Below are positions 1-64,000 of a stretch of 64,000 nt of DNA, one piece after another. How positions within the stretch are numbered: the stretch's first letter is position 1; every line of letters starts with the position of its first letter. This stretch comes from Sphingomonadaceae bacterium. GTDB taxonomy: Bacteria; Chloroflexota; UBA6077. Position numbers and translations under genes: made by a program. Location of the stretch: the NCBI GenBank assembly GCA_050261575.1, contig JBLNDL010000043.1, positions 12,115 to 76,114 of the forward strand, written 5' to 3'. Under the pieces are notes generated by a model. That model saw nothing but the letters and a program-made list of their open reading frames with translations. It had not been told where the DNA came from and did no database searches.

Positions 1-263
1 CGCGCGTCGCACGCGGCGGTCATGACGAGAACCGGCACGTCGAGATGTCTGGCCCGCAGCTCGGCGAGAAACTGCCAGCCGTTGAGGATGGGCATGCGCA
101 TGTCCAACACCACCAGAGAGGGCAGCGCACGCTCGACGGCACATAGAGCCTCGGCCCCGTTGGCGGCAGTCTCGACGCCGTATCCCTCCAGCACGAGCGC
201 GTCGGAAACCACGGAGAGGATCGAAGGATCGTCGTCAACAACCAGGATGCGGCCGTCCCCCAT
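1..263 (-). CDS. Response regulator receiver domain protein (partial; 3' end runs off the window start)
   Basis: Minus-strand translation from ATG (complement of 261-263) reads MGDGRILVVDDDPSILSVVSDALVLEGYGVETAANGAEALCAVERALPSLVVLDMRMPILNGWQFLAELRA..., a canonical CheY-like REC domain with DD pair and phospho-Asp in VVLDMRMP. The start lies 3 nt downstream (minus strand) of the histidine kinase stop (267-269), with no overlap. Confidence 0.8.
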   Translation of the reverse strand, partial: MGDGRILVVDDDPSILSVVSDALVLEGYGVETAANGAEALCAVERALPSLVVLDMRMPILNGWQFLAELRARHLDVPVLVMTAACDA

Positions 264-266
264 GGC

Positions 267-2099
267 CTAGTCTCCCATAAGCTGGATACCCGCCGGCAGG
301 GCGACGTGGAATACACTCCCCTGCCCGGGCGTGCTGCTCACCCAGATGCGACCGTGGTGCTCCTCGACGATGCCGCGAGAGACGTGGAGGCCGAGCCCCA
401 TGCCCGCGAAGCGCCGATCGTCCACGTTGGTCCCCCGGTAGAAGCGGCCGAACACGTGAGGCAGGTCCTCGCGAGGAATCCCTATGCCGTGGTCGACAAC
501 ATCCAGTCGCGCTTCCCCATCCTGCTGCCATACCTTCACCACCACCTCCCCGCCACCGGGGCTGTACTTGATGGCGTTGTCGATCAGTTCCTCGAGCAGT
601 TGAGTGATCCTGATTCGATCGAAGTCTCCCACCACCTCCCCATTGGCCTCCAAACGGCACCGGCCACGTTCCTGGCGTTCCCGCCCGCACACCTCGCGGG
701 CCACCTCCACCAGGTCCACCCTCTCCCGCGCCCCCACCAGCTCTCCTCTCTCAGCTCGAGAGACGTCCAGCAGCTCGTCGACCACCCCCGCCATCCGCCT
801 GGCTTCGTTCACCAATCGTTCGACCCACTCCAGGTCCACCGGCTCCCCTGGGTTGTGCCGAGCCCGTCTCTCCAACAGTTGGGACTGGGCCAGGATCGCC
901 GTGAGGGGCGTCTTCAACTCGTGCGCGGCTGCAGAGAGGAAATCCTCCTTCATCTGAGTAGCCTGCTCACGGGCTCGGAGTCGCGCCGACTCCGCGATGA
1001 GAGTGTGGCTCTCGAGTACGACGGCTGCCTGATCGGCCAGCAGTTGGAGCAGCGACATGTCGTCTCGGGCGAAGATGGGGGCCCGGCGCACGTACGCGGT
1101 CAATACCCCCAGCCGCTTCTCCCCAATCGTGATGGGCGCCGCCAGCACTGCCTCGACCCCACCGGCACCGCACCACTCGAATTGGGCGGAGTCTCCTCGC
1201 GGCGGGCCGGGGGAGAAAGCTGGCTTCTGGGCAAGGAACGACTGTCCCGCGGTGGTGCCCTCGAGAGGGACCTCGTACGGCTTGCCGGCATCGGTGAATC
1301 GAAGTCTGCGGTCACCCTCGTCCCACAGGCCGATTCCGGCATCGGCCACACCCAGGGAGGCGGCGACGCCGCTCTCCAACTCGCGGAGGACCGCATCAAG
1401 GCTCGGGAGCCTGGGGAGGACCGCCACCCTGCCGAGGAAGCGCCGCAACTCGGGGGCCTGCCAGCTATGGCGAAGCCAGGCAGGTGGAGCGAAGCCCAGA
1501 AGGTAGAACACCGCCGAGGCGAGGTACGGGACCTCGAAGAACCCCATCGTCCACCACTTGCCCAGCCCCATACAGCCGTCGATGGCGGCGGCCAGAAAGG
1601 CCAGCCCCAGCAGCACCGATCCTCCCGCTGCCGCCTCCATTCGCCGCCTGGTCACGCCGGCCGATCTCCTGGACTCGCGAGCGAAGGCCGCCGTGGCGTA
1701 CGACTGGTGTCCCACGAAGAAGGTAACGGACAGCAGCGTGTACCACAAAGGTCTGGGAGGGGGCAGCCAGAACGAGCCCGCGACCAGCAGCAGCAGGCCC
1801 GCCTCCGAGAGACGCATCACGACCGGCGGGACGGAAGAGAAGTCGTTGACCAGCCTCAGCAGGAAGTGCGAAAGCGCCAGCATGAGGGATGTGTTCGCCG
1901 CGTCGGGCAGCGGGCCGGGCGCGACAAGCCCGACTGCTACCGCCAGGTTGATCATGATCGCAAGGCTGGGTGCCCCGAAGAGCAGGGCGATGTCCACGTT
2001 CGCCCCAAGGGGGAAGCGGACCGCATCGACGAGGGCCGCCGCGAACACCAGAAGGAATAGGGTCCACGTGAGGTACTGAAACAGGAGATCCGTGCTCAC
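267..2099 (-). CDS. Sensor histidine kinase with multi-TM N-terminal region, GAF domain, HisKA and HATPase_c
   Basis: The ORF shows an H-box (AAHELKTPLTAILAQSQLL), N/G boxes (IDNAIKYSP, GMGLGLHVSRGIVEEHHGRIWV) and about 8 hydrophobic helices N-terminally. I place the start at GTG (complement of 2097-2099) after a GGAG; the six-frame ORF extends to 2459 but that N-terminal extension is Arg/Pro-rich and looks non-coding. Confidence 0.75.
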   Translation of the reverse strand: MSTDLLFQYLTWTLFLLVFAAALVDAVRFPLGANVDIALLFGAPSLAIMINLAVAVGLVAPGPLPDAANTSLMLALSHFLLRLVNDFSSVPPVVMRLSEAGLLLLVAGSFWLPPPRPLWYTLLSVTFFVGHQSYATAAFARESRRSAGVTRRRMEAAAGGSVLLGLAFLAAAIDGCMGLGKWWTMGFFEVPYLASAVFYLLGFAPPAWLRHSWQAPELRRFLGRVAVLPRLPSLDAVLRELESGVAASLGVADAGIGLWDEGDRRLRFTDAGKPYEVPLEGTTAGQSFLAQKPAFSPGPPRGDSAQFEWCGAGGVEAVLAAPITIGEKRLGVLTAYVRRAPIFARDDMSLLQLLADQAAVVLESHTLIAESARLRAREQATQMKEDFLSAAAHELKTPLTAILAQSQLLERRARHNPGEPVDLEWVERLVNEARRMAGVVDELLDVSRAERGELVGARERVDLVEVAREVCGRERQERGRCRLEANGEVVGDFDRIRITQLLEELIDNAIKYSPGGGEVVVKVWQQDGEARLDVVDHGIGIPREDLPHVFGRFYRGTNVDDRRFAGMGLGLHVSRGIVEEHHGRIWVSSTPGQGSVFHVALPAGIQLMGD

Positions 2100-2660
2100 T
2101 TCGCTCCGCAGTCCCGGATGGTCGGTTCTCCCGCGGGCACTACGGCCGCCACGCCAGCCGACACCGATCACCGCGCCACGCGATCGACCGAACGATCCCT
2201 GCCGCAGGGGAGTCGCTGGCCCTGCTAGAAGCAAGATGCGGGCCTTCCACAACGTGGCGGGGTGGGGACTGGCAGAGTGGATCGACACTCGCAACGCCGC
2301 CCCTGGGCCGGATGTGGTGGTGCGCCCGTGCGCCCGACTCCGGCGCACCTCTTCGGGACTTGCCCATCGAAGTGGCCCATCCGGCAGGCGCGTGATGCAC
2401 GTCGGCATCGCCGATCCATCAGCAGGGGCACACCGTGCGTGCGCCCCCGTTGTCTGCACGCAGCGACGCCATTCCGAACGCTCGTAGGTAGACAGGCAGG
2501 CCCGACCCTGCGGCCATCGGTAGGGTCTCGTAGTCTGGAACAGGGAACGCGAGTTGCCTCACCGCGATCGAGAGCAGCGGTTGTGGAGGACGTGGCGCTC
2601 GGCCGACTCGGGCCGGCGAGCGAGTCCCCACCAGCCGTGGAGCCACAGGAGGCAGATGCC

Positions 2661-3692
2661 ATGTTCCGGCGCCGCTCGTCCGGCCGGCGGGAAGGCCACG
2701 GGAACGAGCGTTCAGAGGACCGCGGAGGACACCCGCACCACCACGGTGCCCCGGACCCAAACGTGTTGGCATCGGAGCAAGGTGTAAGGGCAGTGTGGTT
2801 GTCTTTCACCGGCCTGGCCGCCACTGCCCTGGCCCAACTGCTCGCGGTCTATCTGTCGGGAAGCGTCGCCCTCTTCGCCGACACCGTCCACAACTTCGGC
2901 GACGCCACCACGGCCATACCGCTCTGGGTCGCCTTCTCGCTTGCGGCGCGGAGGCCCTCTCGGCGTTTCACCTACGGCTACGGCCGGATGGAGGATCTGG
3001 CCGGGGCCGCCATCGTGCTGATCGTCCTGCTGAGCGCCGCGCTCGCGGGCTACGAGTCGATCCGGCGCCTCCTCGACCCCGAGCCCGTCCACAACCTGTG
3101 GGCGGTCGCCATCGCCGCCCTGATCGGCCTGCTGGGCAACGAGGCCGTCGCCCGATTCCGGATCCGGGTCGGCCGTGAGATCGGCAGCGCAGCGCTCGTG
3201 GCCGACGGCTACCACGCCCGCGCCGACGGCCTGACCAGCCTGTCCGTCTTGCTAGGGGCCGTGGGCCTCTGGGCAGGCATCCCCATCTTAGATCCGATCG
3301 TGGGGCTTCTGATCGCGGGGATGATCCTCCGCATCGTGTGGGATTCGGGAAGGATCGTTCTCACCCGCCTGCTGGATGGAGTGGAGCCTCACCTCGTCGA
3401 GCAGATCGAAGACGTCGCCCGGGAAACCCCTGGGGTCCGCGAGGTGGGCCAGGTGCGGCTCAGATGGCTCGGCCACCGCCTTCACGCCGAGGTCAACCTC
3501 TCGGTGGACCCCAGGCTCTCAGTCGAACGGGGGCACGACGTGGCACAGGAGGTGCGCCACCGTCTGTTGCACCGGCTGGAGCACCTCGCCTACACCACGA
3601 TCCACATCGATCCGGACGGGTCGGCCGGTGAGGAGCACCATCACGTCCCGCTGCACTCCCACGACGACCTCCCGCCCCACTCGCATCCCTGA
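2661..3692 (+). CDS. Cation diffusion facilitator (CDF) family metal efflux transporter (CzcD-like)
   Basis: ATG at 2661 preceded by AGGAGG (2647-2652). Six TM helices; motifs FADTVHNFGD, YGYGRMEDL and a His-rich C-terminal tail (HHHVPLHSHDDLPPHSHP). The ORF-track extension back to 2262 is rejected. Confidence 0.8.
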   Translation: MFRRRSSGRREGHGNERSEDRGGHPHHHGAPDPNVLASEQGVRAVWLSFTGLAATALAQLLAVYLSGSVALFADTVHNFGDATTAIPLWVAFSLAARRPSRRFTYGYGRMEDLAGAAIVLIVLLSAALAGYESIRRLLDPEPVHNLWAVAIAALIGLLGNEAVARFRIRVGREIGSAALVADGYHARADGLTSLSVLLGAVGLWAGIPILDPIVGLLIAGMILRIVWDSGRIVLTRLLDGVEPHLVEQIEDVARETPGVREVGQVRLRWLGHRLHAEVNLSVDPRLSVERGHDVAQEVRHRLLHRLEHLAYTTIHIDPDGSAGEEHHHVPLHSHDDLPPHSHP

Positions 3693-4083
3693 CACGTTGC
3701 GCACATTTCTGCGCGGCGCATACAATGCCCACGGGCGGTTAGGGGTATCGGACGCATCCGTAGGGGCGGGCCCGCGTATCTGCCCACACCGGCCCCGCTG
3801 TAGGGGCAGACCTGTGAGTGCAACGGGGCGCACACAGAGCGTGACGCGAGCGGGCACGCGATGCTACGCTCGCCCACGGGCACGGCCCCCGTCGAGAGCC
3901 CGGCGTTCCCATGTGCACGAAGACCGTAGATGGATAGGTTGATTCCGTCCACCGAAGGCCGAGTCTTCGATGATCGCGCCGCAGGATCGTGGTCGATATG
4001 GCCCAGGAGTTGCAGCAGCAGGTGAGACTGCCCACGCCGATGGGATCGAGGCGTGCGGGCGCACCCCACCTGGGAGAGAGTCG

Positions 4084-5130
4084 ATGGTTCAGCAGGCGGG
4101 CCTCGTGGCCCTCTTCGGCTCCGGAGAGACCTCGGCCAGCGGAAGGCGGGTCTACGAGTGGGTGTTCTCTCGGCTGGCCCCACCGCTCAAGGTCGCCATT
4201 TTGGAAACCCCTGCCGGATTCCAGCCGAACTCAGCGGCAGTGGCCCACAAGATCGGCGACTTCCTGGCAGAGCGGCTTCAGAACCACCACCCCAGGGTAG
4301 ACGTCGTCCCCGCTCGACGGCGCGACGGCCCCTTCAGCACCGACGACCACGACCTTCTCAGACCGATGCTCAGTTCCAAAGTCCTGTTCATGGGGCCTGG
4401 CAGCCCCACCTACGCCGTCCGCCACCTGCGAGGCAGCCTGGCTTGGGAATACCTGCGGGCTCGGCACCGGTTGGGCTCGGCCCTGCTCCTGGCAAGCGCG
4501 GCCACTATCGCGGTCGGCGCCCACACCCTGCCGGTCTACGAGATCTACAAGGTGGGGGAGGAACCCCATTGGCAACGGGGGCTCGACCTCTTCGGCCCCT
4601 ACGGACTCTGCCTGACATTCGTTCCACATTGGGACAACGCCGAGGGGGGAGCGGAGCTGGACACCAGCCGGTGCTTCATGGGGGAGGCCCGCTTCCGGCG
4701 ACTGCTGGAGCTGTTGCCACCGGGGACCACGATCGTAGGCATCGACGAGCACACAGCTCTGGTCGCCGATCCCGCGGTGGGGGTCTGCCAGGTGATGGGT
4801 CGGGGAGGGGTCACCCTGCTGCGCGATGGCGTGGAGAGTCGATTCCGCAGCGGCCAGAGCTTCCCCATGGAACGGCTGGGTCCCTTCCGGGTTCCCTCGG
4901 CGAAGGAGGGCATCTCACCGGAGGCGTGGGAGCGGGCACTGGCCGCCGGGGAAGGCGAGCCGCAGATGGCAATCGACCCGCCCTCTGAGTTGGTGGCGAT
5001 GGTCCAGAGGCGAGAGGCGGCAAGGAGGCAGCGGGACTGGGCGATCGCGGATGCCCTTCGCGCCGAGATCGCCGAGTTGGGCTGGCGCGTCACCGACACG
5101 CCAGAGGGCCCCCTGCTGGAACCTTCGTAG
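4084..5130 (+). CDS. Peptidase S51 / class-I glutamine-amidotransferase-like protein (cyanophycinase or peptidase E-like) with a C-terminal CysRS-type tail motif
   Basis: N-terminus (VALFGSGETSASGRRVYEWVFSRL...VAILETPAGFQP) resembles the S51 dipeptidase/cyanophycinase fold. The C-terminal ELVAMVQRREAARRQRDWAIADALRAEIAELGWRVTDTPEGP closely mimics the extreme C-terminal segment of cysteinyl-tRNA synthetase/MshC (...[31 protein letters not shown]). Confidence 0.55.
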   Translation: MVQQAGLVALFGSGETSASGRRVYEWVFSRLAPPLKVAILETPAGFQPNSAAVAHKIGDFLAERLQNHHPRVDVVPARRRDGPFSTDDHDLLRPMLSSKVLFMGPGSPTYAVRHLRGSLAWEYLRARHRLGSALLLASAATIAVGAHTLPVYEIYKVGEEPHWQRGLDLFGPYGLCLTFVPHWDNAEGGAELDTSRCFMGEARFRRLLELLPPGTTIVGIDEHTALVADPAVGVCQVMGRGGVTLLRDGVESRFRSGQSFPMERLGPFRVPSAKEGISPEAWERALAAGEGEPQMAIDPPSELVAMVQRREAARRQRDWAIADALRAEIAELGWRVTDTPEGPLLEPS

Positions 5131-5435
5131 CCGCCACCCGAAGAACCCCTCCCGCAGCGCCGACGGGATTGCCTCAGCCAGTTCGATGGGACGACGTACG
5201 TGGATGTCGTGGTCGGTGCCGGGAAACCAAAGGAGCGGGGCACCGAGTTCAAGAGGATGGAGCTTGCGCGGTAGCCACGGTTGGCTCGGCGACGCTGGCC
5301 TGTCCTTGCAGCTCGGCGCCGAAGGGTCGTGGCGGACTCATGGGCAGCCCTTCTGACAGAGCGCGAAGGGGCACGAACCGGCCGCACCTTCACCGTCGGT
5401 GGGCGACCGTGGCGATGGGGGCCGGTGGGTAGCCT

Positions 5436-5798
5436 CTAGGCCTCGTCGTCGACGGCAAGGTCACGCCGCACGACGACCCGGACTTCTCCGGCGTGGAAAC
5501 GCCTGATCTTGCCCTGGACCCTGACTCGCAGCGTCGACTCTGCGCACAGGTTTGCCCCACGGCCGACGTGCAGCCGGGCTTCATCCCAGTAGGAGGCGAC
5601 GAACTGTCGGGTTCCGCCGCGGCCGTCCGGCCCCTCGAGGATCAAGGTATCGGACACGACGGTCCCGGACTCGCCCTCTGGAGTGACACAAGGGGTTCCC
5701 GACACGAAGGGCGACACCAGCGGAAGGGGGCTGGGCTCCGCCAGCAACTCCTGAACGGAAAGGGTGTTCTCGACTGCGGATTTCACTTCTTCGACCAT
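5436..5798 (-). CDS. Hypothetical protein (120 aa)
   Basis: ATG at complement of 5796-5798 (MVEEVKSAVENTL...); coding-like composition; no recognisable family. Confidence 0.4.
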   Translation of the reverse strand: MVEEVKSAVENTLSVQELLAEPSPLPLVSPFVSGTPCVTPEGESGTVVSDTLILEGPDGRGGTRQFVASYWDEARLHVGRGANLCAESTLRVRVQGKIRRFHAGEVRVVVRRDLAVDDEA

Positions 5799-6218
5799 AG
5801 TTGAGCCTCGTTTTCGTCTGCCTGCCTCGACGCTGGCAGAGGGAAGAGTATGGGAGAGGGCAGACCCGACGACACCGCCATCCGTCGGAGGCTCTGCCCC
5901 CATTTCCGTCCTTATGTAATTCTGCCACAACTGGGCAACTGTCTGCATAGTCAGGTCGTCGCAGGGACTGTTCCTGGTAGAACTATGCAGGCATCTCGTT
6001 CAGGTCAGCTTCCCCGGCCGGAGGCGTGTGCGCTACTCGGTGCGCCGTTCCGCAAGTCCCATAGAGACAACCGCTCGGGGTGCTGGAGCGAGCCGGAGGG
6101 CCGCCCCAGGTGAGCGATTTCGTTCGTGACCCGTTCGGCCGGGCCGCCAACCGGTAGTAGGAGCGACCGACCCGCAGGAGCGGACGTTCGGGGCGGCCCG
6201 GGCCAGTCCGTCAGGAAG

Positions 6219-6268
6219 CGCGACTGCCGCGAGAGCCACCGGAGATGCCGGCTCTTGCGGCAGTCGCG
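6219..6268 (-). terminator. 19-bp GC-rich stem-loop downstream of the D-aminoacylase stop (candidate intrinsic terminator)
   Basis: 6219-6237 cgcgactgccgcgagagcc pairs with 6250-6268 ggctcttgcggcagtcgcg (18 Watson-Crick pairs plus one G-U) around a 12-nt loop. It lies 50-100 nt past the stop at 6319, with no clear U-tract. Confidence 0.4.
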
Positions 6269-6318
6269 TCGGGAGCAGGTGTGTCCCGGCTCGGAAGGGT
6301 CGCCCGGGCCAACAACCG

Positions 6319-7884
6319 TCAGAGTGCGTGTCCCGGCAACGCACCCGTGTGGCGCCCTTCGGAGATCACGAGCCTCCCGTTGACCAGCACGTGGTTGATT
6401 CCGACCGGGTATTGCATTGGATCGTCGTAGGTGGCCGTGTCCTTGACTCGGGCTGGGTCGAATACCACCAGATCGGCAGCCTTGCCCTCCTCGACGACTC
6501 CCCGATCCCGCAGCCCGAGCCTGGCCGCTGGAACCGAGGTGGCCTTCTTGATCGCATCCTCCAGCGTCAGCACTCTCCTCTCCCTCACGAAGTGGCCGAG
6601 GATGCGAGGGTAGTTGCCGTAGGCTCTGGGATGAGGTTTCCCGATCATCACAGCGTCGCTACAGAACATGTGCCAGGGCAGCTTCATGATCTCCTCAACC
6701 ACCTCCTCCGACTGGGAGAAGAGGATCATCGTGACGGCGAACTCCTCCTCCAGCAGCAGCCGGATCAGCGCCTCGTACGGAGTGACCCCCCACACCTCGG
6801 CGATCTGACTGAGGCTCTTGCCCACCAGTCCCTCGTTCGCCGACGACTTCACGAAGGAGACGTAGATGTTCTCCGGTCCGGTGGTTCGGAATCGGCTGTC
6901 CCACTGGCCCGGCAGCCCCTCCAGCGTGTCCCGCTCGAGGCGCGCCCGCTCTTCCCGGCTCTCGAGGATCCGTCTCAGCCCATCGGGTCCACCACCCGTA
7001 GCCCAGGGAGGCAGGACCGCGGAGAGGAAGGTGCTGCCGGCGGTGTAGACGTACTGATCGCAGGCCACGTCCACCCCTTCCCGCCTGGCTGACTCGATCA
7101 TCTCCACCACGCGGTCCAGCCTGCCCCACATCTGTCGGGAACCGATCTGGAAGTGGGTGATCTGGATGGAGCATCCGGATCGCCTTCCCACCTCCAGCAC
7201 TTCCTCCAGCGCCGGGACTATGAAATCACCCTGGGAACGGATGTGGAAGCTGAAGAACTTGCCGTGTCTCGCCACCACCTTGCCCAGAGCCACTAGCTCG
7301 TCCAGATTGCCATAGGCCTGGGGAACGTAGATCAGCCCCGAGGAGAGGGCGGAGGCGCCCTCCTGGAAGGATGCCTCGAGCACCTCCGCCATCGAACGCA
7401 GCTCGTCGGGGGTCGCCGGGCGGTTCTCCATCCCCAACACGGCCAGCCGGAGGTTCCCGTGGCCCACCATTGGCGCCCAATTGGGGCTGGTGTTCACGAG
7501 CCTGTCCCGATACTGGGCGAAGCTCTGCCAGTCCCACTCGCCGGGATTCCCCTCCAGCCCCTCCAACTGCGCCCGCCACAGGGGTTGGTCCCGAGGGCTG
7601 ATCGGAGCCGCCGAGTAGCCGTCGAGGCCCGCAACTTCGGTGGTGATCCCCTGATGGATCTTCGGATCCACCCTCGGGTCGGACAGCCAGATCAGGCTCG
7701 AGTGGCTGTGGATGTCGATGAAGCCCGGGCAGACCACCTGTCCCTCAGCGTCGATCACGCTGCCCCGGCGAGGAAGGCTCGGGGCTACGGCCGCTATGGT
7801 CCCGTCAGCTACGGCGACGTCCGCCCTGAAGCCCGGTCTGCCCGTCCCGTCGACGACAGTCCCGTTGATTATCGTGTAGTCCAT
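6319..7884 (-). CDS. N-acyl-D-amino-acid deacylase (D-aminoacylase), amidohydrolase superfamily
   Basis: MDYTIINGTVVDGTGRPGFRADVAVADGTIAAVAP...VVCPGFIDIHSHSS matches the D-aminoacylase N-terminus and metal-binding HxH. The start is internal to the 753-aa ORF; the upstream 230 codons overlap the next gene and are rejected. Confidence 0.85.
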   Translation of the reverse strand: MDYTIINGTVVDGTGRPGFRADVAVADGTIAAVAPSLPRRGSVIDAEGQVVCPGFIDIHSHSSLIWLSDPRVDPKIHQGITTEVAGLDGYSAAPISPRDQPLWRAQLEGLEGNPGEWDWQSFAQYRDRLVNTSPNWAPMVGHGNLRLAVLGMENRPATPDELRSMAEVLEASFQEGASALSSGLIYVPQAYGNLDELVALGKVVARHGKFFSFHIRSQGDFIVPALEEVLEVGRRSGCSIQITHFQIGSRQMWGRLDRVVEMIESARREGVDVACDQYVYTAGSTFLSAVLPPWATGGGPDGLRRILESREERARLERDTLEGLPGQWDSRFRTTGPENIYVSFVKSSANEGLVGKSLSQIAEVWGVTPYEALIRLLLEEEFAVTMILFSQSEEVVEEIMKLPWHMFCSDAVMIGKPHPRAYGNYPRILGHFVRERRVLTLEDAIKKATSVPAARLGLRDRGVVEEGKAADLVVFDPARVKDTATYDDPMQYPVGINHVLVNGRLVISEGRHTGALPGHAL

Positions 7885-7922
7885 CGGCGGATCTCCTGGA
7901 TTGCTCGGCCTCGCGGCTGCCC

Positions 7923-9023
7923 CTACCGGAACTTGCCGCGGCCGGCGATGGGCATCGCCACCTCTAACCGCCCGCCCCTTATGCCGTATAGAGTGTCGTG
8001 GAGGTTGACGGTCGTGCACACGTGGCTGGGGATGAACTCGACCCTGTCCCCCGGGGCCAGTCTCACCGAGGGGTCGGTTAGGTCGATCCTGGCGTGCTCC
8101 TCCGACAGACGTGCCAGTCTGCCGCCGGGGACACCGATCAACTCGGGCATGCCGTGGTCGTTGGTCATGGCCTTCAGGCCAGCATCCGCGATGGCCCGAT
8201 CGGGGGCGGGGCGGCTGATGATGGTGGCCAGCAGCGTCAGGGCGCAGCCGAAATCGATCCCGAGATCGCGGTAATCCACGTCCATCAGCACGTAGCTCCC
8301 CACCTGGATCTCGGTCATGCCGGAGACGGTCGACGTGATGGCGTAGGTACCGGTGCCACCGCCGCTGACGATGCCCACCTTCAGCCCGGTGGCCTCGATC
8401 TGCTCCTTGGTCCGGATCAGCTTCTCCATGGCGGCGCGGGTGGTGGCTTCCCGCTCGGCCGGGTCCTTGATCCGCTGGCAGAAGCCCTCGTAACCCATCA
8501 GGCCAGCGAAGACGAGGCCTGGCATCTGGGCGACCCGGTGGGCCAGGGCCACGGCCGCCTCGCCCGGCTCGACCCCGCACCGGTTCATGCCGACGTTGAC
8601 ATCCACCAGTACACGCAACTTCGCCCCCGCGGCGGTCACACCGGCCGACAGATCCGCCACGTTGCGGGCATCGTCCACCGCCACCATAAGGTCGGCGTGG
8701 CGGGCAAGCCCTGCCAGACGTGCGATCTTTCGGGCGCCCACCACCTCGTTGGCGATAAGGATATCCTTGATGCCGGCGTTGACCAGGGTCTCGGCCTCCT
8801 CCACCTTCGCGCAGGTGATGCCGATAGCCCCCGCCTCGATCTGCTTCAGCGCCACCGCCGGGGTCTTGTGAGTCTTGTAGTGCGGGCGAACTCGGACCCC
8901 ACGGGCCCTGAGGAAGCTGTCCATTCGTGCGATGTTGGCCTCCATCACGTCCAGATCGACCAGGAGGGCCGGAGTGTCCAACTCATTCTTGTCCATGCCA
9001 GGATAGTTGGCGTCGGGCGCCAT
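7923..9023 (-). CDS. DSD1 family PLP enzyme (alanine-racemase-fold; D-threonine aldolase / D-serine dehydratase-like)
   Basis: ATG at complement of 9021-9023 preceded by GGAGGTGG; MAPDANYPGMDKNELDTPALLVDLDVMEANIARM...RVRPHYKTHKTPAVA (PLP-Lys motif); 38-nt gap to the D-aminoacylase gene, so an operon. Confidence 0.8.
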   Translation of the reverse strand: MAPDANYPGMDKNELDTPALLVDLDVMEANIARMDSFLRARGVRVRPHYKTHKTPAVALKQIEAGAIGITCAKVEEAETLVNAGIKDILIANEVVGARKIARLAGLARHADLMVAVDDARNVADLSAGVTAAGAKLRVLVDVNVGMNRCGVEPGEAAVALAHRVAQMPGLVFAGLMGYEGFCQRIKDPAEREATTRAAMEKLIRTKEQIEATGLKVGIVSGGGTGTYAITSTVSGMTEIQVGSYVLMDVDYRDLGIDFGCALTLLATIISRPAPDRAIADAGLKAMTNDHGMPELIGVPGGRLARLSEEHARIDLTDPSVRLAPGDRVEFIPSHVCTTVNLHDTLYGIRGGRLEVAMPIAGRGKFR

Positions 9024-9227
9024 GGTTGCCACCTCCCCACTTCTTGGTGCATTCCCACCGTGAGACGGGTTACGCCGCACCAGAGAGACTGTCTCCCCGG
9101 CACGCCGGCATCCCAGCGCATGGTAATCCGTCAGACCATGACTGTTCAACAGGAAGGGGAGCAGCTCGGGGGTGATCCTTCTTGGACCCGTGGGCAGGAG
9201 ACGGGGCACGGGTGCCAGGAGGCCACC

Positions 9228-9539
9228 CTACAGCCCTTCCTCCTCCCCAAGCGTCCGCGGCTGCGCCCATGTCTGCTCCTCCACCGCCCGTCGCAGGCTC
9301 GGCTCCAGTGCCTCCTCCAGCAGGTCGTCCAGTAACCCCGAGGCCAGGTCCAGTGTCTGGGCCATGCCCTGCAGTTCGGGGTTGCCACTCTCCCGGCATC
9401 CCTCCGCCAGCAGCCCGAAGCGGCGTGCCACGGACCGCAACTCCGATAGTAGTGGATCCACGTAGCCGGACTCCAGGTCCGACAGGGTCCCCTCTTTCAG
9501 CGCCTCGATCACTCGCTCTCGGTCCCAAGTCTCAGCCAT
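9228..9539 (-). CDS. Hypothetical acidic protein (103 aa)
   Basis: ATG with RBS GAGAGAGGTAGGGA; high GC3; no recognised domain. Confidence 0.5.
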   Translation of the reverse strand: MAETWDRERVIEALKEGTLSDLESGYVDPLLSELRSVARRFGLLAEGCRESGNPELQGMAQTLDLASGLLDDLLEEALEPSLRRAVEEQTWAQPRTLGEEEGL

Positions 9540-9737
9540 TCCCTACCTCTCTCGGCAACGCCGGCCGCACCGCATCGGAGCCTCGCCCCGACGACCAGTT
9601 CACCCGCAACGAGCCGCACGCCGCGGGGATCGCCGCTCCACCGCCAGCCGCCTTCGCCGCCAGCAGCGCTCCAACGCACGACGGTCCATCGACCCCACGC
9701 CCCGCTCAGTGAGCGGTTCCCCAAGACCGCTCGTACC

Positions 9738-10865
<1,128 letters not shown>

Positions 10866-10943
10866 GCCCCTCTCCTCCCGCCTCGGCCCTGAAGTGCTTA
10901 TGTCAAGATAACTCCCAAGTCGAGGTCCCGAGGGGCCACGCTT

Positions 10944-10969
10944 GGGGCGGGTCCCGCGGGACCCGCCCC
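10944..10969. terminator. Perfect 26-nt GC palindrome between the convergent SDR gene and queG
   Basis: ggggcgggtcccgcgggacccgcccc is its own reverse complement; it sits just 3' of the SDR stop (10980). Confidence 0.4.
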
Positions 10970-10979
10970 AGGTGCCATC

Positions 10980-21108: not shown

Positions 21109-22200
21109 ATGGTGCGTGTGCTAGCGGTTGACGTGGGAACCGGGACCCAGGACCTGCTGCTCTTCGACAGCGAAGCCGAGCTCGAGAACTGCATCCAGAT
21201 GGTGATGCCCTCGCCCACGCAGTTGGTGGCCTCGCGGATCAGGCGTGCCACCGCCGATGGTGCCGGCGTCCTCCTCACAGGGGCGACGATGGGTGGCGGG
21301 CCGTGCGCCTGGGCTGCCGAGGAGCACCTGCGTCGGGGTTTGCCCCTGTACGCCACCCCGGACGCAGCACGCACCTTCGACGACGACCTGGACAACGTGG
21401 AGAGAATGGGAATCCAGTTGGTGGACGGGGAGTCCGCCCCCGGCGAGCTTCGCCGCATCGAGATGGCCGACTTCGACTACCAGGCCATAGCCCGTGCCGT
21501 AGAGGCATTCGGCGTCGAGATGGAGGTCGACGCCGTCGCCGTGGCGGTCTTCGATCACGGCGCCGCCCCGCCCGGCGTGAGCGATCGCGCCTTCCGCTTC
21601 GAGTACCTCGCCGACACGGTTCGCCGGAACGATCTCTCGGCCTTCGCCTACCTGCGCGATGAGATCCCCGCCCGCCTGACCCGGATGCGCGCCGTGGCGT
21701 CGAGCGTGCCCCCCGATCTCCCGCTCCTGGTCATGGATACCGGCCCCGCCGCCGTCCTGGGGGCGATGGACGATCCTCGGGTGCGTGCCGCCTCCAGTGC
21801 GATCGTCGCCAACCTGGGCAACTTCCACACCCTGGCTTTCCACATCGCCGACGGCCGCATCCTCGGATTATTCGAGCACCACACGGGTGAGCTCTCTATC
21901 GAGAGGCTGGAAGGCTACCTGCGACAACTGGGTGACGGCACGATCTCCAACGAGCGGGTCTTCGCGGACAAGGGGCACGGCGCCCTGATGGCGAGCGCCC
22001 CCTCCTCGCCGCCGGAGCTGCTGGCGGTAGTCGGCCCCCGCCGGAAGCTCCTGAGTCGCTCGGCGCTGGCTCCGCACCTGGCGGTACCCCACGGAGACAT
22101 GATGCTTACGGGCTGCTTTGGGCTGCTTCGGGCGCTAGCACGCAAGCGGCCCGATTGGGTGCCCGCCATCGGGCCGTCGCTCATCGCAGGCCCGTCGTAG
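21109..22200 (+). CDS. DUF1786 family protein (putative ASKHA-fold ATPase-like)
   Basis: N-terminus MVRVLAVDVGTGTQDLLLFD resembles the phosphate-1 motif of actin-fold ATPases. Family assignment is from memory and only moderately confident. Confidence 0.5.
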   Translation: MVRVLAVDVGTGTQDLLLFDSEAELENCIQMVMPSPTQLVASRIRRATADGAGVLLTGATMGGGPCAWAAEEHLRRGLPLYATPDAARTFDDDLDNVERMGIQLVDGESAPGELRRIEMADFDYQAIARAVEAFGVEMEVDAVAVAVFDHGAAPPGVSDRAFRFEYLADTVRRNDLSAFAYLRDEIPARLTRMRAVASSVPPDLPLLVMDTGPAAVLGAMDDPRVRAASSAIVANLGNFHTLAFHIADGRILGLFEHHTGELSIERLEGYLRQLGDGTISNERVFADKGHGALMASAPSSPPELLAVVGPRRKLLSRSALAPHLAVPHGDMMLTGCFGLLRALARKRPDWVPAIGPSLIAGPS

Positions 22201-22222
22201 CGCTCCGCCAGACCGATCGTGA

Positions 22223-22272
22223 GGAGACGGCGTCGCCTCGACTCCGCCGGCGCTGGGGACGACGCCGTCTCC
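22223..22272. terminator. 13-bp inverted repeat between the convergent DUF1786 and gcvH-like genes
   Basis: ggagacggcgtcg (22223-22235) pairs with cgacgccgtctcc (22260-22272) around a 24-nt GC-rich loop. Confidence 0.3.
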
Positions 22273-22353
22273 GTGATCATCGCGGAGTCGGGATTGTCCC
22301 AGCCCCGCGGTCGGTGGCGCCAGCGCCGCCACGATGCCAGGGGATCGTCCCCC

Positions 22354-22797
22354 TCAGCCCTTCAGCAACCCCCTTCGGCGCCAGTCGTCGATCGATCGCT
22401 CCAGCCAGGGGTGAACGCCCTCGCCGTGCACCAGGGCGGCCAGATCGCGCGGCGCGTCCTCCGGCTCCAGCACGATCAGCCATCCCCGGTCGTATGGATC
22501 GGAGTTCAGCAGGCTGGGGCGGCTCATCACCTCCTCGTTCACCTCGACCACCCGGCCGGATATAGGCGCCTTGAGCGGCCCCACGTACTTCCCCGCCTCC
22601 ATGGTGCCGAAGGGCTTCCCCGCAGCCACCGGCCTGCCCGGAGGCTTCAGCCGGACCGCTCCCACGGTGCCGGCAGAGCGCTGCGCGAGGGCGTCCAGCC
22701 CGACCCTCGCTCTATCCCCCTCCAGACGTACCCATAGGTGGTCCTCTGGGTGGTAGTAAAGGTCATCCGGTAGCACAATGCCTTCAGCCTGAGCCAC
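22354..22797 (-). CDS. Glycine-cleavage H-protein-like lipoyl-carrier protein (GcvH family, with about 25-aa C-terminal extension)
   Basis: GTG start with AAGGAGG-N5 spacing; MAQAEGIVLPDDLYYHPEDHLWVRLEGDRARVGLDALAQRSAGTVGAVRLKPPGRPVAAGKPFGTMEAGKYVGPL...NSDPYDRGWLIVLE follows the GcvH pattern (YTKEHEWV...VGITDHAQ...ESVKAASD...NSDPYGEGW), with a candidate lipoyl-Lys in MEAGKY. Confidence 0.75.
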   Translation of the reverse strand: MAQAEGIVLPDDLYYHPEDHLWVRLEGDRARVGLDALAQRSAGTVGAVRLKPPGRPVAAGKPFGTMEAGKYVGPLKAPISGRVVEVNEEVMSRPSLLNSDPYDRGWLIVLEPEDAPRDLAALVHGEGVHPWLERSIDDWRRRGLLKG

Positions 22798-22919
22798 GAT
22801 AGCCTCCTTGGAAACCCTGAGAGATCCGTAGATATCGCAGATCGACGCAGATGGACGGCCACGAGATGCGCATCTGCGTGCTTCTGCGTGCGTCTGCGGA
22901 TCGGTTCTGTCGGGCGTCG

Positions 22920-24167
22920 TCAGTGTCCACACACCCCCGCCAACAGCTCCACGACGTCCACCACCTCGACGCCGGAGGCGCTCGCCTCCGCCCCTTGCGC
23001 GAGTGTCCGCACGCATTGGGGGCAGGCGGTCACGATGGTCCCCGCGCCGGTGCTGGCCAGTTGCGCCACCCGGCGGGCGGCCACCCTGCCCGCAAGGAGC
23101 GGGTCCACCATCTCCAGGTCGCCACCGCCGCCGCAGCACTCCCCGCGCTCCCTCCCCTCGTGGACCTCCACCAGCCGCACTCCCGGGAGGGTCTCCAGCA
23201 GCCGCCGCGGTGCGTCGTACACGCCACCGTTTCGCGCCAGGTCGCAGGGGTCGTGATAGGTCACCACCCGCTCCTCAGCCCCACCGGCCGCGGCGTGAGA
23301 GGGCGGCATCGCCCTCGACTCCGCCGACGTAGCTCTCGTCGCCGGCCCCCCGCTGGCCGAGCCATTGCGGCCATGCGGCAGCGGCAGCCGGCCCGCTTCC
23401 GCCAGCTCCAACAGGAACTCCGTGGAATGGAGCATCCGAACGCCGGGCAGTCTGGGGGCGTACTCCTCCATCCACATGATCCGGCAGGCCGGGCAGGTGA
23501 AGACCACCGTCCCCGCCTCCTTCTCCAGAAACCGAGTAACGTTGGCGTCGATCACCCTCTCGGCCCGGTCGCCCATCCCGGCCATCATCAACGGAAAGCC
23601 GCAGCACACCTCCCCCTCACCCAGCAGGGTGAAGTCCACCTGGGCAGCGGCCAGCAGCCTCACGAACGACTCCGCTATCCGCTGGACCCGCGGGGAAAAG
23701 GATGACGAGCAGCCGACGAAGTACACGACCTCGGCCCGATCCCGCTGGTAGAGGTCCGGCCGGGCGTCATCCATGTACTCTACCCACCCCGCCCTCTCCT
23801 CGTTGGGGTAGCCGTAGATGTTGCCGCTCGCGGCGACGTTGCCGCTCGCTGCAGCAATCCCCGAGGGAGCCAGATCGCGGGCAACGGTCTCTGCTCGAGC
23901 CCGCAGCCAGAACCTACGCAGGTCGATGTGAGTGGAGCAGACCCTCGTACAGTGTCCGCACATGGTGCACTGGTACAGCCGGACCATCTGGTCCGCCGAG
24001 GGGGGCCTGCCCTCGAGCAGCATCCTGGTGAGGTGGATCCTCCCCCTGGGGGAGCAGGACTCCCACCCGACGCCGGCGTAGGTGGGACAGACCGCCCGGC
24101 AGTAGCCGCAGTAGGCGCAGATGGTGGATTCGGCCTCCAACCCTTCGAAGAAGACGCGCTCACTCAT
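22920..24167 (-). CDS. Iron-sulfur oxidoreductase of the GlcF/GlpC/LutA/HdrD type (2x[4Fe-4S] ferredoxin motifs plus two CCG cysteine-rich domains)
   Basis: CAYCGYCRAVCP and CTMCGHCTRVC; CCG domain 1 VGCSSSF...CCGFP...CPAC; CCG domain 2 HDPCDL...CCGGGG...CPQC. The ATG overlaps the upstream stop (ATGA). Confidence 0.8.
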   Translation of the reverse strand: MSERVFFEGLEAESTICAYCGYCRAVCPTYAGVGWESCSPRGRIHLTRMLLEGRPPSADQMVRLYQCTMCGHCTRVCSTHIDLRRFWLRARAETVARDLAPSGIAAASGNVAASGNIYGYPNEERAGWVEYMDDARPDLYQRDRAEVVYFVGCSSSFSPRVQRIAESFVRLLAAAQVDFTLLGEGEVCCGFPLMMAGMGDRAERVIDANVTRFLEKEAGTVVFTCPACRIMWMEEYAPRLPGVRMLHSTEFLLELAEAGRLPLPHGRNGSASGGPATRATSAESRAMPPSHAAAGGAEERVVTYHDPCDLARNGGVYDAPRRLLETLPGVRLVEVHEGRERGECCGGGGDLEMVDPLLAGRVAARRVAQLASTGAGTIVTACPQCVRTLAQGAEASASGVEVVDVVELLAGVCGH

Positions 24168-25606
24168 CGCCGCCTCCCAAGGGCCACGAACACCGCCGCC
24201 AGCACCGCAGCCCCCGCATCGAACGTCACCGGCCACAGGGGGAACGGCGATCGGTACAGCTTGCCCGGGTTCATGATGCCCAGGGGGTCCAGCATCTGCT
24301 TGCGGCGCCGAAGCTCGGCCATCTGCCGCCGCGTGAACAGGCGAGACAAGTAGGGCGTGTTCCACAGCCCCACGCCGTAGGGCCGCGCGCCGTGCCGCGC
24401 CCCCAGGTTGTGCAAGCGCCTGGTGTAGCCTATCGCCGCGAGGTACTCGACGGCGTTCCGCTCGTCGGCAGGGTAGATGGACATCACCATCGCCCAGTCC
24501 GGGGCGACCGCCACCCCATAGGTGCCGATGGGCACCCGATCCCGGCGGGAGAGGGTCCGCACCGCCTCCAGGTACGCGCCCAACCCGCCCAGCGGCAGCC
24601 ACTGCTCGGCAGCCAGGAGGGAGGGTCCACCCCGCTTCGCCCGCAGGTGGAACAGGCGGGAGTTCCACTCCTCCAGCGCCGCCTCCGAGGAAAGCTCCCG
24701 TCCGCGTAGGCGTACCAGGCAGTCGTCGCCCCGCCGAACCTCCTCGGCGTCTCCCTGGAAGCTGGCCAGGAGAACGAGAGACCCGCCCGCGGGATCCACG
24801 GGGGTGTCGAAGCCAGCCTTCGCCAGCATGCCCAGGTATCCGGCATCGGCGAAGAAGAGGGTGAAGGGGCACGGCTGCCATATGGCAGCCGCGCGAAGGG
24901 CTTCGGCGAGTGCGGCGGGGCTATCGAAGGCGAGCAGATGGTGGGACTCCACCTCCGGCCTGGCCCGGACGGCCAGCTCCACCCCCGTCACCACGCCCAG
25001 CGTTCCCTCGGCGGATACGAACCAATCCAACGGTGGATCGGTGTCGCGGCTGACCGTTCGAAGTTCACCGTTGGGCAGCACCACCTCGAGGCTCACCAAC
25101 TGGTCGCCCACCGCTCCGTACTTCAGGCTGCCGATTCCGTGACCCTGGGTGCTGATCCAGCCCCCCACGGTAGCGGAGAGCGCGCTGGATGGGTAGGAGC
25201 GGACGGCGAACCCCTCGAGCCGCAGGGCGTCGTCCAGTTCGAACCAGGTGGTAGCCGGCAGCACGCGGACGATCCCCCGTGCGGGATCCAGGTCGATCCC
25301 GCCACGCATGTCGTTCACGTCCAGCACCAGTCCGCCTCGCGCGGGCACGGCGTCGTAGTAGCTGGTGCTGGCGGCTGCGCGGGGGGTCACGGCCACGTGC
25401 GACTTCGCGGCCTCGCGCACTACCTCAGCCACCTGACGGGCGCTCCGAGGGCGAACCACCGCATCGGGCAGCGTCCGAAAGAAGGGGCGAGTCAACAGGG
25501 CCGGAACAGGGGCCAGATCGCGGGAGTAGAGCGTCCGCTCGACGAGGTCGTCGGTAACGCGATCGGCCGGCAGCCCGGCCGCGATGGCTAGCTGCACTTT
25601 GCCCAC
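24164..25606 (-). CDS. FAD-linked oxidase (GlcD / D-lactate dehydrogenase family, PCMH-type FAD-binding) with hydrophobic C-terminal segment
   Basis: GTG start after GAGGAGG; the N-terminal FAD-binding domain pattern (AVTPRAAASTSYYDAVP...GGLVLDV) plus the GlcD-like C-terminal domain. Confidence 0.8.
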   Translation of the reverse strand: MGKVQLAIAAGLPADRVTDDLVERTLYSRDLAPVPALLTRPFFRTLPDAVVRPRSARQVAEVVREAAKSHVAVTPRAAASTSYYDAVPARGGLVLDVNDMRGGIDLDPARGIVRVLPATTWFELDDALRLEGFAVRSYPSSALSATVGGWISTQGHGIGSLKYGAVGDQLVSLEVVLPNGELRTVSRDTDPPLDWFVSAEGTLGVVTGVELAVRARPEVESHHLLAFDSPAALAEALRAAAIWQPCPFTLFFADAGYLGMLAKAGFDTPVDPAGGSLVLLASFQGDAEEVRRGDDCLVRLRGRELSSEAALEEWNSRLFHLRAKRGGPSLLAAEQWLPLGGLGAYLEAVRTLSRRDRVPIGTYGVAVAPDWAMVMSIYPADERNAVEYLAAIGYTRRLHNLGARHGARPYGVGLWNTPYLSRLFTRRQMAELRRRKQMLDPLGIMNPGKLYRSPFPLWPVTFDAGAAVLAAVFVALGRRR

Positions 25607-27087
25607 ACCTCCTCAGCGCGATACGAACTGCGCACCAGTGGCGAGGAGGCGACCCCCTGGAAGCCCATCGCCAGAGCCACCTCCCGGTACCAGTCGAAGA
25701 CCGCGGGATGGATGTAGTCGACCACTTCCTGCTGGCGCGGGCTCGGCTGCAGGTACTGGCCGATCGTCAGTAGGTCGCAGCCGACGCGCCGGAGGTCGCG
25801 CATCGCGTCGACCACCTCCCCGCACCTCTCCCCCAGCCCCACCATCAACCCCGACTTGGTCTTGAGGCCTCGCCTCCTGGCCCAGGCCAGCACACCCAGC
25901 GACCGTCGGTAGCTGGCTCTGGCCCGCACGGAGCCCGATAGCCGCTCCACCGTCTCCAAGTTGTGGTTGAACACGTCGGGCCGGGCATCGGCCACCGACT
26001 CCAGGGCAGACTGCGACCCGCCGAAGTCGGGCACCAGCACCTCCACGATCGCCTCGGGCAGCCTCCGGCGGATCGCCCGGATCGTTGCCGCGAAGAGCCC
26101 GGCGCCACCATCCGGAAGGTCGTCCCGTGCCACCGAGGTGACGACAACGTGGCGCAGCCCCAGCCTGGCGGCCGCCTCGGCGACCCTGGAAGGCTCCTCT
26201 GGGTCCGGAGGGCCCGGCCAGCCCGCCCTCACGTTGCAGAAGCGGCAGTGGCGCGTGCACACATCTCCCAGCACGAGGAAGGTCGCCGTGCCCCGACTCC
26301 AGCACTCCCCCAGATTCGGGCATGCCGCCTCCTCGCAGACGGTGTGAAGGCCAAGCCCCGCCACCACCGCCTCGACGGGCGCCGTCGCCTCCTGGGCAGC
26401 CATCGCCATCAGCCACGGTCCTGGGGTCCTCCGCGGCTCCACCTTTCGCCCGAAGATCCGGGCAAAGGCTCCTACGAAAGCATCCTCGACCTCCTCGATG
26501 CCGATCCTGCGCCCCAGGATCGCTCGCATGGATGTGACCCCGCGATCGGCCAGGCCGCAGGGCACTATCGTCCCGAAGGCCGCCATGTCCGGGTCGACGT
26601 TCAGGGCCACGCCGTGGGTCGTTACCCTATCCCGCACCGCGATGCCCACGGCCGCGATCTTCTCTCTGCCGACCCAAACACCCGGGTAGCGCTCGACCCG
26701 CTGGGCGACGATGCCCCACCCCTCCAGCAGATCCAGCACCACCTGCTCCAGCCGCCACAGGTAGCCGTGTAGGTCGCGGTTGGGAAGCCTCAAGATCGGG
26801 TACGCCACGAGCTGGCCGGGGGTGTGGCAGGTGGCGCGGCCGCCCCGCTCCGTCTCAACGACCTCCACGCCCAACACCCGCAGCCGGTCGCGAGGCACCC
26901 GCAGGTCCTCGATGCCGCCACCACGCCCCAGCGTGACCACGTTCGGGTGCTGCACGAGGAGCAGACAGTCCCCGACGTCGTCCCGCCGACGCGCCTCCGC
27001 CAGACGCTGCATCAACCGCAGGGCCTGGCGGTATCCGACCACCCCCATCCGAAGCAGGTATACGGGATCGTGCCGAGGCCCCATCAC
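25588..27087 (-). CDS. Bifunctional fusion: octanoyltransferase LipB (N-terminal about 215 aa) fused in-frame to lipoyl synthase LipA (C-terminal about 280 aa)
   Basis: LipB blocks (LLLVQHPNVVTLGRG, CHTPGQLVAYPIL, GVWVGREKIAAVGIAV) run without an intervening stop into LipA blocks (GLHTVCEEAACPNLGECW, CTRHCRFCNV radical-SAM CxxxCxxC). The start overlaps the lpd stop. Confidence 0.8.
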   Translation of the reverse strand: MMGPRHDPVYLLRMGVVGYRQALRLMQRLAEARRRDDVGDCLLLVQHPNVVTLGRGGGIEDLRVPRDRLRVLGVEVVETERGGRATCHTPGQLVAYPILRLPNRDLHGYLWRLEQVVLDLLEGWGIVAQRVERYPGVWVGREKIAAVGIAVRDRVTTHGVALNVDPDMAAFGTIVPCGLADRGVTSMRAILGRRIGIEEVEDAFVGAFARIFGRKVEPRRTPGPWLMAMAAQEATAPVEAVVAGLGLHTVCEEAACPNLGECWSRGTATFLVLGDVCTRHCRFCNVRAGWPGPPDPEEPSRVAEAAARLGLRHVVVTSVARDDLPDGGAGLFAATIRAIRRRLPEAIVEVLVPDFGGSQSALESVADARPDVFNHNLETVERLSGSVRARASYRRSLGVLAWARRRGLKTKSGLMVGLGERCGEVVDAMRDLRRVGCDLLTIGQYLQPSPRQQEVVDYIHPAVFDWYREVALAMGFQGVASSPLVRSSYRAEEVWAKCS

Positions 27088-28451
27088 AGCCTCGGCACGA
27101 ACAGCGCCTGCCCGAGGACAGCTCGCGCCGATTCCACGACGCTCTCGCTCAGGGTGGGATGGATCCGGAGCGACCAGGCGACATCCTCTGCAAGTGCCTC
27201 CAACTGCAGGGCCATGGCCGCCTCGGCGATCGATTCGGTCGCCCTGTGGCCGACGATGTGCACTCCCAGCAGCCTTCCACGCTTCCGATCGGCCACCAGC
27301 TTGACCCCTCCGTCCATCTCCCCAAGCCCCATGGCCCGCGGATTGGTGGATAGGGCCACGTTGGCCACCTCGACGTCGTATCCGGCATCGACGGCCTGAT
27401 CCTCGGTGAGGCCGACGGCAGCCACCTCGGGGACGGAGAAGGCGTAGCGTGGCACTATCCGTCGATCCAGCCGCCGGTCCTTCCCCATGGCGTTCTCCGC
27501 GGCCACCAGCCCCCCTGCCGTCGCCAGGGAGGAGTACATCGGATCACCGGTTGCGTCCCCCACGGCGTAGAGCCCCGGCACGTTGGTCTGCTGACGGTCG
27601 TCCACCACTACCGCGCCATCCTGGAGCCGGACTCCCGTCTCCGCCAGCCCGAGGTCCAGGGTTGCCGGCACCCTGCCGCACCACAACAGCCGGTCGGCCA
27701 CGATCTCCCTCTCGCCCCTCGGGCCCGACAGTGTTACCCTCAGGCCCTCCGAGCCACGCTGTGCCGCCCGCACCGTCGCGTTGCCGATAACCTCGATCCT
27801 CTGCCCCTGCAGAGCGGCCTGCAGCCGCTGTCCTATCTCGTAGTCCTCCTCAGGCAGTGGGTATGGCCCGTCCACCACCAGGGTCACCCGGCTACCCAGG
27901 GCGGCGTACAGGGTCGCGAACTCGACCTCCGAGGGTCCCCCGCCCCAGATGGCGAGTCGCTCGGGCACCTTCTCTAGCTGCATGGCCTCATCGGGCCGCA
28001 GCACCTCATCGACCCCCGGGGGCAACGGCGCCCACCTCGCCCCCGTGGCGAGGATCACGGCCCGGCTCGCCTGCAGCCGCCGGCCATCGACCTCCACCGT
28101 CCGGAGGTCCACCAGCCGGGCCACACCCTGCACCACCTCGATGCCGAAGGTGGGAAGAAGACCCGCCATCCCCTCCCGCAGCTCGGAGACGATCTGCTCT
28201 TTGCGGGCGATCATCTTCGGAACGTCCAGGCTCGCCGGGCCCACCCGGACACCCATCTCCTCGGCCTGTGCGACGCGCCGATACAGCTCGACGCTCGCCA
28301 GGAAGGTGGTCAGGGGAATGCAGTTCCGGTTGACGCAGTTGCCGCCCAGCTCCGCGCGCTCCACCAGGGTCACCTGTGCGCCCAGTTGCGCCGCCCTCGC
28401 CGCCGCCGCGGTCCCGCCCGGCCCTCCACCGATAACGATCACGTCTGGCAT
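27084..28451 (-). CDS. lpdA: Dihydrolipoyl dehydrogenase (E3)
   Basis: MPDVIVIGGGPGGTAAAARAAQLGAQVTLVE...GGNCVNRNCIP (redox disulfide), plus NAD and interface domains. Confidence 0.9.
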   Translation of the reverse strand: MPDVIVIGGGPGGTAAAARAAQLGAQVTLVERAELGGNCVNRNCIPLTTFLASVELYRRVAQAEEMGVRVGPASLDVPKMIARKEQIVSELREGMAGLLPTFGIEVVQGVARLVDLRTVEVDGRRLQASRAVILATGARWAPLPPGVDEVLRPDEAMQLEKVPERLAIWGGGPSEVEFATLYAALGSRVTLVVDGPYPLPEEDYEIGQRLQAALQGQRIEVIGNATVRAAQRGSEGLRVTLSGPRGEREIVADRLLWCGRVPATLDLGLAETGVRLQDGAVVVDDRQQTNVPGLYAVGDATGDPMYSSLATAGGLVAAENAMGKDRRLDRRIVPRYAFSVPEVAAVGLTEDQAVDAGYDVEVANVALSTNPRAMGLGEMDGGVKLVADRKRGRLLGVHIVGHRATESIAEAAMALQLEALAEDVAWSLRIHPTLSESVVESARAVLGQALFVPRL

Positions 28452-28488
28452 CAGACCCTCCAGTATTCCGTCCCCGGCAGCTCTTCAC

Positions 28489-29823
28489 TCACAACAGCAG
28501 GCGGTACGGGTTCTCGATCAGTTCCTTCAGAGTCCGCATGAACTCGGCTGCAGGAGCGCCGTCCACGACGCGGTGGTCTATGGTGAGACTCAGCACCATC
28601 GTGGACCGCCTCGCGATCTCGTTCTCGTGGATCACCGGCTTCTCTGCGATGCGCCCCACACCCAGGATGGCAACCTCGGGCGAGTTGATGATCGGGGTGA
28701 AGCCGTCGACGCCGTAGGAGCCCAGGTTGGTGATAGTGAAGGTGCTTCCGGTCACCTCGTCCACCGAGAGGCTGCCGTCCCTCGCCCCCTGTGCCAAGCG
28801 TCGCGACTCCTGGGCTATCTCCCGCACCGTCCGCCGGTCGGCGTCCCGAAGGACGGGCACGATCAGCCCCTCCTCCAGCGCCACGGCGATGCCGATGTGG
28901 ATAGGCTCCAGCAGATGTATCTCGTCGCCGATAAGGACCGAGTTCAGCAGCGGATGGCTTCGAAGGGCCTTGGCGACGGCCTTCACCAGCAGGTCGTTGT
29001 AGGTCAGGTCGAACTCGGCTTTCAACTGGCTCCGCAGCCTGACCAGCTCGGTCGCGTCGACCTCCATCTGGATGGTGAGCTGGGCCATGGTGTGGAGGCT
29101 CTCCACCATGTGCTCCGCGATGGCCTGGCGCACGCCGGCGAACGGGATGGTGCGCGCCACCGACCGTGCCTCCGCCGCGCCCGGGGCTTTCTTTCGGGCT
29201 TCGGCGAAGCGCACCACGTCCTCCTCGGTGATACGGCCTCCCAAGCCGCTACCGCGAACCTCGCCCAGGTCCACACCGCGTTCGCGGGCCAACCGCCGTG
29301 CAGCGGTGGTGGCCAGCACCTCCGCGGGCACCCCCGGCCGCTCGCTCTCGGCGACGAAGCGGAGCACGTCCGCCTCCGTCACCATGCCGTCGGCGCCGGA
29401 GCCCAACACCTGCCCCAGGTCGATCCCCCTCTCCTTGGCCAATCGGCGGGCGGCCGGTGAGGCCACGACGAAGGTCGCACGAGCCTGCACCGCCTGGGCC
29501 TGCTGGGTGGCCAGCGCCGGGGCTGCGGCGACGGGCTCGACTGCCGCCGGAGCCTCGGGCACCTCTTCCACGGAGGGAACCGCCTCGCCAGGCACGGTCA
29601 CGAAGCCGAGGGTAGCCCCCACCACCCGGGTCTCTTTCGGCCGGGTCACGATCCTCAGGATGCCTGCCGACGGAGCCGTCAGGGTGTAGGTGATCTTCTT
29701 GCTCATCACCACGGCGACCGGCTCATCCTTGGCTACCTCGTCACCCTCCTGTTTGAGCCACTTGGCTACGATACCTTCCTTCATCGCCATGCCCAGCTTG
29801 GGCATGATGATCTTGGTTGCCAT
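28489..29823 (-). CDS. Dihydrolipoamide acyltransferase (E2; single lipoyl domain, PSBD, catalytic domain)
   Basis: MATKIIMPKLGMAMKEGIVAKWLKQEGDEV (lipoyl-Lys in GMAMKEG), two E3-binding-like segments, and a C-terminal DHRVVDG catalytic motif. Confidence 0.85.
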   Translation of the reverse strand: MATKIIMPKLGMAMKEGIVAKWLKQEGDEVAKDEPVAVVMSKKITYTLTAPSAGILRIVTRPKETRVVGATLGFVTVPGEAVPSVEEVPEAPAAVEPVAAAPALATQQAQAVQARATFVVASPAARRLAKERGIDLGQVLGSGADGMVTEADVLRFVAESERPGVPAEVLATTAARRLARERGVDLGEVRGSGLGGRITEEDVVRFAEARKKAPGAAEARSVARTIPFAGVRQAIAEHMVESLHTMAQLTIQMEVDATELVRLRSQLKAEFDLTYNDLLVKAVAKALRSHPLLNSVLIGDEIHLLEPIHIGIAVALEEGLIVPVLRDADRRTVREIAQESRRLAQGARDGSLSVDEVTGSTFTITNLGSYGVDGFTPIINSPEVAILGVGRIAEKPVIHENEIARRSTMVLSLTIDHRVVDGAPAAEFMRTLKELIENPYRLLL

Positions 29824-29889
29824 CGCCCAATTCCTCCGATCGGGGTCGGGACCGATGGCTGGGGGGGCCGAGTGCGGTCCCCCCAGCTC

Positions 29890-30894
29890 TCAGTCCTGGT
29901 CGAGACTACCGAGCCGATGGAAAACGCCCGAGCGGGCCGCCACCTCCATGCACCGGGTGAAGTCCACCACCCGGGGACCGTTCATCGTTAGCCGAACGGA
30001 GAGGGTGGGATGCCCGTAGATCTCGATCTCACGCTCGCCGTCCAGCGCCACCGTCGAAACCTGGGAGTCCAGCACCACGGACTCCCCCAACGATAGAAGC
30101 CGGTGCTCTCGGACATCGACTGGGGTCAGCAACCCTGGGGCGACCGGCGCCAGCACACGGGAGCCACCCTGCCCGAGAGCCAGATAGATCCCTTGGCCGT
30201 CCTTGCTGGTCAAGTGTCGAAAGCAGCTACCCAGCGACGAGATGCCGATGTTGCCTGGCTCCGACCTGGCCAGGACGATCTCCCGCACCCGGCTGAGGTC
30301 CCATATCGCCCTGCTGGCCACCCAGAGATCGGTACTCGTGACCGCGTCGATCAGTGCGATGTCGACCAACTCCTCGTCGAGGAACAGTTCGAGCCGCTTA
30401 GCTCGGTAGGTCACATCGTCGACCGGCACGGCGCCTGTGGCCACGAGGCCAGCGACCATCCCGGCGATCGTGCCCTCCACCATGCTCGGGAATACGTTGT
30501 TGGTGCCTGTGGAGATGGGGACGAGTGGGATCGCCCCACACCCCTTCGCCACCACCCTGTTGGTGCCGTCCCCACCGAGCACCACGATGCACCCTGCCCC
30601 CATCCGGCTCAGCAGCGCCGCGGCCTCGGAGGAGTCCCTGTCTGTGCCGCTCACCGCCATGTCCATCACCTCGGCCCGCAGGGACCGGAGGCCCAGGCCG
30701 TCCAGCGCCCGCAACCCGAGGCCATAGCTATCGGGCATGATGCTCGCTCGATCGACACCCAGCCTATCCAGGGCCAACATCACCCGCCGCAGGATGCTGA
30801 CCTTCTCGTTGTTGCCGAACACCGACGCGTGGGCCACCAGACGGCGAATATCCCTTCCGGACGCCGGGTTGGCGATGATCCCGACTGTAGACAT
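29890..30894 (-). CDS. ATP-NAD kinase / diacylglycerol-kinase-fold protein (AcoX-like) embedded in the 2-oxoacid dehydrogenase operon
   Basis: ATG at 30894 with GGGGAG RBS; GGDGT motif (VVLGGDGTNRVV) and NAD-kinase-like core. Its position between E1beta and E2 recalls acoX of acetoin dehydrogenase clusters. Confidence 0.65.
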   Translation of the reverse strand: MSTVGIIANPASGRDIRRLVAHASVFGNNEKVSILRRVMLALDRLGVDRASIMPDSYGLGLRALDGLGLRSLRAEVMDMAVSGTDRDSSEAAALLSRMGAGCIVVLGGDGTNRVVAKGCGAIPLVPISTGTNNVFPSMVEGTIAGMVAGLVATGAVPVDDVTYRAKRLELFLDEELVDIALIDAVTSTDLWVASRAIWDLSRVREIVLARSEPGNIGISSLGSCFRHLTSKDGQGIYLALGQGGSRVLAPVAPGLLTPVDVREHRLLSLGESVVLDSQVSTVALDGEREIEIYGHPTLSVRLTMNGPRVVDFTRCMEVAARSGVFHRLGSLDQD

Positions 30895-31105
30895 GAGAGG
30901 CTCTCCCCAGGGTCGGCGCTCCCGATCGATGGAACGGCCGGCCAATCTAGAAACATCGCGGAGGGCCGGCCGCACTCGCTCGCACCACGCCGCCGGCCCG
31001 CCCAGTTCCTGCCACCCGCGGCCGGGAGCGAGGGGCGTGACGCTGCGCCCGCACCACGGCCCCCCCGCCTTTCGGGGGGCGCCCCCCGCCCCACATCACA
31101 ACGGG

Positions 31106-32134
31106 TCAGCCCACCGCCGTCCTCACCGCCGCGGCGATCTTGCCGGCGCTGGGGATGTATGCATCCTCCAGCACCGGGCTGAAGGGCACCGGAGTGTGGG
31201 GTGCCGTCACCGCCACGGGTGGCGAGTCGAGGTAGCCGAAAGCCTGCTGAGCCGCCAGAGAGACGATGTCGTTGGCCACGCTGCAGCGCGGGTTGTCCTC
31301 GTCCACCACCACCAACCTGTGGGTCTTCTTCACCGACTGCAGAATGGTGTCCTCGTCCAGGGGCGAGAGGGTCTGAGGATCCACCACCTCAACCTGTATC
31401 CCGTCAGCCGCCAGCTCCTCGGCGGCCTCCATGGCAAAGCTCCGCATCCGGCCTATCGCCACCACCGTCGCGTCCTTGCCCTCCCGGGCGATCTCCGCCT
31501 GGCCCAGAGGCACGACGTAGTCGTCCTCGGGCACAGGACCCGAGCTGTCCAGCAGCACCAGGTGTTCGAAGAAGATCACCGGGTCGTCGTCGCGGATGGA
31601 TGCCGCCAGCAGCCCCTTGGCGTTGTACGGGGTGGACGGCACCACCACCTTGAGGCCCGGCATGTGGGTGAAGACCGAGTAGAGGACGGCGGAGTGCTGC
31701 GCGGCGGCTCTGAAGCCGGCGCCATACAGTGTGCGGATGACCATCGGCACCTTGGCCTTGCCGCCGAACATGTAGCGGATCTTGCCGCCCTGGTTGAAGA
31801 TCTGGTCCATGCAGACGCCGAAGAAGTCGACGAACATCAGCTCGGCTATCGGCCGCAACCCGGTGGAGGCGGCGCCCACCGCCGCACCGATGAAGGACGA
31901 CTCGCTGATGGGGGTGTCGATGACGCGGGTCCGGCCGAACTCCTGCACCAGCCCCTTGGTGACCCCCAGGTCACCGCCCCACGCCTCTTCGCCCTTCTCC
32001 TCCAGGTGGGTCCGCGCGCCGCCCGCCACATCCTCGCCCATCAGGATCACGGTGGGATCCCGGCGCATCTCCAATCGCATGGCCTCGTTGAGCGCCTCGC
32101 GGAAAGTCAGCGTTCTCGTCGTCACAGTGGTCAT
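31106..32134 (-). CDS. 2-oxoacid (acetoin/pyruvate-type) dehydrogenase E1 component beta subunit
   Basis: Transketolase-like pyrimidine-binding and C-terminal domains (VILMGEDV, FFEHLVLLD). Confidence 0.9.
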   Translation of the reverse strand: MTTVTTRTLTFREALNEAMRLEMRRDPTVILMGEDVAGGARTHLEEKGEEAWGGDLGVTKGLVQEFGRTRVIDTPISESSFIGAAVGAASTGLRPIAELMFVDFFGVCMDQIFNQGGKIRYMFGGKAKVPMVIRTLYGAGFRAAAQHSAVLYSVFTHMPGLKVVVPSTPYNAKGLLAASIRDDDPVIFFEHLVLLDSSGPVPEDDYVVPLGQAEIAREGKDATVVAIGRMRSFAMEAAEELAADGIQVEVVDPQTLSPLDEDTILQSVKKTHRLVVVDEDNPRCSVANDIVSLAAQQAFGYLDSPPVAVTAPHTPVPFSPVLEDAYIPSAGKIAAAVRTAVG

Positions 32135-32147
32135 CGCGCGTCCTCCC

Positions 32148-33116
32148 TCACCGATAGCTGACGTAGACGTCGGTCAGCACCTCTTCCGGAGCCGGATAGG
32201 GCGCCGCCTCGGCAAACTGGACGGCTTCGTCCACAGCCCTCTTCACCTCGGAGTCGATCCGAGAGATCTCGTCCTCCGAGAGGAGACCCCGCTCGAGCAC
32301 CCTCTTCCTGAAGCCGTCGATCGGGTCCCTCGCGCGGTTCTTGGCCCTCTCTTCCTCAGTGAAGTAGCTCAGGTTGTCGCCCTGGAAGTGGCCGTAGTAG
32401 CGGAACGCCTTGCACTCGATGAGCGTAGGGCCCTCACCCCGACGGGCGCGCGCAATCGCCTCGCCCGCCGCCTCGAAGACCGCGAAGAGGTCGGTGCCGT
32501 CGATAGCAAAGCCCGGCATGCTGTAGGCCGTGGCCCGGTCGGCGATGTCGTGGACAGCGGCGTGGTAGTGGGCAGGGGTGCTCTGCGCGTAGCCGTTGTT
32601 CTCGCAGACGAAGACCACCGGCAGCTTCCATATGGAGGCAAGGTTCATCGACTCGTGCATCGTGCCCTGCTCGGCCGCGCCGTCCCCGAAGAAGCAGACG
32701 GTCACCTGATCGGTACCCTTGACCTTCGCCATCAGGGCCGAGCCGCAGGCCAGCGGCCCGCCGGCCCCGACGATGCCGTTGGCACCCAGCATCCCCTTGG
32801 TCACGTCGGCGATGTGCATCGAGCCGCCCTTGCCCTTGCAGGCGCCCGGCGCCTTTCCGTACAGCTCAGCCATCATCGCCTTCAGGTCGACGCCCTTGGC
32901 TATGCAGTGCCCGTGACCGCGATGGGTGGAGGTAATGAAGTCTCGGTCGGTGAGGTGGGCGCACACCCCCACGGCGATCGCCTCCTCGCCTGCATAGAGG
33001 TGCACGAAACCCGGTATCCTACCCTCTGCAAACAAATCGGCCGCCCTGTTCTCGAACTCGCGTATCAGCCGCATCCGTTCGTAGATCCAGGGCAGTCTCT
33101 CCTTGAGTTCAGTCAT
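32148..33116 (-). CDS. 2-oxoacid (acetoin/pyruvate-type) dehydrogenase E1 component alpha subunit (TPP-binding)
   Basis: TPP motif GDGAAEQG...NN (CFFGDGAAEQGTMHESMNLASIWKLPVVFVCENNGYA); the roughly 320-aa size and FRYYGHFQGD are typical of AcoA-like E1alpha. Confidence 0.9.
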   Translation of the reverse strand: MTELKERLPWIYERMRLIREFENRAADLFAEGRIPGFVHLYAGEEAIAVGVCAHLTDRDFITSTHRGHGHCIAKGVDLKAMMAELYGKAPGACKGKGGSMHIADVTKGMLGANGIVGAGGPLACGSALMAKVKGTDQVTVCFFGDGAAEQGTMHESMNLASIWKLPVVFVCENNGYAQSTPAHYHAAVHDIADRATAYSMPGFAIDGTDLFAVFEAAGEAIARARRGEGPTLIECKAFRYYGHFQGDNLSYFTEEERAKNRARDPIDGFRKRVLERGLLSEDEISRIDSEVKRAVDEAVQFAEAAPYPAPEEVLTDVYVSYR

Positions 33117-33299
33117 GGTCAGTCTCCTTCGTCCTCTCAGACGGGCGGCAAGCCCGTCGCTGCTAGGCGCATGGACAGACTCTCTGCTCCACCATCAAGG
33201 AAAGCTCCGGCCGGCCAATTCCGCTCTCGCGTTCGGGCTCCTAAAGAAGACGGGCTCGAACCAGTTGACACCTCCTTTCTCTCGACCCAGCGCCCCTCG

Positions 33300-33318
33300 G
33301 GCAAAGCGCCACTTTGCC
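33300..33318 (-). promoter_or_regulatory. Small hairpin inside the 310-nt untranslated gap between lplA and the E1alpha gene
   Basis: ggcaaag-cgcca-ctttgcc (7-bp stem). A second 7-bp hairpin overlaps the lplA stop codon (33422-33440). Confidence 0.2.
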
Positions 33319-33426
33319 ATGGGTCCGCGGGGACACCGCCTCCCCACCGATCCGCCCCTGTGGCCGCCTCCTCGAGGCCGCGCTGCTGTCGGCGACTGCG
33401 GAGCGGACCACGCAGGACCGGATGCC

Positions 33427-34518
33427 TCATCCGGGATCGTCGCCGCGGTGCCCCTCCGACAATGCCAGCAGGACGGCTGCGATCTCCTCCGGCGTCACCC
33501 CCGGCGACTGGAGGTCCAACTCCCCGTACACCCCCTGCAGGCGAGGTAGCAGCGCTTCGGGCCGCAGTTCAAGCCCCCGAACCGCCTCCTCCAGTGCGTC
33601 GAGTCCGGCAGCAGGCGACATGGTGAAGTCGCCGGAGATGGTCAGATCGTCGATACGCCCATCGCGGACGGACGCCGTGACTCGGATCAACCCGCCCGGC
33701 GCCTTGCGCTCAGCCTCAACCACCTGCACGCCCTCGTGTATCTTCACCCCATCGCGCTTGAGGCCGCCCCGCAGATACAACCATCGGCGCGACGACAGCC
33801 GCTCGTCCCACCGGCGAGCCGCCGCCTCCTCGCGCTCCGTCAGAGCACCGGGCACGATCTCTCGACCTAGGAGGGCGGACAGCTTGTCGAGGTAGAGGCC
33901 CTTCACGGCTTCACGATCGGGAAGCCGCCCTAGCTCCCGGGACATCGTGGTCACGTACTCTCGGAGGCTCCGGTACACCTTATCCCGCATCTTCTCGGAT
34001 GGCAGCCTCAGGACACGCACCATCGCCTCGTGGTCGAAGTCGAACATCAGGCTGCCGACCACCACCTCTGCCTCCCCCATGCGTGCAGCACCCGTCCCCC
34101 CGATCTTCCTGCCATCCACGTGCACGTCGTTGATCGGCCGGTGGTAGGCAGCTATGCCGAGGGCCCTGTAGGTGTCCACCAGCGCCTGCACGTGGAGGGC
34201 GAAGCGGCCCTCCACCGACGATGGGAGATGCTCCCGATGGAAGACCCACTGGGTGAAGAGCTGGTCGCGGTCCAGGTAGACGGCGCCGCCGCCCACCTCC
34301 CGTCGATAGACCGGAAGGCCGTGGGCCCGGCAGAAGGCCATATCCACTTCCTTCTCCAGGTCCTGGTGGAAGCCAATGCACACGTAGGGGTCGATGGGGG
34401 ATACGAGAACGAGGGAGTCTGGGGTCTCGGGGAGCATGGCATGAGCCAGGGCGTGGTAGATCGACTGCGACCGCACCGGCGGGACAAATCCAAGGTCCAG
34501 GAGACGAATGGCATCCAT
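33427..34518 (-). CDS. lplA: Lipoate-protein ligase A (BPL/LPL catalytic domain plus C-terminal domain)
   Basis: ATG with GGAGG 5 nt upstream; VLVSPIDPYVCIGFHQDL...RREVGGGAVYLD...KIGGTGAARMGE (lipoyl-AMP binding Lys region). Confidence 0.85.
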   Translation of the reverse strand: MDAIRLLDLGFVPPVRSQSIYHALAHAMLPETPDSLVLVSPIDPYVCIGFHQDLEKEVDMAFCRAHGLPVYRREVGGGAVYLDRDQLFTQWVFHREHLPSSVEGRFALHVQALVDTYRALGIAAYHRPINDVHVDGRKIGGTGAARMGEAEVVVGSLMFDFDHEAMVRVLRLPSEKMRDKVYRSLREYVTTMSRELGRLPDREAVKGLYLDKLSALLGREIVPGALTEREEAAARRWDERLSSRRWLYLRGGLKRDGVKIHEGVQVVEAERKAPGGLIRVTASVRDGRIDDLTISGDFTMSPAAGLDALEEAVRGLELRPEALLPRLQGVYGELDLQSPGVTPEEIAAVLLALSEGHRGDDPG

Positions 34519-34644
34519 TACCGCCTCCGGAGGACACCCGGAACGTCGGGCAGCGACTATCGGAGACCCGAAACGCTCATGACAGGTACCCCAGATGGCG
34601 CTCGCCCGGCATGGTCCAGACCGCCATCTGCCTGCCGAGGAACC

Positions 34645-34673
34645 ATTCTAATGATGATGTGGGGTTTATGCAA
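34645..34673 (-). promoter_or_regulatory. Weak sigma-70-like promoter candidate upstream of lplA (TTGCAT-N17-TAGAAT on minus strand)
   Basis: In an AT-richer patch 130-155 nt upstream of the lplA ATG; the -35 is a poor match. Confidence 0.2.
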
Positions 34674-35036
34674 GCGCCTCTTCTGTTTTCCAGTGGCTAT
34701 TACCTGTAGCCTGCGTTCCTGAACCGCGCCAACGATGACCCGCGCGCGGCCTCAGATGAAGCGCGTCACGAACCACTTCAACTATATCAATGCTTCGCCC
34801 TCGATTGGATGCTATAGTCAATGGTGCATGACGATATCATGCGATTCCTTAACACAGTGCACCGGCTGCCATACCCTTAGCCTTCTCTATGCTCGCCACT
34901 ATCATCGAGGAACGCTGTCCTGTCGAGATTCGGGCAGAGAGCGAAGATGGGCTAGCACCGCCAGAGACTCGCTCTGGCGGCAACGTCGGCGCCACGCTGG
35001 CGACTGAAGGGGGACGATGGAACGCAGAACATCCCT

Positions 35037-35147
35037 CTGGGCCACCACGGGGACCCGGAAGACATCGCCAACGTGGTGGCGTTCCTCGCCTCGGACAAGG
35101 CGAAGCTCATCACGGGGCAGGCCATCAACGTGGACGGGGAATGGTGA
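35037..35147 (+). pseudogene. Remnant of an SDR oxidoreductase gene (C-terminal 36 codons only)
   Basis: [39 protein letters not shown] is a textbook SDR C-terminus (compare [37 protein letters not shown]), but nothing SDR-like is left upstream. Confidence 0.5.
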
Positions 35148-35160
35148 AGGCCTGCATCCA

Positions 35161-35240
35161 AGCAGGTATCTCTAGTCCATATCGACTTCTCTGGCGGGAA
35201 ACGCGTACGCTGTCTGGAGATGCCTGATTAGGAGTAACGC
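35161..35240. repeat. Copy A of a roughly 75-bp repeat with imperfect terminal inverted repeats (caggtatctc...gagatgcctg)
   Basis: About 74% identical, ungapped, to the copy at 37018-37095; the two copies directly flank the glycoside hydrolase gene. Confidence 0.5.
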
Positions 35241-35288
35241 GGCCGTCCCTAAACGGGGCTTCGCCCGGCGCCACCAACGCCGCACCTC

Positions 35289-36857
35289 TCACGGACGGCG
35301 AGACAGGAGGATCCGGGCGGCCCCACCGAGGGACGGATGCTCTCGGGGCTTCAGCACCACCTGCTGAGGGTTGGGCTCCTCGACCTCCGCGCCGAGCGCA
35401 TCGAAGACCCGCTTTCCGGCCGGCAGGGGCACCGTGACATCCCTGCCGGCCACTTTCGACCAGACGACGGTGAACTCGACGCCGTCGCTTCGAGTCCCGT
35501 CCACCCTCATGGTCTCTTCGCTCTCCGACCACGAAACACTGGAGATCCTCGCCAGCAGTCTCGCCATGGTGGTGAGCGCCAGGTAGGAGGGCTTCTTCAC
35601 CAGACGTCCGTTCTCGATCCTCGTCAAGGAGAACCTGTCTTCGCCGCCGTCCAGGGCTGAGTAGAAGTACAGCCGGTCCATCATGCCGGAGGCGACGGCG
35701 AGGGATGTGATCTGCGGGATGTACCCCTCCGCGAGCTGTCCATCGGTGGCCGGCGTCTGCCCCGAATTGACAGTGGGGTTACCCACTTCTGCCAGGTCGA
35801 ACTTGAGGTCGTTGAGCCCCACCTTCGCCATGGTCTCGCGCATCCGGGTCAGCCTCTGCAGGAACCCGTCTATCGGGCCGTAGTAGTGGTCCGCCACCCT
35901 CTGGAAGGGGAGGAACTTCGAGGAGCCGTTCGCCCACCCCGGTAGGAGCGAGTCGAAGGTACCGAGCAGCTTCTGCAGATACTCGCCCTCCCCGAAGTAG
36001 GCCATTCCCGGCAGCGCGAGTTCCAGATCGTCGAGGCCCTCTCGCTTCTTGACATCGGCGGCGGTCGAGAGGGTCTTCACCAGTTCTGGGAGGTTGTCCC
36101 GCCACGCCGCGCCCGGATCGTTCGGCTCGTTGCCCCAGACGATAGTCCGAACGCCGTACCCGTGCAGCGCACGGATGATCCTGGCCACCTTCTCTGGGCT
36201 CAAGGGTCTGTCGAGTTCCACCACCGCCGTGGCATGGCGGCCGTTGGACATCGCCCAGACGGCACGGTCGAAAACGCGCCGCTGCACGTTCTCCAGGTAG
36301 TCGGTGCCCCGGAACCCCCCGACGAGCGGGCCGTTGCCGAACAGCAGGAACCGTTGTCTTCCATCGTCGACGAACACCATGTGGGGCGAGATGGCAAACC
36401 GGAAGTGTCCGATGTCTAGCTCTTCCTCTTCCTCCATCAGCGGCCAATTGTTCAACCCGAGCCTGGACTCGGTCAGGGGGGTATCGCCGAGGAGCTGTTG
36501 GAGGGGGCTGGGCGCGTGTCCCCCGCGCCTCTCCTCTGCCTCTCTTCGCGCCATACAACTCGCCACAGCCTCGCTCGGCGACCGCGCCGCGATATCGAAC
36601 GACAGCGGGTTCCCCCTGGCGACGCAGGCCTCGATCATATCCCGCTCCGACTGCGAAGCCCCTTCGAGGGTATCGGGCAACTGGGTTATGACCGTCGGCA
36701 GGGTAGGCGGAAGGGGGGGTTGCGCCCAGGGTCGAGCGAACGCGGCACTAGGGTTCGCAACCACACCGACGGCAAGCGCCGACAGGCTGCCAAGCAACCG
36801 GCGGCGGCTGACGACACCGTTCCAGGATCGAATCGCAGTCTCCAACATCTCCACCAT
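35289..36857 (-). CDS. Tat-secreted glycoside hydrolase (clan GH-A-like, NEP motif)
   Basis: ATG at 36857 with GGAGGAGG; twin-arginine signal (SRRRLLGSLSALAVGVVANPSAAFA); VRTIVWGNEPN catalytic-acid motif. Confidence 0.7.
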   Translation of the reverse strand: MVEMLETAIRSWNGVVSRRRLLGSLSALAVGVVANPSAAFARPWAQPPLPPTLPTVITQLPDTLEGASQSERDMIEACVARGNPLSFDIAARSPSEAVASCMARREAEERRGGHAPSPLQQLLGDTPLTESRLGLNNWPLMEEEEELDIGHFRFAISPHMVFVDDGRQRFLLFGNGPLVGGFRGTDYLENVQRRVFDRAVWAMSNGRHATAVVELDRPLSPEKVARIIRALHGYGVRTIVWGNEPNDPGAAWRDNLPELVKTLSTAADVKKREGLDDLELALPGMAYFGEGEYLQKLLGTFDSLLPGWANGSSKFLPFQRVADHYYGPIDGFLQRLTRMRETMAKVGLNDLKFDLAEVGNPTVNSGQTPATDGQLAEGYIPQITSLAVASGMMDRLYFYSALDGGEDRFSLTRIENGRLVKKPSYLALTTMARLLARISSVSWSESEETMRVDGTRSDGVEFTVVWSKVAGRDVTVPLPAGKRVFDALGAEVEEPNPQQVVLKPREHPSLGGAARILLSRRP

Positions 36858-37017
36858 TTCCTCCTCCGTCGCCCGCACTTGGCCCGCCAAGGCCATCCGG
36901 CGCCATCGCCGGACCGGACGGCGCGTGCCATCTCCACACCCGGCGAGATCGGGTTCACCCGCCGTCGTGTGGGGACATGATAATGCAGAGAGCACACCTG
37001 CCCAACCCTCGACACTC

Positions 37018-37095
37018 AGCAGGTATCCCTAGTTCGTGTCGGCTTCTCCAGCGAGAAGCGTGTGCTCGATCCAGAGATGCCTGCTCAGCCGCGGT
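37018..37095. repeat. Copy B of the roughly 75-bp repeat; its left flank CTCGACACTCAGC recurs at 39348-39360
   Basis: See copy A. The 13-mer plus aggtatccc also occurs upstream of the cupredoxin-like gene, with about 68 nt inserted between the two parts there. Confidence 0.5.
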
Positions 37096-37284
37096 GGTCG
37101 CTCCCCGCCCCGCTCTCTTGCTGGTAGCTGCAAGGTTCCCTCCGCCGTGGGTTGCCAAGAATGGAACGATAGGGGCAGATGGCCCGTTCCATTTCAACGG
37201 CACGACGAATGCAAAGCGAAGCAGCGGCCGCGATGCGCGGCCCTAGGCTGACTCACTCACCAGTCTCAGCCTTAGGGGCGAAAG

Positions 37285-37632
37285 ATGTCCGAGCAAGAGA
37301 TAGAGGGCGTCAGGTTCAGACCAAGCCCGACCAAGAAGATGGATCGGGAGTACGATCTATCCGACATGCGCGTCGTCTACCGCCGCGGCGACTGGAATAG
37401 CTGGGCAGAGATGATCCACTGGCTCGAGACCGAGGGTGAGAGAGACAACGAACTCACGCCGGGCGAGGTAATCGCCATGGTAGAGGACCTCCGCCAGGTC
37501 GAGAGAGACAATACCCCCTTCACCAAGGATCCGCAGAAGGCGTACGATTTGGCCCACCAGCACCGTGCCAGGCGGGTGGCGGGCAAGCCTCCAGGAGTGG
37601 GAAGAGGGAGAGTACGACGCAAGGGGGTGTGA
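37285..37632 (+). CDS. Hypothetical protein (115 aa), translationally coupled to apgM
   Basis: Coding-like composition; the stop overlaps the downstream GTG start. Confidence 0.45.
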   Translation: MSEQEIEGVRFRPSPTKKMDREYDLSDMRVVYRRGDWNSWAEMIHWLETEGERDNELTPGEVIAMVEDLRQVERDNTPFTKDPQKAYDLAHQHRARRVAGKPPGVGRGRVRRKGV

Positions 37633-38840
37633 GCTTGGACCTGGACTTCATCCGACGGCTGGTGAAGCCGGCCGACAGCAAGATCGTCCTGCTGGTGATG
37701 GACGGATTGGGGGGCGTTCCTAGAGAAGCCGACGGTCCGACGGAGTTGGAGGCGGCCAACACTCCACACCTGGATGCGCTGGCGGCCCGCTCCGTCTGCG
37801 GCTTGCACCAACCCGTCGGGTTCGGCATCACACCTGGGAGCGGCCCCTCCCACCTCGCGCTCTTCGGCTACGACCCCATTCGGTATCAGATCGGCCGGGG
37901 TGTGATGGAGGCACTGGGGATCGGTTTCGATCTGGCCCCACAGGACGTGGCCGCGCGCGGCAACTTCTGCACCATCGACGAGGCCGGCCGCGTGATCGAT
38001 CGGCGGGCAGGGCGCATCGGCACCGAGGAGAGCAGGGAGCTATGCGCCCTGCTGCGGCAGATCGAGCTGCCGGGCGTTCAACTGTTCGTCGAGCCCGTCA
38101 AGGAGCACCGTTTCGTGCTGGTGCTGCGCGGTAAGGGTCTCTCCGGCGAGGTGAGCGACACCGATCCCCAGGCGCTCGGGCGAGAGCCCCTGGAACCCGC
38201 GGCTCTGTCCCCGGATGGGGAGAGAACGGCGGAATTGGTCAGGCAGTTCGTGGCGGAGGCCCGCCGCATCCTCGCCGGCCATCCCACCGCCAACATGCTG
38301 CTGTTGCGAGGCTTCTCCAAGCGCCCCACCTGGCCCTCCATGCGGGAGGTCTTCGGGCTGAGGGCCGCCGCCATAGCTCCCTATCCCATGTACCGGGGCG
38401 TGTCCCGGCTGCTGGGCATGGAGGTGCTCGACACCGGAGAGAAGCTGCAGGAGGAGTTCGATGCGCTGGAGCAGAGGTGGGGTGAGTTCGACTTCTTCTA
38501 CCTGCACGTGAAGCGTACCGACAGCGCGGGGGAGGACGGCGACTTCGACCGGAAGGTGGCTCACATCGAGGAGCTGGACGCTCTGCTGCCCCGGCTCACG
38601 AATCTGGGGCCGGACGTGGTGATCGTCACGGGCGATCACTCGACGCCATCGGTGCTGCGTGCGCACAGTTGGCATCCGGTGCCCGTGCTCCTGTGGTCCC
38701 GTCACTGCCGGCCGGACGGAGTGGATCGCTTCGGCGAGCGCGCCTGCATGGCGGGTAGCCTCGGTTCCAGGCTGTCCTCGGTGGAGCTGATGCCGCTGGC
38801 GCTTGCCAACGCCCTGCGGCTAGAGAAGTACGGCGCGTGA
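37629..38840 (+). CDS. apgM: 2,3-bisphosphoglycerate-independent phosphoglycerate mutase, archaeal type
   Basis: KIVLLVMDGLGG...(metal-binding Asp), TGDHSTP, and the alkaline-phosphatase-like core typical of ApgM. Confidence 0.85.
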   Translation: MSLDLDFIRRLVKPADSKIVLLVMDGLGGVPREADGPTELEAANTPHLDALAARSVCGLHQPVGFGITPGSGPSHLALFGYDPIRYQIGRGVMEALGIGFDLAPQDVAARGNFCTIDEAGRVIDRRAGRIGTEESRELCALLRQIELPGVQLFVEPVKEHRFVLVLRGKGLSGEVSDTDPQALGREPLEPAALSPDGERTAELVRQFVAEARRILAGHPTANMLLLRGFSKRPTWPSMREVFGLRAAAIAPYPMYRGVSRLLGMEVLDTGEKLQEEFDALEQRWGEFDFFYLHVKRTDSAGEDGDFDRKVAHIEELDALLPRLTNLGPDVVIVTGDHSTPSVLRAHSWHPVPVLLWSRHCRPDGVDRFGERACMAGSLGSRLSSVELMPLALANALRLEKYGA

Positions 38841-39435
38841 TCCGCGGGGCGCGATGCGCCCAAGGTCCGGTCCAGGGCGGCGGGCCCCACATCCCACGGC
38901 CCCGTCCCGGTCAAGAGCAGGCCTGACGCTGCGCACGCTCGCGCCGCCTGTCCTCCGCCGCCCGCCGGTCCGAGCGCGGCCGCCGAGCGCCCTGACGGTG
39001 CCCCCACCTGCTACGATCCTTGTATCGGCCCGGCGTGCCGTGGAGACGCGTGCCGGCCGAGTGGACGGCCGGTTATGTGGGGAGCGTGCTGGGGGATACA
39101 GGGCTACCGTATCCTCGCCCGGAAAGGCTGCATCAGCCCCACGACGGACCGCCCCTTCCCGCGGGCTCTGTTTCGCGTCTGCCTCGGGGTACCCGGGGAT
39201 ACGGTGTAGCGACCAGCAGAGCCGCCGGCCCCACGGAGGGAACGGCACCGTCAGAATCACGTGCATACATCCACAGCGTGCCGTCTTCCGGCAGTGACTT
39301 GCCCTCCAGAGAGCTGTGGGGTTAGAGAGACTCTAAGCCCAGTCCCACTCGACACTCAGCCCCGCTTAAGGATCGTCCCTTACACTTCCAGCGCAGGGTA
39401 GTCTTTCTGTTCGTCGTCGAGGGGTGAGGTATCCC

Positions 39436-39822
39436 ATGACACCAGAAAACGTGCTGTCGTTGATGGCCTTCGTGCTGCTGGTGGCTTACGCAGGGGTGAG
39501 TCTCCGAATGCTGCGCGGGCGACAGGCGGGGACGAGAGCAGCCATCACGACCGAGGGTGTCCAGGAGGTGGAGATCCTGGTGAAGGGTCGCTACCACCCC
39601 AGCAGCGTGATCGTGAGGAGGCAGATCCCGGTGAGGTTGCGCTTCAACCGGCAGGAGGACGAGCCCTGCTCGGAGCGGGTGATCTTCTCGGTCCTCCGGC
39701 TCGAGAGGTGGCTCGCCCCCTTCGCCGTCACGGTGGTGGAGTTCACCCCGAACCAGACGGGCGACTTCCTGTTCACCTGTGCCCATGGGATGTACCTGGG
39801 GCGGCTCGTAGTCGAGGACTGA
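39436..39822 (+). CDS. Cupredoxin-like domain membrane-anchored protein (copper-resistance-associated PF13473-like)
   Basis: N-terminal TM helix, then VQEVEILVKGRYHPSSVIVRRQIPVRLRFNRQEDEPCSERVIF...VEFTPNQTGDFLFTCAHGMYLGRLVVED (Cys...C.HG.M ligand-like set). ATG 39436 with GAGGT-N5. Confidence 0.65.
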   Translation: MTPENVLSLMAFVLLVAYAGVSLRMLRGRQAGTRAAITTEGVQEVEILVKGRYHPSSVIVRRQIPVRLRFNRQEDEPCSERVIFSVLRLERWLAPFAVTVVEFTPNQTGDFLFTCAHGMYLGRLVVED

Positions 39823-39922
39823 GAACCGGGGACGGGGGAGGTAGGGCAGCGCCGGGCGGCCTGCCTCCCGGTCCCTCGTGCTGGTCTGGGCGGCGGGGGC
39901 ACGTGACGCTAGAGAGCAGGCG

Positions 39923-39956
39923 AGGCGAGCGAGCACAGCCTCGCGGTCGCGCCCGT
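39923..39956. repeat. Short dispersed intergenic repeat, copy 1 (gaggcgagcgagcacagcctcgcggtcgcgcccg)
   Basis: 29/34 identical to 48551-48584; both copies sit 30-50 nt upstream of plus-strand genes (lgt, yeeE). Confidence 0.35.
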
Positions 39957-39986
39957 CCTACACTCACTTATGCTCAGGAGGTGCCA

Positions 39987-40874
39987 GTGGGGCCTATCTT
40001 CATCGATCTCGATCCAACGATAGTGCGGCTGGGCCACTTCTCCCTGCGTTGGTACGGCCTCTTCATCGGTCTCGCCATCGCGGCCGCTTTCTTCGTCGCC
40101 CTCAGGGAGGCCAGGCGCAAGGGCGTGGCCGAGGACGACGTCATAGGACTTGGGATGTGGGCGGTCTTGGGCGGCTTCGTGGGGGCGAGGCTGCTGCACG
40201 TCATCGACAGGTGGCCGGAGTATGCGGCCCAGCCGGAGACCATTCTCGCAATCCAGAACGGCGGGCTGGCCATCTACGGAGGCATCCTGGGGGGTGTCTC
40301 GACGGGGGCGCTCTACGCCCGACGGCGCGGACTCCCCATCGCGAGGATGGCAGACCTGGCGGCGCCGGGGCTGATCCTGGCTCAGGCCATCGGCCGGATA
40401 GGCTGCATCATCAACGGCGACGCCGTCGGGGCTCCCACCGACCTCCCCTGGGGGATGGTCTATCTGAACCCCGAGGCCATGGCCCCCAGCCTGGGAGTCG
40501 CCTACCACCCCACCCCTGTCTACGAACTCGTGGGAGACCTGCTGATCTTCGCCCTGCTGTGGGCGCTCAGGAAGCGGCTGAGGGTAGATGGGACGCTCTT
40601 CCTCGTGTACCTGGGGCTCTACTCCAGCCTCAAGTTCGCCGTCACCCTGGCACGCCAGGAGGTGGTATGGTTCGCGGGCCTGCAGGAGGCGCAGTTGGTG
40701 TCGCTCTTGGGCGGCCTTTCAGCCCTGGCATTGCTGATCTACATATCAAGACGGCGACCCGCAGGAGTTGGCGGGGGCGCGTTGGGCACGTCCACGATCA
40801 CCGCGGGAGGCCCCGCTGCTGCCACCGGCAAGAGGAAGGCGCGGAAAGCCAGATCCAGACGTGGAGCTCGCTAA
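39987..40874 (+). CDS. lgt: Prolipoprotein diacylglyceryl transferase
   Basis: GTG start with AGGAGG-N5; the Lgt signature GLAIYGGILGG plus the H/Y/R catalytic set; a Lys/Arg-rich C-terminal tail. Confidence 0.85.
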   Translation: MGPIFIDLDPTIVRLGHFSLRWYGLFIGLAIAAAFFVALREARRKGVAEDDVIGLGMWAVLGGFVGARLLHVIDRWPEYAAQPETILAIQNGGLAIYGGILGGVSTGALYARRRGLPIARMADLAAPGLILAQAIGRIGCIINGDAVGAPTDLPWGMVYLNPEAMAPSLGVAYHPTPVYELVGDLLIFALLWALRKRLRVDGTLFLVYLGLYSSLKFAVTLARQEVVWFAGLQEAQLVSLLGGLSALALLIYISRRRPAGVGGGALGTSTITAGGPAAATGKRKARKARSRRGAR

Positions 40875-40948
40875 GAGCTAGCTGAGAGTGCCGGGACGGC
40901 CCTACAGTCATCGCCGAAGCCCAGACGGGCGGCATCCTCCCGAGCGCC

Positions 40949-41287
40949 CTAATCCTGCTCGAGGTCACGGCGCATCTCCGCGTACTGCTCCCTGGTGATT
41001 TCCCCCCTGGCGTACCGTTCTCGAAGGATGTCCAGCGGGAGGTTAGCCGTGGGGGCCGCTCCTGCGCCCTCCTGCTGGGCCTGTCGGATGAGCCAGATCA
41101 CCAGCACCACGCCTCCGGCCACGATCAGCACCCAGAACAGCATCATGAAGATCCACCACAGCGGGCTGAAGCCCATGCCGCTCCAGCCCATCATACCGGC
41201 GCCCATCATGCCCCCTCCGAGTAGCCCCAGGAGGAGGACGACCAGCGCAACTGCGCCAACTACGATGGCGACGTCTCTCCCTTGCAT
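40949..41287 (-). CDS. SHOCT-domain membrane protein
   Basis: Two TM helices, then LDILRERYARGEITREQYAEMRRDL (a SHOCT motif). Confidence 0.7.
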   Translation of the reverse strand: MQGRDVAIVVGAVALVVLLLGLLGGGMMGAGMMGWSGMGFSPLWWIFMMLFWVLIVAGGVVLVIWLIRQAQQEGAGAAPTANLPLDILRERYARGEITREQYAEMRRDLEQD

Positions 41288-41308
41288 GGGAATCGTTCTC
41301 TTCCTCTG

Positions 41309-42232
41309 TCAGGCTCCCGGTCCCACCGCAGGCGAGGGCGACGGCGTTCCGGGCAGAGGGCCTGCGACCCGCATCATCTCCCCCACGATATCCTGCATCC
41401 GGTCGAGTTGCTGTTTCAGGTCCTGCCTCTGCTCGGGGCTCACCCGGGCGAGGGCCGGCCCCATCAGGTCTATCAGTCGGTTCATGTCGTCGGTCAGGTC
41501 CGCCATGTGGCCCGCCATCAACTCCAGCTCCTGGGGACTCAATTGCTGCATATGGGTGTGGAACTGCCGGTGGGTCTCGCTCATCTGATCGTGCATCCAC
41601 CCCATGTCCCCAGGGCCCATGGGGCCAATCGGCCACGGCGTGCCATCGGGAGACATCGTCGGTCCCGCCCCGGGTGTGGCTTGCGGCCCCATCGGGCCGG
41701 CTCCCGGCGTGCCACGCGGCTCAGGCGTTGCAGCCATCGGGGTAGCCCAGGGCATCATCCGCCGCATCTGTTGGAGGTCGGCGTGCATCTGCTGAACGAT
41801 CTTCTCCGCCTCCTGCCGCTCCTCGGGCGTCATCTGGTCCACAACCGGCTGCATCAAGAGCATGAACCGGCTCATCTCGTCCATCAGGTCGGCCATCAGC
41901 GTGGCCACCTGCTGCCTCCGCTCCGGCCCCATCTGCGGTAGCTGGCTGTGGAGTTGGACCAGGTCGCGGTGGAGGTCTCGCATCTGCTGCTGTATCGACT
42001 GTACGTCGGCAGGAAGGGGGGTCGCCGGAGCGGCGGCTCGCGCCCCAGCCACTGCGGTGGTGGGCGTGGCGGCGCCAGCCTGGACAACCGCTGCTGCCCC
42101 GGCGGCTGGGCTTGGGGTGCCCGCCGGGAGTGTCTGGTCGGCCGGTGCGCATGCCGCCACGATCGCGCCAAGTCCGATCGCGAGCAGAATCACCCCTGCC
42201 TGCTTTCCCCGCATCTCTCCTCGATTACTCAT
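41309..42232 (-). CDS. Met/His/Gln-rich lipoprotein with two LTXXQ-like repeats (CpxP/Spy/ZraP-like periplasmic protein)
   Basis: Lipobox IVAAC; internal duplication (...MTPEERQEAEKIVQQMHADLQQMRRMMP / ...VSPEQRQDLKQQLDRMQDIVGEMMRV); a Met/His cluster MGWMHDQMSETHRQFHTHMQQ. ATG 42232 with GAGGAA-N6. Confidence 0.55.
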   Translation of the reverse strand: MSNRGEMRGKQAGVILLAIGLGAIVAACAPADQTLPAGTPSPAAGAAAVVQAGAATPTTAVAGARAAAPATPLPADVQSIQQQMRDLHRDLVQLHSQLPQMGPERRQQVATLMADLMDEMSRFMLLMQPVVDQMTPEERQEAEKIVQQMHADLQQMRRMMPWATPMAATPEPRGTPGAGPMGPQATPGAGPTMSPDGTPWPIGPMGPGDMGWMHDQMSETHRQFHTHMQQLSPQELELMAGHMADLTDDMNRLIDLMGPALARVSPEQRQDLKQQLDRMQDIVGEMMRVAGPLPGTPSPSPAVGPGA

Positions 42233-42242
42233 CACTCGTTCC

Positions 42243-43427
42243 TCACTTCGCCCCAACCTGAGCGGGCGTCCGGGTGGGCTCGGTCGGCTCCTCGGCCCCC
42301 TTGAAGCCCTCCTCCATGAACTCCGTCTCGGCCTCCTGCAGCGCCTCGCCCATGGCGGTGTGCACCGCCTCCTCGGGGATGGTCCTGGAGAGGAAGCTCT
42401 TCACTATACCCATCGATCGGTCAGTCTTTTCTATCGACTTCATCGCGTCACGCTCGATCCCGGCCATGGCCCGTATTGCGTCCACCGTCTCCGGGATCGT
42501 TATCGCCTCGTTGTGCACCTGGAAGGTGAGGTAGAGTTCCTGGCCGTCGGAGGCGAGGGCATCCTCCCACACCGCCACCTCCCACATGTCGTTGCGTGGA
42601 CGCTTCAGATCCCGCATCAGCTCGATCACCGAGTTGAGGGCCACAAGGCCGTCGGTAGCCCGAACGAAGGCGACGCGGGGCTCCTCCCATAGGGCATGGC
42701 GCAGCTCGTCCACACTCACGGGATGGGTCGTCTCCACCATAGCGAAGTGCATGTGACTCAGGTTGTATGGACCCGCTCCGGCCATGGTCGTGATGTTCAG
42801 CCCCTCGATGACGCTCTGGGCATCGGGCCCCTGGTGGCTTGGCACCTTCGTCTCCGGGATGGCGGTGTTGATCATCCCATTCTTGTGGGACTCCCACGGG
42901 TCGGTCCCGCGCCGCAGCAGCACCGCCCTCGCCCGCTTGATCCAGCCGCGCCGGTTGAGTGCGTTCATGATGCGGCAGAGCGCCGTAGTGTTGCAGGAGA
43001 CCACGCGGACGAACTGCCGGTCGATGGCGCCCACGTAGTTGACCTGGGCCGTGAAGGAGTAACCCGCCAGTTCGTGCTTCTCTCCCCCCTGGAAGATGGC
43101 CTTCACCCCCGCCTGCTCGTAGGCAGCCTTGTTCCTGGCCCCGATCCCCTTGGGGGTGCAGTCCACCACGAGGTCAACCTTCTTCAGCAGTTCGTGCAGT
43201 GGCCCGGTTACCGGGATGCGGGCTTGCTCCATCTCGGCTCGCTTCTCGGGGACCGAGGCGTAGATGGGATAGCCCGACTGCGCGGCCACTCGGATGCGAT
43301 AGTCGTAGGTAACGTCCGATATCCCCACCAACTCCATGTCGTCCTGGAGGACCACGGCGTCGGCGACACGCTTGCCGATGACGCCGTAGCCGTTGACCGC
43401 CACTCGAACCTTTCTGTTCTTAGCCAT
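42243..43427 (-). CDS. Glyceraldehyde-3-phosphate dehydrogenase, type II (archaeal-type), with about 50-aa acidic C-terminal extension
   Basis: MAKNRKVRVAVNGYGVIGKRVADAV, IFQGGEK, VRVVSCNTT (catalytic Cys), PSHQGPD and IPETVDAIRAM closely track archaeal GAPDH blocks. Confidence 0.85.
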   Translation of the reverse strand: MAKNRKVRVAVNGYGVIGKRVADAVVLQDDMELVGISDVTYDYRIRVAAQSGYPIYASVPEKRAEMEQARIPVTGPLHELLKKVDLVVDCTPKGIGARNKAAYEQAGVKAIFQGGEKHELAGYSFTAQVNYVGAIDRQFVRVVSCNTTALCRIMNALNRRGWIKRARAVLLRRGTDPWESHKNGMINTAIPETKVPSHQGPDAQSVIEGLNITTMAGAGPYNLSHMHFAMVETTHPVSVDELRHALWEEPRVAFVRATDGLVALNSVIELMRDLKRPRNDMWEVAVWEDALASDGQELYLTFQVHNEAITIPETVDAIRAMAGIERDAMKSIEKTDRSMGIVKSFLSRTIPEEAVHTAMGEALQEAETEFMEEGFKGAEEPTEPTRTPAQVGAK

Positions 43428-43709
43428 CCGCGGTGTTCCCTCGTCCTTCGATTGTCGTACACAGCGATGGGGGCCGGGCCACTGGAATTGGCCACCCGTC
43501 AGCCGCCCCAGTGATGGCACGTGTCGTACCGTAGAAGAGGTCCATGGCTGCCTCTCGCGCATCTCTCGCCACCTTTTCAGCCCCACCTAAGCGGAGGTTA
43601 AGCTCCCTCCTGTATTGTTAGCGCGGCGAGGGGGCAAGCTCATCCACACCTGGCAGAGCACGGCGCTTGCCGGTTTTCGGCGTCTCACCCGGGATCTCAG
43701 CGTCCCGCG

Positions 43710-43793
43710 ATGGAGTACACCCCGGACAGGCCCGACGAGTACAACTTGAGCTGCCAGATGGGGATACTGCGCGACAAGCTGATCGTGGAGTAG
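43710..43793 (+). CDS. Possible 27-codon small ORF upstream of the methyltransferase gene (MEYTPDRPDEYNLSCQMGILRDKLIVE)
   Basis: ATG...TAG ending 5 nt before the next ATG; no RBS evidence. Speculative. Confidence 0.15.
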   Translation: MEYTPDRPDEYNLSCQMGILRDKLIVE

Positions 43794-43798
43794 GGTCC

Positions 43799-44482
43799 AT
43801 GAGTAAAAGGCTATGGGACTACGGTCTTTGGGAGGTGGCGCTGGCCAACTCGGCGCTCTTCATCGTCTTCGCCTTCAGCTTCACCAGGCCCCGCACCGCC
43901 CGCGACTGGCGCTCCTTCGGGGCCTTCTCCGCCTTCCTGGTGGCGCTCTTCGCCGAGATGTACGGCTTCCCCCTGACGATATACCTGCTCTCCGGATGGC
44001 TCGGAAGCCGCTACCCGAGCATCGACCTGTTCTCTCACGAAAACGGCCACCTCCTGGACACCCTGCTCGGGTGGGGCGGCGATCCGCACTGGACCAGCCT
44101 CCACCTGCTCAGCGATGGGCTCATCGTCCTCGGCTTCCTCATCGTCGCCTTCGCCTGGAGAGTGCTCTACCGAGCCCAGAGGCGTGGGGAGCCGGCCACC
44201 TCCGGACTGTACAGCCGCGTCCGGCACCCCCAGTACGTCGGGTTCATCGTCGTCATGCTGGGCTTCCTCCTCCAGTGGCCGACCATTCCGACGCTGGTGA
44301 TGTTCCCGATCCTCGCTTCGATGTACGTCCGGCTGGCTCGAAGGGAGGAGCGCGAGGCCCTAGAGGCTTTCGGCGAGGAGTACGCACGGTATGCCCGGGC
44401 CACTCCCGCGTTCCTCCCGCGTCTCGGTCGCATAGGGGCAGCAGGACGTGACGAGACCGCCGAAGCCCGGGACCAACCTTGA
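43799..44482 (+). CDS. Isoprenylcysteine carboxyl methyltransferase / PEMT-family membrane methyltransferase
   Basis: ICMT family C-terminal motif GLYSRVRHPQYVGFIVVMLG...E...EE.L...FG..Y..Y; several TM helices. Confidence 0.75.
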   Translation: MSKRLWDYGLWEVALANSALFIVFAFSFTRPRTARDWRSFGAFSAFLVALFAEMYGFPLTIYLLSGWLGSRYPSIDLFSHENGHLLDTLLGWGGDPHWTSLHLLSDGLIVLGFLIVAFAWRVLYRAQRRGEPATSGLYSRVRHPQYVGFIVVMLGFLLQWPTIPTLVMFPILASMYVRLARREEREALEAFGEEYARYARATPAFLPRLGRIGAAGRDETAEARDQP

Positions 44483-44718
44483 CGCGAACGTGGGCGCTGG
44501 CTGTGGCGTTCGCGGCCACAGCCGCGGCGCTCGGCGGCTACACCCCCGTGGCCATCTACGGCGGTGCCGCGTGGGTCTTCCTGCTCTCGATGATCATCAC
44601 CATGCACACGGTGACGCCCTGGCTGAAGAAGCGGTCTTTGGGTCCCATAAAGAGAAGTTGGAGGTTGAAGCGATGGAGTTTCTTGGGGCGAATGCCGGAT
44701 GGATCGTGTTCGGGCTAA
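44479..44718 (+). CDS. Small two-TM membrane protein (hypothetical), TTG start overlapping the upstream stop
   Basis: Very high GC3 over the first roughly 50 codons; hydrophobic (LAVAFAATAAALGGYTPVAIYGGAAWVFLLSMIITM); the 3' end overlaps the next ORF. Confidence 0.3.
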   Translation: MTRTWALAVAFAATAAALGGYTPVAIYGGAAWVFLLSMIITMHTVTPWLKKRSLGPIKRSWRLKRWSFLGRMPDGSCSG

Positions 44719-44909
44719 TGTTGGTGCTGATGATGCGGATGCACCGCGGTGGCGCAGGCTGCTGCGGAGGCCACCAGCACGGAGGCAACCGGCCGGAGCA
44801 GCAGCCGGACCGGGAAAAGGAATCTCTACCCCCGCCTCGAGAGGCCAGGAGCGAGAAGGAGGAGGCTGTGGCCACCGGCAACCACCCTCACTCGGGTGGC
44901 TGCCACTAG
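44673..44909 (+). CDS. Small His/Cys-rich membrane protein (DUF2933-like?)
   Basis: GGAGG-N8-ATG; one TM helix, then MHRGGAGCCGGHQHGG...GNHPHSGGCH. Confidence 0.4.
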   Translation: MEFLGANAGWIVFGLMLVLMMRMHRGGAGCCGGHQHGGNRPEQQPDREKESLPPPREARSEKEEAVATGNHPHSGGCH

Positions 44910-44948
44910 CGTGTAGTTGCCGAGGCGGGGCAGGGCGCCTGCCCCGCC

Positions 44949-45194
44949 TCAGCCTCCCTTCTGCACCACGATCTCCCAGTCCGTGTCGTTCAGCTGAGCG
45001 ACCCTATGGACCCGATGGCCCTCGGCCTGAAGGCTGCGCGGCACGTTGGTCGTGGCGGGCAGGTGGTCCACCACCACCCTGAGGATCTGTCCCGTCTCCA
45101 TCTCCTCCAGAGCCAGCTTCGACCAGACGAAGGTGTAGGGGCACACCTCGCCTCGCAGGTCGATCTCTCGGTCTGTCCTGGTGATCTCTTGCAT
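44949..45194 (-). CDS. TusA-like sulfurtransferase (SirA/YedF/YeeD family)
   Basis: IDLRGEVCPYTFVWSKLALEEMETGQILRVVVD (CPxP active-site motif). Confidence 0.75.
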   Translation of the reverse strand: MQEITRTDREIDLRGEVCPYTFVWSKLALEEMETGQILRVVVDHLPATTNVPRSLQAEGHRVHRVAQLNDTDWEIVVQKGG

Positions 45195-45207
45195 GGCGAT
45201 GCCTTTC

Positions 45208-46302
45208 TCAGTGCGACGTTGTTGCGGGCTCGCGGAGGCCGCAGAACCACTCGTAGTCGATCAGCTCGCGGATGGTGGGCTCGTCACCGCAGATCGGGCA
45301 GCGGGGATCGCGGCCGATCCTAACCTCTCTGAACTCCATGGAGAGGGCGTCGAACAGCAGGAGCCGGTTCACCAGCGGCTCCCCGATCCCCAGGATCCAC
45401 TTGATCGCCTCCACCGCCTGAATCGAGCCGACGATGCCGGGCAGCACCCCGAGGACGCCGGCCTCGGCGCAACTGGGGACGGTGCCAGGCGGTGGAGGGG
45501 AGGCGAACAGGCAGCGGTAGCACCCCCTGCCCGGCGCGAAGAGGGTGGCCTGCCCCTCGAATCGGAAGATGCTGCCGTGGACCAGCGGCTTTCCCAGCAG
45601 GACGCAGGCGTCGTTGATCAGGTATCGGGTGGCGAAGTTGTCGGTGCCGTCCAGCACGACGTCGTAGCCGGAGAAGATCTCCAGGGCGTTCTCCGCGGAG
45701 AGCCTATCCGCATGTTTGATCACCCGGACGTCCGGGTTCACCTCGGCGATGGTCTCCTGGGCCGAGTCCACCTTCAGCCGCCCGAGGTCGCTCTGGCCGT
45801 GGAGGATCTGCCTCTGGAGGTTGCTCAGGTCCACCCGATCGAAGTCGATGATGCCCAGGGTGCCCACCCCCGCCGCGGCCAGGTAGAGGGCAGCGGGGGA
45901 GCCGAGCCCGCCTGCGCCCACCAGCAGCACCCTCGAGCCGAGCAGCTTCCGCTGCCCCTCGCCCCCCACCTCCGTCAGCAGGATGTGGCGGCTGTAGCGC
46001 ATCACCTGCTCTCGGGTGAAGGGGAGGGCACCACCCGCCATTGCCGGGATGATGGAAAGCTCGTCCCCCTCTCGCAGGACGGCCTGCTTCCCCCCCAGAT
46101 CCTCGACCGGGTCCCGGTTGATGTAGAGGTTCACGTGATGCAGGATCTCGCCCGAGGGGTCCAGCACGCGATCCTTGATGCCGGGGAAGCGACCCTCCAA
46201 CTGCTCCAGGACGGCCTGGACGGTGCCGGCCTCCACCTCGACCTTCGCCTGCCCTCCCGTCAGGTGGCGGAAGGGAGTGGGTATGTACACTCTTGCGGAC
46301 AC
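45208..46302 (-). CDS. Fusion of a MoaD/ThiS/CysO-type ubiquitin-like sulfur-carrier domain (ending in internal Gly-Gly) to a MoeB/ThiF/MoeZ-type E1-like adenylyltransferase
   Basis: Residues 1-96 (...ILHHVNLYINRDPVEDLGGKQAVLREGDELSIIPAMAGG) have the beta-grasp sulfur-carrier pattern and terminate in GG. They run directly into ALPFTREQVMRYSRHILL...GAGGLGSPAALYLAAAGVG (the ThiF/MoeB nucleotide-binding motif) and a C-terminal CxxC...CxxC zinc site (CYRC...CPIC). There is no rhodanese domain. Confidence 0.8.
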   Translation of the reverse strand: MSARVYIPTPFRHLTGGQAKVEVEAGTVQAVLEQLEGRFPGIKDRVLDPSGEILHHVNLYINRDPVEDLGGKQAVLREGDELSIIPAMAGGALPFTREQVMRYSRHILLTEVGGEGQRKLLGSRVLLVGAGGLGSPAALYLAAAGVGTLGIIDFDRVDLSNLQRQILHGQSDLGRLKVDSAQETIAEVNPDVRVIKHADRLSAENALEIFSGYDVVLDGTDNFATRYLINDACVLLGKPLVHGSIFRFEGQATLFAPGRGCYRCLFASPPPPGTVPSCAEAGVLGVLPGIVGSIQAVEAIKWILGIGEPLVNRLLLFDALSMEFREVRIGRDPRCPICGDEPTIRELIDYEWFCGLREPATTSH

Positions 46303-46353
46303 GGGTTACTCCTCCAATGGGGTTCTCGGTTCTGGGTGCTGGGGGCGCCGCTC

Positions 46354-47271
46354 CTATAGGTCGGGAATGCTGAGGTAGCGCTCCCCGGTGTCGGGCAGGA
46401 GGGTCACCACCCGCTTACCCGCCCCCAGCTCCTGCGCCACCGACAGCGCCGCGAAGACGTTGGCACCCCCGGAGATGCCTGCCAGCAGCCCCTCCTCGCG
46501 GCTCAGGCGCGAGGCCGTCCGGATGGCGTCCTCGTCCCGCACCGGCACTATCCTGTCCAGGATCTCGCGGTCGAGGATGGTCGGCACGAAGCTGGCGCCT
46601 ATCCCCTGGATGGCGTGGGGGCGCGCCCTCTCCCCCTTCAGCACCTGGGAGCGGGCGGGCTCCACGGCCACGACCAGGACCGAGGGGTTCGCCTCCTTGA
46701 GCAGCTCGCCGACCCCGGTGATGCTCCCGCCGGTGCCCACGCCCGCGACGAAGGCGTCCAGCCGGCCCCCGGCAGCCTCCAGGATCTCCAGCGCTGTGGT
46801 CCGCCGGTGCACCTCAGGGTTGGCGGGGTTGTTGAACTGGTCGGGCATGAAGTAGTCAGGGTTGCGCTCCAGCAGTTGCTGCGCGGCGAAGACGGCCCCG
46901 GACATCCCCTCGATGGCCGGGGTAAGGATCAACTCCGCCCCGAACCTGGCGAGCAGTCGCTGCCTCTCGACGCTCATGTCCTCGGGCATCGTGAGGATCA
47001 GCCTGTAGCCCTTCACGGCGGCGACCATCGCCAGGCCGATGCCGGTGTTGCCGCTGGTCGGCTCCACGATGGTGGCCCCCGGCAGGAGCCTCCCGGATCG
47101 CTCCGCCGCCTCCACCATGGCGAGCGCCACGCGGTCCTTGACGCTTCCCCCCGGGTTCCGCGCCTCCACCTTCACCAGCAGCTCGGCGGAGCCCGGTCCG
47201 GGGAGCCGCCTCAACCGCACGAGGGGGGTGTCTCCGATCAGATCCAGGACGCTATCGGCGATGCCGGCCAC
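46354..47271 (-). CDS. cysM: Cysteine synthase (CysK/CysM family PLP enzyme)
   Basis: PLP-Lys motif GGSVKDR, TSGNTGIGLA and GTGGS loops. Confidence 0.85.
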   Translation of the reverse strand: MAGIADSVLDLIGDTPLVRLRRLPGPGSAELLVKVEARNPGGSVKDRVALAMVEAAERSGRLLPGATIVEPTSGNTGIGLAMVAAVKGYRLILTMPEDMSVERQRLLARFGAELILTPAIEGMSGAVFAAQQLLERNPDYFMPDQFNNPANPEVHRRTTALEILEAAGGRLDAFVAGVGTGGSITGVGELLKEANPSVLVVAVEPARSQVLKGERARPHAIQGIGASFVPTILDREILDRIVPVRDEDAIRTASRLSREEGLLAGISGGANVFAALSVAQELGAGKRVVTLLPDTGERYLSIPDL

Positions 47272-47415
47272 GGGGAGTCCCTCCAGGGGAAAAGTCTATG
47301 ATGTCGCGCGGGTAAGTCAACAATGCGAGGGGATTCTATCGGGGCGCCTGTTGGGGGCGCAACCCCCTTTTCCTTAGAGTTCGCTGAGAGCCGCCCCGCC
47401 AGCGCCCCAGAGCGC

Positions 47416-47443
47416 TTGACAAGGCGCCGCCAGCGTGAATAAT
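47416..47443 (+). promoter_or_regulatory. Strong sigma-70-like promoter candidate (TTGACA-N16-AATAAT) for the dsrEFH-yeeE-yeeD transcription unit
   Basis: Perfect -35 TTGACA at 47416-47421, then 16 nt, then AATAAT at 47438-47443; about 70 nt upstream of the GTG at 47516. Confidence 0.45.
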
Positions 47444-47515
47444 GACGGCACGAATTGTTGAGTATCTCGCGCGGAAAGCTAGACTTTATCCCGCCGTCTT
47501 CATCCGGAGGTCGCC

Positions 47516-47812
47516 GTGACGCTCGCCATCCTTCTCACAAGCGGCTTCGAATCCGCCGACAAACACACCGCGCTGAGGCTGGCCGAGGCTGCTCTCGCCC
47601 AGGGACATCACGTGAAGCTCTTCCTGATGGGCGACGGCGTCTACAGTGCGTCCATCTTCGGCAACCTCGCCCAAAAGGGGGCTTCCGTCGTGTGGTGCTC
47701 GCACAACGCCCAGCAGCGCGGGCTGCTGCCGGTACAAGGTGTCTCCGCGGGAAGCCAGTTCGAGTGGGCGGAAATGGTGGCCCAGGCGGACAGGGTGGTG
47801 AGCTTTGGATAA
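47516..47812 (+). CDS. DsrE/TusD-like sulfur-relay protein
   Basis: GTG start with GGAGGT; a roughly 98-aa DsrE/DsrF-fold protein with Cys in WCSHNAQQRG. Confidence 0.65.
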   Translation: MTLAILLTSGFESADKHTALRLAEAALAQGHHVKLFLMGDGVYSASIFGNLAQKGASVVWCSHNAQQRGLLPVQGVSAGSQFEWAEMVAQADRVVSFG

Positions 47813-48170
47813 GTTGAGGCAGGGCAAGAATGTCGTCGTGCTGATCCGGCGATCCCCCCTCGGCAGCCTCAAAGCTTCCGAGGGGCTGCGGATGGCCGTG
47901 GGGCAGAGCATGGCCCACCGGGTCACGGTGCTGCTGGTGGACACCGCGGTGTGGCTGGCCGGGCCACTGAAGCCGGAACTGGTGGAGGGGGGAGGGGTCG
48001 GCAAGCACCTGGGCATGCTGACACGTCTGAAGCAGCGGGTGTGGGTGGAGGCATCGTCGATGGAACGGTATGGACTGGAGCCGAGCCTTCTCCGGGAGGG
48101 CGTCTCGATCGTGAGCGGGCAAGAGATCGACGAGGCGCTGCTCGCAGCCGACGCCGTCGTTGTGTACTGA
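47805..48170 (+). CDS. DsrF/TusC-like sulfur-relay protein
   Basis: NVVVLIRRSPLGSLKASEGLRMAV parallels the TusC N-terminus (KIAFVFRSAPYGSASGREALDA); the start (TTG 47805 or 47814) is uncertain. Confidence 0.6.
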   Translation: MDKLRQGKNVVVLIRRSPLGSLKASEGLRMAVGQSMAHRVTVLLVDTAVWLAGPLKPELVEGGGVGKHLGMLTRLKQRVWVEASSMERYGLEPSLLREGVSIVSGQEIDEALLAADAVVVY

Positions 48171-48179
48171 GGTGACGAG

Positions 48180-48437
48180 ATGAGGGCGCTCCACATACTG
48201 CGGTCTATGGAGGACGAGCGCGCGTTGGCGACTGCGCTCTCGCACGCCGCCGATCACCCCACCAGCCTGCTGCTGCTCCAGGATGCGGTGCTGGCCAGGG
48301 TGGACGGTTTCCCGGGCCCCGTCTACGCCTCTGCCGAGGACGTCGCAGCCAGGGGAAAGGGCGGCACCTTTCGGGAGGTCGACTACGAGGCCATCGTGAA
48401 CCTCATCTTCGAGCACGATCGAGTGATCACTTGGTGA
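48180..48437 (+). CDS. DsrH/TusB-like sulfur-relay protein
   Basis: An 85-aa protein with RBS GAGGTG-N5-ATG; a small DsrH-fold pattern (LHILRS...LLLLQDAV). Confidence 0.6.
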   Translation: MRALHILRSMEDERALATALSHAADHPTSLLLLQDAVLARVDGFPGPVYASAEDVAARGKGGTFREVDYEAIVNLIFEHDRVITW

Positions 48438-48476
48438 CGGAGGGGCGATACCCGGCCACGTCCCTCCAGACCATCG

Positions 48477-48501
48477 AGTCGGGGTTGTCCCAACCCCGAC
48501 T
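48477..48501 (+). terminator. 11-bp stem-loop 40 nt after dsrH (terminator or attenuator candidate)
   Basis: agtcggggttg-tcc-caaccccgact; no U-tract. Confidence 0.3.
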
Positions 48502-48550
48502 GGTCGCGCAGTCGACCGCCGCCGTTGGGGCGCAACGCGAGCGAGCACGC

Positions 48551-48584
48551 GAGGCAAGCGAGCACAGCCTCACGGTTGCGGCCG
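48551..48584. repeat. Short dispersed intergenic repeat, copy 2 (gaggcaagcgagcacagcctcacggttgcggccg), with a partial tandem duplication (gcgagcgagcac) immediately upstream
   Basis: See copy 1 at 39923-39956. Confidence 0.35.
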
Positions 48585-48635
48585 ACTCCGCGATGACACA
48601 AACAGACCAACCCAGCAGCAGATGGGAGGTGGCAT

Positions 48636-49922
48636 TTGGCGACGACGACGTTGGCGGATTTCAGCTTACAAACCCCTGCTTTCACTGACCGTTTGCGGTC
48701 GGTGCGAGACAGGGTCTTCGTGGAGTACTGGCCCTACTGGGCAGCGGCAATGGTTCTCGCGGTGCTGAACATCTTCGAGTTCGGTTTCGGTGGCCGTGCC
48801 TGGGGGGTCACCACCGAGTTCACCCGGTGGGGTGGGCACCTGATGCAACTGCTGGGGGTGGACGTCGGCAACTGGCTCTACTTCAAGCAGATCGGACTAG
48901 AGGGTATGCCGTGGGACCGTGGATCCGGATGGATCAACATCGGCATGCTCCTCGGCGCGCTGATCGGGGCGCTTCTCAGCACCAACTTCAAGATCCGGAT
49001 GCCGAGGCGGCGGATCCGCCTGGTGCAGGGGTTCGTGGGGGGTGCCATCGCCGGATTCGGCGCCAGGCTCGCCATGGGATGCAACCTCGGCTCCTTCTTC
49101 AGCGCCATCCCGCAGTTCTCTTTCCACGGCTGGCTCTTCATGGCTGGTCTGTTCCTGGGCACCTACCTGGGGACCAAGATCGTCCTCCTGCCGGTCTTCC
49201 TGGGCAAGCCCGAGCGACATCGAGGTAGAGCGGGCGAGCCGACGCCCGACCCCACCGGGAGGAGCATCCAGCCGATCCTGGGCCTCGTTCTGCTGGGGCT
49301 GGTGGGATCGGGAGTCGCCTACTACGTGCTGTTCGGCAAATGGACGCTCGGGGTTTGGCTGCTGTTCGGGGTCGGGTTCGGCTTCGCCATCGAGCGGGGG
49401 CGGTTCTGCTTCACCTCGGCCTTCCGCGAGCTGTGGATCACCCGCCAGGCGGACCTGTCCAGGGCCCTCGCCCTGGGCATGATGGTCGCCACCATCGGCA
49501 TGGCTATCCTGATCTACGCAGGCAAGGTGCCCGAGGCGCAGTGGGCGAGCCCTGGCGCACTGCTGGGCGGGATAATCTTCGGTACAGGCATCGTCGTGGC
49601 CGGCGGGTGCGAGACCGGGTGGATGTACCGCTCCGCCGAGGGGTACGTGCAGCTCTGGATGGCTGGCCTCGGCACCATCGTGGGGGCCACGCTGCTGGCT
49701 TGGGCGTGGGGATCCGCAGGGCTGTACCACTACCTGGTCGAGGGCTGGCCCAAGATCGCCCTCTTCAAGTGGATCGGCTGGCCGGCCGCGATCCTGGCGA
49801 CCCTGGCCCTGTTGGCGGGCTGGTATCTCTTCGTGACCTGGTGGGAGTCGCGTGGATCCCTCTCCGTTCCCCGGGCTGCTGCCAGGGGCATCGCATCAGA
49901 CAAGGAGAAGGCAACGGCATGA
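48636..49922 (+). CDS. YeeE/YedE family thiosulfate (sulfur-compound) transporter
   Basis: Two homologous halves, each with a conserved Cys in a GxC motif (LAMGCNLGS / VAGGCETG). TTG start after GGGAGGTGG; the start is uncertain. Confidence 0.8.
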   Translation: MATTTLADFSLQTPAFTDRLRSVRDRVFVEYWPYWAAAMVLAVLNIFEFGFGGRAWGVTTEFTRWGGHLMQLLGVDVGNWLYFKQIGLEGMPWDRGSGWINIGMLLGALIGALLSTNFKIRMPRRRIRLVQGFVGGAIAGFGARLAMGCNLGSFFSAIPQFSFHGWLFMAGLFLGTYLGTKIVLLPVFLGKPERHRGRAGEPTPDPTGRSIQPILGLVLLGLVGSGVAYYVLFGKWTLGVWLLFGVGFGFAIERGRFCFTSAFRELWITRQADLSRALALGMMVATIGMAILIYAGKVPEAQWASPGALLGGIIFGTGIVVAGGCETGWMYRSAEGYVQLWMAGLGTIVGATLLAWAWGSAGLYHYLVEGWPKIALFKWIGWPAAILATLALLAGWYLFVTWWESRGSLSVPRAAARGIASDKEKATA

Positions 49923-50167
49923 GCGAGACCGAGAGGATCGTCGTCGATAGGGTCCTAGACCTGCGGGGGGAAACCTGCCCCTACCCGCCCATCTACACTG
50001 TACAGGAGTTGGCCGACATGAATCCTGGGGAGGTGCTGGAGGTAATAGTGGACCACCCGCCGTCGGTCACCAACGTCCCCAAGGAGGTGGCCCGGCATGG
50101 CCACGCGGTGCTTGGGGAGCCCGTACGGCAGGGCGCGGTGTACCGGATGCGCTTCCAGGTGCGGTAG
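49919..50167 (+). CDS. TusA-like protein (YeeD-type partner of YeeE)
   Basis: ATG overlaps the yeeE stop (ATGA); LDLRGETCPYPPIYTVQELADMNPGEVLEVIVDHP. The ORF track lists 49920, but counting in the printed sequence places the ATG at 49919-49921. Confidence 0.75.
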   Translation: MSETERIVVDRVLDLRGETCPYPPIYTVQELADMNPGEVLEVIVDHPPSVTNVPKEVARHGHAVLGEPVRQGAVYRMRFQVR

Positions 50168-50232
50168 GACCGTGGTTCGCCGCGGGGTGTGGCATTATTA
50201 GCAGGGAGCCGACGGCGGGGTCGTCGGCTCCC

Positions 50233-50964
50233 ATGACGCCCCCAGGTAAGGGTGAACGGATGGGTATGATGAACGCAAAGATCCTGGTGATCGACGACGA
50301 CGCCAACGTCACCAGCCTCCTGAAGAGGGGCCTCTCCTACGAGGGCTACAGGGTGCTCACCGCCGCCTCCGGGAAGGAGGGGTTGGACCTGGCTCGAGAG
50401 CAGCCTCCCGACCTGGTGGTGCTGGACGTGATGATGCCCGGCATAGACGGCCTGGAGGTGTGCCGCCGGCTGCGCGCGGCGGACGCGGCTCGTCCCATCA
50501 TCCTGCTGACGGCGAGGGATGGCACAGCCGACCAGGTGCAGGGGCTGGAGACGGGGGCCGACGACTACGTGGTCAAGCCCTTCACCTTCGAGGTGCTGCT
50601 GGCCCGCATCAAGGCGTGCCTTCGTCGATCCGAGGCGAGCGGGGCAGAGCAGCTTCGTTTCGCCGACCTGGTGCTGGACACCGGAACCCACACCGCCCGG
50701 CGGGGCCGCAGAGAGATCGACCTGACCACCACCGAATACGAGCTGCTGCTCCAGTTCATGCGGCACCCGCGCCAGTTGCTCGCGAAGGACCAGTTGATGG
50801 ACAGGGTGTGGGGTTACAGCTTCGAGGGGAACTACAACATCCTCGAGGTGTACGTCCGCTACCTCCGCAGCAAGCTGGAGGCCGAGGGGGAGCCTCGGCT
50901 GATCCACACGGTGCGGGGGGCAGGGTACCTCCTGAGAGAGCCGCGGGAGGGCGAGGAGGAGTAG
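50233..50964 (+). CDS. OmpR-family response regulator
   Basis: REC (KILVIDDD...LVVLDVMMPGIDG) plus a winged-helix trans_reg_C domain (LTTTEYELLLQFMRHP...RYLRSKLE). The start is probably ATG 50260-50269. Confidence 0.85.
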   Translation: MTPPGKGERMGMMNAKILVIDDDANVTSLLKRGLSYEGYRVLTAASGKEGLDLAREQPPDLVVLDVMMPGIDGLEVCRRLRAADAARPIILLTARDGTADQVQGLETGADDYVVKPFTFEVLLARIKACLRRSEASGAEQLRFADLVLDTGTHTARRGRREIDLTTTEYELLLQFMRHPRQLLAKDQLMDRVWGYSFEGNYNILEVYVRYLRSKLEAEGEPRLIHTVRGAGYLLREPREGEEE

Positions 50965-50967
50965 AGA

Positions 50968-52449
50968 GTGTACTCGTCCCTCCGGCTGAGGCTTGCGGTG
51001 TGGTACGCGACACTGCTGGCCCTCATCCTGGCGACCACCGCCTTCCTCTCCTACAGCTTCCACAGCAGCTACCATTACCAGGAGGTCGATCGCTCTCTGG
51101 TCGGCACAGCGGTTCACGTCCGCGGCGAGCTGCCGGTAGGGGATGGCCGGTATCGACTCCAAGATGGGATCGATCTCTCGCGAGTGGACGAGTTCGCCTC
51201 CCCAGACGTCTACGTGCGCCTCTACGACGCTGACGGCGGGTTGATCGCGGCCTCCCCCAACTCTGGGCATCAACCACAGGCGGATCCCCGACTGGTATCC
51301 GAAGCGCCTCCAGATCGCGCGGGCGGTGGCCCACTTGGGTCGCTGCTTCATCTCTTGATCAACCTTGGACAGGCGGACCTGCCGGAGGATGGTGGATTCC
51401 TGACCGTGGTGCAGGAAGGGCGGGGCAGGACCAGGCTGTACGCGGTTCCCATCAGGGCCGGCGACCGGCTGCTGGGGTACCTGGAGGCAGGGTCGTCCAT
51501 GGATCGGCTCGACCGCTCCATAGAGAGGCTCGGCCTGCTACTCGCTTCAAGCTCCGCCCTGGGACTCCTGGCAGCGCTGCTGGGGGGGTGGGCCATCGCA
51601 GCCGGCGCGCTGCGCCCGGTGGCAACGATGGCCAGCACGGCTCGGGCCATCGCGCTCTCCAGGGGCTTCTCTCGCAGGCTGCCCCATCCCCGCAGAGACG
51701 ACGAGCTGGGCCAGTTGTCCGTAACCTTCAACGAGATGCTGGCGAGCCTCGACGAAGCCTATCGGGCGCAGCAGCGTTTCGTCGCCGACGCATCGCACGA
51801 GCTGCGGGCGCCCCTCACAGCGATCCAGGGCAACCTGGAGCTGCTGGAGCGGGCGCCTCAGATGAGCGAGGTGGAGAGGGCCGAGACCCTGTCCTCCCTT
51901 CGCCGGGAAGCCGGACGGATGGGCCGTCTGGTGGCCGACCTGCTGGTGCTGGCGCGCGCCGACGCCGGCCAGCCCTTGAGGCGGGAGCGGGTGGAGCTGG
52001 ATCGGCTGCTCCTGGCGGTGTTCCAGGAGACGCGGGTGCTGGCCGGAGGGCGGAAGCTGTCGATACGCGACCTGGATCAGTTGCTCGTGCTGGGGGATCC
52101 GGACCGGTTGAAGCAGTTGCTGCTGATCCTGGTGGATAACGCCATCAAGTACACGCCCGAGGGGGGCGAGATCCAGCTTGCCCTCCGAAGGGAGCCCGGC
52201 GCGGCAGTCGTCTCCGTGTCCGACACCGGGATCGGCATCTCAACCGAGGACCTCCCTCACATCTTCGAGCGCTTCTACCGAGCGGACAAGGCTCGGTCCA
52301 GGGATCTGGGCGGCACCGGTCTGGGGCTGTCCATCGCCAGGTGGATAGCCGAAAGCCACGGAGGCCACATCTCCGTGGAAAGCGAGGCCGGCCGGGGCAG
52401 CGTCTTCACCGTCCGGCTGCCCCGAGCGCACTCCTCTCAGGGGCTCTAA
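50968..52449 (+). CDS. Sensor histidine kinase (two TM helices, periplasmic domain, HAMP, HisKA, HATPase_c)
   Basis: GTG start 4 nt after the regulator stop; H-box ADASHELRAPLTAI, and N/G boxes. Confidence 0.85.
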   Translation: MYSSLRLRLAVWYATLLALILATTAFLSYSFHSSYHYQEVDRSLVGTAVHVRGELPVGDGRYRLQDGIDLSRVDEFASPDVYVRLYDADGGLIAASPNSGHQPQADPRLVSEAPPDRAGGGPLGSLLHLLINLGQADLPEDGGFLTVVQEGRGRTRLYAVPIRAGDRLLGYLEAGSSMDRLDRSIERLGLLLASSSALGLLAALLGGWAIAAGALRPVATMASTARAIALSRGFSRRLPHPRRDDELGQLSVTFNEMLASLDEAYRAQQRFVADASHELRAPLTAIQGNLELLERAPQMSEVERAETLSSLRREAGRMGRLVADLLVLARADAGQPLRRERVELDRLLLAVFQETRVLAGGRKLSIRDLDQLLVLGDPDRLKQLLLILVDNAIKYTPEGGEIQLALRREPGAAVVSVSDTGIGISTEDLPHIFERFYRADKARSRDLGGTGLGLSIARWIAESHGGHISVESEAGRGSVFTVRLPRAHSSQGL

Positions 52450-52560
52450 GCGCGTCGTTCCGATTCTATGACGTAGGGGCCGTGTGACGCGAGCACGTGC
52501 AGAGTCACCCCTGCCCTACTCGACGAACAAGCCCACTCAGACTCTCTCAGTCCCGGCTCA

Positions 52561-53358
52561 TCAGGAGGTGCACGTGGACGGCCTTTCACGGATCGTTCGC
52601 ACCATCACCGCTATGCCCGCCAGGTTCGAGGCGACGCCAACCAGCATCAGAGGCTGCCGGTACTCGGAGAGCAGGAGGGCCGCGCCGGAGAGCCCCACGA
52701 AGGGCAGCACATCGGCCACGTGGTGGGCACAGCAGGCCAGCATCGCCACGCTGGAGGTGCCCGTGCTGGCCCCGGCCACGGCGGCGGCGGAGCCGGTGCC
52801 CTTCTTCTTGTGAAGGGCCCTCCGCATGTAGAAGAACAGGTCCAACTGAACGCCGAACCCCAGGGCAATCGCGAGGACGAAGTACCAGTCCTGCGACAGC
52901 AGCTCCGCCGCGTGCTCGAACCCCTGGGCGAGGGTGACAAGACCCAGGTACAGGGCCACCAGGAGCGCGGATCCGGCCGCCCCGTACATGGCGGGGCGCC
53001 CGAGGAAGTCCCGCAGGCCCAGCCCTGTCGGCGACCGCTCCTGCTGCTCCGCTGCCGGCGCACCCGGCGCTGGCTCGGGCTCGCCCGGGTGGTAACCAGC
53101 GGCTGCCACGGCGTCCTGCAGTAATCCAGCAGTGACCCGGGCTGGATCGATGCGGAGTACCGCCATCCCCGGGACCAACTCCACCCGGGCGTCAACGACG
53201 CCCGGAACGCTCTCGAGGGCTGCGCGGGTACGGCGGACGCGCGCCTGGCAGGTCAAGCCACGGACAGGCATCACCAACTCGACCGGTTCGTCGGAGCCGT
53301 TCGTTGGAGCCGTCGACGAGCCCTCGCGCGTTTCGGCGGCCATCACGACACCTCCCAC
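52561..53358 (-). CDS. Membrane protein with N-terminal degenerate HMA (heavy-metal-associated) domain and MerT-like Cys-Cys transmembrane region
   Basis: VELVMPVRGLTCQARVRRTRAALESVPGV... has the HMA fold pattern with only one Cys of the CxxC pair; C-terminal TM helices include SVAMLACCAHHVADVLPFVGLSGAALLL (resembling the MerT CC...GLSGA motif). Confidence 0.5.
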   Translation of the reverse strand: MGGVVMAAETREGSSTAPTNGSDEPVELVMPVRGLTCQARVRRTRAALESVPGVVDARVELVPGMAVLRIDPARVTAGLLQDAVAAAGYHPGEPEPAPGAPAAEQQERSPTGLGLRDFLGRPAMYGAAGSALLVALYLGLVTLAQGFEHAAELLSQDWYFVLAIALGFGVQLDLFFYMRRALHKKKGTGSAAAVAGASTGTSSVAMLACCAHHVADVLPFVGLSGAALLLSEYRQPLMLVGVASNLAGIAVMVRTIRERPSTCTS

Positions 53359-53867
53359 CTGAACACTCGCTCTTTCACCCCGGCCACGTCACGGATGACC
53401 AGCTCCAGCACCCGCACGCCAGAGGCCAGGATCGCCTTCCCAGAGGTGTCCTTCGCCGGGAAGCTCAGCGTCCCCGATCGATGGTGCCCTCCAGATGGTG
53501 CATCCCACCGTTCGGGCTTCAGTTCCTGCCCTCGATCGTTTCGCAGCACCGCCAGCTTGCCGAGATCGTACCCGTCCAGGTTGACCGAATGGGTGTCCAT
53601 GGCCACGGAGAATGCGAGCGGACGGTCGGTGTCCCCGGGGTTCTGCCAGGTCACCTTGATGGTCACACTCCCACCCTCGCTGGTGCGAGTAGTGCCCCTG
53701 GCAGCGGCGGCTCCGCTACTGCTCTGGGCCTGAGGCCGTGAGAGCTCCGCCGCCACGACGCTGGCGGAGGGAGCCTTTGCCTCCGTGGAACTGCATCCGA
53801 GCAGGACAACCGCGGACACACCCAGCGCCAGTCCAATGCCGATTAGTCTCCAACGTCGTCGTTGCAA
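53343..53867 (-). CDS. Lipoprotein of unknown function
   Basis: TTG start with GGGGAGG-N7; signal peptide plus lipobox (LALGVSAVVLLGCSS); a beta-rich mature domain with a HHRSG motif. The ORF-track N-terminal extension is rejected. Confidence 0.55.
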   Translation of the reverse strand: MQRRRWRLIGIGLALGVSAVVLLGCSSTEAKAPSASVVAAELSRPQAQSSSGAAAARGTTRTSEGGSVTIKVTWQNPGDTDRPLAFSVAMDTHSVNLDGYDLGKLAVLRNDRGQELKPERWDAPSGGHHRSGTLSFPAKDTSGKAILASGVRVLELVIRDVAGVKERVFRWEVS

Positions 53868-54018
53868 CCTGATACCTCCCCGGGGCGGCCCGCCGGACTC
53901 GATACGGGCGGCGGGCTGCACGTTGGTCTCGTCCTCCGCATAAGATACTCCCCGGGGATGAACGGACCCTGAAAGGGGGCTTAACGGGGGCTGAGAGATG
54001 GCGTCAGGCGGAGCTTCC

Positions 54019-54603
54019 TTAGGGTGTGTCGGAGGCAATAGGGGGTGTATCGGTGGGCTTCCCGCGGCCCTCGTACCTGGCATCGCTGGGGGCAGACAGT
54101 CGCAGCCAGGCCAGGCGGGAGTACAGGCCGGCCATCAGCCCCAGCGGACAGAGGTACCGACACCAGGCTCGCCCCCGCCAGAGCAGAGAGGAGACGAGGG
54201 CTCCGGAGGCTAATGCGAGGAGGAGGAGCGCCGTGAAGGGGCCGCTGCTCTCCAGGGAGAGAAGGAGAAACAGGAAGCCCATGATGGCCAGGCCGAGAGC
54301 GGCAATCCAGGGGCCGACCGCCCTCAGCCGCGCAGGGGGCAGCGGCAACGCGGGTCGCCGGAGCCGCTGCGCCAAGTCGCCCAGGGCGGAGAAGGGGCAC
54401 ACCGCGCACCAGAGGCGGGCGGTCAGCAGGATGAAGAAGGGGAGGAGCGTCCACCAGAGTTGCCATACCAGCGCCGCTCCGAGATTCATCTCGCTGCGCT
54501 GGGGCGGACGCAGGGCAAGAACGACCACTGCCGTAGCGGCCGCCAGCAGCGTCGCCTGCGGGATGAGCGGGAACCACGGCCAGCGGAGCAGCCTGCTAAC
54601 CAC
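54019..54603 (-). CDS. NapH/MauN/NosR-like four-TM membrane protein with two CXnCP motifs and no ferredoxin domain
   Basis: WCAVCPFSALGDL and WCRYLCPLGLMAGL follow TM2 and TM4 (compare NapH/NosR CGWLCPxG). GTG start at 54603 overlaps the upstream stop by 8 nt (GTGGTTAG); the 38-codon N-terminal extension has 84% GC3 and encodes TM1. The ORF-track ATG at 54684 is rejected (GC3 59%, and it overlaps the upstream gene). Confidence 0.6.
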   Translation of the reverse strand: MVSRLLRWPWFPLIPQATLLAAATAVVVLALRPPQRSEMNLGAALVWQLWWTLLPFFILLTARLWCAVCPFSALGDLAQRLRRPALPLPPARLRAVGPWIAALGLAIMGFLFLLLSLESSGPFTALLLLALASGALVSSLLWRGRAWCRYLCPLGLMAGLYSRLAWLRLSAPSDARYEGRGKPTDTPPIASDTP

Positions 54604-55015
54604 CGAAGAACGCACGGTAGTAGAGCTTCTGCACGGGTTTGACCGGGGAGTCCGTCTCCACCGTGATCTCGAACAGGTGAGCACCTCCCATCCCCTCGTG
54701 CATGCTGGGCGCCAGCATCAGGTAGCTGTTCTCGCCAGGTTGCAGTGTCGTAGCACCTACGACCGGGGTGGGCGGTCAACAACCTTCCACGGTCTTCACG
54801 CCGGGGGTGGCGACGATCTTAACGGGCCTATCTCCCACGTTGCGCATCTCGAATCGGGCTGGCGCCAGCCTGCCCAGGGGGACCCGCCCCAGGTCGACGC
54901 TCTCGGGGGAGAAGACCAACTCCCCCTCCCTGCTGCCCCCCAGACCCCCGGACAGCCCCAGGAGGGCCACAGCCGCCATTCCGAGAGCCAGCGCCACAAG
55001 GGTGGCTCGTCTCAT
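54596..55015 (-). CDS. DUF1573-like secreted protein with in-frame TGA (candidate selenocysteine, motif G-C-U) followed by a hairpin
   Basis: ATG 55015 (RBS GAGAGGTG-N5), signal peptide MRRATLVALALGMAAVALLGLSGG, then a DUF1573-like core (LVFSPESVDLGRVPLGRLAPARFEMRNVGDRPVKIVATPGVKTVEGC). A TGA at 54776-54778 sits exactly where DUF1573 proteins carry the conserved CGC(T) cysteine motif. The same frame continues for 59 more codons at 78% GC3 (PPTPVVGATTLQPGENSYLMLAPSMHEGMGGAHLFEITVETDSPVKPVQKLYYRAFFGG*) and resembles the DUF1573 C-terminus. A 7-bp hairpin (gucguag-GUG-cuacgac, + coordinates 54747-54763) starts 12 nt after the UGA with G/U in the apical loop, consistent with a bacterial SECIS. 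If the TGA were a stop, the annotated product would be only the 54779-55015 part. Confidence 0.5.
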
Positions 55016-55516
55016 CCCTGCACCTCTCACAGTCCACCCATCCGGAATCACAAACCCATCGTCCTATAGACAAGATAATAGTTCTGCATGCCGGGGCTGG
55101 CAGGTTTCTCTCAGGAACTTCTAAGTTGGCGCAGATTAACCTGGATTAGTCAGGATCACGCAGGGACCGTGCCGTGGGTTCGCCATCTCTAATCGGGCTC
55201 TCAGCAGTGGCTCATGTAGCCTTAATACTCGGCTGCTATTGTCGCGGGGGATAGCGTCTGCTACGTTCCTGCAGAGGGCAACCGCCAAACCACGGCACTG
55301 GCGAATCGCCGAGGGACACAGAACGGAGATGGAGAAGCGAGGTTGGGCACAGAGAACGCAGAACTCCGAAGTGAGGAGCCGCTCCAACAACGAGCCGCCG
55401 AGGCTTCCCTGCCAGTAGGCCGCCTCCTCGATTCCCATGAGGCGGTGTCGACACCCCCTCCGCGGTACCGGAACGGTATTGGCGGCAGGCCCGCACGGCG
55501 CCGGGGGAGCAGGGTG

Positions 55517-56005
55517 ATGCGTGTGCTGCCGCTCGTCTTCGCCGCGGTGCTCGTGTGGGTCGTTGGGAGCGGGCTGTGGTACGCGGCGAACGGATCGAGC
55601 GGGCCTGTCCTTCAGTCCTTCGGCAGCTATCGGCTGACTCAGGCGACCACGGGCCAGGAGGCTGTGGCGCAGATGTCCAGGCTGCACGGCAAGGGAGTGG
55701 GCGTCACCGGCGGCTACGTGGGCCACTATGAGGGGCCTTCCGGGGGTGCCATGGCGTATGTCGGCGAGACCGCCGGTGAGGGGGACGCCAGGACGCTGCT
55801 CGCGCAAATGGAGCGGCTCATAGCGGCAGGAAACCCGTACTTCACCGACCTGAAGCCGCTCACCATCGATGGGGTCCGGGTGCTATCCGTGAGGAGTGGC
55901 CAGGAGGCTCACTACTTCTGGCAGGCGGGAAACAAGGTAGTTTGGATCGGGTTCGACCAGGAGGACCCCGCCGGGATATCTGCTGCGGTGCAGGCGTTCA
56001 GATAG
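55517..56005 (+). CDS. Hypothetical membrane-anchored protein (162 aa)
   Basis: ATG with GGGGGAG-N7; N-terminal signal-anchor (MRVLPLVFAAVLVWVVGSGLW); no family recognised. Confidence 0.5.
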   Translation: MRVLPLVFAAVLVWVVGSGLWYAANGSSGPVLQSFGSYRLTQATTGQEAVAQMSRLHGKGVGVTGGYVGHYEGPSGGAMAYVGETAGEGDARTLLAQMERLIAAGNPYFTDLKPLTIDGVRVLSVRSGQEAHYFWQAGNKVVWIGFDQEDPAGISAAVQAFR

Positions 56006-56021
56006 GTAAGGGGGTGCATCG

Positions 56022-56498
56022 ATGTCGATGGATAGGGCCGCCGTCGCCGACCCGGGAACGGTACGAAGGGCGGCGTCGGATGCCCGCAGAAGGGGCAAAC
56101 GTATCCGGTTCGCCATCGCGGGTCTGATCCTAGTGGCTGCTCTCGGGTACATGATCTACTCGGGCATCGCCAGCAATTCCGAGTACTACCTCACGGTATC
56201 GGAGGTGTACACCCTGGGGGCCCAGGCCCAGGAGAGCCAGATCAAGATCGGGGGGACGGTGGTGGAAGGGAGCGTGGTCTGGGAGCGGGCAACGAACGCC
56301 GTCAGCTTCGACATCACGGACGAGAAGGGCAAGAGATTGCCGGTCATCTACGCGGGGGTGGTGCCCGACTCCTTCCAGCCGGGGGCCGAGGTGATCCTGG
56401 AGGGTAAGCTACAACAGGACGGCAGATTCGCCGCCACCACGCTTCTGGCCAAGTGCGCCTCCAAGTACGAGCCGCAGATCCCAGGGATGGGCGGGTAG
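56022..56498 (+). CDS. ccmE: Cytochrome c-type biogenesis protein CcmE, Cys-variant (CXXXY instead of HXXXY)
   Basis: Membrane anchor plus OB-fold (VSFDITDEKGKRLPVIYAGVVPDSFQPGAEVILEGK) and a C-terminal LLAKCASKYEP where canonical CcmE has LAKHDENYTP. Confidence 0.8.
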   Translation: MSMDRAAVADPGTVRRAASDARRRGKRIRFAIAGLILVAALGYMIYSGIASNSEYYLTVSEVYTLGAQAQESQIKIGGTVVEGSVVWERATNAVSFDITDEKGKRLPVIYAGVVPDSFQPGAEVILEGKLQQDGRFAATTLLAKCASKYEPQIPGMGG

Positions 56499-56740
56499 CA
56501 CATCGCCACAGGTCTGGCGTGTACTCGAGCGTAGGGCAGGGACGAGCCCCTGCCCCCCCAACTCTAAGCTCGCCTCAAGACTCCCTTCAGCCCCCTCTAA
56601 GCTCGTGCATGTACCCTTGGAATCCACCGTGGGGCAGTGCGGCTATCGCGACTCTGAGATCTGCCGCCCCCTACCTGCGTCATGCGTTCACGCGTCACGC
56701 TCCACGTGGGTCCTGCTTACCGAAACCAGATCATGGAGGG

Positions 56741-56992
56741 TCAACTGCGCTCGGGCAGGCTCTTCGGCGTCTCCTGCTTGGAGTCGTGGCAGGAGGGCTG
56801 GTCCTGCTTCCCGCGGCCCAGCATCCCCTTCATCATGAAGATGTGAAGGAGAGGGCACAGCGCCACGAGGGCATAGGTGGCAAGGCTGCTCAGGGGGATA
56901 TTCAGGATCGTCACGGCGAAGACGGCCACCATGGGAATGAGGCAGCAGAGCAGCATGATCATCATGTGCCGGTTGCCGGAGTGTTGATGCAC
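56741..56992 (-). CDS. Small His-rich N-terminus / Cys-Cys membrane protein (DUF2933-like?)
   Basis: MHQHSGNRHMMIMLLCCLIPMVAVFAVTILNIP...; overlapping opposite-strand ORFs look non-coding. Low confidence. Confidence 0.35.
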   Translation of the reverse strand: MHQHSGNRHMMIMLLCCLIPMVAVFAVTILNIPLSSLATYALVALCPLLHIFMMKGMLGRGKQDQPSCHDSKQETPKSLPERS

Positions 56993-57110
56993 GGTCCACC
57001 TCCGTCGGTTCCTCTGCCCTCCGGGGCAGGCACCGTACAGTCTGCCAGACCATGGTTAAGGCGCGGTTAGGGACAGCTTAGGTCGAACTGAGAATCCTTG
57101 GGAGATTGCC

Positions 57111-57779
57111 ATGAAGATACTGGTAGTAGAGGACGACGAAGAGATGCGCAGCCTGCTGCTGCGAACCCTCACCTACGAGGGCTACGTGGTCGATGCGGTG
57201 GCCACAGGCGAAGAGGCCATAGAGCGGGCGGCTCCAGTACCCCCGGATCTCGTCGTTCTGGACCTCATGCTACCCGGTATCGACGGGTTGGAGGTGTGCA
57301 GTCGCCTGCGGGCCGGTTGCGGAGTCCCGATACTGATGCTGACGGCGCGGCGTGCCCTGGCAGACAAGGTGGCCGGGTTCGAGCGCGGTGCCGACGACTA
57401 CCTGGTGAAGCCCTTCGCCCTGGAGGAGTTCGCGATACGGGTCAAGGCGCTCCTCCGCCGCAGCGGCCTGAACCCGGGCTCTCGCCTCCGCTGCGGCGAC
57501 CTGACGATGGATCTGGCCTCCAGAGAGGTATGGCGGGGCGATCGGCAGATCGTTCTCACCGCCAAGGAGTTCGATCTGCTGGAGCTGCTGATGCGCCATT
57601 GCCGACAGGTGCTCAGACGGGAGCTGATCTACGACCGGTTGTGGCGATACGACTTCGGCGGCGAGTCGAACATCATAGACGTCTACATCCGGTATCTGCG
57701 CTCGAAGCTGAACGCTCAGGGTGAGCCGGAGCTGATCCACACAGTCCGCGGCGTCGGCTACGTGCTGAAGGAGGGCTGA
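57111..57779 (+). CDS. OmpR-family response regulator
   Basis: MKILVVEDDEEMRSLL...LVVLDLMLPGIDG plus a winged-helix output domain. Confidence 0.85.
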   Translation: MKILVVEDDEEMRSLLLRTLTYEGYVVDAVATGEEAIERAAPVPPDLVVLDLMLPGIDGLEVCSRLRAGCGVPILMLTARRALADKVAGFERGADDYLVKPFALEEFAIRVKALLRRSGLNPGSRLRCGDLTMDLASREVWRGDRQIVLTAKEFDLLELLMRHCRQVLRRELIYDRLWRYDFGGESNIIDVYIRYLRSKLNAQGEPELIHTVRGVGYVLKEG

Positions 57780-57785
57780 CGCGCC

Positions 57786-59186
57786 TTGCTTCCCCTGCGG
57801 TGGCGGCTCACTCTCTGGTTCAGCACGCTCCTGGGGCTCACCCTGTCAGCTTCCGGTCTGCTCACCTACGTCGTCGCCAGCCATCGGCTGATGGGCGAGA
57901 TGGACGACCAGTTGCAGCAGGTGGCCAACCAGGTCCATCGCGAGCTGAACATCCCCCAGCAGGAGCAGCTCGATCTGCTCTCCGTGGCCCCGAGCCGGCT
58001 GGTGCCCGCATCCAGTGAGTTCTCCGCGCCGGGCCTATACGTCCAGGTCGTGGACGAGCAGGGCGCCGTCGTGGCCACCTCCCCCAACTTGAGAGGTGAA
58101 CAGCTACCGATGCAGCCATCACTCGTATGGGCGGGCCTGAAGGGCAGGGCCACGGTGGAGACCCTCATCTCGGCCTCACAGGAGGAGGTGCGGGTGAGGA
58201 CGGTGCCGATGATTCACGGGGAGAGCGTCCTGGGGTTGGTCCAGGTGGGTCAATCGCTGCACCACGTGAATCAAACCCTTCGGTGGCTAGGCTTCCTGCT
58301 GGCCGTGGGCGTCGCCGCGGTGTGGTCGCTGGCCGTGCTGGTTGGCTGGATCCTTGCCGGCCGTGCCCTCCAGCCTGTGAGCGCCATCACAGAGGCTGCC
58401 GCAGGGATCGCAGCCACCGGGGACTTCGGGGAACGGATCGCCTACTCGGGTCCCCGGGACGAGATCGGGCGGCTCGCGGCCACCTTCAACCGAATGATCG
58501 ACCGATTGGAATCCACATTCCAGTCCCAGAAGCAGTTCATTGCCGATTGCTCCCACGAACTGGGCACACCCATCGCGGTCATTCGAGGCAACGCGGATCT
58601 GCTCAACCGGCCCCTGCCGCCGAAGGAGGCGCGGGAGTCACTGCGGGCGATCCAGTCGGAGGCAGCCCGCATGGAGCGGATCGTCACCGACCTGCTGGAG
58701 ATGGCCGAGTTGGATCTGGCCGGTGACAGCCTTACCCAGCCGCTGCGGCTCGACCATCTGGTGCGGGAGGTGTTCGGCGCCACACGCCCAGTCGCCAGCG
58801 GCAGGGACTTCGCCCTGGCTCGGGTGGAGCCGGTGACAGTGACAGGGAACCCCGACCGGCTTCGAGAGCTGCTGCTGAACCTGGTGGACAACGCCATCAA
58901 GTACACGCCCGAGAGGGGGAAGATCAGTTTATCGGTTCGGAAGGATGGCCCCTGGGGGGAGGTAGCGGTGACCGATACAGGGATTGGGATACCGGTGGAG
59001 GAGCAGGATAGGATCTTCGATCGCTTCTATCGGGTGGACAAGGCCCGATCTCGGGCAAGCGGAGGGACGGGGCTGGGGCTCGCCATAGCCAAGGCCATCG
59101 CCGAGGGACACGGGGGTCGCATCTCGGTGGTCAGCGAGCCGGGCCGGGGTAGCAGCTTCCTGGTGCGACTGCCACACGCAGGCTGA
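57786..59186 (+). CDS. Sensor histidine kinase (two TM, HAMP, HisKA, HATPase_c)
   Basis: H-box ADCSHELGTPIAVI; G boxes DTGIGIP / GGTGLGLAI. Confidence 0.85.
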   Translation: MLPLRWRLTLWFSTLLGLTLSASGLLTYVVASHRLMGEMDDQLQQVANQVHRELNIPQQEQLDLLSVAPSRLVPASSEFSAPGLYVQVVDEQGAVVATSPNLRGEQLPMQPSLVWAGLKGRATVETLISASQEEVRVRTVPMIHGESVLGLVQVGQSLHHVNQTLRWLGFLLAVGVAAVWSLAVLVGWILAGRALQPVSAITEAAAGIAATGDFGERIAYSGPRDEIGRLAATFNRMIDRLESTFQSQKQFIADCSHELGTPIAVIRGNADLLNRPLPPKEARESLRAIQSEAARMERIVTDLLEMAELDLAGDSLTQPLRLDHLVREVFGATRPVASGRDFALARVEPVTVTGNPDRLRELLLNLVDNAIKYTPERGKISLSVRKDGPWGEVAVTDTGIGIPVEEQDRIFDRFYRVDKARSRASGGTGLGLAIAKAIAEGHGGRISVVSEPGRGSSFLVRLPHAG

Positions 59187-59266
59187 AGCCAGCGGCTGCG
59201 ACGCCGGCCTGACCGGGCCATGGTTTCGCGATGGATGGCCGATCTCGTAAACCAAGGGGGTAAGGG

Positions 59267-59713
59267 ATGGTGCGCACCTCGACTGGAGTGGGGGCAGAGC
59301 GTCTGAGGTTTCTTGCGGTGGCCGCCACTCTGGCCCTGTGTCTGGTCGTCGCCGCTCTCCTCACTTCGGGGCTGGGACTCGTGTTCTCGAACGCCGATGG
59401 TCCTGCTACCGGAAGTGAAGTCCCCTACTTGGGCATCACCTACGTTCCCCTGTCCCACGAACTGGCCGCTCGTTACGGTGTGGAGGCTGGAACCGGGGTG
59501 CTGGTCACCGACGTTGCCGAAGGCAGTCCGGCGCGACGAGCTGGGCTGAGGCGAGGCGACATCCTTCTATCGGTCGATTCCGTTCCGCTCTCCCAGCCGT
59601 CGACGTTGATCGGGTTGCTGTCCGACCGGCGGTCTGGCGACCGGATCCCCCTTCAGCGAGTGAGGGACGGCCAGACGGCTAAAGTGGAACTGATCCTCGG
59701 CGCCAGGCGGTAG
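59267..59713 (+). CDS. Membrane-anchored PDZ-domain protein
   Basis: Signal-anchor plus PDZ core (GVLVTDVAEGSPARRAGLRRGDILLSVDSVPL). Confidence 0.65.
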   Translation: MVRTSTGVGAERLRFLAVAATLALCLVVAALLTSGLGLVFSNADGPATGSEVPYLGITYVPLSHELAARYGVEAGTGVLVTDVAEGSPARRAGLRRGDILLSVDSVPLSQPSTLIGLLSDRRSGDRIPLQRVRDGQTAKVELILGARR

Positions 59714-59721
59714 ATAGGAAG

Positions 59722-59757
59722 ATCAGTTGGGGCGACCGGCCGGTCGCCCCAACTGAT
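59722..59757. terminator. Perfect 36-nt palindrome (18-bp stem) between convergent genes; bidirectional terminator candidate
   Basis: gatcagttggggcgaccgg|ccggtcgccccaactgat; 9 nt after the PDZ gene stop and 26 nt after the minus-strand gene stop. Confidence 0.5.
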
Positions 59758-59782
59758 TCTGGCCCCGCCTGCATCCGAGTGT

Positions 59783-61024
59783 CTAGGACCGGACCGGTGC
59801 ACCCCTGGAGCCCGCCTGCTGCCGCAGGATGTGCACCAACCTCTCCTTCTTCTCGGCACGCAACCTCTCGTAGTCGCCCCGGCCGATCTGGCCGGCCTCG
59901 TACCAGTCGTCGAGGTTGGCAATGGCGGCCAGCAGATCCCGCTTCTCCAGCTCCAGCAGAGCAGGGTTGATCGGCGCTGCGCGCCGAGAGCGCTTGGAGG
60001 TCGCCGGGTGGGAGAGGCTGTAGGCTGGGACCGGTGCCGGCTCCGCCGCGCGCTTTCGGAGCAGGAGGAAGGCGGCAGCCAGCGCGGCCAGGACGCCCAC
60101 GGCCACCCCTATCAGGGCAAGGGGGCCACCGGGGATCCCGCCCTGGGGCAGTCCCTGAAGGTTGACGTTCAGGGTGGTGTCTACCGGCAGCTTGTCGCCG
60201 CTGAACAGTTGGTAGGTGGTGCCCTGGATGTTCTGGGTTCCGTGGTTGGCCAGGCCGGAGATCTCCGCCCGCACCCCGTTGGGCACCAGCACCTGCACCT
60301 TCTCCACATTCTGCTGCAGAGTCGTGGCGAAGGAGAGGGTCGTGCCGTCGTAGGGGATCTTGTAGGAATAGATCTTCTGGGTCTCGCCGGGATAGAGAGG
60401 CATGGTGTCTACGAAGCCCGCCCCGTCCTTGACTATGCAGCAGCTCATCAGGGTATCGCCGTACTCCAGGTTCCTGGCGCCCGCGGGCGGCAGGTAGCGG
60501 CTCGTCTCACGCTGGTCCGTTCCCACCTCGCGAGAGCCGATGTAGGTCTTGTCGGAGTCGTTGCGCATCACCAGGATCTCGCTGACCTCCAACTCGCCCT
60601 TGCCCACGTTCAGCAGGTAGTGCTTGGCGATGGTCTTGACCACGTCGGCCTGAGCGGTGGAATCGTAGACCTTGAGGGTCACCTCCTTGACCTCGCCGTT
60701 GCCGGAGAAGGAGACCCTGGGCGCAGAGTAGTCAGCCTTCTGATAGTTGGTGGTGGCCTCGTAGGAGTAGTTGGAACTGGTATCCAGCCCCGTGAACTCG
60801 AAGTTGCCCTGGGCGTCGGTCTTGGCGGTTACCTTGTTGCGCTCCGTCTGGCCGAAGTAGGCGGTAAGGGTAACGTCGATCCCCTCCACGCTGCCACCAC
60901 CAGCGGTTGCGTTCAGCAGCTTGCCCTTGATGGTGCCGCCCTCCGCTGCATAGGCGGGCGAGGCGAGGAGGGCAACGGCCAGGACCGCCGCACCCAGGAG
61001 CCGGACGGTATTGGAACTAAGCAT
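59783..61024 (-). CDS. Secreted, C-terminally membrane-anchored protein with carboxypeptidase-regulatory-like beta-sandwich domain(s)
   Basis: Signal peptide (AVLAVALLASPAYAAEG); a CarbopepD_reg-like segment (TIKGKLLNATAGGGSVEGIDVTLTAYFGQTE...TDAQGNFEFTGL); a C-terminal TM (LALIGVAVGVLAALAAAFLLL) and a charged tail. Confidence 0.6.
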   Translation of the reverse strand: MLSSNTVRLLGAAVLAVALLASPAYAAEGGTIKGKLLNATAGGGSVEGIDVTLTAYFGQTERNKVTAKTDAQGNFEFTGLDTSSNYSYEATTNYQKADYSAPRVSFSGNGEVKEVTLKVYDSTAQADVVKTIAKHYLLNVGKGELEVSEILVMRNDSDKTYIGSREVGTDQRETSRYLPPAGARNLEYGDTLMSCCIVKDGAGFVDTMPLYPGETQKIYSYKIPYDGTTLSFATTLQQNVEKVQVLVPNGVRAEISGLANHGTQNIQGTTYQLFSGDKLPVDTTLNVNLQGLPQGGIPGGPLALIGVAVGVLAALAAAFLLLRKRAAEPAPVPAYSLSHPATSKRSRRAAPINPALLELEKRDLLAAIANLDDWYEAGQIGRGDYERLRAEKKERLVHILRQQAGSRGAPVRS

Positions 61025-61802
61025 TGGCGCCTCCTACTGCTGTCTCTTCCGAGGTCGTCCGCCCACGGTCGGCGAGAGGCTTCCCGCAGGCGGAACAGAA
61101 GCGATCTCCCGCTTCCGCCGGCTCTCCGCAGACCGAGCACCTCGTCTGCAGGGAGGCGCCGCAGCTGGAGCAGAAGGCTGCCGCGGGGTTCCTCAAGGGC
61201 GAGCTGCAGGAGGGGCAGGCAGTGCCGATGGGGGATGAGGGGGCTGCCGCCTTCTGCCCCGGAGCGCCGGGACCGCCGTTGGGGACAACACCGGCTCTGC
61301 GGTGTTGGCGGAGGCTCGCCACCTCTCGCTCGATCAGATCCTCTTCGCGGCTGGTGGCCCTCCCCGACTTGCGGGGCGCATTGCGACGCAGGGATGCCAC
61401 CTCCTGCTCGATGACGTCCTCCAGCCTTCCGCTTCGGGGCCTGCCTATCTGCACACCGGCCACCGCCGGGGGCAGGGTGTCCAGGAGGCCACTCCTGCCT
61501 TCCGGCTCCACGACCCCGTCGATGATCTTCAGCAGGGCTATCGCCTTGTCCTCGTACCGGCTCGCCAGCTCCTGGTAGTCCCGCTTGGAGAGGTTCCCCA
61601 TGGCGTGGTCGAACTCCAGCTCCTTCATCGCCGTGTAGGTGGCCTCCTTCTGGAGCAGCAACTCCTCCAGGACGGACTCCTCCGACCCTTCCGATCCGTG
61701 CACCTCTTGTGACGGCCGGCCGGTCAGCAGGGGCCAGGCAACGAAGGTGGCCACCCCCACCGCCGACACCAGCATCACCGCCAAGGTCATCTCCGCTGTC
61801 AC
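61017..61802 (-). CDS. Membrane protein with coiled-coil segment, tandem 22-aa repeat and C-terminal double zinc-ribbon
   Basis: N-terminal TM; a repeat (EDVIEQEVASLRRNAPRKSGRA / EDLIEREVASLRQHRRAGVVP); CPSC...CSSCG...CSVCG...CSACG. Confidence 0.55.
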   Translation of the reverse strand: MTAEMTLAVMLVSAVGVATFVAWPLLTGRPSQEVHGSEGSEESVLEELLLQKEATYTAMKELEFDHAMGNLSKRDYQELASRYEDKAIALLKIIDGVVEPEGRSGLLDTLPPAVAGVQIGRPRSGRLEDVIEQEVASLRRNAPRKSGRATSREEDLIEREVASLRQHRRAGVVPNGGPGAPGQKAAAPSSPIGTACPSCSSPLRNPAAAFCSSCGASLQTRCSVCGEPAEAGDRFCSACGKPLADRGRTTSEETAVGGANA

Positions 61803-61818
61803 GGCTATCGACCTCCTT

Positions 61819-62367
61819 TCACTCGAAACGCTCCAGCTCTGCCGCCAGTCGAGAGCGGTAGCTGTCGATGTCGGCCGAGCCCGGCCGGCTCGCGGCGGCT
61901 CTCACGTAGGCGTCGTAGATCTTCCGCTGCCGAACCCAGGTGGCCACCAGGAACGCGATCAGCACGCCCCCCGCCAGGATCGCCGCGAAGGGGGTGACCC
62001 AGGCCGTCAGGTTGAAGCCCTGCTTGGTGGGGGCGGCGAGGATCCGCTCCCCGTACTGGGATACCAGGGTGTCGATGATCTTCTGCTTGGACCAGCCCGC
62101 GGCCACCTTCTCCTTGACGAAGCCCCGCATGGCCACCGACTCGGGCATCTGGCAGACGGCCAGGGTCTCAACGCAGTCGGACGGGCACATCAACTCGTTG
62201 ATCAGATCGGAGGCGTCGTCAGCCAGGGCCGGCGCCCAGGTGGCCAGCAGCAGAAGGAGAGATAACAGCATCGGGATGATGCAGGCTCGGCCCTGAAGGG
62301 CCGGGTTAACCCGGCCGTCGTCAACCTGGCCCTTCAGGGCCGGAGTCTCGAGCCTCATTTCGCTCAC
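61819..62367 (-). CDS. ccmH: Cytochrome c-type biogenesis protein CcmH/CycL-like
   Basis: Signal sequence then ...LMCPSDCVETLAVCQMPES...KQKIIDTLVSQYGERILAAP (the CcmH family pattern around the Cys motif), and a C-terminal TM. The true start may be the internal ATG at 62271. Confidence 0.65.
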   Translation of the reverse strand: MSEMRLETPALKGQVDDGRVNPALQGRACIIPMLLSLLLLLATWAPALADDASDLINELMCPSDCVETLAVCQMPESVAMRGFVKEKVAAGWSKQKIIDTLVSQYGERILAAPTKQGFNLTAWVTPFAAILAGGVLIAFLVATWVRQRKIYDAYVRAAASRPGSADIDSYRSRLAAELERFE

Positions 62368-64000
62368 CTACCCTTCTGCCCCTGCCAGTGCGGCCGCTCG
62401 CTGTGCGGCCTGGCGGGCCTCAGCCCTTCGCCTCTCCCTGGCGTCGGGCCAGTAGGCGATTGCCGTTCCCAGCAGCACCACCCAGCCCCCGATCCAGATC
62501 CACATCACGAGCGGATTGACGACGAACTTGAAGGAGGCCCTTTCCTGCTCCCAGGAGGCGAGGATCAGGTAGAGGTCCTCCAGGGGGGTGCTGCGGATGG
62601 CCACCTCGGTGTTGGGGTTGCTGTGGCTCTTGTGGAACTCCTTGGAGGGGGACATCCTCCCCAGCAGCCGGTCACCGGAGTAGACGGCTACCGTGGCGGC
62701 CACCACCTCCTTGCTCTGAGTGGGGAAGCTGTTCAGCCCCTCGTAGACCAGGCGGTAGCCGCCAATAGTGGCATCCTGGCCCTTGTCCAGCGTCACCTCC
62801 AACTCCTGCTTGTATGCCTGGGAGCCGGCCACGCCGATCGCCATCAGGATGATGCCAAGGTGGATGACGTAGCCGCCGTAGCGAGGCTTGTTGCCCCAGA
62901 TGAGGTTCAGCAGGCAGGCCAGGTAGTTGCGGTTGGTGAGCCTCCGCTTGGCGCGGGCTCCACGATAGAACTCCAGCAGCAGAGTAGCCAGGACGAATGC
63001 GCATGCCGCGAAGGCCACGACGGCGTAGACCACCCGGATCCCCAGGACGAAGTAGAGGACGGGGACGCTCGCCAGGGCCACGGAGAGCGGGTAGGCGAAG
63101 TTGCGGATCAGGTTCTCGGCGGAGGCGCGTCGCCAGCCGATTAGGGGGCAGATCCCCATCAGGATCACGAGAGCCAGCAGGATCGGCCCCTCGACCTGAT
63201 TGAAGAAGGGGGCGTTTACGGTGACCTTGACTCCCCGCACGGCTTCCGAGATGAGCGGGAAAACGGTGCCCCAGAAGACGGCGAAAGCGGCGCCCACCAG
63301 CAGCAGGTTGTTCAGCAGGAAGCTGGACTCCCGAGAAAGCATGGAGTCCAGCTCGTCCTCGCTCTTGAGGTCGGGGAGACGTGCCCACAGCAGCCCCAGA
63401 GAGCCCACCAACAGGACGACCAGCATGACGATGAAGGCCGGCCCTACGCCGGAGTCCCCGAAGGTGTGGACCGATGCGAGCACCCCGCTCCGGGTGAGGA
63501 AGGTGCCGAAGATGGTCAGGGCGAAGGTGGTGATGATGAGGGCGATGTTCCACACCTTCAGCATGCCCCGACGCTGCTGGATCATGACGGAATGCAGGTA
63601 GGCGGTGCCGGTGAGCCACGGCATGAATGAGGCGCTCTCCACCGGATCCCACCCCCAGTAGCCGCCCCAGCCCAGCTCGACGTAGGCCCATTGGGCGCCG
63701 AAGAGGTTGCCCAACGTGAGGAAGAACCAGGCGAAGAGGGTCCAACGCCTGGTGCTCCTGATCCACTCGTCACCCAGCCGGCCCGTGACGAGCGCAGCCA
63801 GGGCGAAGGCGAAGGGCACAGTGAAACCCACGTAGCCGATGTAGAGCGTGGTGGGGTGGAAGAACATGCCCATGTTCTGGAGCAGTGGATTCAGCCCCTG
63901 ACCGTCGGCAGGCACGAAAGCCATCCGTTTGAAGGGATCGGAGAAGAAGGTGAGCAGCCCCAGGAAGAAGGCCATGCAGAAGCTCATGAAGGCCGTGACC
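62368..64000 (-). CDS. ccmF: Cytochrome c-type biogenesis protein CcmF (partial; N-terminal part lies beyond the window end)
   Basis: WWD domain (ELGWGGYWGWDPVESASFMPWL), many TM helices and a C-terminal periplasmic domain; the ORF is open to position 64000. Confidence 0.85.
   Translation of the reverse strand, partial: VTAFMSFCMAFFLGLLTFFSDPFKRMAFVPADGQGLNPLLQNMGMFFHPTTLYIGYVGFTVPFAFALAALVTGRLGDEWIRSTRRWTLFAWFFLTLGNLFGAQWAYVELGWGGYWGWDPVESASFMPWLTGTAYLHSVMIQQRRGMLKVWNIALIITTFALTIFGTFLTRSGVLASVHTFGDSGVGPAFIVMLVVLLVGSLGLLWARLPDLKSEDELDSMLSRESSFLLNNLLLVGAAFAVFWGTVFPLISEAVRGVKVTVNAPFFNQVEGPILLALVILMGICPLIGWRRASAENLIRNFAYPLSVALASVPVLYFVLGIRVVYAVVAFAACAFVLATLLLEFYRGARAKRRLTNRNYLACLLNLIWGNKPRYGGYVIHLGIILMAIGVAGSQAYKQELEVTLDKGQDATIGGYRLVYEGLNSFPTQSKEVVAATVAVYSGDRLLGRMSPSKEFHKSHSNPNTEVAIRSTPLEDLYLILASWEQERASFKFVVNPLVMWIWIGGWVVLLGTAIAYWPDARERRRAEARQAAQRAAALAGAEG

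Follow-up and report, generated by a model that had tools for sequence, protein, structure and literature searches.

A GcvH-like lipoyl carrier genetically tied to a CCG iron-sulfur protein in Chloroflexota: a candidate lipoyl-carrier-dependent oxidoreductase

Introduction

What might a GcvH-like lipoyl carrier, an iron-sulfur protein with CCG domains, and a GlcD-fold flavoprotein do together when their genes close an operon for lipoylation and 2-oxoacid dehydrogenation? HdrDE, DsrMK(JOP)-DsrC, and TfrAB (thiol:fumarate reductase) are CCG enzymes that act on dithiol/disulfide substrates. In proteins of the GlcF/GlpC/LutA/EtfD type, the CCG clusters carry electrons and do not reduce disulfides. 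The original prediction was that the trio forms an oxidoreductase linked to a dedicated lipoyl carrier, and we found no paper in the literature that describes such a lipoyl-carrier/CCG/flavoprotein module. All coordinates below are positions in the window, the 64,000-nt stretch of a Chloroflexota contig that was analyzed, and all comparative sources are metagenome-assembled genomes (MAGs) or metagenomes.

Results

Gene calls on the window confirmed, at exact coordinates, that the three genes are the last of a 12.2-kb co-directional array on the minus strand. The array opens with an Lpl(AB)-type lipoate-protein ligase (33427..34518, 363 aa; Pfam LplA-B_cat E 1.6e-36 and Lip_prot_lig_C, and NCBIfam), followed by the TPP-dependent E1 alpha (32148-33116) and E1 beta (31106-32134) of the PDH/acetoin-dehydrogenase type, which were assigned by synteny and by TIGR03182 (372 bits) and together span 31106..33116. 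Next come an AcoX-like NAD-kinase-fold protein (29890..30975; Pfam NAD_kinase E 6.3e-8) whose position is kept in relatives, and an E2 dihydrolipoyl acyltransferase (28489..29823, 444 aa; NCBIfam E2 families E ~1e-88) with a single lipoyl domain, a pair of E3-binding repeats, and a catalytic domain. The E3/AcoL-like dihydrolipoyl dehydrogenase (27084..28451, 455 aa) scores 394 bits against the TIGR01350 cut-off of 408.8, and its translation contains the CVNRNC redox disulfide and the HPTLSE motif. A LipB::LipA fusion of octanoyltransferase and lipoyl synthase (25588..27087, 499 aa; Pfam LplA-B_cat and Radical_SAM) exceeds both NCBIfam cut-offs (lipoyl synthase 384 bits, LipB 179 bits) and completes an aco-type E1ab-AcoX-E2-E3 set with LplA and LipB::LipA ahead of the trio. 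Beyond the GcvH-like end lies a convergent DUF1786 gene on the opposite strand. The public-database proteins P0001 and P0123 match the GcvH-like and CCG gene calls at 100% identity and coverage, and P0241 is 100% identical to the flavoprotein over 99%, the NCBI start being the second GTG (477 aa).

The ATGA coupling once ascribed to the whole trio holds at the GlcD/CCG junction alone. The LipA and GlcD genes share 19 nt, or 10 nt if the NCBI start is used, E3 and LipBA overlap by 4 nt (GTGA), and the CCG and GcvH genes are separated by 122 nt (22798..22919, minus strand, read directly from the sequence). This spacer can fold into one long hairpin of -49.3 kcal/mol, which is not significant (z -1.78); in homologous loci it is mostly far shorter (~2-35 nt in L001-L005, L088, and L090-L092), with longer examples in L011/L012. 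The GcvH-like gene begins with GTG, 5 nt past the Shine-Dalgarno sequence AAGGAGG (22803-22809, minus strand). Since 310 nt lie between LplA and E1a and 130 nt between E1b and AcoX, a single transcript for the whole array is plausible only.

The GcvH-like protein (22354..22797, 147 aa; Pfam GCV_H E 4.9e-31) falls short of the two NCBIfam cut-offs for GcvH, with 111.6 against 117 and 84.7 against 115.85. Its predicted lipoyl-lysine, K70 in the motif MEAGKYVG, aligns with the lipoyl-lysines of the Mtb, pea, and Thermus H-proteins. The protein has no Cys, and the two Cys typical of LbpA are absent. As first noted, there is a C-terminal extension; this clade-conserved stretch runs ~20 residues past the end of a canonical GcvH and has RGLLK as its last residues. 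Together with the signature E[SAT]GK[YW]xG (EAGKY in Chloroflexota relatives), it marks a separate clade (45-73% identity across contexts vs 30-46% to canonical H-proteins) in which all stand-alone members keep the Lys at the lipoyl position. Neither gcvT nor gcvP was found in any Pfam-annotated flank. Its sequence thus supports a putative dedicated, non-canonical carrier that has kept the lipoyl-lysine.

The HdrD/GlcF-like iron-sulfur protein (22920..24167, 415 aa; Pfam CCG x2, E 3.1e-31, and Fer4_8) carries two ferredoxin-type CxxCxxCxxxC motifs and two complete five-Cys CCG modules. All 18 of its Cys are invariant among 13 aligned family members, and a low-complexity insert of ~32 residues is specific to the window. 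Its top NCBIfam match is TfrB (E 1.7e-42; 145.7 vs a family cut-off of 385), and among solved structures its closest relative is mycobacterial EtfD (9ojn; E 1.5e-30), whose clusters are rendered closed and non-catalytic by Thr and His substitutions (PMC13083937). These substitutions are absent from the window protein, in which all 10 Hdr-type Cys are present. However, no residue around the clusters separates GcvH-linked from classical-GlcD-linked CCG proteins, and a rough NJ tree places the classical-GlcD-linked group within the spread of GcvH-linked clades. Hence the 10-Cys site is no signature of lipoyl chemistry.

The GlcD-fold (VAO/PCMH) FAD protein (24164..25606, 480 aa) matches Pfam FAD-oxidase_C and FAD_binding_4 (E 2.5e-34). 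A hydrophobic helix in its C-terminal part (residues 459-478) is conserved, and its AlphaFold model (pLDDT 86.7) finds D-lactate dehydrogenases and ADPS as top Foldseek matches (TM ~0.78). The suggestion that it is a D-lactate/glycolate-type dehydrogenase was rejected, since both the His-His-Glu that binds Mn and the catalytic His have been replaced throughout the family, four of the five LDHD-essential residues being substituted. The GlcD of GcvH-less sister loci keeps HAGDGNLH/GEHGIG; with the sister loci intact, hydroxyacid oxidation is not the job of this flavoprotein. The flavoprotein is also absent from many CCG+GcvH loci (types B and C) and, in Chloroflexota, its presence follows that of the LipA fusion (both in type A, neither in type B). 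Of the predicted three-gene unit, the CCG and GcvH-like proteins are the invariant core and the flavoprotein is dispensable.

In every assessable Chloroflexota locus (L001-L015 and L017-L024 have sufficient flank), the CCG gene adjoins a GcvH-like gene, always from the same distinct clade. Among distant non-Chloroflexota CCG homologues (27-36% identity), an adjoining GcvH match was found in 1 of 61 (L026), with a further match 4.6 kb away in L038. Because adjacency is universal in the Chloroflexota-type loci and so rare in the distant homologues, the linkage far exceeds chance. A wider metagenome sample placed the GcvH-like gene beside CCG in 17 of 46 assessable loci, and the co-occurrence with lipoylation genes, once checked there, was seen at 13 of the 17 GcvH-linked and 6 of the 29 GcvH-less loci. 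GcvH-less sister loci exist but do not refute the prediction: there, close CCG relatives (43-45% identity) pair with TRAP transporters and canonical GlcD/GlcE, the GlcD being a different, catalytically intact one.

The module is portable among at least three genomic contexts, and its retention in many uncultured bacteria, Chloroflexota relatives included, bears out the prediction of a functional unit rather than chance neighbors. The first context comprises aco/butanediol operons with ZnADH, SDR, and AcoX. The second comprises lipoate-assembly superclusters with two GcvH genes (LipB-LipA-GcvH-GlcD-CCG-LplA-GcvH-LplA-LipS2-LipS1), and the third is SelD-OsmC-DsrE x3-TusA-DsrE2-Grx-DUF302-GlcD-CCG-GcvH-OsmC; L099 has the order CCG-TusA-GcvH-DsrE-LplA. 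Coupling to E1/E2/E3 instead of sulfur systems, as originally proposed, is thus contradicted by orthologous trios in DsrE/TusA/SelD/OsmC clusters, and some trios occur without any E1/E2. In type C loci, CCG-GcvH lies upstream of E1a, and LipB/LipA are not nearby. In contexts 2 and 3, the trio has OsmC or AhpD-domain genes as neighbors, from families that lipoyl proteins are known to reduce (PMC5384416). One fusion protein, P0385, found in two independent assemblies, joins three GcvH-like domains, a GlcD-like domain (47% identity), and a CCG domain (39% identity). All three fused GcvH-like domains have Arg at the lipoyl-Lys position; judged from its sequence, this variant, at least, would work without lipoate on them.

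Discussion

We consider it an even proposition that the CCG and GcvH-like proteins are the obligate core of a lipoyl-carrier-dependent oxidoreductase with the GlcD-fold flavoprotein as an optional subunit for electron transfer. The direct observations are the gene content, the motifs, the conservation of synteny, and one fusion protein; from these we infer all of the catalytic steps. The LipB::LipA and/or Lpl(AB) encoded in the operon would lipoylate the GcvH-like protein on K70. The lipoyl arm may then dock at the two Hdr-type CCG clusters, where dithiolane and dithiol would be interconverted by analogy with HdrB/HdrD, DsrK-DsrC, and sHdr-LbpA. Cofactor motifs suggest that the two [4Fe-4S] clusters conduct electrons to the flavoprotein's FAD, or away from it, with a donor or acceptor beyond; the flavoprotein retains its FAD domain, whereas its hydroxyacid chemistry is gone. 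From its recurrent linkage, E3 could connect the lipoyl-GcvH pool with NAD(H) as well as with the lipoyl domains on E2 of the acetoin/2-oxoacid dehydrogenase. Because its gene accompanies the module even without E1/E2 (L005, L136, and L149), E3 more likely belongs to the lipoyl-GcvH/CCG system, and the predicted Lpd-independent route is doubtful. Counting against the proposed core are the Arg residues in the fused domains of P0385, the want of a lipoyl signature around the CCG clusters, the electron-transfer role of such clusters in GlcF/GlpC/LutA/EtfD-type proteins, and the CCG+GcvH loci that lack the flavoprotein, in which no electron partner was identified.

The likeness to Hdr-like/LbpA systems drawn in the original prediction is apt. 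The sHdr-LbpA system of sulfur oxidizers comprises sHdrC1B1AHC2B2 and LbpA with sLpl(AB), LipS1/S2, and LipT (PMC6067878, PMC10332631). Both systems lock a GcvH-like protein with a single lipoyl domain to a CCG-cluster Fe-S enzyme with FAD, both have adjoining dedicated lipoylation genes (with TusA/DsrE neighbors in one context here), and in both E3 is proposed as the NAD+ link. However, a single HdrD-like polypeptide stands here in place of the HdrB/HdrC pairs and a flavoprotein of VAO/GlcD fold in place of HdrA, the two LbpA cysteines are missing from the carrier, the window uses canonical LipB::LipA rather than LipS1/S2, and the main context is a Chloroflexota acetoin/2-oxoacid dehydrogenase operon rather than sulfur oxidation.

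HdrDE, DsrMK, and TfrAB share the two [4Fe-4S] clusters and two five-Cys CCG modules; DsrK-DsrC is a precedent for a disulfide substrate borne on a protein, and TfrAB for a flow from dithiol through CCG and Fe-S to FAD. Here, in contrast, there is no membrane cytochrome b partner or fumarate-reductase flavoprotein, and the substrate would be a lipoyl-lysine arm. GlcDEF, Dld-II, and LutABC have the same domain pair, with the flavoprotein gene ATGA-coupled to the following CCG gene, but in our module the His-His-Glu/His active site and GlcE are missing, GcvH is an obligate neighbor, and the flavoprotein is dispensable. In the Bacillus subtilis lipoyl relay, LipM-GcvH-LipL, a GcvH protein is likewise encoded or used alongside lipoate-assembly enzymes, but there it is a canonical H-protein with LipM/LipL, whereas here LipB and Lpl(AB) accompany a carrier of a separate clade tied to the CCG protein. 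Lpd-DlaT-AhpD-AhpC of M. tuberculosis is a lipoyl-protein redox relay. So are the L-protein/H-protein-OsmC or Ohr peroxidases (PMC5384416). These relays offer a parallel for a lipoyl protein as a diffusible dithiol reductant with NADH entering via E3, although they need no CCG protein or flavoprotein and the window operon has no peroxidase gene. EtfD (PDB 9ojn; PMC13083937) shares the Fer4, CCG, and CCG core and takes electrons from a flavoprotein, but it has five transmembrane helices, heme b, a linear [3Fe-4S] cluster (Cys->Thr), and an extra His ligand closing the site, whereas the window protein is soluble, with CC and Ala/Ser there.

It is rather unlikely, but deserves weighing, that the module is an accessory of lipoate assembly, the GcvH-like protein being a scaffold or relay from octanoate to lipoate and the CCG protein (with the flavoprotein) feeding electrons to LipA or LipS1/S2 or rebuilding the sacrificial cluster. 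Supplying lipoyl synthase with electrons is what the FAD protein LipT has been proposed to do, and LipT occurs in just ~53% of LipS1/S2 bacteria (PMC10332631). LipB, LipA, LplA, or LipS1/S2 lie nearly always beside the module, the metagenome counts given above agree, orders such as GcvH-CCG-LplA-LipS1-LipS2 resemble lipS1-lpl(AB)-lipS2-lipT, and the co-variation of flavoprotein and LipA fusion fits as well. This constant company of lipoate-synthesis genes suits an assembly role equally well and so counts against the oxidoreductase core; dedicated lipoylation genes also accompany sHdr-LbpA (PMC6067878), and to that extent the same trait counts for it. However, trios in the SelD/DsrE/TusA context keep the flavoprotein with no lipoyl synthase within 10 kb, type C loci lack nearby LipB/LipA, and LipB normally needs no relay. 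The two GcvH paralogues of context 2 each have their own maturation set, which makes them end clients like LbpA1/2 rather than intermediates. With its four Fe-S clusters and its CCG sites of the Hdr type, the CCG protein would also be an odd reductase for a radical-SAM enzyme, its own electron source being left unexplained.

We regard as unlikely a carrier of substrate rather than a pure electron relay, with the dihydrolipoyl arm bearing sulfane sulfur/selenium or an E1-derived acyl/hydroxyethyl group for processing by the CCG protein. DsrE/TusA/rhodanese/SelD neighbors do recur (e.g. L090, L092, L099, L102, and L150), the LbpA model for sHdr (PMC6067878) is of this kind, and E1 is close by in aco operons, but sulfur-relay genes are missing from the window operon, the carrier is without the LbpA cysteines, and no HdrA-like or other catalytic subunit for sulfur oxidation is present. 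Moreover, one GcvH-like/CCG clade serves contexts of very different chemistry, which favors a generic redox role. It is highly improbable that these are just ordinary enzymes placed in one operon, with a D-lactate/glycolate-type dehydrogenase (GlcD+GlcF) feeding 2-oxoacid to E1/E2/E3 beside the cell's usual glycine-cleavage H-protein or a Bacillus-type lipoyl relay. The GlcD and GlcF fold and Pfam domains, the JGI labels of homologues (glycolate oxidase and HdrD), and the canonical partners of close CCG relatives would agree with this, yet the active-site residues are lost family-wide, the trio proteins all score far below curated equivalog cut-offs, many loci keep CCG+GcvH without the flavoprotein, trios occur without E1/E2, glycine-cleavage partners are absent from the annotated flanks, and the GcvH-like clade has its own signature.

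The best reading is therefore a new module that would be analogous to sHdr-LbpA. Typical VAO-family substrates are too oxidizing to reduce lipoamide, which makes one of the two possible directions thermodynamically awkward. In one direction, dihydrolipoyl-GcvH might be supplied to lipoyl-dependent peroxidases or S/Se relay proteins. The link to quinone raised in the original prediction is, like the direction itself, a matter of conjecture. We conjecture, in preference, that dihydrolipoyl-GcvH is oxidized and that the module, much like TfrAB, may give the dehydrogenase complex an extra outlet for its reducing equivalents.

Results

The GcvH-like, CCG and flavoprotein genes are the last three of ten co-directional genes on the minus strand of the window. 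The array opens with an Lpl(AB) ligase gene (33427-34518) and continues with E1 alpha (32148-33116), E1 beta (31106-32134), an AcoX-like NAD-kinase-fold protein (29890-30975), E2 (28489-29823; a single lipoyl domain followed by two tandem E3-binding (PSBD) repeats), E3 (27084-28451) and a LipB::LipA fusion (25588-27087). The trio follows, with the FAD_binding_4/FAD-oxidase_C flavoprotein at 24164-25606, the CCG protein, which has two ferredoxin motifs and two CCG domains, at 22920-24167, and the GCV_H-family protein at 22354-22797. Plus-strand genes for DUF1786 and then GTP-dependent PEPCK converge on this last gene, so the GcvH-like gene marks the end of the array. The coordinates and domain calls of the original prediction were correct, and the GcvH-like and CCG proteins are identical to the full-length database proteins P0001 and P0123; the flavoprotein matches the database protein P0241, which starts at the second GTG (477 aa). 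The ATGA overlap that was said to couple the trio holds at the flavoprotein/CCG junction only, as the CCG and GcvH-like genes lie 122 nt apart, and the other junctions differ (a 19-nt LipA/flavoprotein overlap, a 4-nt E3/LipB::LipA overlap and bigger gaps further upstream). The 122-nt spacer (22798-22919) contains repeated CGCAGA motifs and a predicted long hairpin of -49 kcal/mol whose z of -1.78 is not significant; in most relatives with called genes this spacer is far shorter, at about 2-35 nt. The whole window was scanned for Rfam families and tRNAs without a match, leaving no riboswitch or RNA element in the spacer or elsewhere, and promoter and terminator matches in the operon were at chance level, none being significant.

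Several features around the operon were recorded as well. A 568-aa protein without a Pfam match is encoded just upstream (35289-36995, minus strand), the PEPCK (18767-20878, plus strand) is extended at its N-terminus by about 100 residues, and a signalling block at 12721-17469 (plus strand) encodes two anti-sigma-type kinases (HATPase_c_2), a SpoIIE-type phosphatase, a histidine kinase and a response regulator-GAF-PAS-HD_5 protein. The source MAG is labelled 'Sphingomonadaceae bacterium' at NCBI, but because every close homologue and synteny match belongs to Chloroflexota (Anaerolineae/Chloroflexales), this label is probably a binning error.

The 147-aa GcvH-like protein has a GCV_H fold (Pfam GCV_H, E 4.9e-31), and its K70 aligns with the lipoyl-Lys of three solved H-proteins (3hgb, 1dxm and 1onl). 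It falls under the NCBIfam cut-offs for the family (NF002270, 111.6 vs 117; TIGR00527, 84.7 vs 115.85), shares 37-46% identity with canonical H-proteins, and reads EAGKYVG and SAGTVGAVRLKP where those proteins read ES[VT]K[AST] and LGD[VI]VFVELP. A C-terminal extension of about 20 residues, ending in RGLLK, is conserved. Its homologues group in a tight clade of 147-aa proteins that is confined almost entirely to uncultured Chloroflexota, and all stand-alone CCG-linked GcvH-like proteins keep the lysine within E[SAT]GK[YW]xG. Pfam annotation of the flanks of 15 related loci showed no GCV_T or GDC-P family, and all neighbours of the gene in the window operon are assigned to functions other than glycine cleavage. 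LbpA, the lipoate-binding protein of the sulfur oxidisers' sHdr system, is marked by a pair of strictly conserved cysteines, one towards each terminus (PMC6067878), whereas the GcvH-like protein of the window has none, nor are any visible in the alignment of the clade from acetoin dehydrogenase (aco) and sulfur/selenium contexts. LbpA is also encoded within or next to shdrC1B1AHC2B2, while the GcvH-like gene adjoins that of a single HdrD-like protein; HdrA, HdrB and HdrC genes were absent from the window operon and from every related locus examined. The two carriers are alike in having dedicated lipoylation genes adjacent, namely LipB::LipA and Lpl(AB) in the window and LplA with LipS1/LipS2 in related loci.

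The CCG protein (415 aa) resembles HdrD/HdrB in carrying two five-Cys CCG modules (C153, C188, C189, C225 and C228; C308, C344, C345, C382 and C385) together with two [4Fe-4S] ferredoxin motifs contributing eight further cysteines, and all 18 cluster cysteines were invariant in the 13 sequences aligned. Its nearest solved relative is mycobacterial EtfD (9ojn, E 1.5e-30), in which a Cys-to-Thr change in CCG-1 and an extra His ligand give a linear [3Fe-4S] cluster in a closed, non-catalytic site (PMC13083937). By contrast, the window protein and 12 relatives retain CC in both modules and have Ala or Ser at the EtfD His position (Ala227 in the window), which is the Hdr-like arrangement. EtfD further differs in having a transmembrane heme-b domain, as the CCG protein lacks an N-terminal membrane domain. 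The GlcF model was matched far below its cut-off (NF008434, 91.7 vs 333), and the best NCBIfam match, thiol:fumarate reductase subunit TfrB, likewise fell short (146 vs 385). GlcF pairs with a catalytic GlcD and with GlcE, whereas the partner flavoprotein here lacks the catalytic motif and no GlcE is present. No HdrE-type membrane cytochrome b or HdrA/C partner was found in the window operon or related loci. The 10-Cys site is not itself diagnostic, since no cluster-motif residue was found to set classical CCG proteins apart from the GcvH-linked ones; nor were the two cleanly separated in a rough NJ tree, where the classical group nests among GcvH-linked clades. Between the two CCG domains lies a low-complexity insert, some 32 residues long (HGRNGSASGGPATRATSAESRAMPPSHAAAGGAEE; window 23279-23384, residues ~262-297), that is absent from all aligned homologues.

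The 480-aa flavoprotein carries the Pfam domains FAD_binding_4 and FAD-oxidase_C, and its AlphaFold model (pLDDT 86.7) superposes in Foldseek on D-lactate dehydrogenases (mLDHD, 9qit) and alkyl-DHAP synthase with a TM of ~0.78. Its score against the GlcD model TIGR00387 is 108 vs a cut-off of 567.9. In mouse LDHD, the Mn2+-binding residues His398, His405 and Glu442, Arg347 and the catalytic His443 are each essential (PMC10589216). Alignment to the D-lactate dehydrogenase structure 9qgz places VAVAPDWAM at HAGDGNLH and RPYGVG at GEHGVG. Among 47 family members P409 never varies, and conservation of V367 and Y410 is at least 90%; trio-type flavoproteins always read [RHCSA]PYG[VI]G[LV]WN. Because the metal-binding and catalytic motifs are replaced, the flavoprotein is, as judged from its sequence, not a classical hydroxyacid dehydrogenase, and these same substitutions speak against the proposal that the trio is tied to a D-lactate/glycolate-type dehydrogenase. 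Co-variation with LipA in Chloroflexota raised the idea that the flavoprotein serves LipA; this was weakened by trios in sulfur/selenium contexts that include the flavoprotein without a nearby lipoyl synthase.

Genomes were scanned with a CCG alignment and the loci were then compared by tblastn of all operon proteins. The GcvH-like gene directly follows the CCG gene in every Chloroflexota-type locus with sufficient flank, and the pair is linked to E1a-E1b-AcoX-E2-E3. Three layouts were distinguished: type A, as in the window (E3-LipB::LipA-[SDR]-GlcD-CCG-GcvH, with GlcD denoting the flavoprotein), type B (E3-LipB-CCG-GcvH, without the flavoprotein and without LipA), and type C (CCG-GcvH-E1a-E1b-ZnADH-SDR-Lin0512-AcoX-E2-E3). 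Thus, the CCG and GcvH-like proteins make up an invariant core, to which the flavoprotein is an optional addition. At locus L024, E1b and AcoX are separated by Zn-ADH, SDR and Lin0512, and an SDR is present at L003 and L004. All of the components expected of an aco operon (E1 alpha/beta, E2, E3 and AcoX, 5/5) are encoded in the window, and the Zn-ADH/SDR genes together with AcoX identify the host operon, on gene content, as an acetoin/2,3-butanediol-type (aco) system. Among 61 distant non-Chloroflexota CCG homologues (27-36% identity), a GcvH match was found nearby at L026 only; at L038, another of these loci, a GcvH-E3 pair lies 4.6 kb away. No electron partner was identified in the CCG-GcvH loci that lack the flavoprotein. 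In type-B loci, the gene following GcvH-like (L020:11715-12977) encodes a 420-aa protein with weak multiheme cytochrome c matches (Cytochrome_C554/C7, E ~1e-4), and this putative cytochrome could be a candidate partner where the flavoprotein is absent. Some type-A relatives carry Syntrophales or delta-proteobacterium labels.

Distant flavoprotein orthologues (45-54% identity) led to two more recurrent contexts. At L086, L087 and L089 (e.g., L089:7611-17468), the order is E2-E1a-E1b-TRAP transporter-SDR-AhpD-domain protein-LipB-LipA-GcvH-GlcD-CCG-LplA-GcvH-Lpl(AB)-LipS2-LipS1. The module is thus bracketed by two complete lipoate-assembly sets, one canonical (LipB-LipA) and one alternative (Lpl, LipS2, LipS1), each adjoining its own GcvH paralogue. 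At L090:1216-15191, L091:493-4595 and L092:3515-14246, the order is LysR-SelD-(persulfide-dioxygenase-like::rhodanese)-MFS-OsmC-DsrE-DsrE-DsrE-TusA-DsrE2-Grx-DUF302-small ORF (76 aa)-GlcD-CCG-GcvH-OsmC, then SHOCT and a PIG-L deacetylase. SelD is bona fide here (361 bits), the GcvH shares 54-57% identity with that of the window, and E1, E2 and E3 are all absent from these loci. It is possible that this cluster is a selenium/sulfur trafficking or thiol-stress island using the trio module.

A metagenome scan seeded with CCG proteins from these two contexts returned the variants GcvH-CCG-LplA-LipS1-LipS2, E3-GcvH-CCG, CCG-TusA-GcvH-DsrE-LplA and DsrE2-CCG-GcvH. At L005, L136 and L149, E3 lies beside the module without E1/E2. 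The metagenome scan also provided a natural control in equally similar sister CCG loci (43-45% identity) without GcvH and mostly without lipoylation genes (L096, L097, L101, L105, L133 and similar). Their flavoproteins have intact HAGDGNLH and GEHGIG motifs in 10/14 cases, and the loci also carry a further GlcD/E paralogue and, in many cases, TRAP transporters. The sister-locus enzymes are probably genuine 2-hydroxyacid dehydrogenases.

When 1.8 billion representatives were searched with a profile, the fusion protein P0385 (1391 aa; L093:3234-7409, also L094) was recovered from two independent assemblies; in it, three GcvH-like domains are fused to a flavoprotein of the trio type (47% identity) and to a CCG protein (39% identity). 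All three GcvH-like domains have Arg at the lipoyl-Lys position, and this Lys-less triple-domain protein was the only CCG-GcvH fusion recovered, none with an intact Lys being found. The conserved C-terminal hydrophobic tail of the flavoprotein was considered as a transmembrane anchor, which is unlikely; the same segment is internal in P0385, between two cytoplasmic cofactor domains, and for this reason is more likely an amphipathic, interface or peripheral helix. The fusion gene neighbours a PAS/GAF histidine kinase, a response regulator and a UbiA prenyltransferase.

Discussion

Conserved adjacency across phyla and contexts, the portability of the module, the Rosetta-stone fusion and a clade of dedicated carriers accompanied by maturation genes of their own point to the trio being one functional unit. 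All sequence sources behind this comparison are uncultured. The genomic case for a putative lipoyl carrier acting with a CCG Fe-S enzyme is strong, and the pairing occurs widely among uncultured Chloroflexota and other lineages rich in anaerobes. The trio lacks defining features of canonical GcvH, LbpA, GlcD, GlcF, HdrDE and EtfD, and in its working would be most like sHdr-LbpA. We found no description of the trio in the literature, including work on sHdr/LbpA, lipoate assembly and EtfD.

The cofactor set predicted from the motifs of the trio (a lipoyl arm, two Hdr-type CCG clusters, two [4Fe-4S] clusters and FAD) corresponds to a minimal form of the sHdr-LbpA system, with HdrD standing for HdrB plus HdrC (PMC6067878), and on the basis of that match we propose that the CCG site would have as its redox substrate the lipoyl/dihydrolipoyl group on the GcvH-like protein. 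The cubane clusters would carry electrons to or from the flavin, and E3 may equilibrate the GcvH-like carrier with NAD(H) and with the lipoyl domains of E2. The original prediction favored a route independent of Lpd; however, E3 stands beside the module even where E1/E2 are missing, which makes an Lpd-linked route more likely. Thermodynamics and the TfrAB precedent favor oxidation of the dihydrolipoyl group, with electrons going to a more positive acceptor. Lipoyl proteins reduce members of the OsmC and AhpD-domain families (PMC5384416), and the OsmC, AhpD-domain and sulfur/selenium relay neighbours suggest that elsewhere the reduced carrier is the useful product.

Lipoate-synthesis genes are constantly found beside the module, and it could on this account be an accessory of lipoate assembly akin to the FAD protein LipT (PMC10332631), although we regard such a role as unlikely. 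A better, though still tentative, candidate is that the trio is one more lipoate-dependent system alongside the 2-oxoacid/acetoin dehydrogenases, glycine cleavage and sHdr, in the form of a modular lipoyl-protein:Fe-S/flavin oxidoreductase. Its parts would be a GcvH-like carrier of its own, an HdrD-like CCG protein and, as an option, a remodelled VAO-fold flavoprotein. Such an enzyme would provide an electron inlet or outlet for the lipoyl pool parallel to NAD(H)/E3 and be plugged into acetoin/2-oxoacid dehydrogenases, lipoyl-dependent peroxidases and sulfur/selenium relays.

To our knowledge, only a handful of lipoate-dependent systems exist. The sHdr-LbpA system, described in 2018, was the first new one in decades (PMC6067878). 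If the oxidoreductase reading is true, the trio would add one more entry to this very short list and would be the second case, with a simpler structure, of a GcvH-like carrier paired with a CCG Fe-S enzyme, making the meeting of a lipoyl arm with an Hdr-type cluster a general design rather than one peculiar to sulfur oxidisers. Many proteins mis-annotated as 'glycolate oxidase', 'heterodisulfide reductase subunit D' or 'glycine cleavage H' would gain a function, and the trio would offer a small three-protein model for non-cubane CCG clusters acting on a protein-bound dithiolane. Finally, it would show how some bacteria re-route the reducing equivalents of their 2-oxoacid/acetoin dehydrogenases.

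Follow-up and report, generated by a model that had tools for sequence, protein, structure and literature searches.

A single gene in the window, by which we mean the whole 64,000-nucleotide stretch of DNA analysed here, fuses the octanoyltransferase LipB to the lipoyl synthase LipA, and its product is very probably an active bifunctional enzyme of lipoyl assembly, with both activities predicted. The fusion gene (25588..27084, minus strand) is confirmed to be real and not an artefact: it is an uninterrupted reading frame of 498 codons plus a stop, in which both domains score above curated cut-offs. The original prediction had described an in-frame LipB-LipA fusion with two complete halves in one reading frame, and this description holds, since all the motifs are found and the catalytic residues are intact. 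The length needs a small correction. The frame as listed (25588..27087, minus strand) starts from a GTG and indeed runs for 499 codons with no internal stop, but translation more probably begins from the ATG at 27084-27082, which overlaps the stop codon of the preceding E3 gene as TGATG, than from the alternative GTG at 27087. The resulting 498-residue product is also the one given by gene callers in public assemblies (P0001; L081-L084). Within the 64-kb window no further copy of lipA or lipB is present, and an Rfam search of the window at the gathering threshold returned no match.

The N-terminal half carries the LipB domain (26443..27063, minus strand; residues ~8-214 in ATG numbering), as delimited by the PRK14345 and TIGR00214 models, by alignments and by a fold match. 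Both of these NCBIfam LipB equivalogs match residues 8-215 (499-residue numbering) above their cut-offs (179.5 against 155 for PRK14345, 134.6 against 83.55 for TIGR00214). In Pfam, LplA-B_cat (residues 19-209 in 499-residue numbering, 7.5e-44) is the sole domain matched in this half, from which the C-terminal accessory domain of the LplA type is absent. The expected LipB motifs are found as a lysine in GREKIAAVG and a cysteine in VPCGL. These residues, Lys142 (codon 26659-26661) and Cys176 (codon 26557-26559), which we take to be the catalytic dyad, align with the Lys and Cys of M. tuberculosis LipB (1W66), the T. thermophilus enzyme (2QHS) also being aligned, and they are invariant in a conservation alignment of 26 sequences, in which the homologues are 57-90 % identical. 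In the AlphaFold model the LipB half superposes on 2QHS with a TM score of 0.95 and an rmsd of 1.4 Å. By score, dyad and modelled fold, this half is thus a predicted LipB octanoyl-ACP:protein octanoyltransferase (EC 2.3.1.181).

The C-terminal half is a lipoyl synthase domain (25597..26433, minus strand; residues ~218-496), as judged from TIGR00510, alignment and fold match. The NCBIfam lipA model TIGR00510 covers residues 219-497 with a score of 358.2 against a cut-off of 310.25, and Pfam Radical_SAM matches residues 272-431 at 9.6e-19 (both in 499-residue numbering). Both cysteine motifs of LipA are present: CEEAACPNLGEC (CX4CX5C), the auxiliary-cluster motif C250/C255/C261 (26302-26337, minus strand), and CTRHCRFC (CX3CX2C), the radical-SAM motif C276/C280/C283 (26236-26259, minus strand). 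They are accompanied by the RSSY motif (25621-25632, minus strand). All six cysteines, together with R485-S486-S487, are invariant across 26 homologues, and the cysteine motifs and RSSY align with those of M. tuberculosis and T. elongatus LipA. The half matches residues 43-319 of M. tuberculosis LipA (5EXI) at 2.8e-81, while its AlphaFold model superposes on 5EXK with a TM score of 0.91 and an rmsd of 1.8 Å. Score and motifs therefore both mark it as a lipoyl synthase (EC 2.8.1.8) by predicted activity.

The fusion gene had been placed in a 2-oxoacid dehydrogenase gene cluster together with an E2, and this placement is borne out by co-directional genes for E1α, E1β, E2 and E3, all on the minus strand, with the fusion gene directly after E2 and E3. 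The E1α subunit is thiamine-diphosphate dependent (32148..33116; E1_dh 1.8e-98, with 372.5 for TIGR03182, below the cut-off of 393.85) and is followed by E1β (31106..32134; PRK09212, 337 against a cut-off of 321). Next come an AcoX-like protein of the NAD-kinase fold (29890..30894; NAD_kinase 6.3e-08), which has 334 residues as called although its frame could reach 30975, and an E2 acyltransferase with one N-terminal lipoyl domain (28489..29823; Biotin_lipoyl, E3_binding and 2-oxoacid_dh). The candidate lipoyl lysine of this E2 lies in …VVMSKKITYTL…, and it is on this protein that the fusion enzyme presumably acts. The E3 dihydrolipoyl dehydrogenase (27084..28451; Pyr_redox_2, Pyr_redox_dim) scores 394 with TIGR01350, just under the cut-off of 408.8. 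Judging from the TGATG overlap, the E3 and fusion genes are translationally coupled. Downstream of the fusion, and still on the minus strand, lie a GlcD-like FAD-linked oxidase (24164..25597), whose first 10 nt lie within the end of the fusion gene, a GlcF/HdrD-like iron-sulfur protein with CCG domains (22920..24167), which overlaps the oxidase gene by 4 nt, and an orphan GcvH-type lipoyl carrier protein of 147 residues (22354..22797; GCV_H 2.3e-30) with its lysine in …MEAGKY…. A scan of 21500-35500 for promoters and terminators gave sites no more numerous than in shuffled sequence and thus carries no information on where the operon begins or ends.

This arrangement is shared by relatives. In five related loci, which encode fusion proteins with 58-100 % identity to that of the window, the order is E1α-E1β-AcoX-like-E2-E3-LipB::LipA, with the AcoX-like gene at the same position in all five. 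The fusion is usually then followed by the FAD oxidase, the CCG iron-sulfur protein and the orphan GcvH, and an LplA-like gene lies nearby. Taken together, the conserved AcoX-like gene, the orphan GcvH and the FAD/CCG oxidoreductase pair suggest a dehydrogenase complex packaged with its own cofactor-assembly machinery in uncultured Chloroflexota.

Which complex the cluster encodes is less clear-cut. AcoX is typical of acetoin dehydrogenase clusters, and that of Pelobacter carbinolicus comes with its own acoX, acoS and lipB (PMC3543383). The window resembles the Pelobacter cluster in combining an AcoX gene with E1αβ/E2/E3 and with lipoyl synthase and octanoyltransferase genes encoded in the cluster; however, acoS and lipB are separate genes in Pelobacter, whereas LipB and LipA are fused in the window. 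The best plasmid homologue of the AcoX-like protein, with 37.6 % identity across 93 % of the query, is part of an acoR-acoX-acoA-acoB-acoC cluster, and the AcoX gene of the window shows the linkage to E1α, E1β and E2 genes by which an aco cluster is recognised. Since an AcoX homologue is present in the cluster, the complex may be of the acetoin dehydrogenase type rather than a pyruvate dehydrogenase. The E2 has the classical 2-oxoacid_dh catalytic domain, and it reaches 75 of the 307 bits required by the acetoin-type E2 model NF011457.

From the domains and their known counterparts, a reaction order can be proposed. The LipB domain would take octanoate from octanoyl-ACP as a thioester on Cys176, with Lys142 as partner residue, and would pass it to a lysine, either that in the lipoyl domain of E2, whose gene lies two genes upstream, or that of GcvH, encoded downstream. 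The LipA domain would next spend two SAM molecules at its radical-SAM [4Fe-4S] cluster to remove hydrogen from C6 and C8, where two sulfur atoms from its auxiliary [4Fe-4S] cluster would be inserted. Fusion would set the two activities at a 1:1 ratio, and the coupling to E3 translation would tie the output of the assembly enzyme to that of its substrate complex. Moreover, LipB would be tethered beside the N-terminal segment of LipA, whose counterpart in human LIAS wraps the carrier protein, so that an octanoylated lipoyl domain, once released, would meet LipA at high local concentration. A hand-off from LipB to LipA through proximity, and not through a tunnel, is thus plausible. The original prediction had gone further and suggested substrate channelling. 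Because the lipoyl domain presents one and the same face to both active sites, it has to leave the first before it can bind the second, and the fusion alone does not imply true channelling. Indirect support for the suggestion comes from the confident two-domain AlphaFold model and from the match of the junction segment to the carrier-binding belt of human LIAS, both described below. Both the identity of the carrier substrate and a kinetic advantage of the fusion are matters that we infer.

The "GcvH-like carrier" of the original prediction was a guess, and an actual GcvH gene, also seen in related loci, now gives it a concrete candidate. A salvage ligase gene, lplA, had likewise been placed in the same operon. 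An LplA-family gene does lie co-directionally in the cluster (33427..34518, minus strand), with catalytic and C-terminal accessory domains (LplA-B_cat 1.6e-36; Lip_prot_lig_C 8.3e-08), but it is 310 nt upstream of E1α and its product reaches only 126.4 bits with TIGR00545, for which the equivalog cut-off is 280. The best solved relatives of the protein are lipoate-protein ligases (2e-21). The family assignment stands; because the TIGR00545 cut-off is missed, a precise activity, ligase or transferase, does not follow from sequence.

These neighbours raise an alternative that we consider unlikely, in which the fusion builds lipoate on the GcvH of the cluster and not on E2 directly, and E2 receives its lipoyl group from GcvH through the LplA-family protein, acting as an amidotransferase. 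The scheme would be modelled on the LipM-LipA-LipL route of B. subtilis or the LIPT2-LIAS-LIPT1 route of humans, in which, as in the window, a GcvH-type carrier and an LplA-family protein accompany the octanoyltransferase and the synthase. In its favour speak the conservation of GcvH at the same position downstream of the fusion in four of the five related loci without gcvT or gcvP beside it, the conservation of the LplA-family gene in the cluster, in one case (L087) directly after gcvH, and the low ligase score of its product. Against this, the LplA-like protein ends in the accessory domain that ATP-dependent ligases typically carry, and the solved structures closest to it are those of ligases; one locus (L086) keeps the fusion without GcvH and without an LplA-like gene. 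Direct modification of E2 domains is also what characterised bacterial LipB enzymes carry out, as in the E. coli pathway. The transferase domain of the window differs from the B. subtilis route in being of the LipB type and not of the LipM type, and an obligatory passage through GcvH is hypothetical here. A bolder version, which we hold to be decidedly doubtful, would make LipB::LipA, the orphan GcvH and the LplA-family transferase a self-contained, operon-encoded module: the lysine of a belt-bound carrier would swing from the LipB to the LipA site, the octanoyl intermediate would never be released, and the cofactor would be relayed to an acetoin/pyruvate-type E2. If true, lipoate biosynthesis would gain its first natural example of an intermediate that is truly channelled.

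The preferred reading, a bifunctional enzyme with hand-off by proximity, draws attention to the join between its domains. The junction (26398..26460, minus strand) passes from the end of LipB (…FARIFGRKVEP) through RRTPG to the N-terminal start of LipA (PWLMAMAAQ…). At most ~5 residues separate the profile matches, in agreement with the claim that the domains are joined without stop or linker. Two residues at the junction, W224-L225, are invariant in the 26-sequence alignment (A1), where the join is lengthened by ~10-47 inserted residues in four homologues, and in more distant fusions ~6 to 132 residues lie between the matched halves; these insertions and variable gaps argue against a strict geometric requirement. 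The AlphaFold model of the whole protein has a pLDDT of 90.2 and a pTM of 0.91, with lower pLDDT (73-78) at the junction, and this confidence implies, as far as the prediction goes, a defined arrangement of the LipB and LipA domains. Residues 216-254 of the query align to human LIAS from residue 72. In LIAS, residues 66-110 form a belt in contact with the H-protein (PMC12246082), so the junction segment of the fusion corresponds to part of this carrier-binding belt.

The start of the LipA part also contains two ATG codons with a GGAGGA upstream, and internal initiation at Met226 or Met228 might yield separate parts and leave the fusion without functional meaning. This is very unlikely: the GGAGGA lies ~17 nt from the first ATG, too far for a typical ribosome-binding site, and the full-length fusion would in any case remain the main product. 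A conserved internal start is rejected on the alignment of the 26 sequences, in which the junction methionines are not conserved and most homologues read VAPAPQ there. It is more improbable still that one of the two domains has lost its catalytic activity and does no more than dock the lipoyl domain, a general possibility for any fused paralogue that nothing specific favours here; we reject it because the catalytic and cluster-binding residues of both domains are invariant across the family and both halves exceed equivalog cut-offs. The idea that adjacent lipB and lipA genes were joined by mistake, through a stop lost or a frameshift introduced in sequencing or assembly, is effectively refuted, for although separate adjacent lipB-lipA pairs are common, several of them sharing a frame and separated by just one stop (e.g., L002, from a Chloroflexota MAG), and odd chimeras such as a LipA-MurB protein (P0258) occur among metagenomic protein predictions, the identical 498-residue protein is found in four independent sequencing runs and assemblies, fused homologues with a conserved junction extend down to 56 % identity, and GC3 barely differs between the LipB part (0.86) and the LipA part (0.88), so that nothing in the composition points to a chimera. 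A stop codon or frameshift at the junction, named originally as what would overturn the fusion call, is in practice answered by the four identical assemblies and by the homologues.

LipB::LipA is a real variant of a well-known pathway and new chemistry is not expected. With the two-protein pathway of E. coli, M. tuberculosis and T. thermophilus it shares the folds, the Cys/Lys dyad, the Fe-S motifs and the reaction order, and its halves align end to end with solved LipB (2QHS, 1W66) and LipA (5EXI, 4U0O); the difference is that LipB and LipA are separate proteins there, while in the window they form one 498-residue polypeptide with ~5 residues between the domains. Since both are textbook enzymes, the value of the fusion is practical and evolutionary. 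As a conserved natural fusion it is classic "Rosetta-stone" evidence of LipB and LipA working as a unit, and it offers a ready single-chain system in which to study the passage of an octanoylated lipoyl domain from a transferase to a radical-SAM enzyme, including structures with the carrier. In the literature searched, including a 2023 survey of lipoate assembly (PMC10332631) and comparative-genomic papers, no description of a natural LipB-LipA fusion was found. There is also an annotation gap: an NCBIfam search returned no dedicated LipB-LipA model, so that the fusion proteins are named only "lipoyl synthase" in public databases, and genome surveys of lipoate metabolism would therefore score their carriers as lacking LipB.

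The proposal to look for the fusion in relatives proved productive. Besides the five related loci, at least 120 protein clusters have the same LipB-LipA architecture at 56-100 % identity, mostly labelled Chloroflexota/Anaerolineae, a taxonomic spread pieced together from source names, and the best 120 homologue clusters by score are all fused. LipB→LipA fusions are also found in Planctomycetota and Sumerlaeota. A scan of GTDB species-representative genomes kept 80 loci, none with the fusion and 19 with adjacent but separate lipB and lipA genes, counts that are biased to generic LipA matches: the query was the whole fusion protein, conserved LipA peptide patterns swamped it, and the loci are mostly stand-alone lipA. 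When 152 LipA domains are placed in an approximate neighbour-joining tree, the fused state is spread over 38 pure groups with 31 parsimony changes; given the coarseness of this tree, and since some of the singleton "fusions" from metagenomes may be artefacts, the scatter is no more than a hint of recurrent gain or loss of the fusion.

More than one fusion origin is proven only by opposite domain orders. Metagenomic proteins with the reverse order, LipA→LipB (e.g., P0122 and P0151), resemble the window fusion in that both domains are complete and above curated cut-offs, but the order is inverted, which means independent fusion events. A third arrangement, LplA-LipA, is seen in P0205 and P0219, which match NF053790 (bifunctional lipoate-protein ligase/lipoyl synthase) from end to end. 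As in the window fusion, an attachment enzyme of the same superfamily stands N-terminal to LipA, but in NF053790 this partner is an ATP-dependent ligase of ~330 residues and in the window an ACP-dependent LipB. The window protein scores 366 bits with this model, against a cut-off of 800, and matches only model positions 324-605, that is, through its LipA half. Pairing of an attachment enzyme with LipA is thus selected repeatedly, as LipB-LipA, LipA-LipB and LplA-LipA fusions. One of the inverted proteins, P0122, is itself encoded directly after E2 and E3 genes, with an overlapping start.

The minus-strand interval 25588..27087 appears in the ORF list as one open frame of 499 codons from a GTG, and its translation holds no internal stop. 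At the 5' end of the gene the DNA reads CTGTGATGGG; the TGA stop of the E3 gene lies at 27086-27084 and the ATG of the fusion gene at 27084-27082, with one shared base, an arrangement typical of translational coupling. Public gene calls start at this ATG and yield a 498-residue protein identical to that of the window (protein P0001; loci L081-L084). Numbered from the GTG, Pfam places an LplA/LipB catalytic domain at residues 19-209 (7.5e-44) and a radical-SAM domain at 272-431. The NCBIfam LipB equivalogs cover residues 8-215 (PRK14345, 179.5 against a cut-off of 155; TIGR00214, 134.6 against 83.55) and the lipA equivalog TIGR00510 covers residues 219-497 (358.2 against 310.25), so that two complete enzymes stand in tandem. 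About 5 residues separate the two domains. The original prediction of a single ORF carrying complete LipB and then complete LipA motifs is thus borne out, and in essence it was correct to describe the join as "without a stop or linker".

Among solved structures, the LipB half matches LipB of T. thermophilus (2QHS, 1.1e-45) and M. tuberculosis (1W66, 1.6e-38); K142 and C176 (ATG numbering) align with the Lys and Cys of the latter, which form its catalytic dyad. The LipA half aligns with residues 43-319 of M. tuberculosis LipA (5EXI, 2.8e-81) and also matches T. elongatus LipA2 and human LIAS. It contains the auxiliary-cluster motif CX4CX5C (CEEAACPNLGEC), the radical-SAM motif CX3CX2C (CTRHCRFC) and RSSY, the serine of which is a ligand of the auxiliary cluster according to work on LIAS (PMC12246082). 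K142, C176 and the residues of all three motifs do not vary across 26 aligned fused homologues (57-90% identity). In every sequence-based test of membership, the two halves behave as ordinary LipB and LipA. The protein falls outside the one curated fusion family of NCBIfam, the LplA–LipA family NF053790, scoring 366 against a cut-off of 800 with its LipA half alone matching. An AlphaFold2 model built from the 26-homologue alignment has a mean pLDDT of 90.2 and a pTM of 0.91, the latter suggesting a defined packing arrangement between the domains. Its LipA part superposes on LipA crystal structures with a TM of 0.91 (rmsd 1.8 Å) and its LipB part on a LipB structure with a TM of 0.95 (rmsd 1.4 Å); no solved structure among the structural matches spans both parts together.

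The best-supported reading of the sequence is that the fusion would be a bifunctional enzyme performing two known steps in succession, LipB and then LipA acting in turn on the lipoyl domain within one polypeptide. Two features bear on the substrate channelling originally suggested, namely the defined domain packing that the pTM suggests and the location of the junction. Query residues 216-254, directly after the LipB domain, align with human LIAS from residue 72. In crystal structures of LIAS with H-protein, LIAS residues 66-110 form a "belt" wrapping around the carrier protein (PMC12246082), so that LipB would be tethered at the carrier-docking element of LipA. In 4 of the 26 aligned homologues the junction holds extra stretches of about 10-47 residues, which counts against a strict geometric requirement. 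Since such insertions are tolerated and the LipB and LipA active sites must both bind the carrier at one and the same lysine-bearing turn, hand-off by proximity, with a fixed 1:1 stoichiometry, is favoured as an inference. A relay via the orphan GcvH of the cluster, in which the LplA-family protein would be the transferase, is a less likely but live alternative for the substrate route. Neither gcvT nor gcvP lies beside the window gcvH, the orphan gene recurs downstream of the fusion at four related loci, and its product might act in lipoyl relay or as a scaffold.

The original prediction would have failed on a stop or frameshift at the junction; instead, the identical fusion protein was recovered four times, on contigs of separate sequencing runs (SRR24035584, SRR24035586, SRR24035587 and SRR36106227), always with the same neighbours. 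The best 120 matches in a 5.8-billion-protein collection are 56-100% identical and about 420-550 residues long, and every one has both Pfam domains. Moreover, the junction W224-L225 is invariant in the 26-homologue alignment and third-position GC is alike in the two halves (0.86 vs 0.88). Together, these observations effectively rule out an artefactual join.

All genes of the cluster lie on the minus strand; the coordinates of the fusion, the FAD-linked oxidase, the CCG protein, GcvH and the start of the AcoX-like gene were mapped from the L081 gene calls. An LplA-family gene (33427-34518) is followed by E1α (32148-33116), E1β (31106-32134), a NAD-kinase-fold, AcoX-like protein (29890-30894), E2 (28489-29823), E3 (27084-28451), the fusion (25588-27084), a GlcD-like FAD-linked oxidase (24164-25597), a CCG-domain iron-sulfur protein of GlcF/HdrD type (22920-24167) and GcvH (22354-22797). 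The lysine of this GcvH is found in MEAGKY; ESVKA, the usual context in GcvH, is absent there. From E3 through the fusion and the oxidase to the CCG protein, successive genes overlap by 1, 10 and 4 nt, which makes co-translation of these four almost certain. The single operon originally proposed is not proven for the LplA-family gene, which lies 310 nt upstream of E1α. The order from E1α to the fusion is kept in four relatives (L085-L088), and their fusion proteins share 58-74% identity with that of the window. In three of these (L085, L087 and L088) the oxidase, the CCG protein and GcvH are likewise present, and the LplA-family gene stands at one end of the cluster or the other. In four of the five contexts the oxidase and the CCG protein sit between the fusion and gcvH; one guess at their role is a D-lactate or glycolate-type dehydrogenase, and they may be linked to the lipoyl carrier. 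Adjoining the cluster on the opposite strand (18767-22200, plus), a GTP-dependent PEP carboxykinase is accompanied by a DUF1786 protein, of the family titled "putative pyruvate formate-lyase activating enzyme"; the pair suits a setting of pyruvate and C3-C4 metabolism.

The "pyruvate dehydrogenase-like" cluster may be an acetoin-dehydrogenase-type system, because its NAD-kinase-fold protein is an AcoX homologue whose best plasmid match (37.6% identity over 93%, 8e-55) belongs to a cluster of σ54 regulator, AcoX, E1α, E1β and acetoin E2 (acoR-acoX-acoA-acoB-acoC). The window E2 falls short of the acetoin-type E2 model of NCBIfam, so the substrate of the complex may be either acetoin or pyruvate. 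Its N-terminal lipoyl domain reads …VVMSKKITYTL… in place of the DKA context canonical for the E2 lipoyl lysine, and Pfam finds two E3-binding stretches. In L087, a zinc alcohol dehydrogenase is inserted beside the AcoX-like gene. AcoX is typical of acetoin dehydrogenase clusters, and that of Pelobacter includes the lipoyl synthase gene acoS and lipB (PMC3543383), a precedent for cluster-encoded lipoate assembly, although by separate genes rather than a fused one.

Named matches of the fusion are mostly Chloroflexota, Anaerolineae, Anaerolineales or Chloroflexales MAGs. NCBI labels P0001 "MAG: Sphingomonadaceae bacterium", probably a binning or labelling error of the source MAG, since the relative at 90% identity, like most of the others that carry a name, is labelled Chloroflexota or Anaerolineae. 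Among distant LipB→LipA representatives, those with a name are from Candidatus Sumerlaeota and Planctomycetota, the Planctomycetota gene in an unrelated neighbourhood. The literature searched gave no account of a naturally occurring LipB–LipA fusion, and source databases name these proteins just "lipoyl synthase" or "lipoic acid synthetase"; as far as we found, an architecture plentiful in sequence databases is thus undescribed and uncharacterised, and should be useful to enzymologists and for annotation. It is not surprising in principle, since consecutive pathway enzymes are commonly fused and lipB and lipA were often neighbours in the loci examined.

When 1.84 billion cluster representatives were searched and matches sorted by BLAST against each half, the best 150 comprised 62 LipB→LipA proteins (a few truncated; about 6 to 132 residues between the matched halves), 7 in the reverse order and 81 with LipA but no LipB, some of about 620 residues. 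The reverse-order proteins are P0122, P0131, P0142, P0151, P0152, P0160 and P0171, with a genomic example at L091 (7974-9602); curated models find complete LipA and LipB in P0122 and P0151, and P0122 directly follows E2 and E3 with an overlapping start. The same pairing has thus been fused independently in opposite order, which proves at least two fusion events; a crude neighbour-joining tree, too unreliable for counting events, gives a hint that gains or losses were far more numerous. P0205, P0219 and P0253 (about 620 aa) are LplA–LipA fusions that match NF053790 end to end yet stay under its 800-bit cut-off. P0258 (625 aa), a LipA–MurB chimera by curated models, is probably incidental or an artefact, as lone metagenomic fusions can be. 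At L002 (8220-8340), a Chloroflexota MAG locus, the TGA of lipB is followed ten in-frame codons on by the lipA start; one substitution would join the two enzymes through about 45 linker residues, illustrating how easily such a protein might arise.

Follow-up and report, generated by a model that had tools for sequence, protein, structure and literature searches.

The CysO pathway of Mycobacterium tuberculosis consists of CysO, MoeZ(R), CysM and Mec+, the last of which hydrolyses the carrier-cysteine adduct, and CysK-type enzymes normally use free sulfide. Adenylation requires a free carboxylate. Carriers with a C-terminal extension that is trimmed by a JAMM protease have reportedly been described by the Begley laboratory in Wolinella (HcyS-Ala/HcyD/HcyF/MetY) and in Pseudomonas (QbsE/QbsD/QbsC). 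In eukaryotes, polyubiquitin and ubiquitin-ribosomal protein fusions are processed by deubiquitinases. Extended-carrier systems have been classified as operon types 4a-4e, of which type 4e also contains SirA/TusA, sulfite reductase and sulfhydrylase (PMC1779556). In Haloferax volcanii, a SAMP1-MoaE fusion is inactive until cut by a JAMM protease just after the Gly-Gly (GG) (PMC4443979). Fusions of a Ubl to an activating enzyme (E1) were noted by comparative genomics in 2006 and 2010 (PMC1779556, PMC2948915). An experimental study of a ThiS/MoaD-E1 fusion, the Campylobacter and Ubl-E1-TBP types included, was not found in the literature searched.

The locus described here lies within a 64-kb stretch of DNA, referred to as the window. 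It resembles the M. tuberculosis pathway in its CysO-like carrier (41% identity in the structural alignment, TM 0.88), in an operon that combines a PLP cysteine synthase with an E1 of the ThiF/MoeB type, and in the presence of a JAMM gene in related loci. It differs in that one chain holds both carrier and E1, the E1 lacks a rhodanese domain and the operon has a TusA gene in its stead, the synthase is CysK-type rather than an O-phosphoserine-specific CysM, and no JAMM gene is found in the window. As in the HcyS and QbsE systems, the extra residues after the GG must go before adenylation, but the extension there is one or two residues and here a whole 273-residue E1. Ubiquitin precursors are comparable in that the modifier is synthesized as part of a fusion and a dedicated protease exposes its GG, and differ both in the partner and in the pathway served (conjugation there, sulfur transfer here). 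SAMP1-MoaE likewise has a beta-grasp carrier joined via the GG to a partner enzyme, although that partner is the acceptor enzyme MoaE and not an E1, and the fusion tested was engineered, natural Ubl-MoaE fusions having only been catalogued (PMC4443979).

The same order, with the Ubl N-terminal to the E1, is known from the Campylobacter-type Ubl-ThiF proteins (PMC1779556) and from the "Ubl-E1-TBP" proteins of Thaumarchaeota and bacteria (PMC2948915). The Campylobacter-type Ubl is distinct from ThiS and always occurs with a free ThiS in thiamine operons (PMC1779556), whereas the Ubl here is CysO-like, keeps the GG and is usually the sole carrier beside a cysteine synthase and a JAMM gene. The fusion, described in an earlier sequence-only reading of this DNA, is not unusual, as it is found in many phyla and its architecture is already in the literature (PMC1779556, PMC2948915). 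Judged from sequence, the architecture appears to be a common variant of a known cysteine-making pathway.

The operon and its fusion protein

The operon is encoded on the minus strand. In the list of open reading frames (ORFs), a cysK-type gene of 305 aa (46354-47271) is followed by the fusion gene of 364 aa (45208-46302) and then by the gene for a TusA-family sulfurtransferase of 81 aa (44949-45194; Pfam TusA, 70 bits) with its Cys in an N-terminal CPYT motif, which confirms the order of synthase, fusion and TusA given in the sequence-only reading. Intergenic gaps are 51 nt (cysK to fusion) and 13 nt (fusion stop codon to tusA start codon), a Shine-Dalgarno sequence precedes each gene, and the fusion gene starts with GTG, with GGAGGAG just 5' of it. 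A promoter-like site, called by consensus match only (TTGACT-16-TAGACT, minus strand, 47293-47320), is located approximately 22 nt 5' of the cysK start codon; two such sites were seen in 3 kb versus 0.1 expected from shuffles. Directly 3' of the tusA stop codon is a GC-rich hairpin with a 16-bp stem (44924-44948, minus strand; -37.6 kcal/mol for the fold of a 45-nt stretch containing it), which is likely the end of the operon. The hairpin has no T-run, and hence the terminator scan gave no report there. No riboswitch or other known RNA element was detected around the operon (best Rfam E-values 0.7-0.9), and a search of the 64-kb window for an Rrf2 regulator, sulfite reductase, free carrier or CysM found none. 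Among relatives, a CysK-type orthologue adjoins the fusion gene in loci L001-L004, L012, L081, L083, L085, L087, L089 and L090.

Two domains were identified in the 364-aa ORF by using Pfam, ThiS at residues 5-91 (E=2e-12) and ThiF at residues 103-336 (E=2e-85). The carrier domain (residues 1-91, minus strand, 46030-46302) matched full-length M. tuberculosis CysO (3DWG_C, E=1.3e-15) and ends where CysO's own C-terminal GG ends. When modelled separately, it gave a beta-grasp fold (AF2 pLDDT 92) of a size expected for a carrier (approximately 65-100 residues), with best Foldseek matches to the CysO structures 3DWG_C (TM 0.88) and 4N6E_B (TM 0.90), followed by SAMP1, MoaD and Urm1; a fold search with the full-length model returned E1 matches only. 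The assignment of the N-terminal domain as a beta-grasp carrier therefore held up on structural prediction. Its GG (Gly90-Gly91, minus strand, 46030-46035), the predicted site of cleavage and adenylation, is internal rather than C-terminal in the 364 residues and would become free only upon cleavage. No departure from it was seen in the 83 homologues aligned, and every one of the 40 fused loci in the survey described below has it. The preceding P86, A87 and A89 are nearly invariant in the same alignment, and the stretch after the GG varies in length and sequence, with a linker of 9 to 45 residues in relatives.

The junction reads IIPAMAGG followed directly by ALPFTREQVMRYSRH. Its residues 92-101 (ALPFTREQVM, minus strand, 46000-46029; pLDDT low at 55-79) coincide in the alignment with the start of native E. 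coli MoeB. The aligned ranges are 97-339 in the fusion protein and 6-248 in MoeB, which places residue 92 at MoeB residue 1, so that there is no extra linker at the junction. The adenylation domain (residues 102-340, minus strand, 45283-45999) superposes on ThiF and MoeB (TM 0.91-0.93, Foldseek) and has the features of a ThiF/MoeB-type E1, namely the GAGGLGS nucleotide loop, the Arg finger (Arg102), the catalytic Asp221 and a zinc site of two CxxC pairs (C261/C264 and C335/C338). All of these, as well as Cys278, the aligned counterpart of the Cys in the NCRTAGV motif of ThiF, are invariant in the 83 homologues. The NCBI MoeB subfamily model (NF004281) scored 310 bits against a cutoff of 266. 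Pfam found no rhodanese domain in the fusion protein, the MoeZ model remained below its cutoff (388 versus 647 bits), and only 24 residues follow the second CxxC. The description of the E1 as a MoeB/ThiF-type enzyme with a C-terminal zinc site and no rhodanese domain was thus upheld. The C-terminal tail (residues 341-364, minus strand, 45211-45282) carries D349, Y350 and C354, which are invariant in the homologue alignment.

The reading frame is continuous over both domains. A frameshift separating two genes, which had been named beforehand as refuting the fusion, is absent, and three further assemblies encode the very same protein. A protein 94% identical to it is encoded in the MAG GCA_054604675.1. 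That the fusion arose through a lost stop codon or frameshift, as an assembly or sequencing artefact, has practically no probability: some relatives do keep both genes in one frame with a single stop codon between them, but this reading is refuted by the identical protein in other assemblies and by conservation of the fusion in 120 of 120 homologue clusters, among those listed, and in 40 of 80 genome loci from many phyla. The GC3 of 0.90 across the whole ORF also argues against an artefact, as it is that of a real coding frame. An internal translation start for the E1 was rejected because M101 is not conserved.

The PLP enzyme contains a PALP domain (E=3e-75) and exceeded the cutoff of the cysK model (TIGR01139, 430 versus 351 bits), while both CysM models scored below their cutoffs. 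Its best PDB matches were CysK enzymes (2EGU and M. tuberculosis CysK1, 2Q3B). M. tuberculosis CysM (3DWG_A, 3DKI) was not among the best 60 PDB matches, and these two structures were instead the top matches for a second PLP enzyme of relatives. The enzyme is not closer to Rv1336 than to CysK, and the label "CysM" used in the sequence-only reading was wrong. Because the enzyme is CysK-type, the direct analogy with the mycobacterial CysM/CysO pair is weaker than had been put forward.

Fused and split forms and the JAMM gene among relatives

For fused and split arrangements, 80 related genome loci were compared with a neighbourhood of 5 kb. The fused form was present in 40 of the 80. A JAMM/Prok-JAB gene was located within 5 kb in 38 of the 40 fused loci, in other genomes (the Prok-JAB family was confirmed by Pfam for six of the loci's JAMM genes), whereas 16 E1 genes lacked a neighbouring carrier, and no JAMM gene was near any of them. 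Examples of JAMM genes in related clusters are L001:5161-5595 and L003:11071-11637. A second carrier gene was nearby in only 2 of the 40 fused loci and a PLP cysteine synthase was present in most, which leaves the fused domain as the sole candidate carrier in those loci. In unfused carriers, the GG is followed by 0-24 further residues, usually at least one. The sequence-only reading had left two routes, proteolytic release by a JAMM protease or chemistry on an internal GG. The survey strongly favours the former; the latter is unsupported, adenylation needing a free carboxylate.

On a neighbour-joining tree, at least 17 changes between the fused and split states were needed. In 14 of 22 split pairs the two genes are in the same reading frame with in-frame stop codons between them (p=0.0035). 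Given these same-frame pairs and the repeated changes, the two states appear from sequence to interconvert easily, and they look functionally equivalent. Programmed readthrough of an in-frame stop was rejected, in that split relatives use all three stop codons, some of them several stops, and each split E1 has its own downstream ATG; the split forms are ordinary separate genes.

In the 80-locus survey, 4 of 12 E1 genes without a rhodanese domain had a TusA gene within 5 kb, versus 0 of 66 rhodanese-bearing ones (p approximately 3.5e-4, hand calculation; N-terminal rhodanese domains in L058, L065, L067 and L078 were included in the rhodanese classification). In the window's clade, TusA is directly downstream of the fusion gene in all contigs reaching that far (L081, L082, L087, L088 and L090-L093).

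The window's clade is an exception to the link between fused loci and JAMM genes. In the 64-kb window, the motif search for a JAMM gene gave one spurious ORF only, and a profile search based on 56 JAMM genes from related loci gave a best E-value of 0.019 to a 48-aa ORF, in agreement with the sequence-only reading; a Mec+-type JAMM/MPN hydrolase is thus missing there. None was found in eight shorter contigs of the clade (L081, L082, L087, L088 and L090-L093), and Pfam detected no peptidase domain among approximately 30 genes in approximately 20 kb around the operon. The absence of JAMM from these contigs is real, and the protease is therefore either encoded elsewhere in the genome or absent. 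The carrier part nevertheless is under purifying selection in this clade, judging by a dN/dS of 0.18-0.27, as compared with 0.14-0.24 in JAMM-linked relatives, and the junction sequence is no different from that of those relatives.

Proposed precursor cleavage and its alternatives

The reading that we favour, at a little better than even chances, is that the fusion protein is a precursor that is cut after the GG by a JAMM protease, and that the carrier is thiocarboxylated via TusA and serves cysteine synthesis. A JAMM/MPN metalloprotease encoded outside the window would cut the 364-aa protein after Gly91, yielding a 91-residue CysO-like carrier ending in PAMAGG and a MoeB-type E1 whose new N-terminus would fall where native E. 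coli MoeB begins. The E1 would then adenylate Gly91 of the carrier, and persulfide sulfur would turn the adenylate into a thiocarboxylate. Co-transcribed TusA may supply this sulfur in place of a MoeZ-type rhodanese, perhaps via the invariant Cys278. The thiocarboxylate would most likely give its sulfur to the adjacent CysK-type enzyme to form cysteine, and the same JAMM protease would subsequently hydrolyse the carrier-cysteine adduct in the manner of Mec+. For the first of these steps there is a precedent in HvJAMM1, which cuts the linear SAMP1-MoaE fusion exactly after the GG, the cut being needed for activity and blocked by deletion of the GG (PMC4443979). Counting against the precursor model are the lack of a JAMM gene in the clade, in contrast to 38 of 40 fused loci elsewhere, the CysK-type enzyme, and a small sulfite-reductase-like gene directly upstream of the cysK-type gene in two clade members (L087 and L090), which fits the ordinary free-sulfide route. 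In addition, in relatives at approximately 68% identity the fusion gene has as direct neighbours a JAMM gene and the genes for a separate free carrier and a CysM-type enzyme; the JAMM protease there could serve the free carrier and CysM pair alone and the fused domain could be otherwise employed.

An unlikely but still appreciable alternative is that the fused beta-grasp domain is never released and functions in cis, as a module for docking, regulation or autoinhibition, while the E1 serves a free MoaD, ThiS or CysO elsewhere. Iyer et al. (2006) held the same view of Campylobacter-type Ubl-ThiF fusions, which occur with a free ThiS (PMC1779556), and the lack of a JAMM gene in the window and clade contigs agrees with it, as do L083-L086, L004 and L012, in which the next gene after the fusion gene encodes a free carrier. 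However, the window itself holds no free carrier gene, in 38 of the 40 fused loci no other carrier gene is nearby although a JAMM gene, and in general a cysteine synthase, is present, the GG and its preceding motif are conserved as in free carriers, and close relatives swap the fused and split states freely. Release of the clade's carrier by other means, be it another peptidase or self-cleavage at the GG-Ala bond, is very improbable. It would account for an invariant GG and a domain under purifying selection in loci without JAMM, but the roughly 20 kb surrounding the operon contain no peptidase gene, the junction is the same as in JAMM-linked relatives, and self-cleavage has, to our knowledge, no precedent in E1 or ThiS proteins. 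It is doubtful, and has only a small probability in our estimate, that JAMM was lost in this Chloroflexota clade while the fused CysO-like domain is still needed, either unreleased or released by a new mechanism. The unreleased domain might then dock E1 and TusA to the CysK-type enzyme in a fixed complex that channels sulfur; another possibility would be release by a mechanism new to E1/Ubl systems, such as self-cleavage or a different protease.

The pathway served could also be a different one, with the carrier and E1 acting in molybdopterin, tRNA 2-thiouridine or thiamine synthesis and the CysK-type enzyme being an ordinary free-sulfide synthase, grouped with them by sulfur theme. The type of the PLP enzyme, the sulfite-reductase-like gene of L087 and L090, the MnmA-like and PP-loop genes that follow the cluster in L083 and L085, and the name "MoeB" given to the E1 by the NCBI model are all in line with such a role. 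We nonetheless consider it rather improbable, in that the closest solved relatives of the carrier are CysO proteins and not MoaD or ThiS, most loci, from many phyla, have a PLP cysteine synthase adjoining the fusion gene, and no Moco, thiamine or tRNA-thiolation gene is located near the operon in the window.

Were the precursor model true, a sulfur carrier would be produced in many bacteria and some archaea as ubiquitin is in eukaryotes, namely as a fusion in which a dedicated JAMM protease has to uncover the GG. The fusion partner would be the carrier's own activating enzyme, tying carrier supply one-to-one to the E1, and the pathway would depend on the same protease that releases its product. 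For dozens of gene clusters the survey predicts cleavage after the GG, TusA in place of rhodanese and a CysK-type acceptor. The window's clade, with a fusion and no nearby protease gene, is the case likeliest to show something unexpected. The automated names "MoeB" and "SAMP1" hide the probable link of these fusion proteins to cysteine synthesis.

The divergent sulfur operon

On the plus strand, a divergent operon begins with a promoter-like site (TTGACA-16-AATAAT, 47416-47443) that matches 11 of 12 consensus positions. It is followed by three DsrE/DsrF/DsrH-like genes of 98, 121 and 85 aa (47516-48437; Pfam DsrE, DsrE and DsrH), with weak matches to TusD, TusC and TusB and with Cys61 in the DsrE-like protein; this trio is probably a sulfane-sulfur relay, and the arrangement recurs in L081. 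Further downstream are a YedE/YeeE-family sulfur transporter of 428 aa (plus strand, 48636-49922; Sulf_transp E=1e-54, NF033796 421 bits versus a cutoff of 350) and a second TusA/YeeD-like protein of 82 aa (plus strand, 49919-50167), the gene of which overlaps the end of yedE by 4 nt. The second copy, like the first, has an N-terminal Cys-Pro motif (CPYP) and a Pfam TusA score of 70 bits. In the precursor model, this operon would probably import and relay sulfur for the thiocarboxylate. In the related locus L001, YeeE, TusA, TusA and JAMM genes follow the fusion gene.

With three DsrE/DsrH-like genes, yedE and tusA, the operon shares its gene content with the YTD clusters (PMC13293266) and the YeeE-YeeD thiosulfate uptake system (PMC11073785). 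In this content and in Cys61, it is a candidate YTD cluster with type II DsrEFH (PMC13293266). YTD clusters have been described with reductive DsrAB and a DsrC acceptor, whereas the cluster here faces the operon of cysteine synthase, carrier-E1 fusion and TusA.

The operon and its fusion protein

Three ORFs lie head to tail on the reverse strand: a PLP enzyme of 305 aa (46354-47271), a 364-aa fusion protein (45208-46302) after a gap of 51 nt, and an 81-aa TusA (44949-45194) after a further 13 nt. All three have a Shine-Dalgarno-like sequence in front, a consensus-matching sigma-70-like site is located ~22 nt upstream of the PLP enzyme start codon (2 such sites were observed in 3 kb versus 0.1 expected), and a GC-rich hairpin (44924-44948, reverse strand) follows the tusA stop codon. 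GC3 for the three genes was 0.85-0.93, as expected for real genes in a sequence of 67% GC.

ThiS (residues 5-91) and ThiF (residues 103-336) domains, and no rhodanese domain, were identified in the fusion protein using Pfam. M. tuberculosis CysO (3DWG_C, 93 aa) aligned end to end with residues 1-91 (E=1.3e-15) and E. coli MoeB residues 6-248 aligned with residues 97-339, so the residue after Gly91 corresponds to MoeB residue 1; the alignments indicate a complete carrier joined to a complete E1 with zero added linker. The AF2 model of the N-terminal domain (pLDDT 92) is a beta-grasp, as the sequence-only reading had proposed, and its best PDB matches were CysO structures, at TM 0.88 for M. tuberculosis and TM 0.90 for Amycolatopsis; SAMP1, MoaD, and Urm1 came next. 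In the full-length model (pLDDT 87) the domains were confident and the junction was low-confidence, with the E1 part matching ThiF and MoeB at TM 0.91-0.93. The fusion is genuine: a frameshift was excluded, and three further assemblies encode the identical protein.

Across an alignment of 83 homologues, the invariant positions were G90, G91, the nucleotide loop, R102, D221, the four zinc cysteines, and C278; the last of these aligns with the Cys in the NCRTAGV motif of ThiF. The tail that follows the zinc site (residues 341-364; 45211-45282, reverse strand) carries the motif IDYExFCG, with D349, Y350, and C354 invariant in 83/83 homologues. In an E1 that has no rhodanese, a conserved cysteine within a flexible tail could be a candidate sulfur acceptor.

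Distribution and probable release of the fused carrier

The carrier-E1 fusion is not rare but widespread. Both domains were present in 120/120 homologue clusters among the matches listed (named sources: Chloroflexota, Dehalococcoidia, NC10/Methylomirabilis, and Moorellaceae), and 40 of the 80 loci obtained by scanning one genome per species were fused, from Chloroflexota, Gemmatimonadota, Acidobacteriota, Bacteroidota, Verrucomicrobiota, Elusimicrobia, Eisenbacteria, a Moorellaceae bacterium, and archaeal Thermoplasmata. Ubl-ThiF fusions, and operons joining ThiS/MoaD, JAB, E1, cysteine synthase, SirA, and sulfite reductase, were described by Iyer et al. 2006 (PMC1779556), and "Ubl-E1-TBP" was listed as a fusion common to Thaumarchaeota and bacteria by Makarova and Koonin 2010 (PMC2948915), so the fusion is not new as an architecture. 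Literature searches returned no experimental work on it.

Most fused proteins have a long C-terminal extension after the E1, which was a rhodanese by Pfam in both cases checked (loci L009 and L015), making these ThiS-ThiF-Rhodanese triple fusions. Such proteins (~480-520 aa; loci L005-L009, L011, L013-L020, L023, and others, e.g., L009:9980-11515) occur commonly in Acidobacteriota, Gemmatimonadota, Bacteroidota, and Thermoplasmata. A linker of 12-45 residues follows their GG, and immediately upstream are genes that encode a Prok-JAB protease and a CysM-like enzyme. Close E1 relatives (L058:10248-11525, L078:10268-11530, L065, and L067) have an N-terminal rhodanese (Rhd-MoeB, PRK08762 type, which is also the best NCBIfam match of the window fusion protein) where the window protein has its carrier domain.

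The sequence-only reading had left the use of a fused GG between release by a JAMM protease and chemistry on an internal GG. A JAMM gene (motif HSHxxxxxxxSxxD; Pfam Prok-JAB confirmed for 6/6 checked) was found within 5 kb of 38/40 fused loci and near 0/16 E1 genes without an adjacent carrier. PLP cysteine synthase was present in most fused loci and another carrier gene was nearby in only 2/40; where there is no second carrier gene, the fused domain would be the only carrier available. Free carriers of split relatives seldom end at the GG and have 0-24 further residues (GGC, GGV, GGCDR, GGAGNKRAR, and others), so trimming appears to be a normal step in this family, with fusion the extreme case. 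Fused and split states were scattered on a neighbor-joining tree of E1 domains, requiring at least 17 changes. The two genes were in the same frame, with in-frame stop codons between them, in 14/22 split pairs (chance 1/3; binomial p=0.0035; e.g., L010, L021, L022, L027, L030, L035, L036, L040, L054, and L078, at approximately position 10280 in most), and a single stop separated 10 of these 14. Because the stops include all three codons, and each E1 gene starts at an ATG of its own, these pairs reflect stop gain or loss, and stop codon readthrough was ruled out on the same grounds. The two states thus interconvert by point mutation and look functionally equivalent. In a biochemical precedent, HvJAMM1 cleaves a linear SAMP1-MoaE fusion exactly after the GG; that fusion requires the protease for activity, and deletion of the GG blocks cleavage (PMC4443979). 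Taken together, the JAMM linkage, the trimmed free carriers, the interconversion, and this precedent give the strongest support to a precursor that a JAMM protease would cut after the GG. The earlier interpretation was right in outline, with its release branch strongly favored by the comparative data and its internal-GG branch without support.

The PLP enzyme and the absence of a nearby protease gene

The upstream enzyme, previously read as CysM, scored 430 bits against the NCBI cysK model (cutoff 351) and failed both cysM models. Among solved structures it is closest to CysK enzymes, M. tuberculosis CysK1 among them, and M. tuberculosis CysM was absent from its best 60 PDB matches; apart from this label, the original observation is real. 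The PLP enzyme differs among related clusters: the second one of locus L083 was closest to M. tuberculosis CysM, and the one of the acidobacterial L009 cluster to E. coli CysM. The CysK-type assignment leaves room for an ordinary free-sulfide route, with the carrier used for another purpose. So does a gene for a small sulfite-reductase-like protein (NIR_SIR plus 4Fe-4S ferredoxin, ~295 aa; L087:723-1616 and L090:1009-1887), which in two loci of the window's clade immediately precedes the CysK-type gene and is absent from the window.

The proposed JAMM-cut precursor is at odds with the absence of a protease gene near the fusion in this clade (the window plus L081, L082, L087, L088, and L090-L093; 76-100% identity), which is the part most worth pursuing. 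Gene order was always PLP enzyme, fusion, TusA, and no JAMM, free carrier, or CysM gene was found in the window or in the contigs of these loci. Carrier dN/dS was 0.18-0.27 in the clade versus 0.14-0.24 in JAMM-linked relatives, which points to purifying selection on the carrier, and the junction sequence was no different from theirs. The simplest reading is a protease gene elsewhere in the genome, outside the window. In relatives of ~68% identity, an Rrf2 gene is followed in turn by the CysK-type enzyme, the fusion, a free carrier that ends in GGQ, a CysM-type enzyme, and JAB, and so fused and free carriers can coexist. Next in this cluster (L083:6983-13354, L085:8597-14987) come a MnmA-like tRNA thiolase and then a PP-loop protein, and a few kb upstream there is a second set (PLP enzyme, NIL-domain protein, ThiS, and in L085 then ThiF). 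It appears that several carrier-based sulfur pathways operate in parallel in these organisms.

TusA, sulfur supply, and neighboring genes

Within the 80-locus survey, TusA was found within 5 kb of 4/12 rhodanese-less E1 genes versus 0/66 with rhodanese at either end (p ~3.5e-4, calculated by hand), and it was directly 3' of the fusion gene in all clade contigs reaching that far. This complementary pattern suggests that TusA would supply persulfide to the E1 in place of the rhodanese domain of MoeZ-type enzymes. The system is a variant of known protein-thiocarboxylate pathways (CysO/MoeZ/CysM/Mec+; HcyS/HcyF/HcyD), differing in its fused carrier, the putative substitution of TusA for rhodanese, its CysK-type PLP enzyme, and the lack of a nearby JAMM gene.

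A divergent five-gene operon (47516-50167, forward strand) shares its intergenic region with the cysteine synthase operon and encodes three DsrE/DsrF/DsrH-like proteins (47516-48437; the DsrE-like one has Cys61), a YedE/YeeE transporter (48636-49922), and a second TusA (49919-50167). L081 (94% identical) shares this layout, and in L001 the fusion gene is followed by YeeE, TusA, TusA, and JAMM. The gene content of the window's divergent operon matches that of the "YTD" cluster, for which a recent reinterpretation is YedE-TusA-DsrEFH type II (PMC13293266). That cluster was reported from sulfate reducers and cable bacteria; here the gene set occurs in Chloroflexota-like sequence opposite a cysteine synthase operon. 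It is also reminiscent of YeeE-YeeD thiosulfate uptake (PMC11073785). Plausibly, this operon could import sulfur and relay it into the fusion operon.

Convergent with tusA is a gene for a 78-aa Cys/His-rich membrane protein (MHRGGAGCCGGHQHGG...; 44673-44909, forward strand), also conserved in locus L091. Together with other genes of the window, it suggests metal-related functions near the fusion operon: these encode a DUF2933 protein (56741-56992), HMA-domain, cupredoxin, and CcmE proteins, and two pairs of response regulator and histidine kinase, of which one lies at 50233-52449. A GAPDH-like gene (42243-43586, reverse strand) has Gp_dh_C and DapB_N matches stronger than bacterial Gp_dh_N, and a long N-terminal extension when its start is placed at the earliest possible codon.

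Follow-up and report, generated by a model that had tools for sequence, protein, structure and literature searches.

Divergent DsrEFH–YedE/YedF and CysK–ThiS::ThiF–TusA operons suggest a sulfur relay into amino-acid synthesis in a probable Chloroflexota bacterium

Within a 64-kb stretch of DNA (the window, analysed over its full 64,000 nucleotides) from what is probably an uncultured Chloroflexota bacterium, we found two divergent operons that sequence comparison supports as one functional unit. We propose, with moderate confidence, that the two are co-regulated and move a protein-bound chalcogen, most likely sulfur, from the membrane to amino-acid synthesis. The arrangement suggests that amino-acid synthesis in this bacterium is supplied by a sulfur relay that is known from energy metabolism. 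The unit is grounded in gene identities, the catalytic DsrE cysteine, synteny and shared regulatory DNA. One operon comprises five genes (dsrE, dsrF, dsrH, yedE and yedF) under a single shared promoter, while three minus-strand genes form the PALP–ThiS::ThiF–TusA operon from which a first-pass annotation had described divergent transcription. Profile searches and gene calls recovered every feature named in that annotation in its place, and public gene callers give the same five genes on metagenome contigs of identical sequence. The dsrE and dsrF genes overlap by 8 nt, and the start of yedF overlaps the stop of yedE by 4 nt, consistent with one operon. The features are:

44949..45194, minus strand: second TusA-family gene (81 aa, CPYT), last in the cysK operon; Pfam TusA 70.4 bits
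45208..46302, minus strand: ThiS::ThiF fusion (364 aa); Pfam ThiS 47.7 bits, ThiF 286 bits
46354..47271, minus strand: CysK-type cysteine synthase (PALP, 305 aa); TIGR01139 429.8 bits, cut-off 350.95
47286..47327, minus strand: left copy of a 42-nt element, ATTGTTGACT-N16-TAGACT, 5' of the cysK-like gene
47373..47389, plus strand: pho-box-like direct-repeat box with a period of 11 bp, CTTAGAG-N4-CTGAGAG, flanked by the two divergent promoters
47416..47443, plus strand: sigma-70-type promoter of the dsrE operon, TTGACA-N16-AATAAT; 11/12 consensus positions
47451..47492, plus strand: right copy of the 42-nt promoter-like element, ATTGTTGAGT-N16-TAGACT; inverted repeat I1
47516..47812, plus strand: dsrE-like gene (98 aa, short-form DsrE/TusD); Pfam DsrE 46.9 bits, cut-off 22.7
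47805..48170, plus strand: dsrF/tusC-like gene (121 aa, without Cys); Pfam DsrE 35.3 bits
48180..48437, plus strand: dsrH/tusB-like gene (85 aa, without Cys); Pfam DsrH 29.8 bits, cut-off 24.4
48636..49922, plus strand: yedE (428 aa), YedE/FdhT-type two-half Sulf_transp membrane protein; Sulf_transp 186.5 bits
49919..50167, plus strand: yedF-like TusA-family gene (82 aa, CPYP); Pfam TusA 70 bits
50233-50964, plus strand: OmpR-type response regulator (Pfam match), immediately 3' of yedF
50968-52449, plus strand: HAMP/HisKA sensor kinase (Pfam match), next after the response regulator

The three small genes had been read as members of the DsrEFH/TusBCD fold, and their Pfam DsrE and DsrH scores, all above cut-off, bear this out. 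DsrE carries a single catalytic cysteine, Cys61, in the motif WCSHNAQQRG; this residue takes the alignment position of Cys78 in DsrE of A. vinosum and TusD of E. coli. Its conservation was a test by which the first-pass annotation proposed to be judged: all 16 close homologs keep it, and the column holds Cys in 151 of 152 aligned family sequences (the best 150 representatives, together with the proteins of the window and of A. migulanus), the lone exception being a gap. No conserved Cys was found in the DsrF-like and DsrH-like proteins among their aligned relatives. An AF2 model of DsrE (pLDDT 96.8), with 2HY5_A and 2D1P_A as its top fold matches (TM 0.89-0.90), confirmed the fold at the level of a predicted structure. 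The DsrF-like protein is 41% identical to its A. migulanus neighbour and aligns over its full length with the TusC model TIGR03010 at a score under the cut-off, and the DsrH-like protein, for which E. coli TusB (2D1P_C) is the top match among solved structures, is below that of TIGR03011 (43.7 bits, cut-off 49.2). The set resembles E. coli TusBCD and A. vinosum DsrEFH (type I; 2D1P, 2HY5) in its three paralogous subunits, in their E/D, F/C, H/B order, and in the fold and catalytic Cys of DsrE, the E/D subunit being the only one whose Cys is conserved here. It differs in a DsrE about 30 residues shorter (98 aa vs 128-130 aa), in equivalog scores far under their cut-offs (32/89, 28/94 and 43.7/49 bits), and in having neither a nearby TusE/DsrC acceptor nor an equivalent of A. 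vinosum DsrH Cys20.

Taken together, the genes make up the same set as the published YTD (yedE–tusA–dsrEFH type II) cluster (PMC13293266). The same five components are present: a YedE-like channel, TusA, a short single-Cys DsrE, whose catalytic Cys67 there is Cys61 here, and two small Cys-less partners. Such partners are often missed by annotation tools (PMC13293266), whereas all three window proteins exceed the Pfam DsrE/DsrH thresholds. Aneurinibacillus and Rossellomorea keep the exact order yedE-tusA-dsrE-dsrF-dsrH (identity to the window proteins 35-41% for DsrE/DsrF/DsrH and 57-62% for YedE), which in the window is rearranged to dsrEFH-yedE-yedF. The window further differs in having no dsr, apr or qmo genes nearby and in pairing and co-regulating the cluster with cysK–thiS::thiF–tusA in a probable Chloroflexota host. 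As in type II clusters, the module might serve dissimilation, with sulfane sulfur passing from TusA through DsrEFH to DsrC for oxidation or disproportionation via DsrAB. We regard this as very improbable in spite of the shared set of yedE-like, tusA, dsrE and two small partner genes (PMC13293266), of the many Nitrospirota proteins in the short DsrE family, as reported for type II subtype 1, and of DsrMK-like and LbpA-like genes in one related cluster (L105, below). The genes dsrAB, dsrC, dsrMK, apr, sat, sox and hdr are absent from the 64-kb window and from the related loci L001-L016. Furthermore, the nearest clusters outside the lineage are those of Aneurinibacillus and Rossellomorea, which are aerobic heterotrophs.

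The transporter had been taken for a YeeE/YeeD thiosulfate importer. Its two-half Sulf_transp architecture with conserved Cys motifs held up; judged by sequence, however, the pair is YedE/YedF and not YeeE/YeeD. The YedE product passes NF033796 (NCBIfam 'selenium metabolism membrane protein YedE/FdhT'; 421 bits, cut-off 350) and matches E. coli YedE at 43% identity in a full-length alignment of 396 residues, against 33% to TsuA over partial length only. A TsuA/TsuB identity was rejected because the TsuA models gave 75.8 and 117.5 bits, below their cut-offs of 645 and 400. Cys149, Cys258 and Cys325 are invariant among 10 relatives and correspond to the three motifs that bear Cys in the structure of S. 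thermophila YeeE, except that the two halves come in the opposite order. The adjoining gene is indeed TusA-like with a CPxP motif, but its product is closer to E. coli YedF (43% identity) than to YeeD (32%); it falls just short of the YedF model NF008242 (76.8 bits, cut-off 79) and is 70-75% identical to YedF-like proteins of Aneurinibacillus and Rossellomorea. Characterised TsuA–TsuB (YeeE–YeeD; PMC11073785; PDB 6LEO, 8J4C) shares the Sulf_transp superfamily, three essential-type Cys motifs and the need for a TusA-like cytoplasmic partner, but belongs to another subfamily. The likeness to E. coli YedE–YedF and C. jejuni FdhT–FdhU is at orthologue level, each of the two E. coli proteins being 43% identical to its window counterpart, and the gene junction has the same 4-nt overlap. 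E. coli and most YedE–YedF relatives lack an adjoining dsrEFH, unlike the window, and the known genetics of FdhT–FdhU concern a selenium-dependent formate dehydrogenase. A TusA-like gene follows yedE in 80/80 related genomes. No reported experiment on the YedE/FdhT subfamily demonstrates thiosulfate transport, a sulfur substrate or any transport substrate; thiosulfate is, at a guess, one candidate among others.

Selenium handling is the main rival reading, since 4.6 kb from the unit a copy of the direct-repeat box precedes a conserved candidate gene for a UGA selenoprotein, although we consider this reading unlikely. YedE and YedF would then import selenium, and YedF, DsrEFH and TusA would carry perselenide for selenophosphate or selenoprotein synthesis or for detoxification, with the CysK-like enzyme possibly making free selenocysteine. 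Besides the selenium-metabolism model that YedE passes and the YedF model that its partner nearly reaches, the activity of a C. jejuni formate dehydrogenase, an enzyme that contains selenocysteine, is controlled by FdhT/FdhU (PMC4178425), E. coli yedEF are grouped with genes proposed for Mo and Se usage (PMC7888660), and domains resembling YedE, SirA and DsrE are Se-associated in comparative genomics (PMC5322559). UGA is read as Sec in this organism, the conserved candidate lying at 54596-55015(-); L013 has a selenoprotein candidate directly 3' of tusA, and selD lies <8 kb from yedE in 5/80 other genomes. Within the 64-kb window, on the other hand, selD, selA and selB were not found, and a SelD profile scan was negative at L104, L105, L019, L022, L074 and L106-L113; for L001-L016, which the scan left out, the Pfam lists of called genes hold no selD-type family. 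The conserved partners are sulfur enzymes (ThiS, ThiF, CysK, a transsulfuration-type enzyme and, in L105, rhodaneses), L105 holds the DsrEFH–ThiS–ThiF–CysK set without YedE, and no dsrEFH, yedE or cysK stands near the distant homologs of the selenoprotein. Finally, TIGR04112 is the model for the Se-linked YedE of Lin et al., and the window protein reaches 24 bits on it (cut-off 200).

Of the partners that point to sulfur, ThiS, ThiF and CysK lie in the divergent operon. Its synthase, previously labelled CysM, is of CysK type by TIGR01139; the cysM model TIGR01138 gave 297 bits (cut-off 394), and the best solved relatives are CysK enzymes. In the ThiS::ThiF protein, the Ubl domain closes with a conserved AMAGG, whose Gly-Gly is invariant across five lineages, and a 2-aa linker joins it to a MoeB/ThiF E1 domain. 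The latter has two conserved CxxC motifs, lacks a rhodanese domain and scores above cut-off on PRK05690, the MoeB subfamily model (309.6 bits, cut-off 266). The second TusA is strongly conserved across six lineages and, like the YedF-like protein, carries the motif Cys of the CPxP type (CPYT and CPYP, respectively). These proteins could instead serve housekeeping, with DsrEFH as TusBCD in tRNA thiolation and the fusion as a TusA-fed MoaD–MoeB (molybdenum cofactor) or ThiS–ThiF (thiamin) pair. The MoeB score fits, as do the closeness of DsrH to E. coli TusB, a short dsrEFH adjoining the isc operon in a Nitrospirota genome, and the occurrence in Pasteurellaceae of moeA-moeB directly 5' of yedE-yedF. 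We nonetheless find this reading improbable, as moaA/C/E, thiG/H/C, tusE and mnmA are not found nearby, a cysteine synthase is the constant partner, and the window proteins score far under cut-off on each of the equivalog models for TusB, TusC and TusD.

Thiocarboxylate-based synthesis offers a parallel for the divergent operon. The M. tuberculosis CysO–MoeZ–CysM–Mec+ and Wolinella HcyS–HcyF–HcyD–MetY systems and classes 4c-4e of Iyer 2006 (PMC1779556) have in common with the window a ThiS/MoaD-type Gly-Gly carrier, an E1 adenylyltransferase and a cysteine synthase in one operon, and an E1 without a rhodanese domain is always accompanied by SirA/TusA in sulfur-assimilation operons (PMC1779556), as in the window. 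Pelobacter has a Ubl–ThiF fusion beside cysteine synthase and O-acetylhomoserine sulfhydrylase (PMC1779556). With these operons and the YTD gene set (PMC13293266) as precedents, the assimilatory use that had been singled out as noteworthy is less unprecedented than was implied. No described thiocarboxylate operon class carries the DsrEFH relay and YedE/YedF channel attached in the window. The window also differs in fusing the carrier to the E1, in its CysK-type rather than CysM-type synthase, and in the JAB/JAMM peptidase, which is absent, by Pfam lists of called genes, from the window and every related locus. Such a JAMM/Mec+ peptidase is needed in the CysO pathway of Mycobacterium and the HcyS pathway of Wolinella, and its absence argues against a thiocarboxylate route. 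With the Gly-Gly also internal to the fusion, the label of a CysO-type carrier is not supported.

Support for a single unit comes from its conservation, compared at the level of loci. The eight genes [tusA<-thiS::thiF<-PALP]<>[dsrE dsrF dsrH yedE yedF] recur in five lineages (the window, L009/10, L005, L011/12 and L013/14) whose DsrE identity is 64-80% and whose flanking genes differ. Since this order is kept despite the differing flanks, and since the two operons share the 42-nt element and the box, they would act as one unit. The module also occurs without the cysK operon in L006-8 and, as yedE-tusA-dsrEFH-tusA clusters, in Aneurinibacillus and Rossellomorea, and dsrEFH occurs alone in L015 and L104, which indicates that the coupling is lineage-specific and counts against the relay into amino-acid synthesis. 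L006 retains a PALP remnant of 75 aa, pointing to secondary loss. A sister cluster with the same short DsrEFH type, L105 (DsrE 48% identical to that of the window), has no YedE but contains cysK-like genes at 58% and 47% identity, a gene resembling thrC, unfused thiS and thiF, two rhodaneses, dsrE-F-H and tusA. Its thiF is colinear with the E1 domain of the window fusion, and the fusion equals the neighbouring thiS and thiF genes of L105. By linking DsrEFH to thiS, thiF, cysK-like genes and rhodaneses, L105 supports a persulfide relay to a ThiS thiocarboxylate for cysteine. L011 and L013 have a transsulfuration-type PLP enzyme after yedF. The moeA-moeB genes in front of the Pasteurellaceae pair tie YedE/YedF to an E1 enzyme a second time.

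The regulatory DNA is similarly conserved. The sigma-70 promoter reported earlier is real by consensus match, its TTGACA and AATAAT hexamers being kept in five related lineages; two promoter-like sites were observed in the region against 0.5 expected. The right copy of the 42-nt element sits between this promoter and the dsrE start codon, and 11 copies from six lineages align without gaps; RNA structure prediction on these aligned copies gave no structure. The direct-repeat box, invariant in alignment A3 and confined to loci of the window's lineage, occurs at three sites in the window against 0.04 expected. It is shared with a Fer4_5/PCYCGC membrane-protein operon and with the selenoprotein candidate. 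Five lineages place it 25-26 nt from TTGACA, the -35 hexamer of the dsrE promoter; in L013 the distance is 15 nt, a difference of about one helical turn.

In the sulfur relay that we favour, the YedE channel, with its three invariant cysteines, would hand a reduced or sulfane sulfur species to the YedF cysteine. The persulfide could then pass to DsrE Cys61 in a TusBCD-like DsrEFH complex and on to the second TusA, which would take the role of the rhodanese domain of MoeZ-type enzymes. In vitro transfer from TusA to DsrEFH has been demonstrated for type II proteins (PMC13293266). TusA would sulfurate the ThiF-adenylated ThiS Gly-Gly to a thiocarboxylate, ThiS having first been released from the fusion, and the CysK-type enzyme would take the thiocarboxylate sulfur to form cysteine. 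We infer all transfer steps, the direction of flow, the cleavage of the fusion and the substrate. Several points argue against this relay: only cleavage of the fusion would free the carrier end, and Iyer et al. argued that fused Ubl domains of ThiF may serve a different role (PMC1779556); the synthase is of the CysK type, which normally uses free sulfide, and not of the Mycobacterium CysM type; and the genetics and database name of YedE/FdhT indicate selenium. The earlier route from relay to cysteine is retained for the unit, its shared control, the L105 parallel and the DsrE cysteine, while its transporter and CysM labels are dropped and its CysO label is not supported.

The surroundings bear on what the relay responds to. 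Copper or metal-homeostasis genes (in the window, a cupredoxin, an HMA-domain protein and a Met/His-rich protein) flank the unit in nearly all lineages: L005 has a P-type ATPase (E1-E2_ATPase family), a YHS/HMA protein and cupredoxins, L013 has Csp, DUF305 and a CsoR-type repressor, and in L015 HMA and a response regulator are fused to the operon. Both two-component proteins 3' of yedF align over their full length with the heavy-metal models TIGR01387 and TIGR01386 at scores under the cut-offs. One may therefore picture a sulfane-sulfur or metal-stress regulon for copper or thiophilic metals, in which reactive sulfur is sequestered or moved on carriers and cysteine is a mere sink; the S. aureus CstA rhodanese–TusA–DsrE protein handles reactive sulfur on protein carriers. 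The metal genes, the heavy-metal-sensor-like system and the box shared with the Fer4_5/PCYCGC operon favour such a regulon, but we hold it rather unlikely: persulfide dioxygenase, SQR and sulfite exporter genes are not found nearby, the two-component scores are below family cut-offs, and ThiS/ThiF with two kinds of sulfur-amino-acid PLP enzymes are more specific than detoxification requires. It overlaps the relay into amino-acid synthesis more than it excludes it. Because the unit lies among copper and metal genes and adjoins the two-component system, the physiological trigger of that relay may be metal or thiol stress instead of plain sulfur limitation. The two-component pair, found in the same place in L001, L009 and L010, is a candidate regulator of the direct-repeat box.

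The region 47416-50167 carries five tightly packed plus-strand genes, and the same five genes are called by public gene callers on metagenome contigs of identical sequence. At a common intergenic region they diverge from a minus-strand operon of three genes, which we refer to as the cysK operon. The G+C content of the window is 64-70%.

47516-47812, plus strand: dsrE-like gene, 98 aa (Pfam DsrE superfamily PF02635, 46.9 bits, gathering score 22.7)
47805-48170, plus strand: dsrF-like gene, 121 aa (Pfam DsrE, 35.3 bits)
48180-48437, plus strand: dsrH-like gene, 85 aa (Pfam DsrH, 29.8 bits, cut-off 24.4)
48636-49922, plus strand: Sulf_transp membrane protein, 428 aa (186.5 bits)
49919-50167, plus strand: TusA-family protein with a CPYP motif, 82 aa (70 bits)
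46354-47271, minus strand: PALP enzyme, first gene of the cysK operon
45208-46302, minus strand: ThiS::ThiF fusion, cysK operon
44949-45194, minus strand: second TusA, cysK operon

The promoter TTGACA-N16-AATAAT (47416-47443) agrees with the consensus at 11 of 12 positions and is kept in five related lineages. The three DsrEFH-like genes, the transporter, the TusA-like gene, the divergent operon and this promoter had all been proposed by the first-pass annotation, and all of them were found where it had placed them. The gap of about 200 nt between dsrH and the transporter gene (48438-48635) has no coding signal, and the 85-aa ORF that some pipelines call there matches no family. Since relatives have gaps of anything between 28 and 198 nt here, it is probably not a conserved element. 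An Rfam E-value search of 40-56 kb gave a chance snoRNA match and no other known RNA or riboswitch, in the intergenic region and the leaders alike.

The AF2 model of the DsrE-like protein (pLDDT 96.8) superposes on 2HY5_A and 2D1P_A with a TM score of 0.89-0.90. The first-pass annotation had named conservation of the DsrE active-site cysteine as a check on its reading, and this residue is indeed kept: Cys61 (motif WCSHNAQQRG) does not vary among 16 close homologs and occupies the position of Cys78 in A. vinosum DsrE (VVCVAAAQRRG) and of the corresponding cysteine in E. coli TusD (NICVAAALRRG). When 1.84 billion cluster representatives were searched exhaustively with a profile, 697 relatives were found at E <= 1e-3, 160 of them at E <= 1e-10. 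When the best 150 family matches were aligned together with the DsrE proteins of the window and of Aneurinibacillus migulanus, the Cys61 column held a cysteine in 151 of the 152 sequences. Judged from sequence, the window protein belongs to a distinct family, which we call short DsrE, because nearly all of these best 150 relatives measure 95-120 aa (median 106 aa), the window protein is about 30 residues shorter than TusD/DsrE, and the TusD/TusC/TusB equivalog cut-offs are not reached, in part by far (NCBIfam TIGR03012, 32 against 89.25; TIGR03010, 28 against 94.15; TIGR03011, 43.7 against 49.2). Named members of the family are frequent in Nitrospirota and also occur in Aneurinibacillus and Rossellomorea. 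No cysteine is conserved in the DsrF-like or DsrH-like proteins. The closest solved relative of the window DsrH is E. coli TusB; the AF2 model of DsrF obtained from a single sequence (pLDDT 43.7) was unusable.

The first-pass annotation had described the transporter and its partner as a YeeE/YeeD thiosulfate importer. Instead, the pair is YedE/YedF. The transporter scores 421 bits on NCBIfam NF033796, named 'selenium metabolism membrane protein YedE/FdhT' (cut-off 350), and fails the TsuA/YeeE models NF041049 (75.8 against 645) and NF052577 (117.5 against 400). Against the E. coli K-12 proteins from RefSeq, its identity reaches 43% for YedE, across 396 residues (E = 5e-96), and 33% for TsuA, across 177 residues only. 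Its TusA-like partner is 43% identical to YedF, against 32% to YeeD, and scores 76.8 bits on the YedF model, just under the cut-off of 79. The two genes overlap by 4 nt, as in E. coli, where yedF starts 4 nt before the yedE stop, and yedE is followed by a yedF-like gene in all 80 of the 80 related genomes, from phyla ranging from Bacillota to Proteobacteria. All three Cys-bearing motifs of the S. thermophila YeeE structure are present, with the two homologous halves swapped in order, and the three cysteines are invariant in ten relatives. The 'thiosulfate importer' label therefore probably rests on the wrong paralogue, and thiosulfate as a substrate of this YedE subfamily is a guess. The 'selenium metabolism' name of YedE/FdhT is likewise putative and a second likely annotation error. 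To our knowledge, YedE/YedF have no demonstrated substrate, and their function is not known in any organism. We set aside the lack of polysulfide import by 'EcYedE3' (PMC10812762) as uninformative on the YedE family, because that protein is the 39-kDa thiosulfate transporter YeeE and not YedE. In two Pasteurellaceae loci (L090, 5884-9491, and L095), moeA-moeB lies directly upstream of yedE-yedF, and MoeB scores above its equivalog cut-off (401.8 against 376.55 bits). This is a second case of YedE/YedF beside an E1 enzyme and suggests a link of the pair to MoaD/MoeB sulfur supply.

The first enzyme of the divergent operon, previously labelled cysM, turned out to be of the CysK type. It scores 429.8 on TIGR01139 (CysK; cut-off 350.95) and 297 on TIGR01138 (cysM; cut-off 394). 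The 60 top-ranking solved relatives listed for it are cysteine synthases of the CysK type and related PLP enzymes; M. tuberculosis CysK1 (2Q3B) is one of them, and none is a CysM. In the fusion protein encoded next, the ThiS domain scores 47.7 bits, and its Gly-Gly, invariant in five lineages, is followed by a 2-residue linker and the E1 domain. With the Gly-Gly thus internal, cleavage would be needed to free the carrier end. A Pfam JAB match, the mark of a JAB/JAMM peptidase of the Mec+ or HcyD type, was absent from the window ORFs scanned and from the related loci, no HxH…SxxD motif was found in any plausible window ORF, and no stand-alone thiS was found elsewhere in the window. The E1 domain matches ThiF only, with no Rhodanese match, and TusA is the next gene, which is the arrangement of class 4e of Iyer et al. 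The same authors report that rhodanese-less E1 enzymes always occur with SirA/TusA in sulfur-assimilation operons, and that a Pelobacter Ubl–ThiF fusion lies beside a cysteine synthase and an O-acetylhomoserine sulfhydrylase (PMC1779556). A role of the unit in Moco synthesis, thiamin synthesis or tRNA thiolation is possible, but the partner genes expected for it are missing. The second TusA was considered as an orthologue of the second TusA of the Bacillota clusters and rejected, its identity to them being 35-38% and its similarity to the YedF type closer (47%). We also discarded its C-terminal Gly-Gly as a Ubl-like end, as this is not conserved and the endings vary between KGG, KAG, KK, KG and KQ.

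We then compared the contexts of DsrE homologs (64-80% identity) taken from public assemblies. The divergent arrangement, with tusA, thiS::thiF and PALP on one side and dsrE-dsrF-dsrH-yedE-yedF on the other, is shared by the window and the loci L009/L010, L005, L011/L012 and L013/L014, with different outer genes. The yedF gene of L011 and L013 is followed by that of a transsulfuration-type PLP enzyme. Of the cysK operon, L006-L008 retain no more than a 75-aa PALP fragment and a truncated tusA, and nothing but dsrEFH is left of the unit in L015/L016. The decayed operon of L006 (5008-5606), with the 75-aa PALP-fragment ORF and a 63-aa truncated TusA, lies beside an intact dsrEFH-yedEF module, which is followed by an arsenic-resistance cluster of ArsR, Acr3-type SBF, LMWPc, ArsP permease and a thioredoxin-like protein. 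A second architecture was found in a more distant locus of a sister lineage (L105, JGI metagenome 3300041080, 2494-12154), whose DsrE is 48% identical to that of the window. There, the genes run in one direction in the order cysK-like (58% identical to that of the window), thrC-like, thiS (ending in GGRR), thiF, two rhodaneses, dsrE-dsrF-dsrH, cysK-like (47% identical), a second dsrEFH set and tusA. The window fusion is colinear with the adjacent ThiS and ThiF of this locus. Together, the two loci tie the short DsrEFH type to ThiS, ThiF and cysteine-synthase genes in two architectures. The L105 locus also contains DsrMK-like genes, a GcvH/LbpA-like protein and lipoate-attachment genes, and may unite amino-acid synthesis that depends on a thiocarboxylate with accessory genes of an sHdr-like kind. 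Another distant locus (L104, 8001-8957), from a Ca. Manganitrophaceae MAG (GCA_016200325.1), carries a lone short dsrE-dsrF-dsrH trio convergent with a complete isc operon (IscR, IscS, IscU, IscA, HscB, HscA, Fdx, IscX); neither yedE nor tusA was found near this trio.

The two operons of the window also share control DNA, of two kinds.

47286-47327 and 47451-47492, inverted copies: 42-nt element ATTGTyGAsT-N16-TAGACT, one copy ahead of each operon's first gene
47373-47389, plus strand: direct-repeat box CTTAGAG-N4-CTGAGAG, between the two divergent promoters, invariant in five lineages
55109-55125, minus strand: further direct-repeat box
40871-40887, plus strand: further direct-repeat box

Both copies of the 42-nt element sit 3' of a sigma-70-like promoter and 5' of the first gene of their operon. 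Eleven copies from six lineages align without gaps and with fixed spacing. We read it as a DNA element because RNAalifold predicted no pairs on these 11 copies; its role could be that of an operator or of a second promoter, used by another sigma factor. The general form of the direct-repeat box is CTnAGAR-N4-CTGAGA, with an 11-bp period. The window contains 3 such sites against 0.04 expected, and the box is confined to the loci of this lineage among the 103 loci searched. Its distance to TTGACA is 25-26 nt in five lineages and 15 nt in L013. Two of the three are found where promoters diverge; the remaining one, at a junction of convergent genes, may be due to chance. A 7+4+7 layout is that of OmpR/PhoB-family binding sites, and an OmpR-type regulator (50233-50964) and a kinase come after yedF. 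We infer that this regulator binds the box. The box itself points to a small regulon joining the sulfur unit and a Fer4_5/PCYCGC/selenoprotein operon.

The latter operon includes a candidate selenoprotein gene, which lies behind the box at 55.1 kb and 4.6 kb from the YedE/YedF unit.

54596-55015, minus strand: candidate selenoprotein, a DUF1573-like/Ig-like lipoprotein with an in-frame TGA at 54778-54776 (VEGC-U-PPTPVVG)
54763-54747, minus strand: hairpin of the candidate selenoprotein gene, starting 12 nt after the TGA

Gene callers split this gene into 79/91-aa and 40-aa ORFs, and its similarity to Pfam DUF1573 is sub-threshold (18 bits). The TGA, the downstream frame and the hairpin are kept in L009/10 and L013/14. 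In eight metagenome homologs (37-74% identity) the TGA and the frame are also kept, and the stem is altered but still pairs. No Cys variant at the TGA was seen among the homologs examined. As the energy of the SECIS-like hairpin is not distinctive in GC-rich sequence (z-score -0.09), the case for a selenoprotein rests on the conserved TGA and reading frame, which argue that the host uses selenocysteine. A tRNA-Sec was not found in the window. Selenium trafficking by the unit is a serious alternative: besides the candidate selenoprotein, it draws on how databases name the YedE/FdhT family, on the phenotype of C. jejuni FdhTU, on E. coli co-expression data and on the YedE, SirA and DsrE domains that were linked to selenium by Lin et al. 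Nevertheless, we consider it quite improbable. The window has no selD, selA or selB. A SelD profile scan was negative for the distant dsrEFH loci L104 and L105, for the Aneurinibacillus and Rossellomorea loci L019, L022 and L074, and for L106-L113, the loci of the window's lineage (L001-L016) being judged from Pfam gene lists only. Furthermore, the partners conserved alongside the relay are enzymes of sulfur metabolism, the relay occurs in L105 with no YedE, and the distant selenoprotein homologs are not near dsrEFH, yedE or cysK. The presence of a selenoprotein gene behind the same DNA box makes the question of sulfur versus selenium directly addressable.

The role of YTD (yedE-tusA-dsrEFH) clusters is argued, with sulfur disproportionation and reverse-Dsr sulfur oxidation as the two proposals. 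A 2026 study (PMC13293266) showed that the DsrEFH encoded by the YTD cluster in sulfur disproportionators and cable bacteria is of a 'type II', for which the authors use a bit score > 80 on three HMMs, and which has Cys67 as the active cysteine of DsrE. Sulfur transfer from TusA to DsrEFH to DsrC was demonstrated in vitro, the cable-bacterial proteins were not persulfidated by thiosulfate, and dsrAB and dsrC were in the same genome in 74% of the reported type II cases. Like these clusters, the window has three syntenic small genes with a conserved cysteine in the DsrE-like one only, and tusA and a yeeE/yedE-like gene within the dsrEFH operon. Type II membership of the window DsrEFH is likely; an indirect hint is that many members of its short-DsrE family are from Nitrospirota, which the same study reports for subtype 1. 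The gene set is identical to that of the YTD cluster, but its order is rearranged. The classical order, yedE-tusA-dsrE-dsrF-dsrH followed by a second tusA, was found in three genomes, A. migulanus (L019) and two Rossellomorea (L022, L074), whose DsrE, DsrF and DsrH are 35-41% identical to those of the window and whose YedF is 70-75% identical. The window unit is a YTD or DsrEFH-type II-like cluster joined to a ThiS–E1–TusA–cysteine-synthase operon. In this lineage, both gene position and common control DNA wire the YTD gene set to cysteine synthesis with a ThiS/ThiF thiocarboxylate system, which provides a testable third hypothesis for these clusters. A dissimilatory role, as discussed for YTD clusters, is unlikely here: neither the 64 kb nor the related loci contain a dsr, sox, hdr or apr gene, including dsrAB and dsrC, and the closest relatives beyond the lineage belong to Aneurinibacillus and Rossellomorea.

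A route of protein-bound sulfur into cysteine synthesis is the best-supported reading, favoured by the occurrence of rhodanese-less E1 enzymes with SirA/TusA and by the Pelobacter fusion beside a cysteine synthase, and we put its chances at about even. Sulfur would enter through the YedE channel, be taken up by the cysteine of YedF, and pass to Cys61 of DsrE and on to the cysteine of TusA; it would then convert the ThiF-adenylated Gly-Gly of ThiS to a thiocarboxylate, which would serve the CysK-type synthase. We infer every one of these transfer steps; what the data show is confined to the gene inventory, the catalytic residues, the conserved gene order and the control DNA common to both operons. 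Against it stand the lack of a JAMM peptidase in the window and the related loci, the internal Gly-Gly, a synthase of the sulfide-using type, and the occurrence of the dsrEFH–yedEF module without the cysK operon. From the first-pass reading, the functional coupling of the operons and the relay logic are retained; its transporter and synthase subfamilies are not, and thiosulfate is no more than a candidate substrate.

In its fullest form, the assimilatory relay would carry sulfur imported by YedE/YedF, never as free sulfide, from YedF through DsrE and TusA to ThiS::ThiF and the CysK-type synthase, under a metal-responsive two-component switch acting on the pho-box-like repeat. We consider this version rather unlikely. 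If true, cysteine would be made even when copper would precipitate or poison free sulfide, YedE/YedF would gain a first biochemical role, and the debated YTD clusters an alternative meaning. A role in metal or sulfane-sulfur stress, which overlaps with the protein-bound sulfur route and does not replace it, may also apply. The unit lies among copper and metal genes in most lineages, so the regulon may respond to metal stress.

In the window, the metal-homeostasis neighbourhood spans 39424-44482 and 52561-59186 and includes Lgt and a SHOCT protein.

39424-39822: cupredoxin
41309-42256: Met/His/Pro-rich secreted protein
52561-53358: HMA-domain membrane protein, without the second Cys of CxxC
56022-56498: CcmE-like protein
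56741-56992: DUF2933 protein
57111-59186: second OmpR/HK pair

In related loci there are, in addition, a P-type ATPase, YHS/HMA, Csp, DUF305 and a CsoR-type repressor.

NCBI lists an identical DsrE protein under a Sphingomonadaceae MAG. The close DsrE and YedE relatives (80-91% identity) all come from Chloroflexota MAGs, which suggests that the Sphingomonadaceae label arose through an error in binning or labelling. Among named genomes, it is Chloroflexota and Bacillota that have the nearest YedE proteins. A DsrE peptide-pattern scan of species-representative genomes found no relative, so that MAGs and metagenomes are the only known sources of this lineage. Two further minus-strand genes, for unusual enzymes, were noted in the window.

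42243-43586, minus strand: type II (archaeal-type) glyceraldehyde-3-phosphate dehydrogenase (NF003251, 482.6 bits, cut-off 185), with an N-terminal extension of about 58 residues in the longest ORF
25588-27087, minus strand: lipoate-ligase-like::radical-SAM fusion protein
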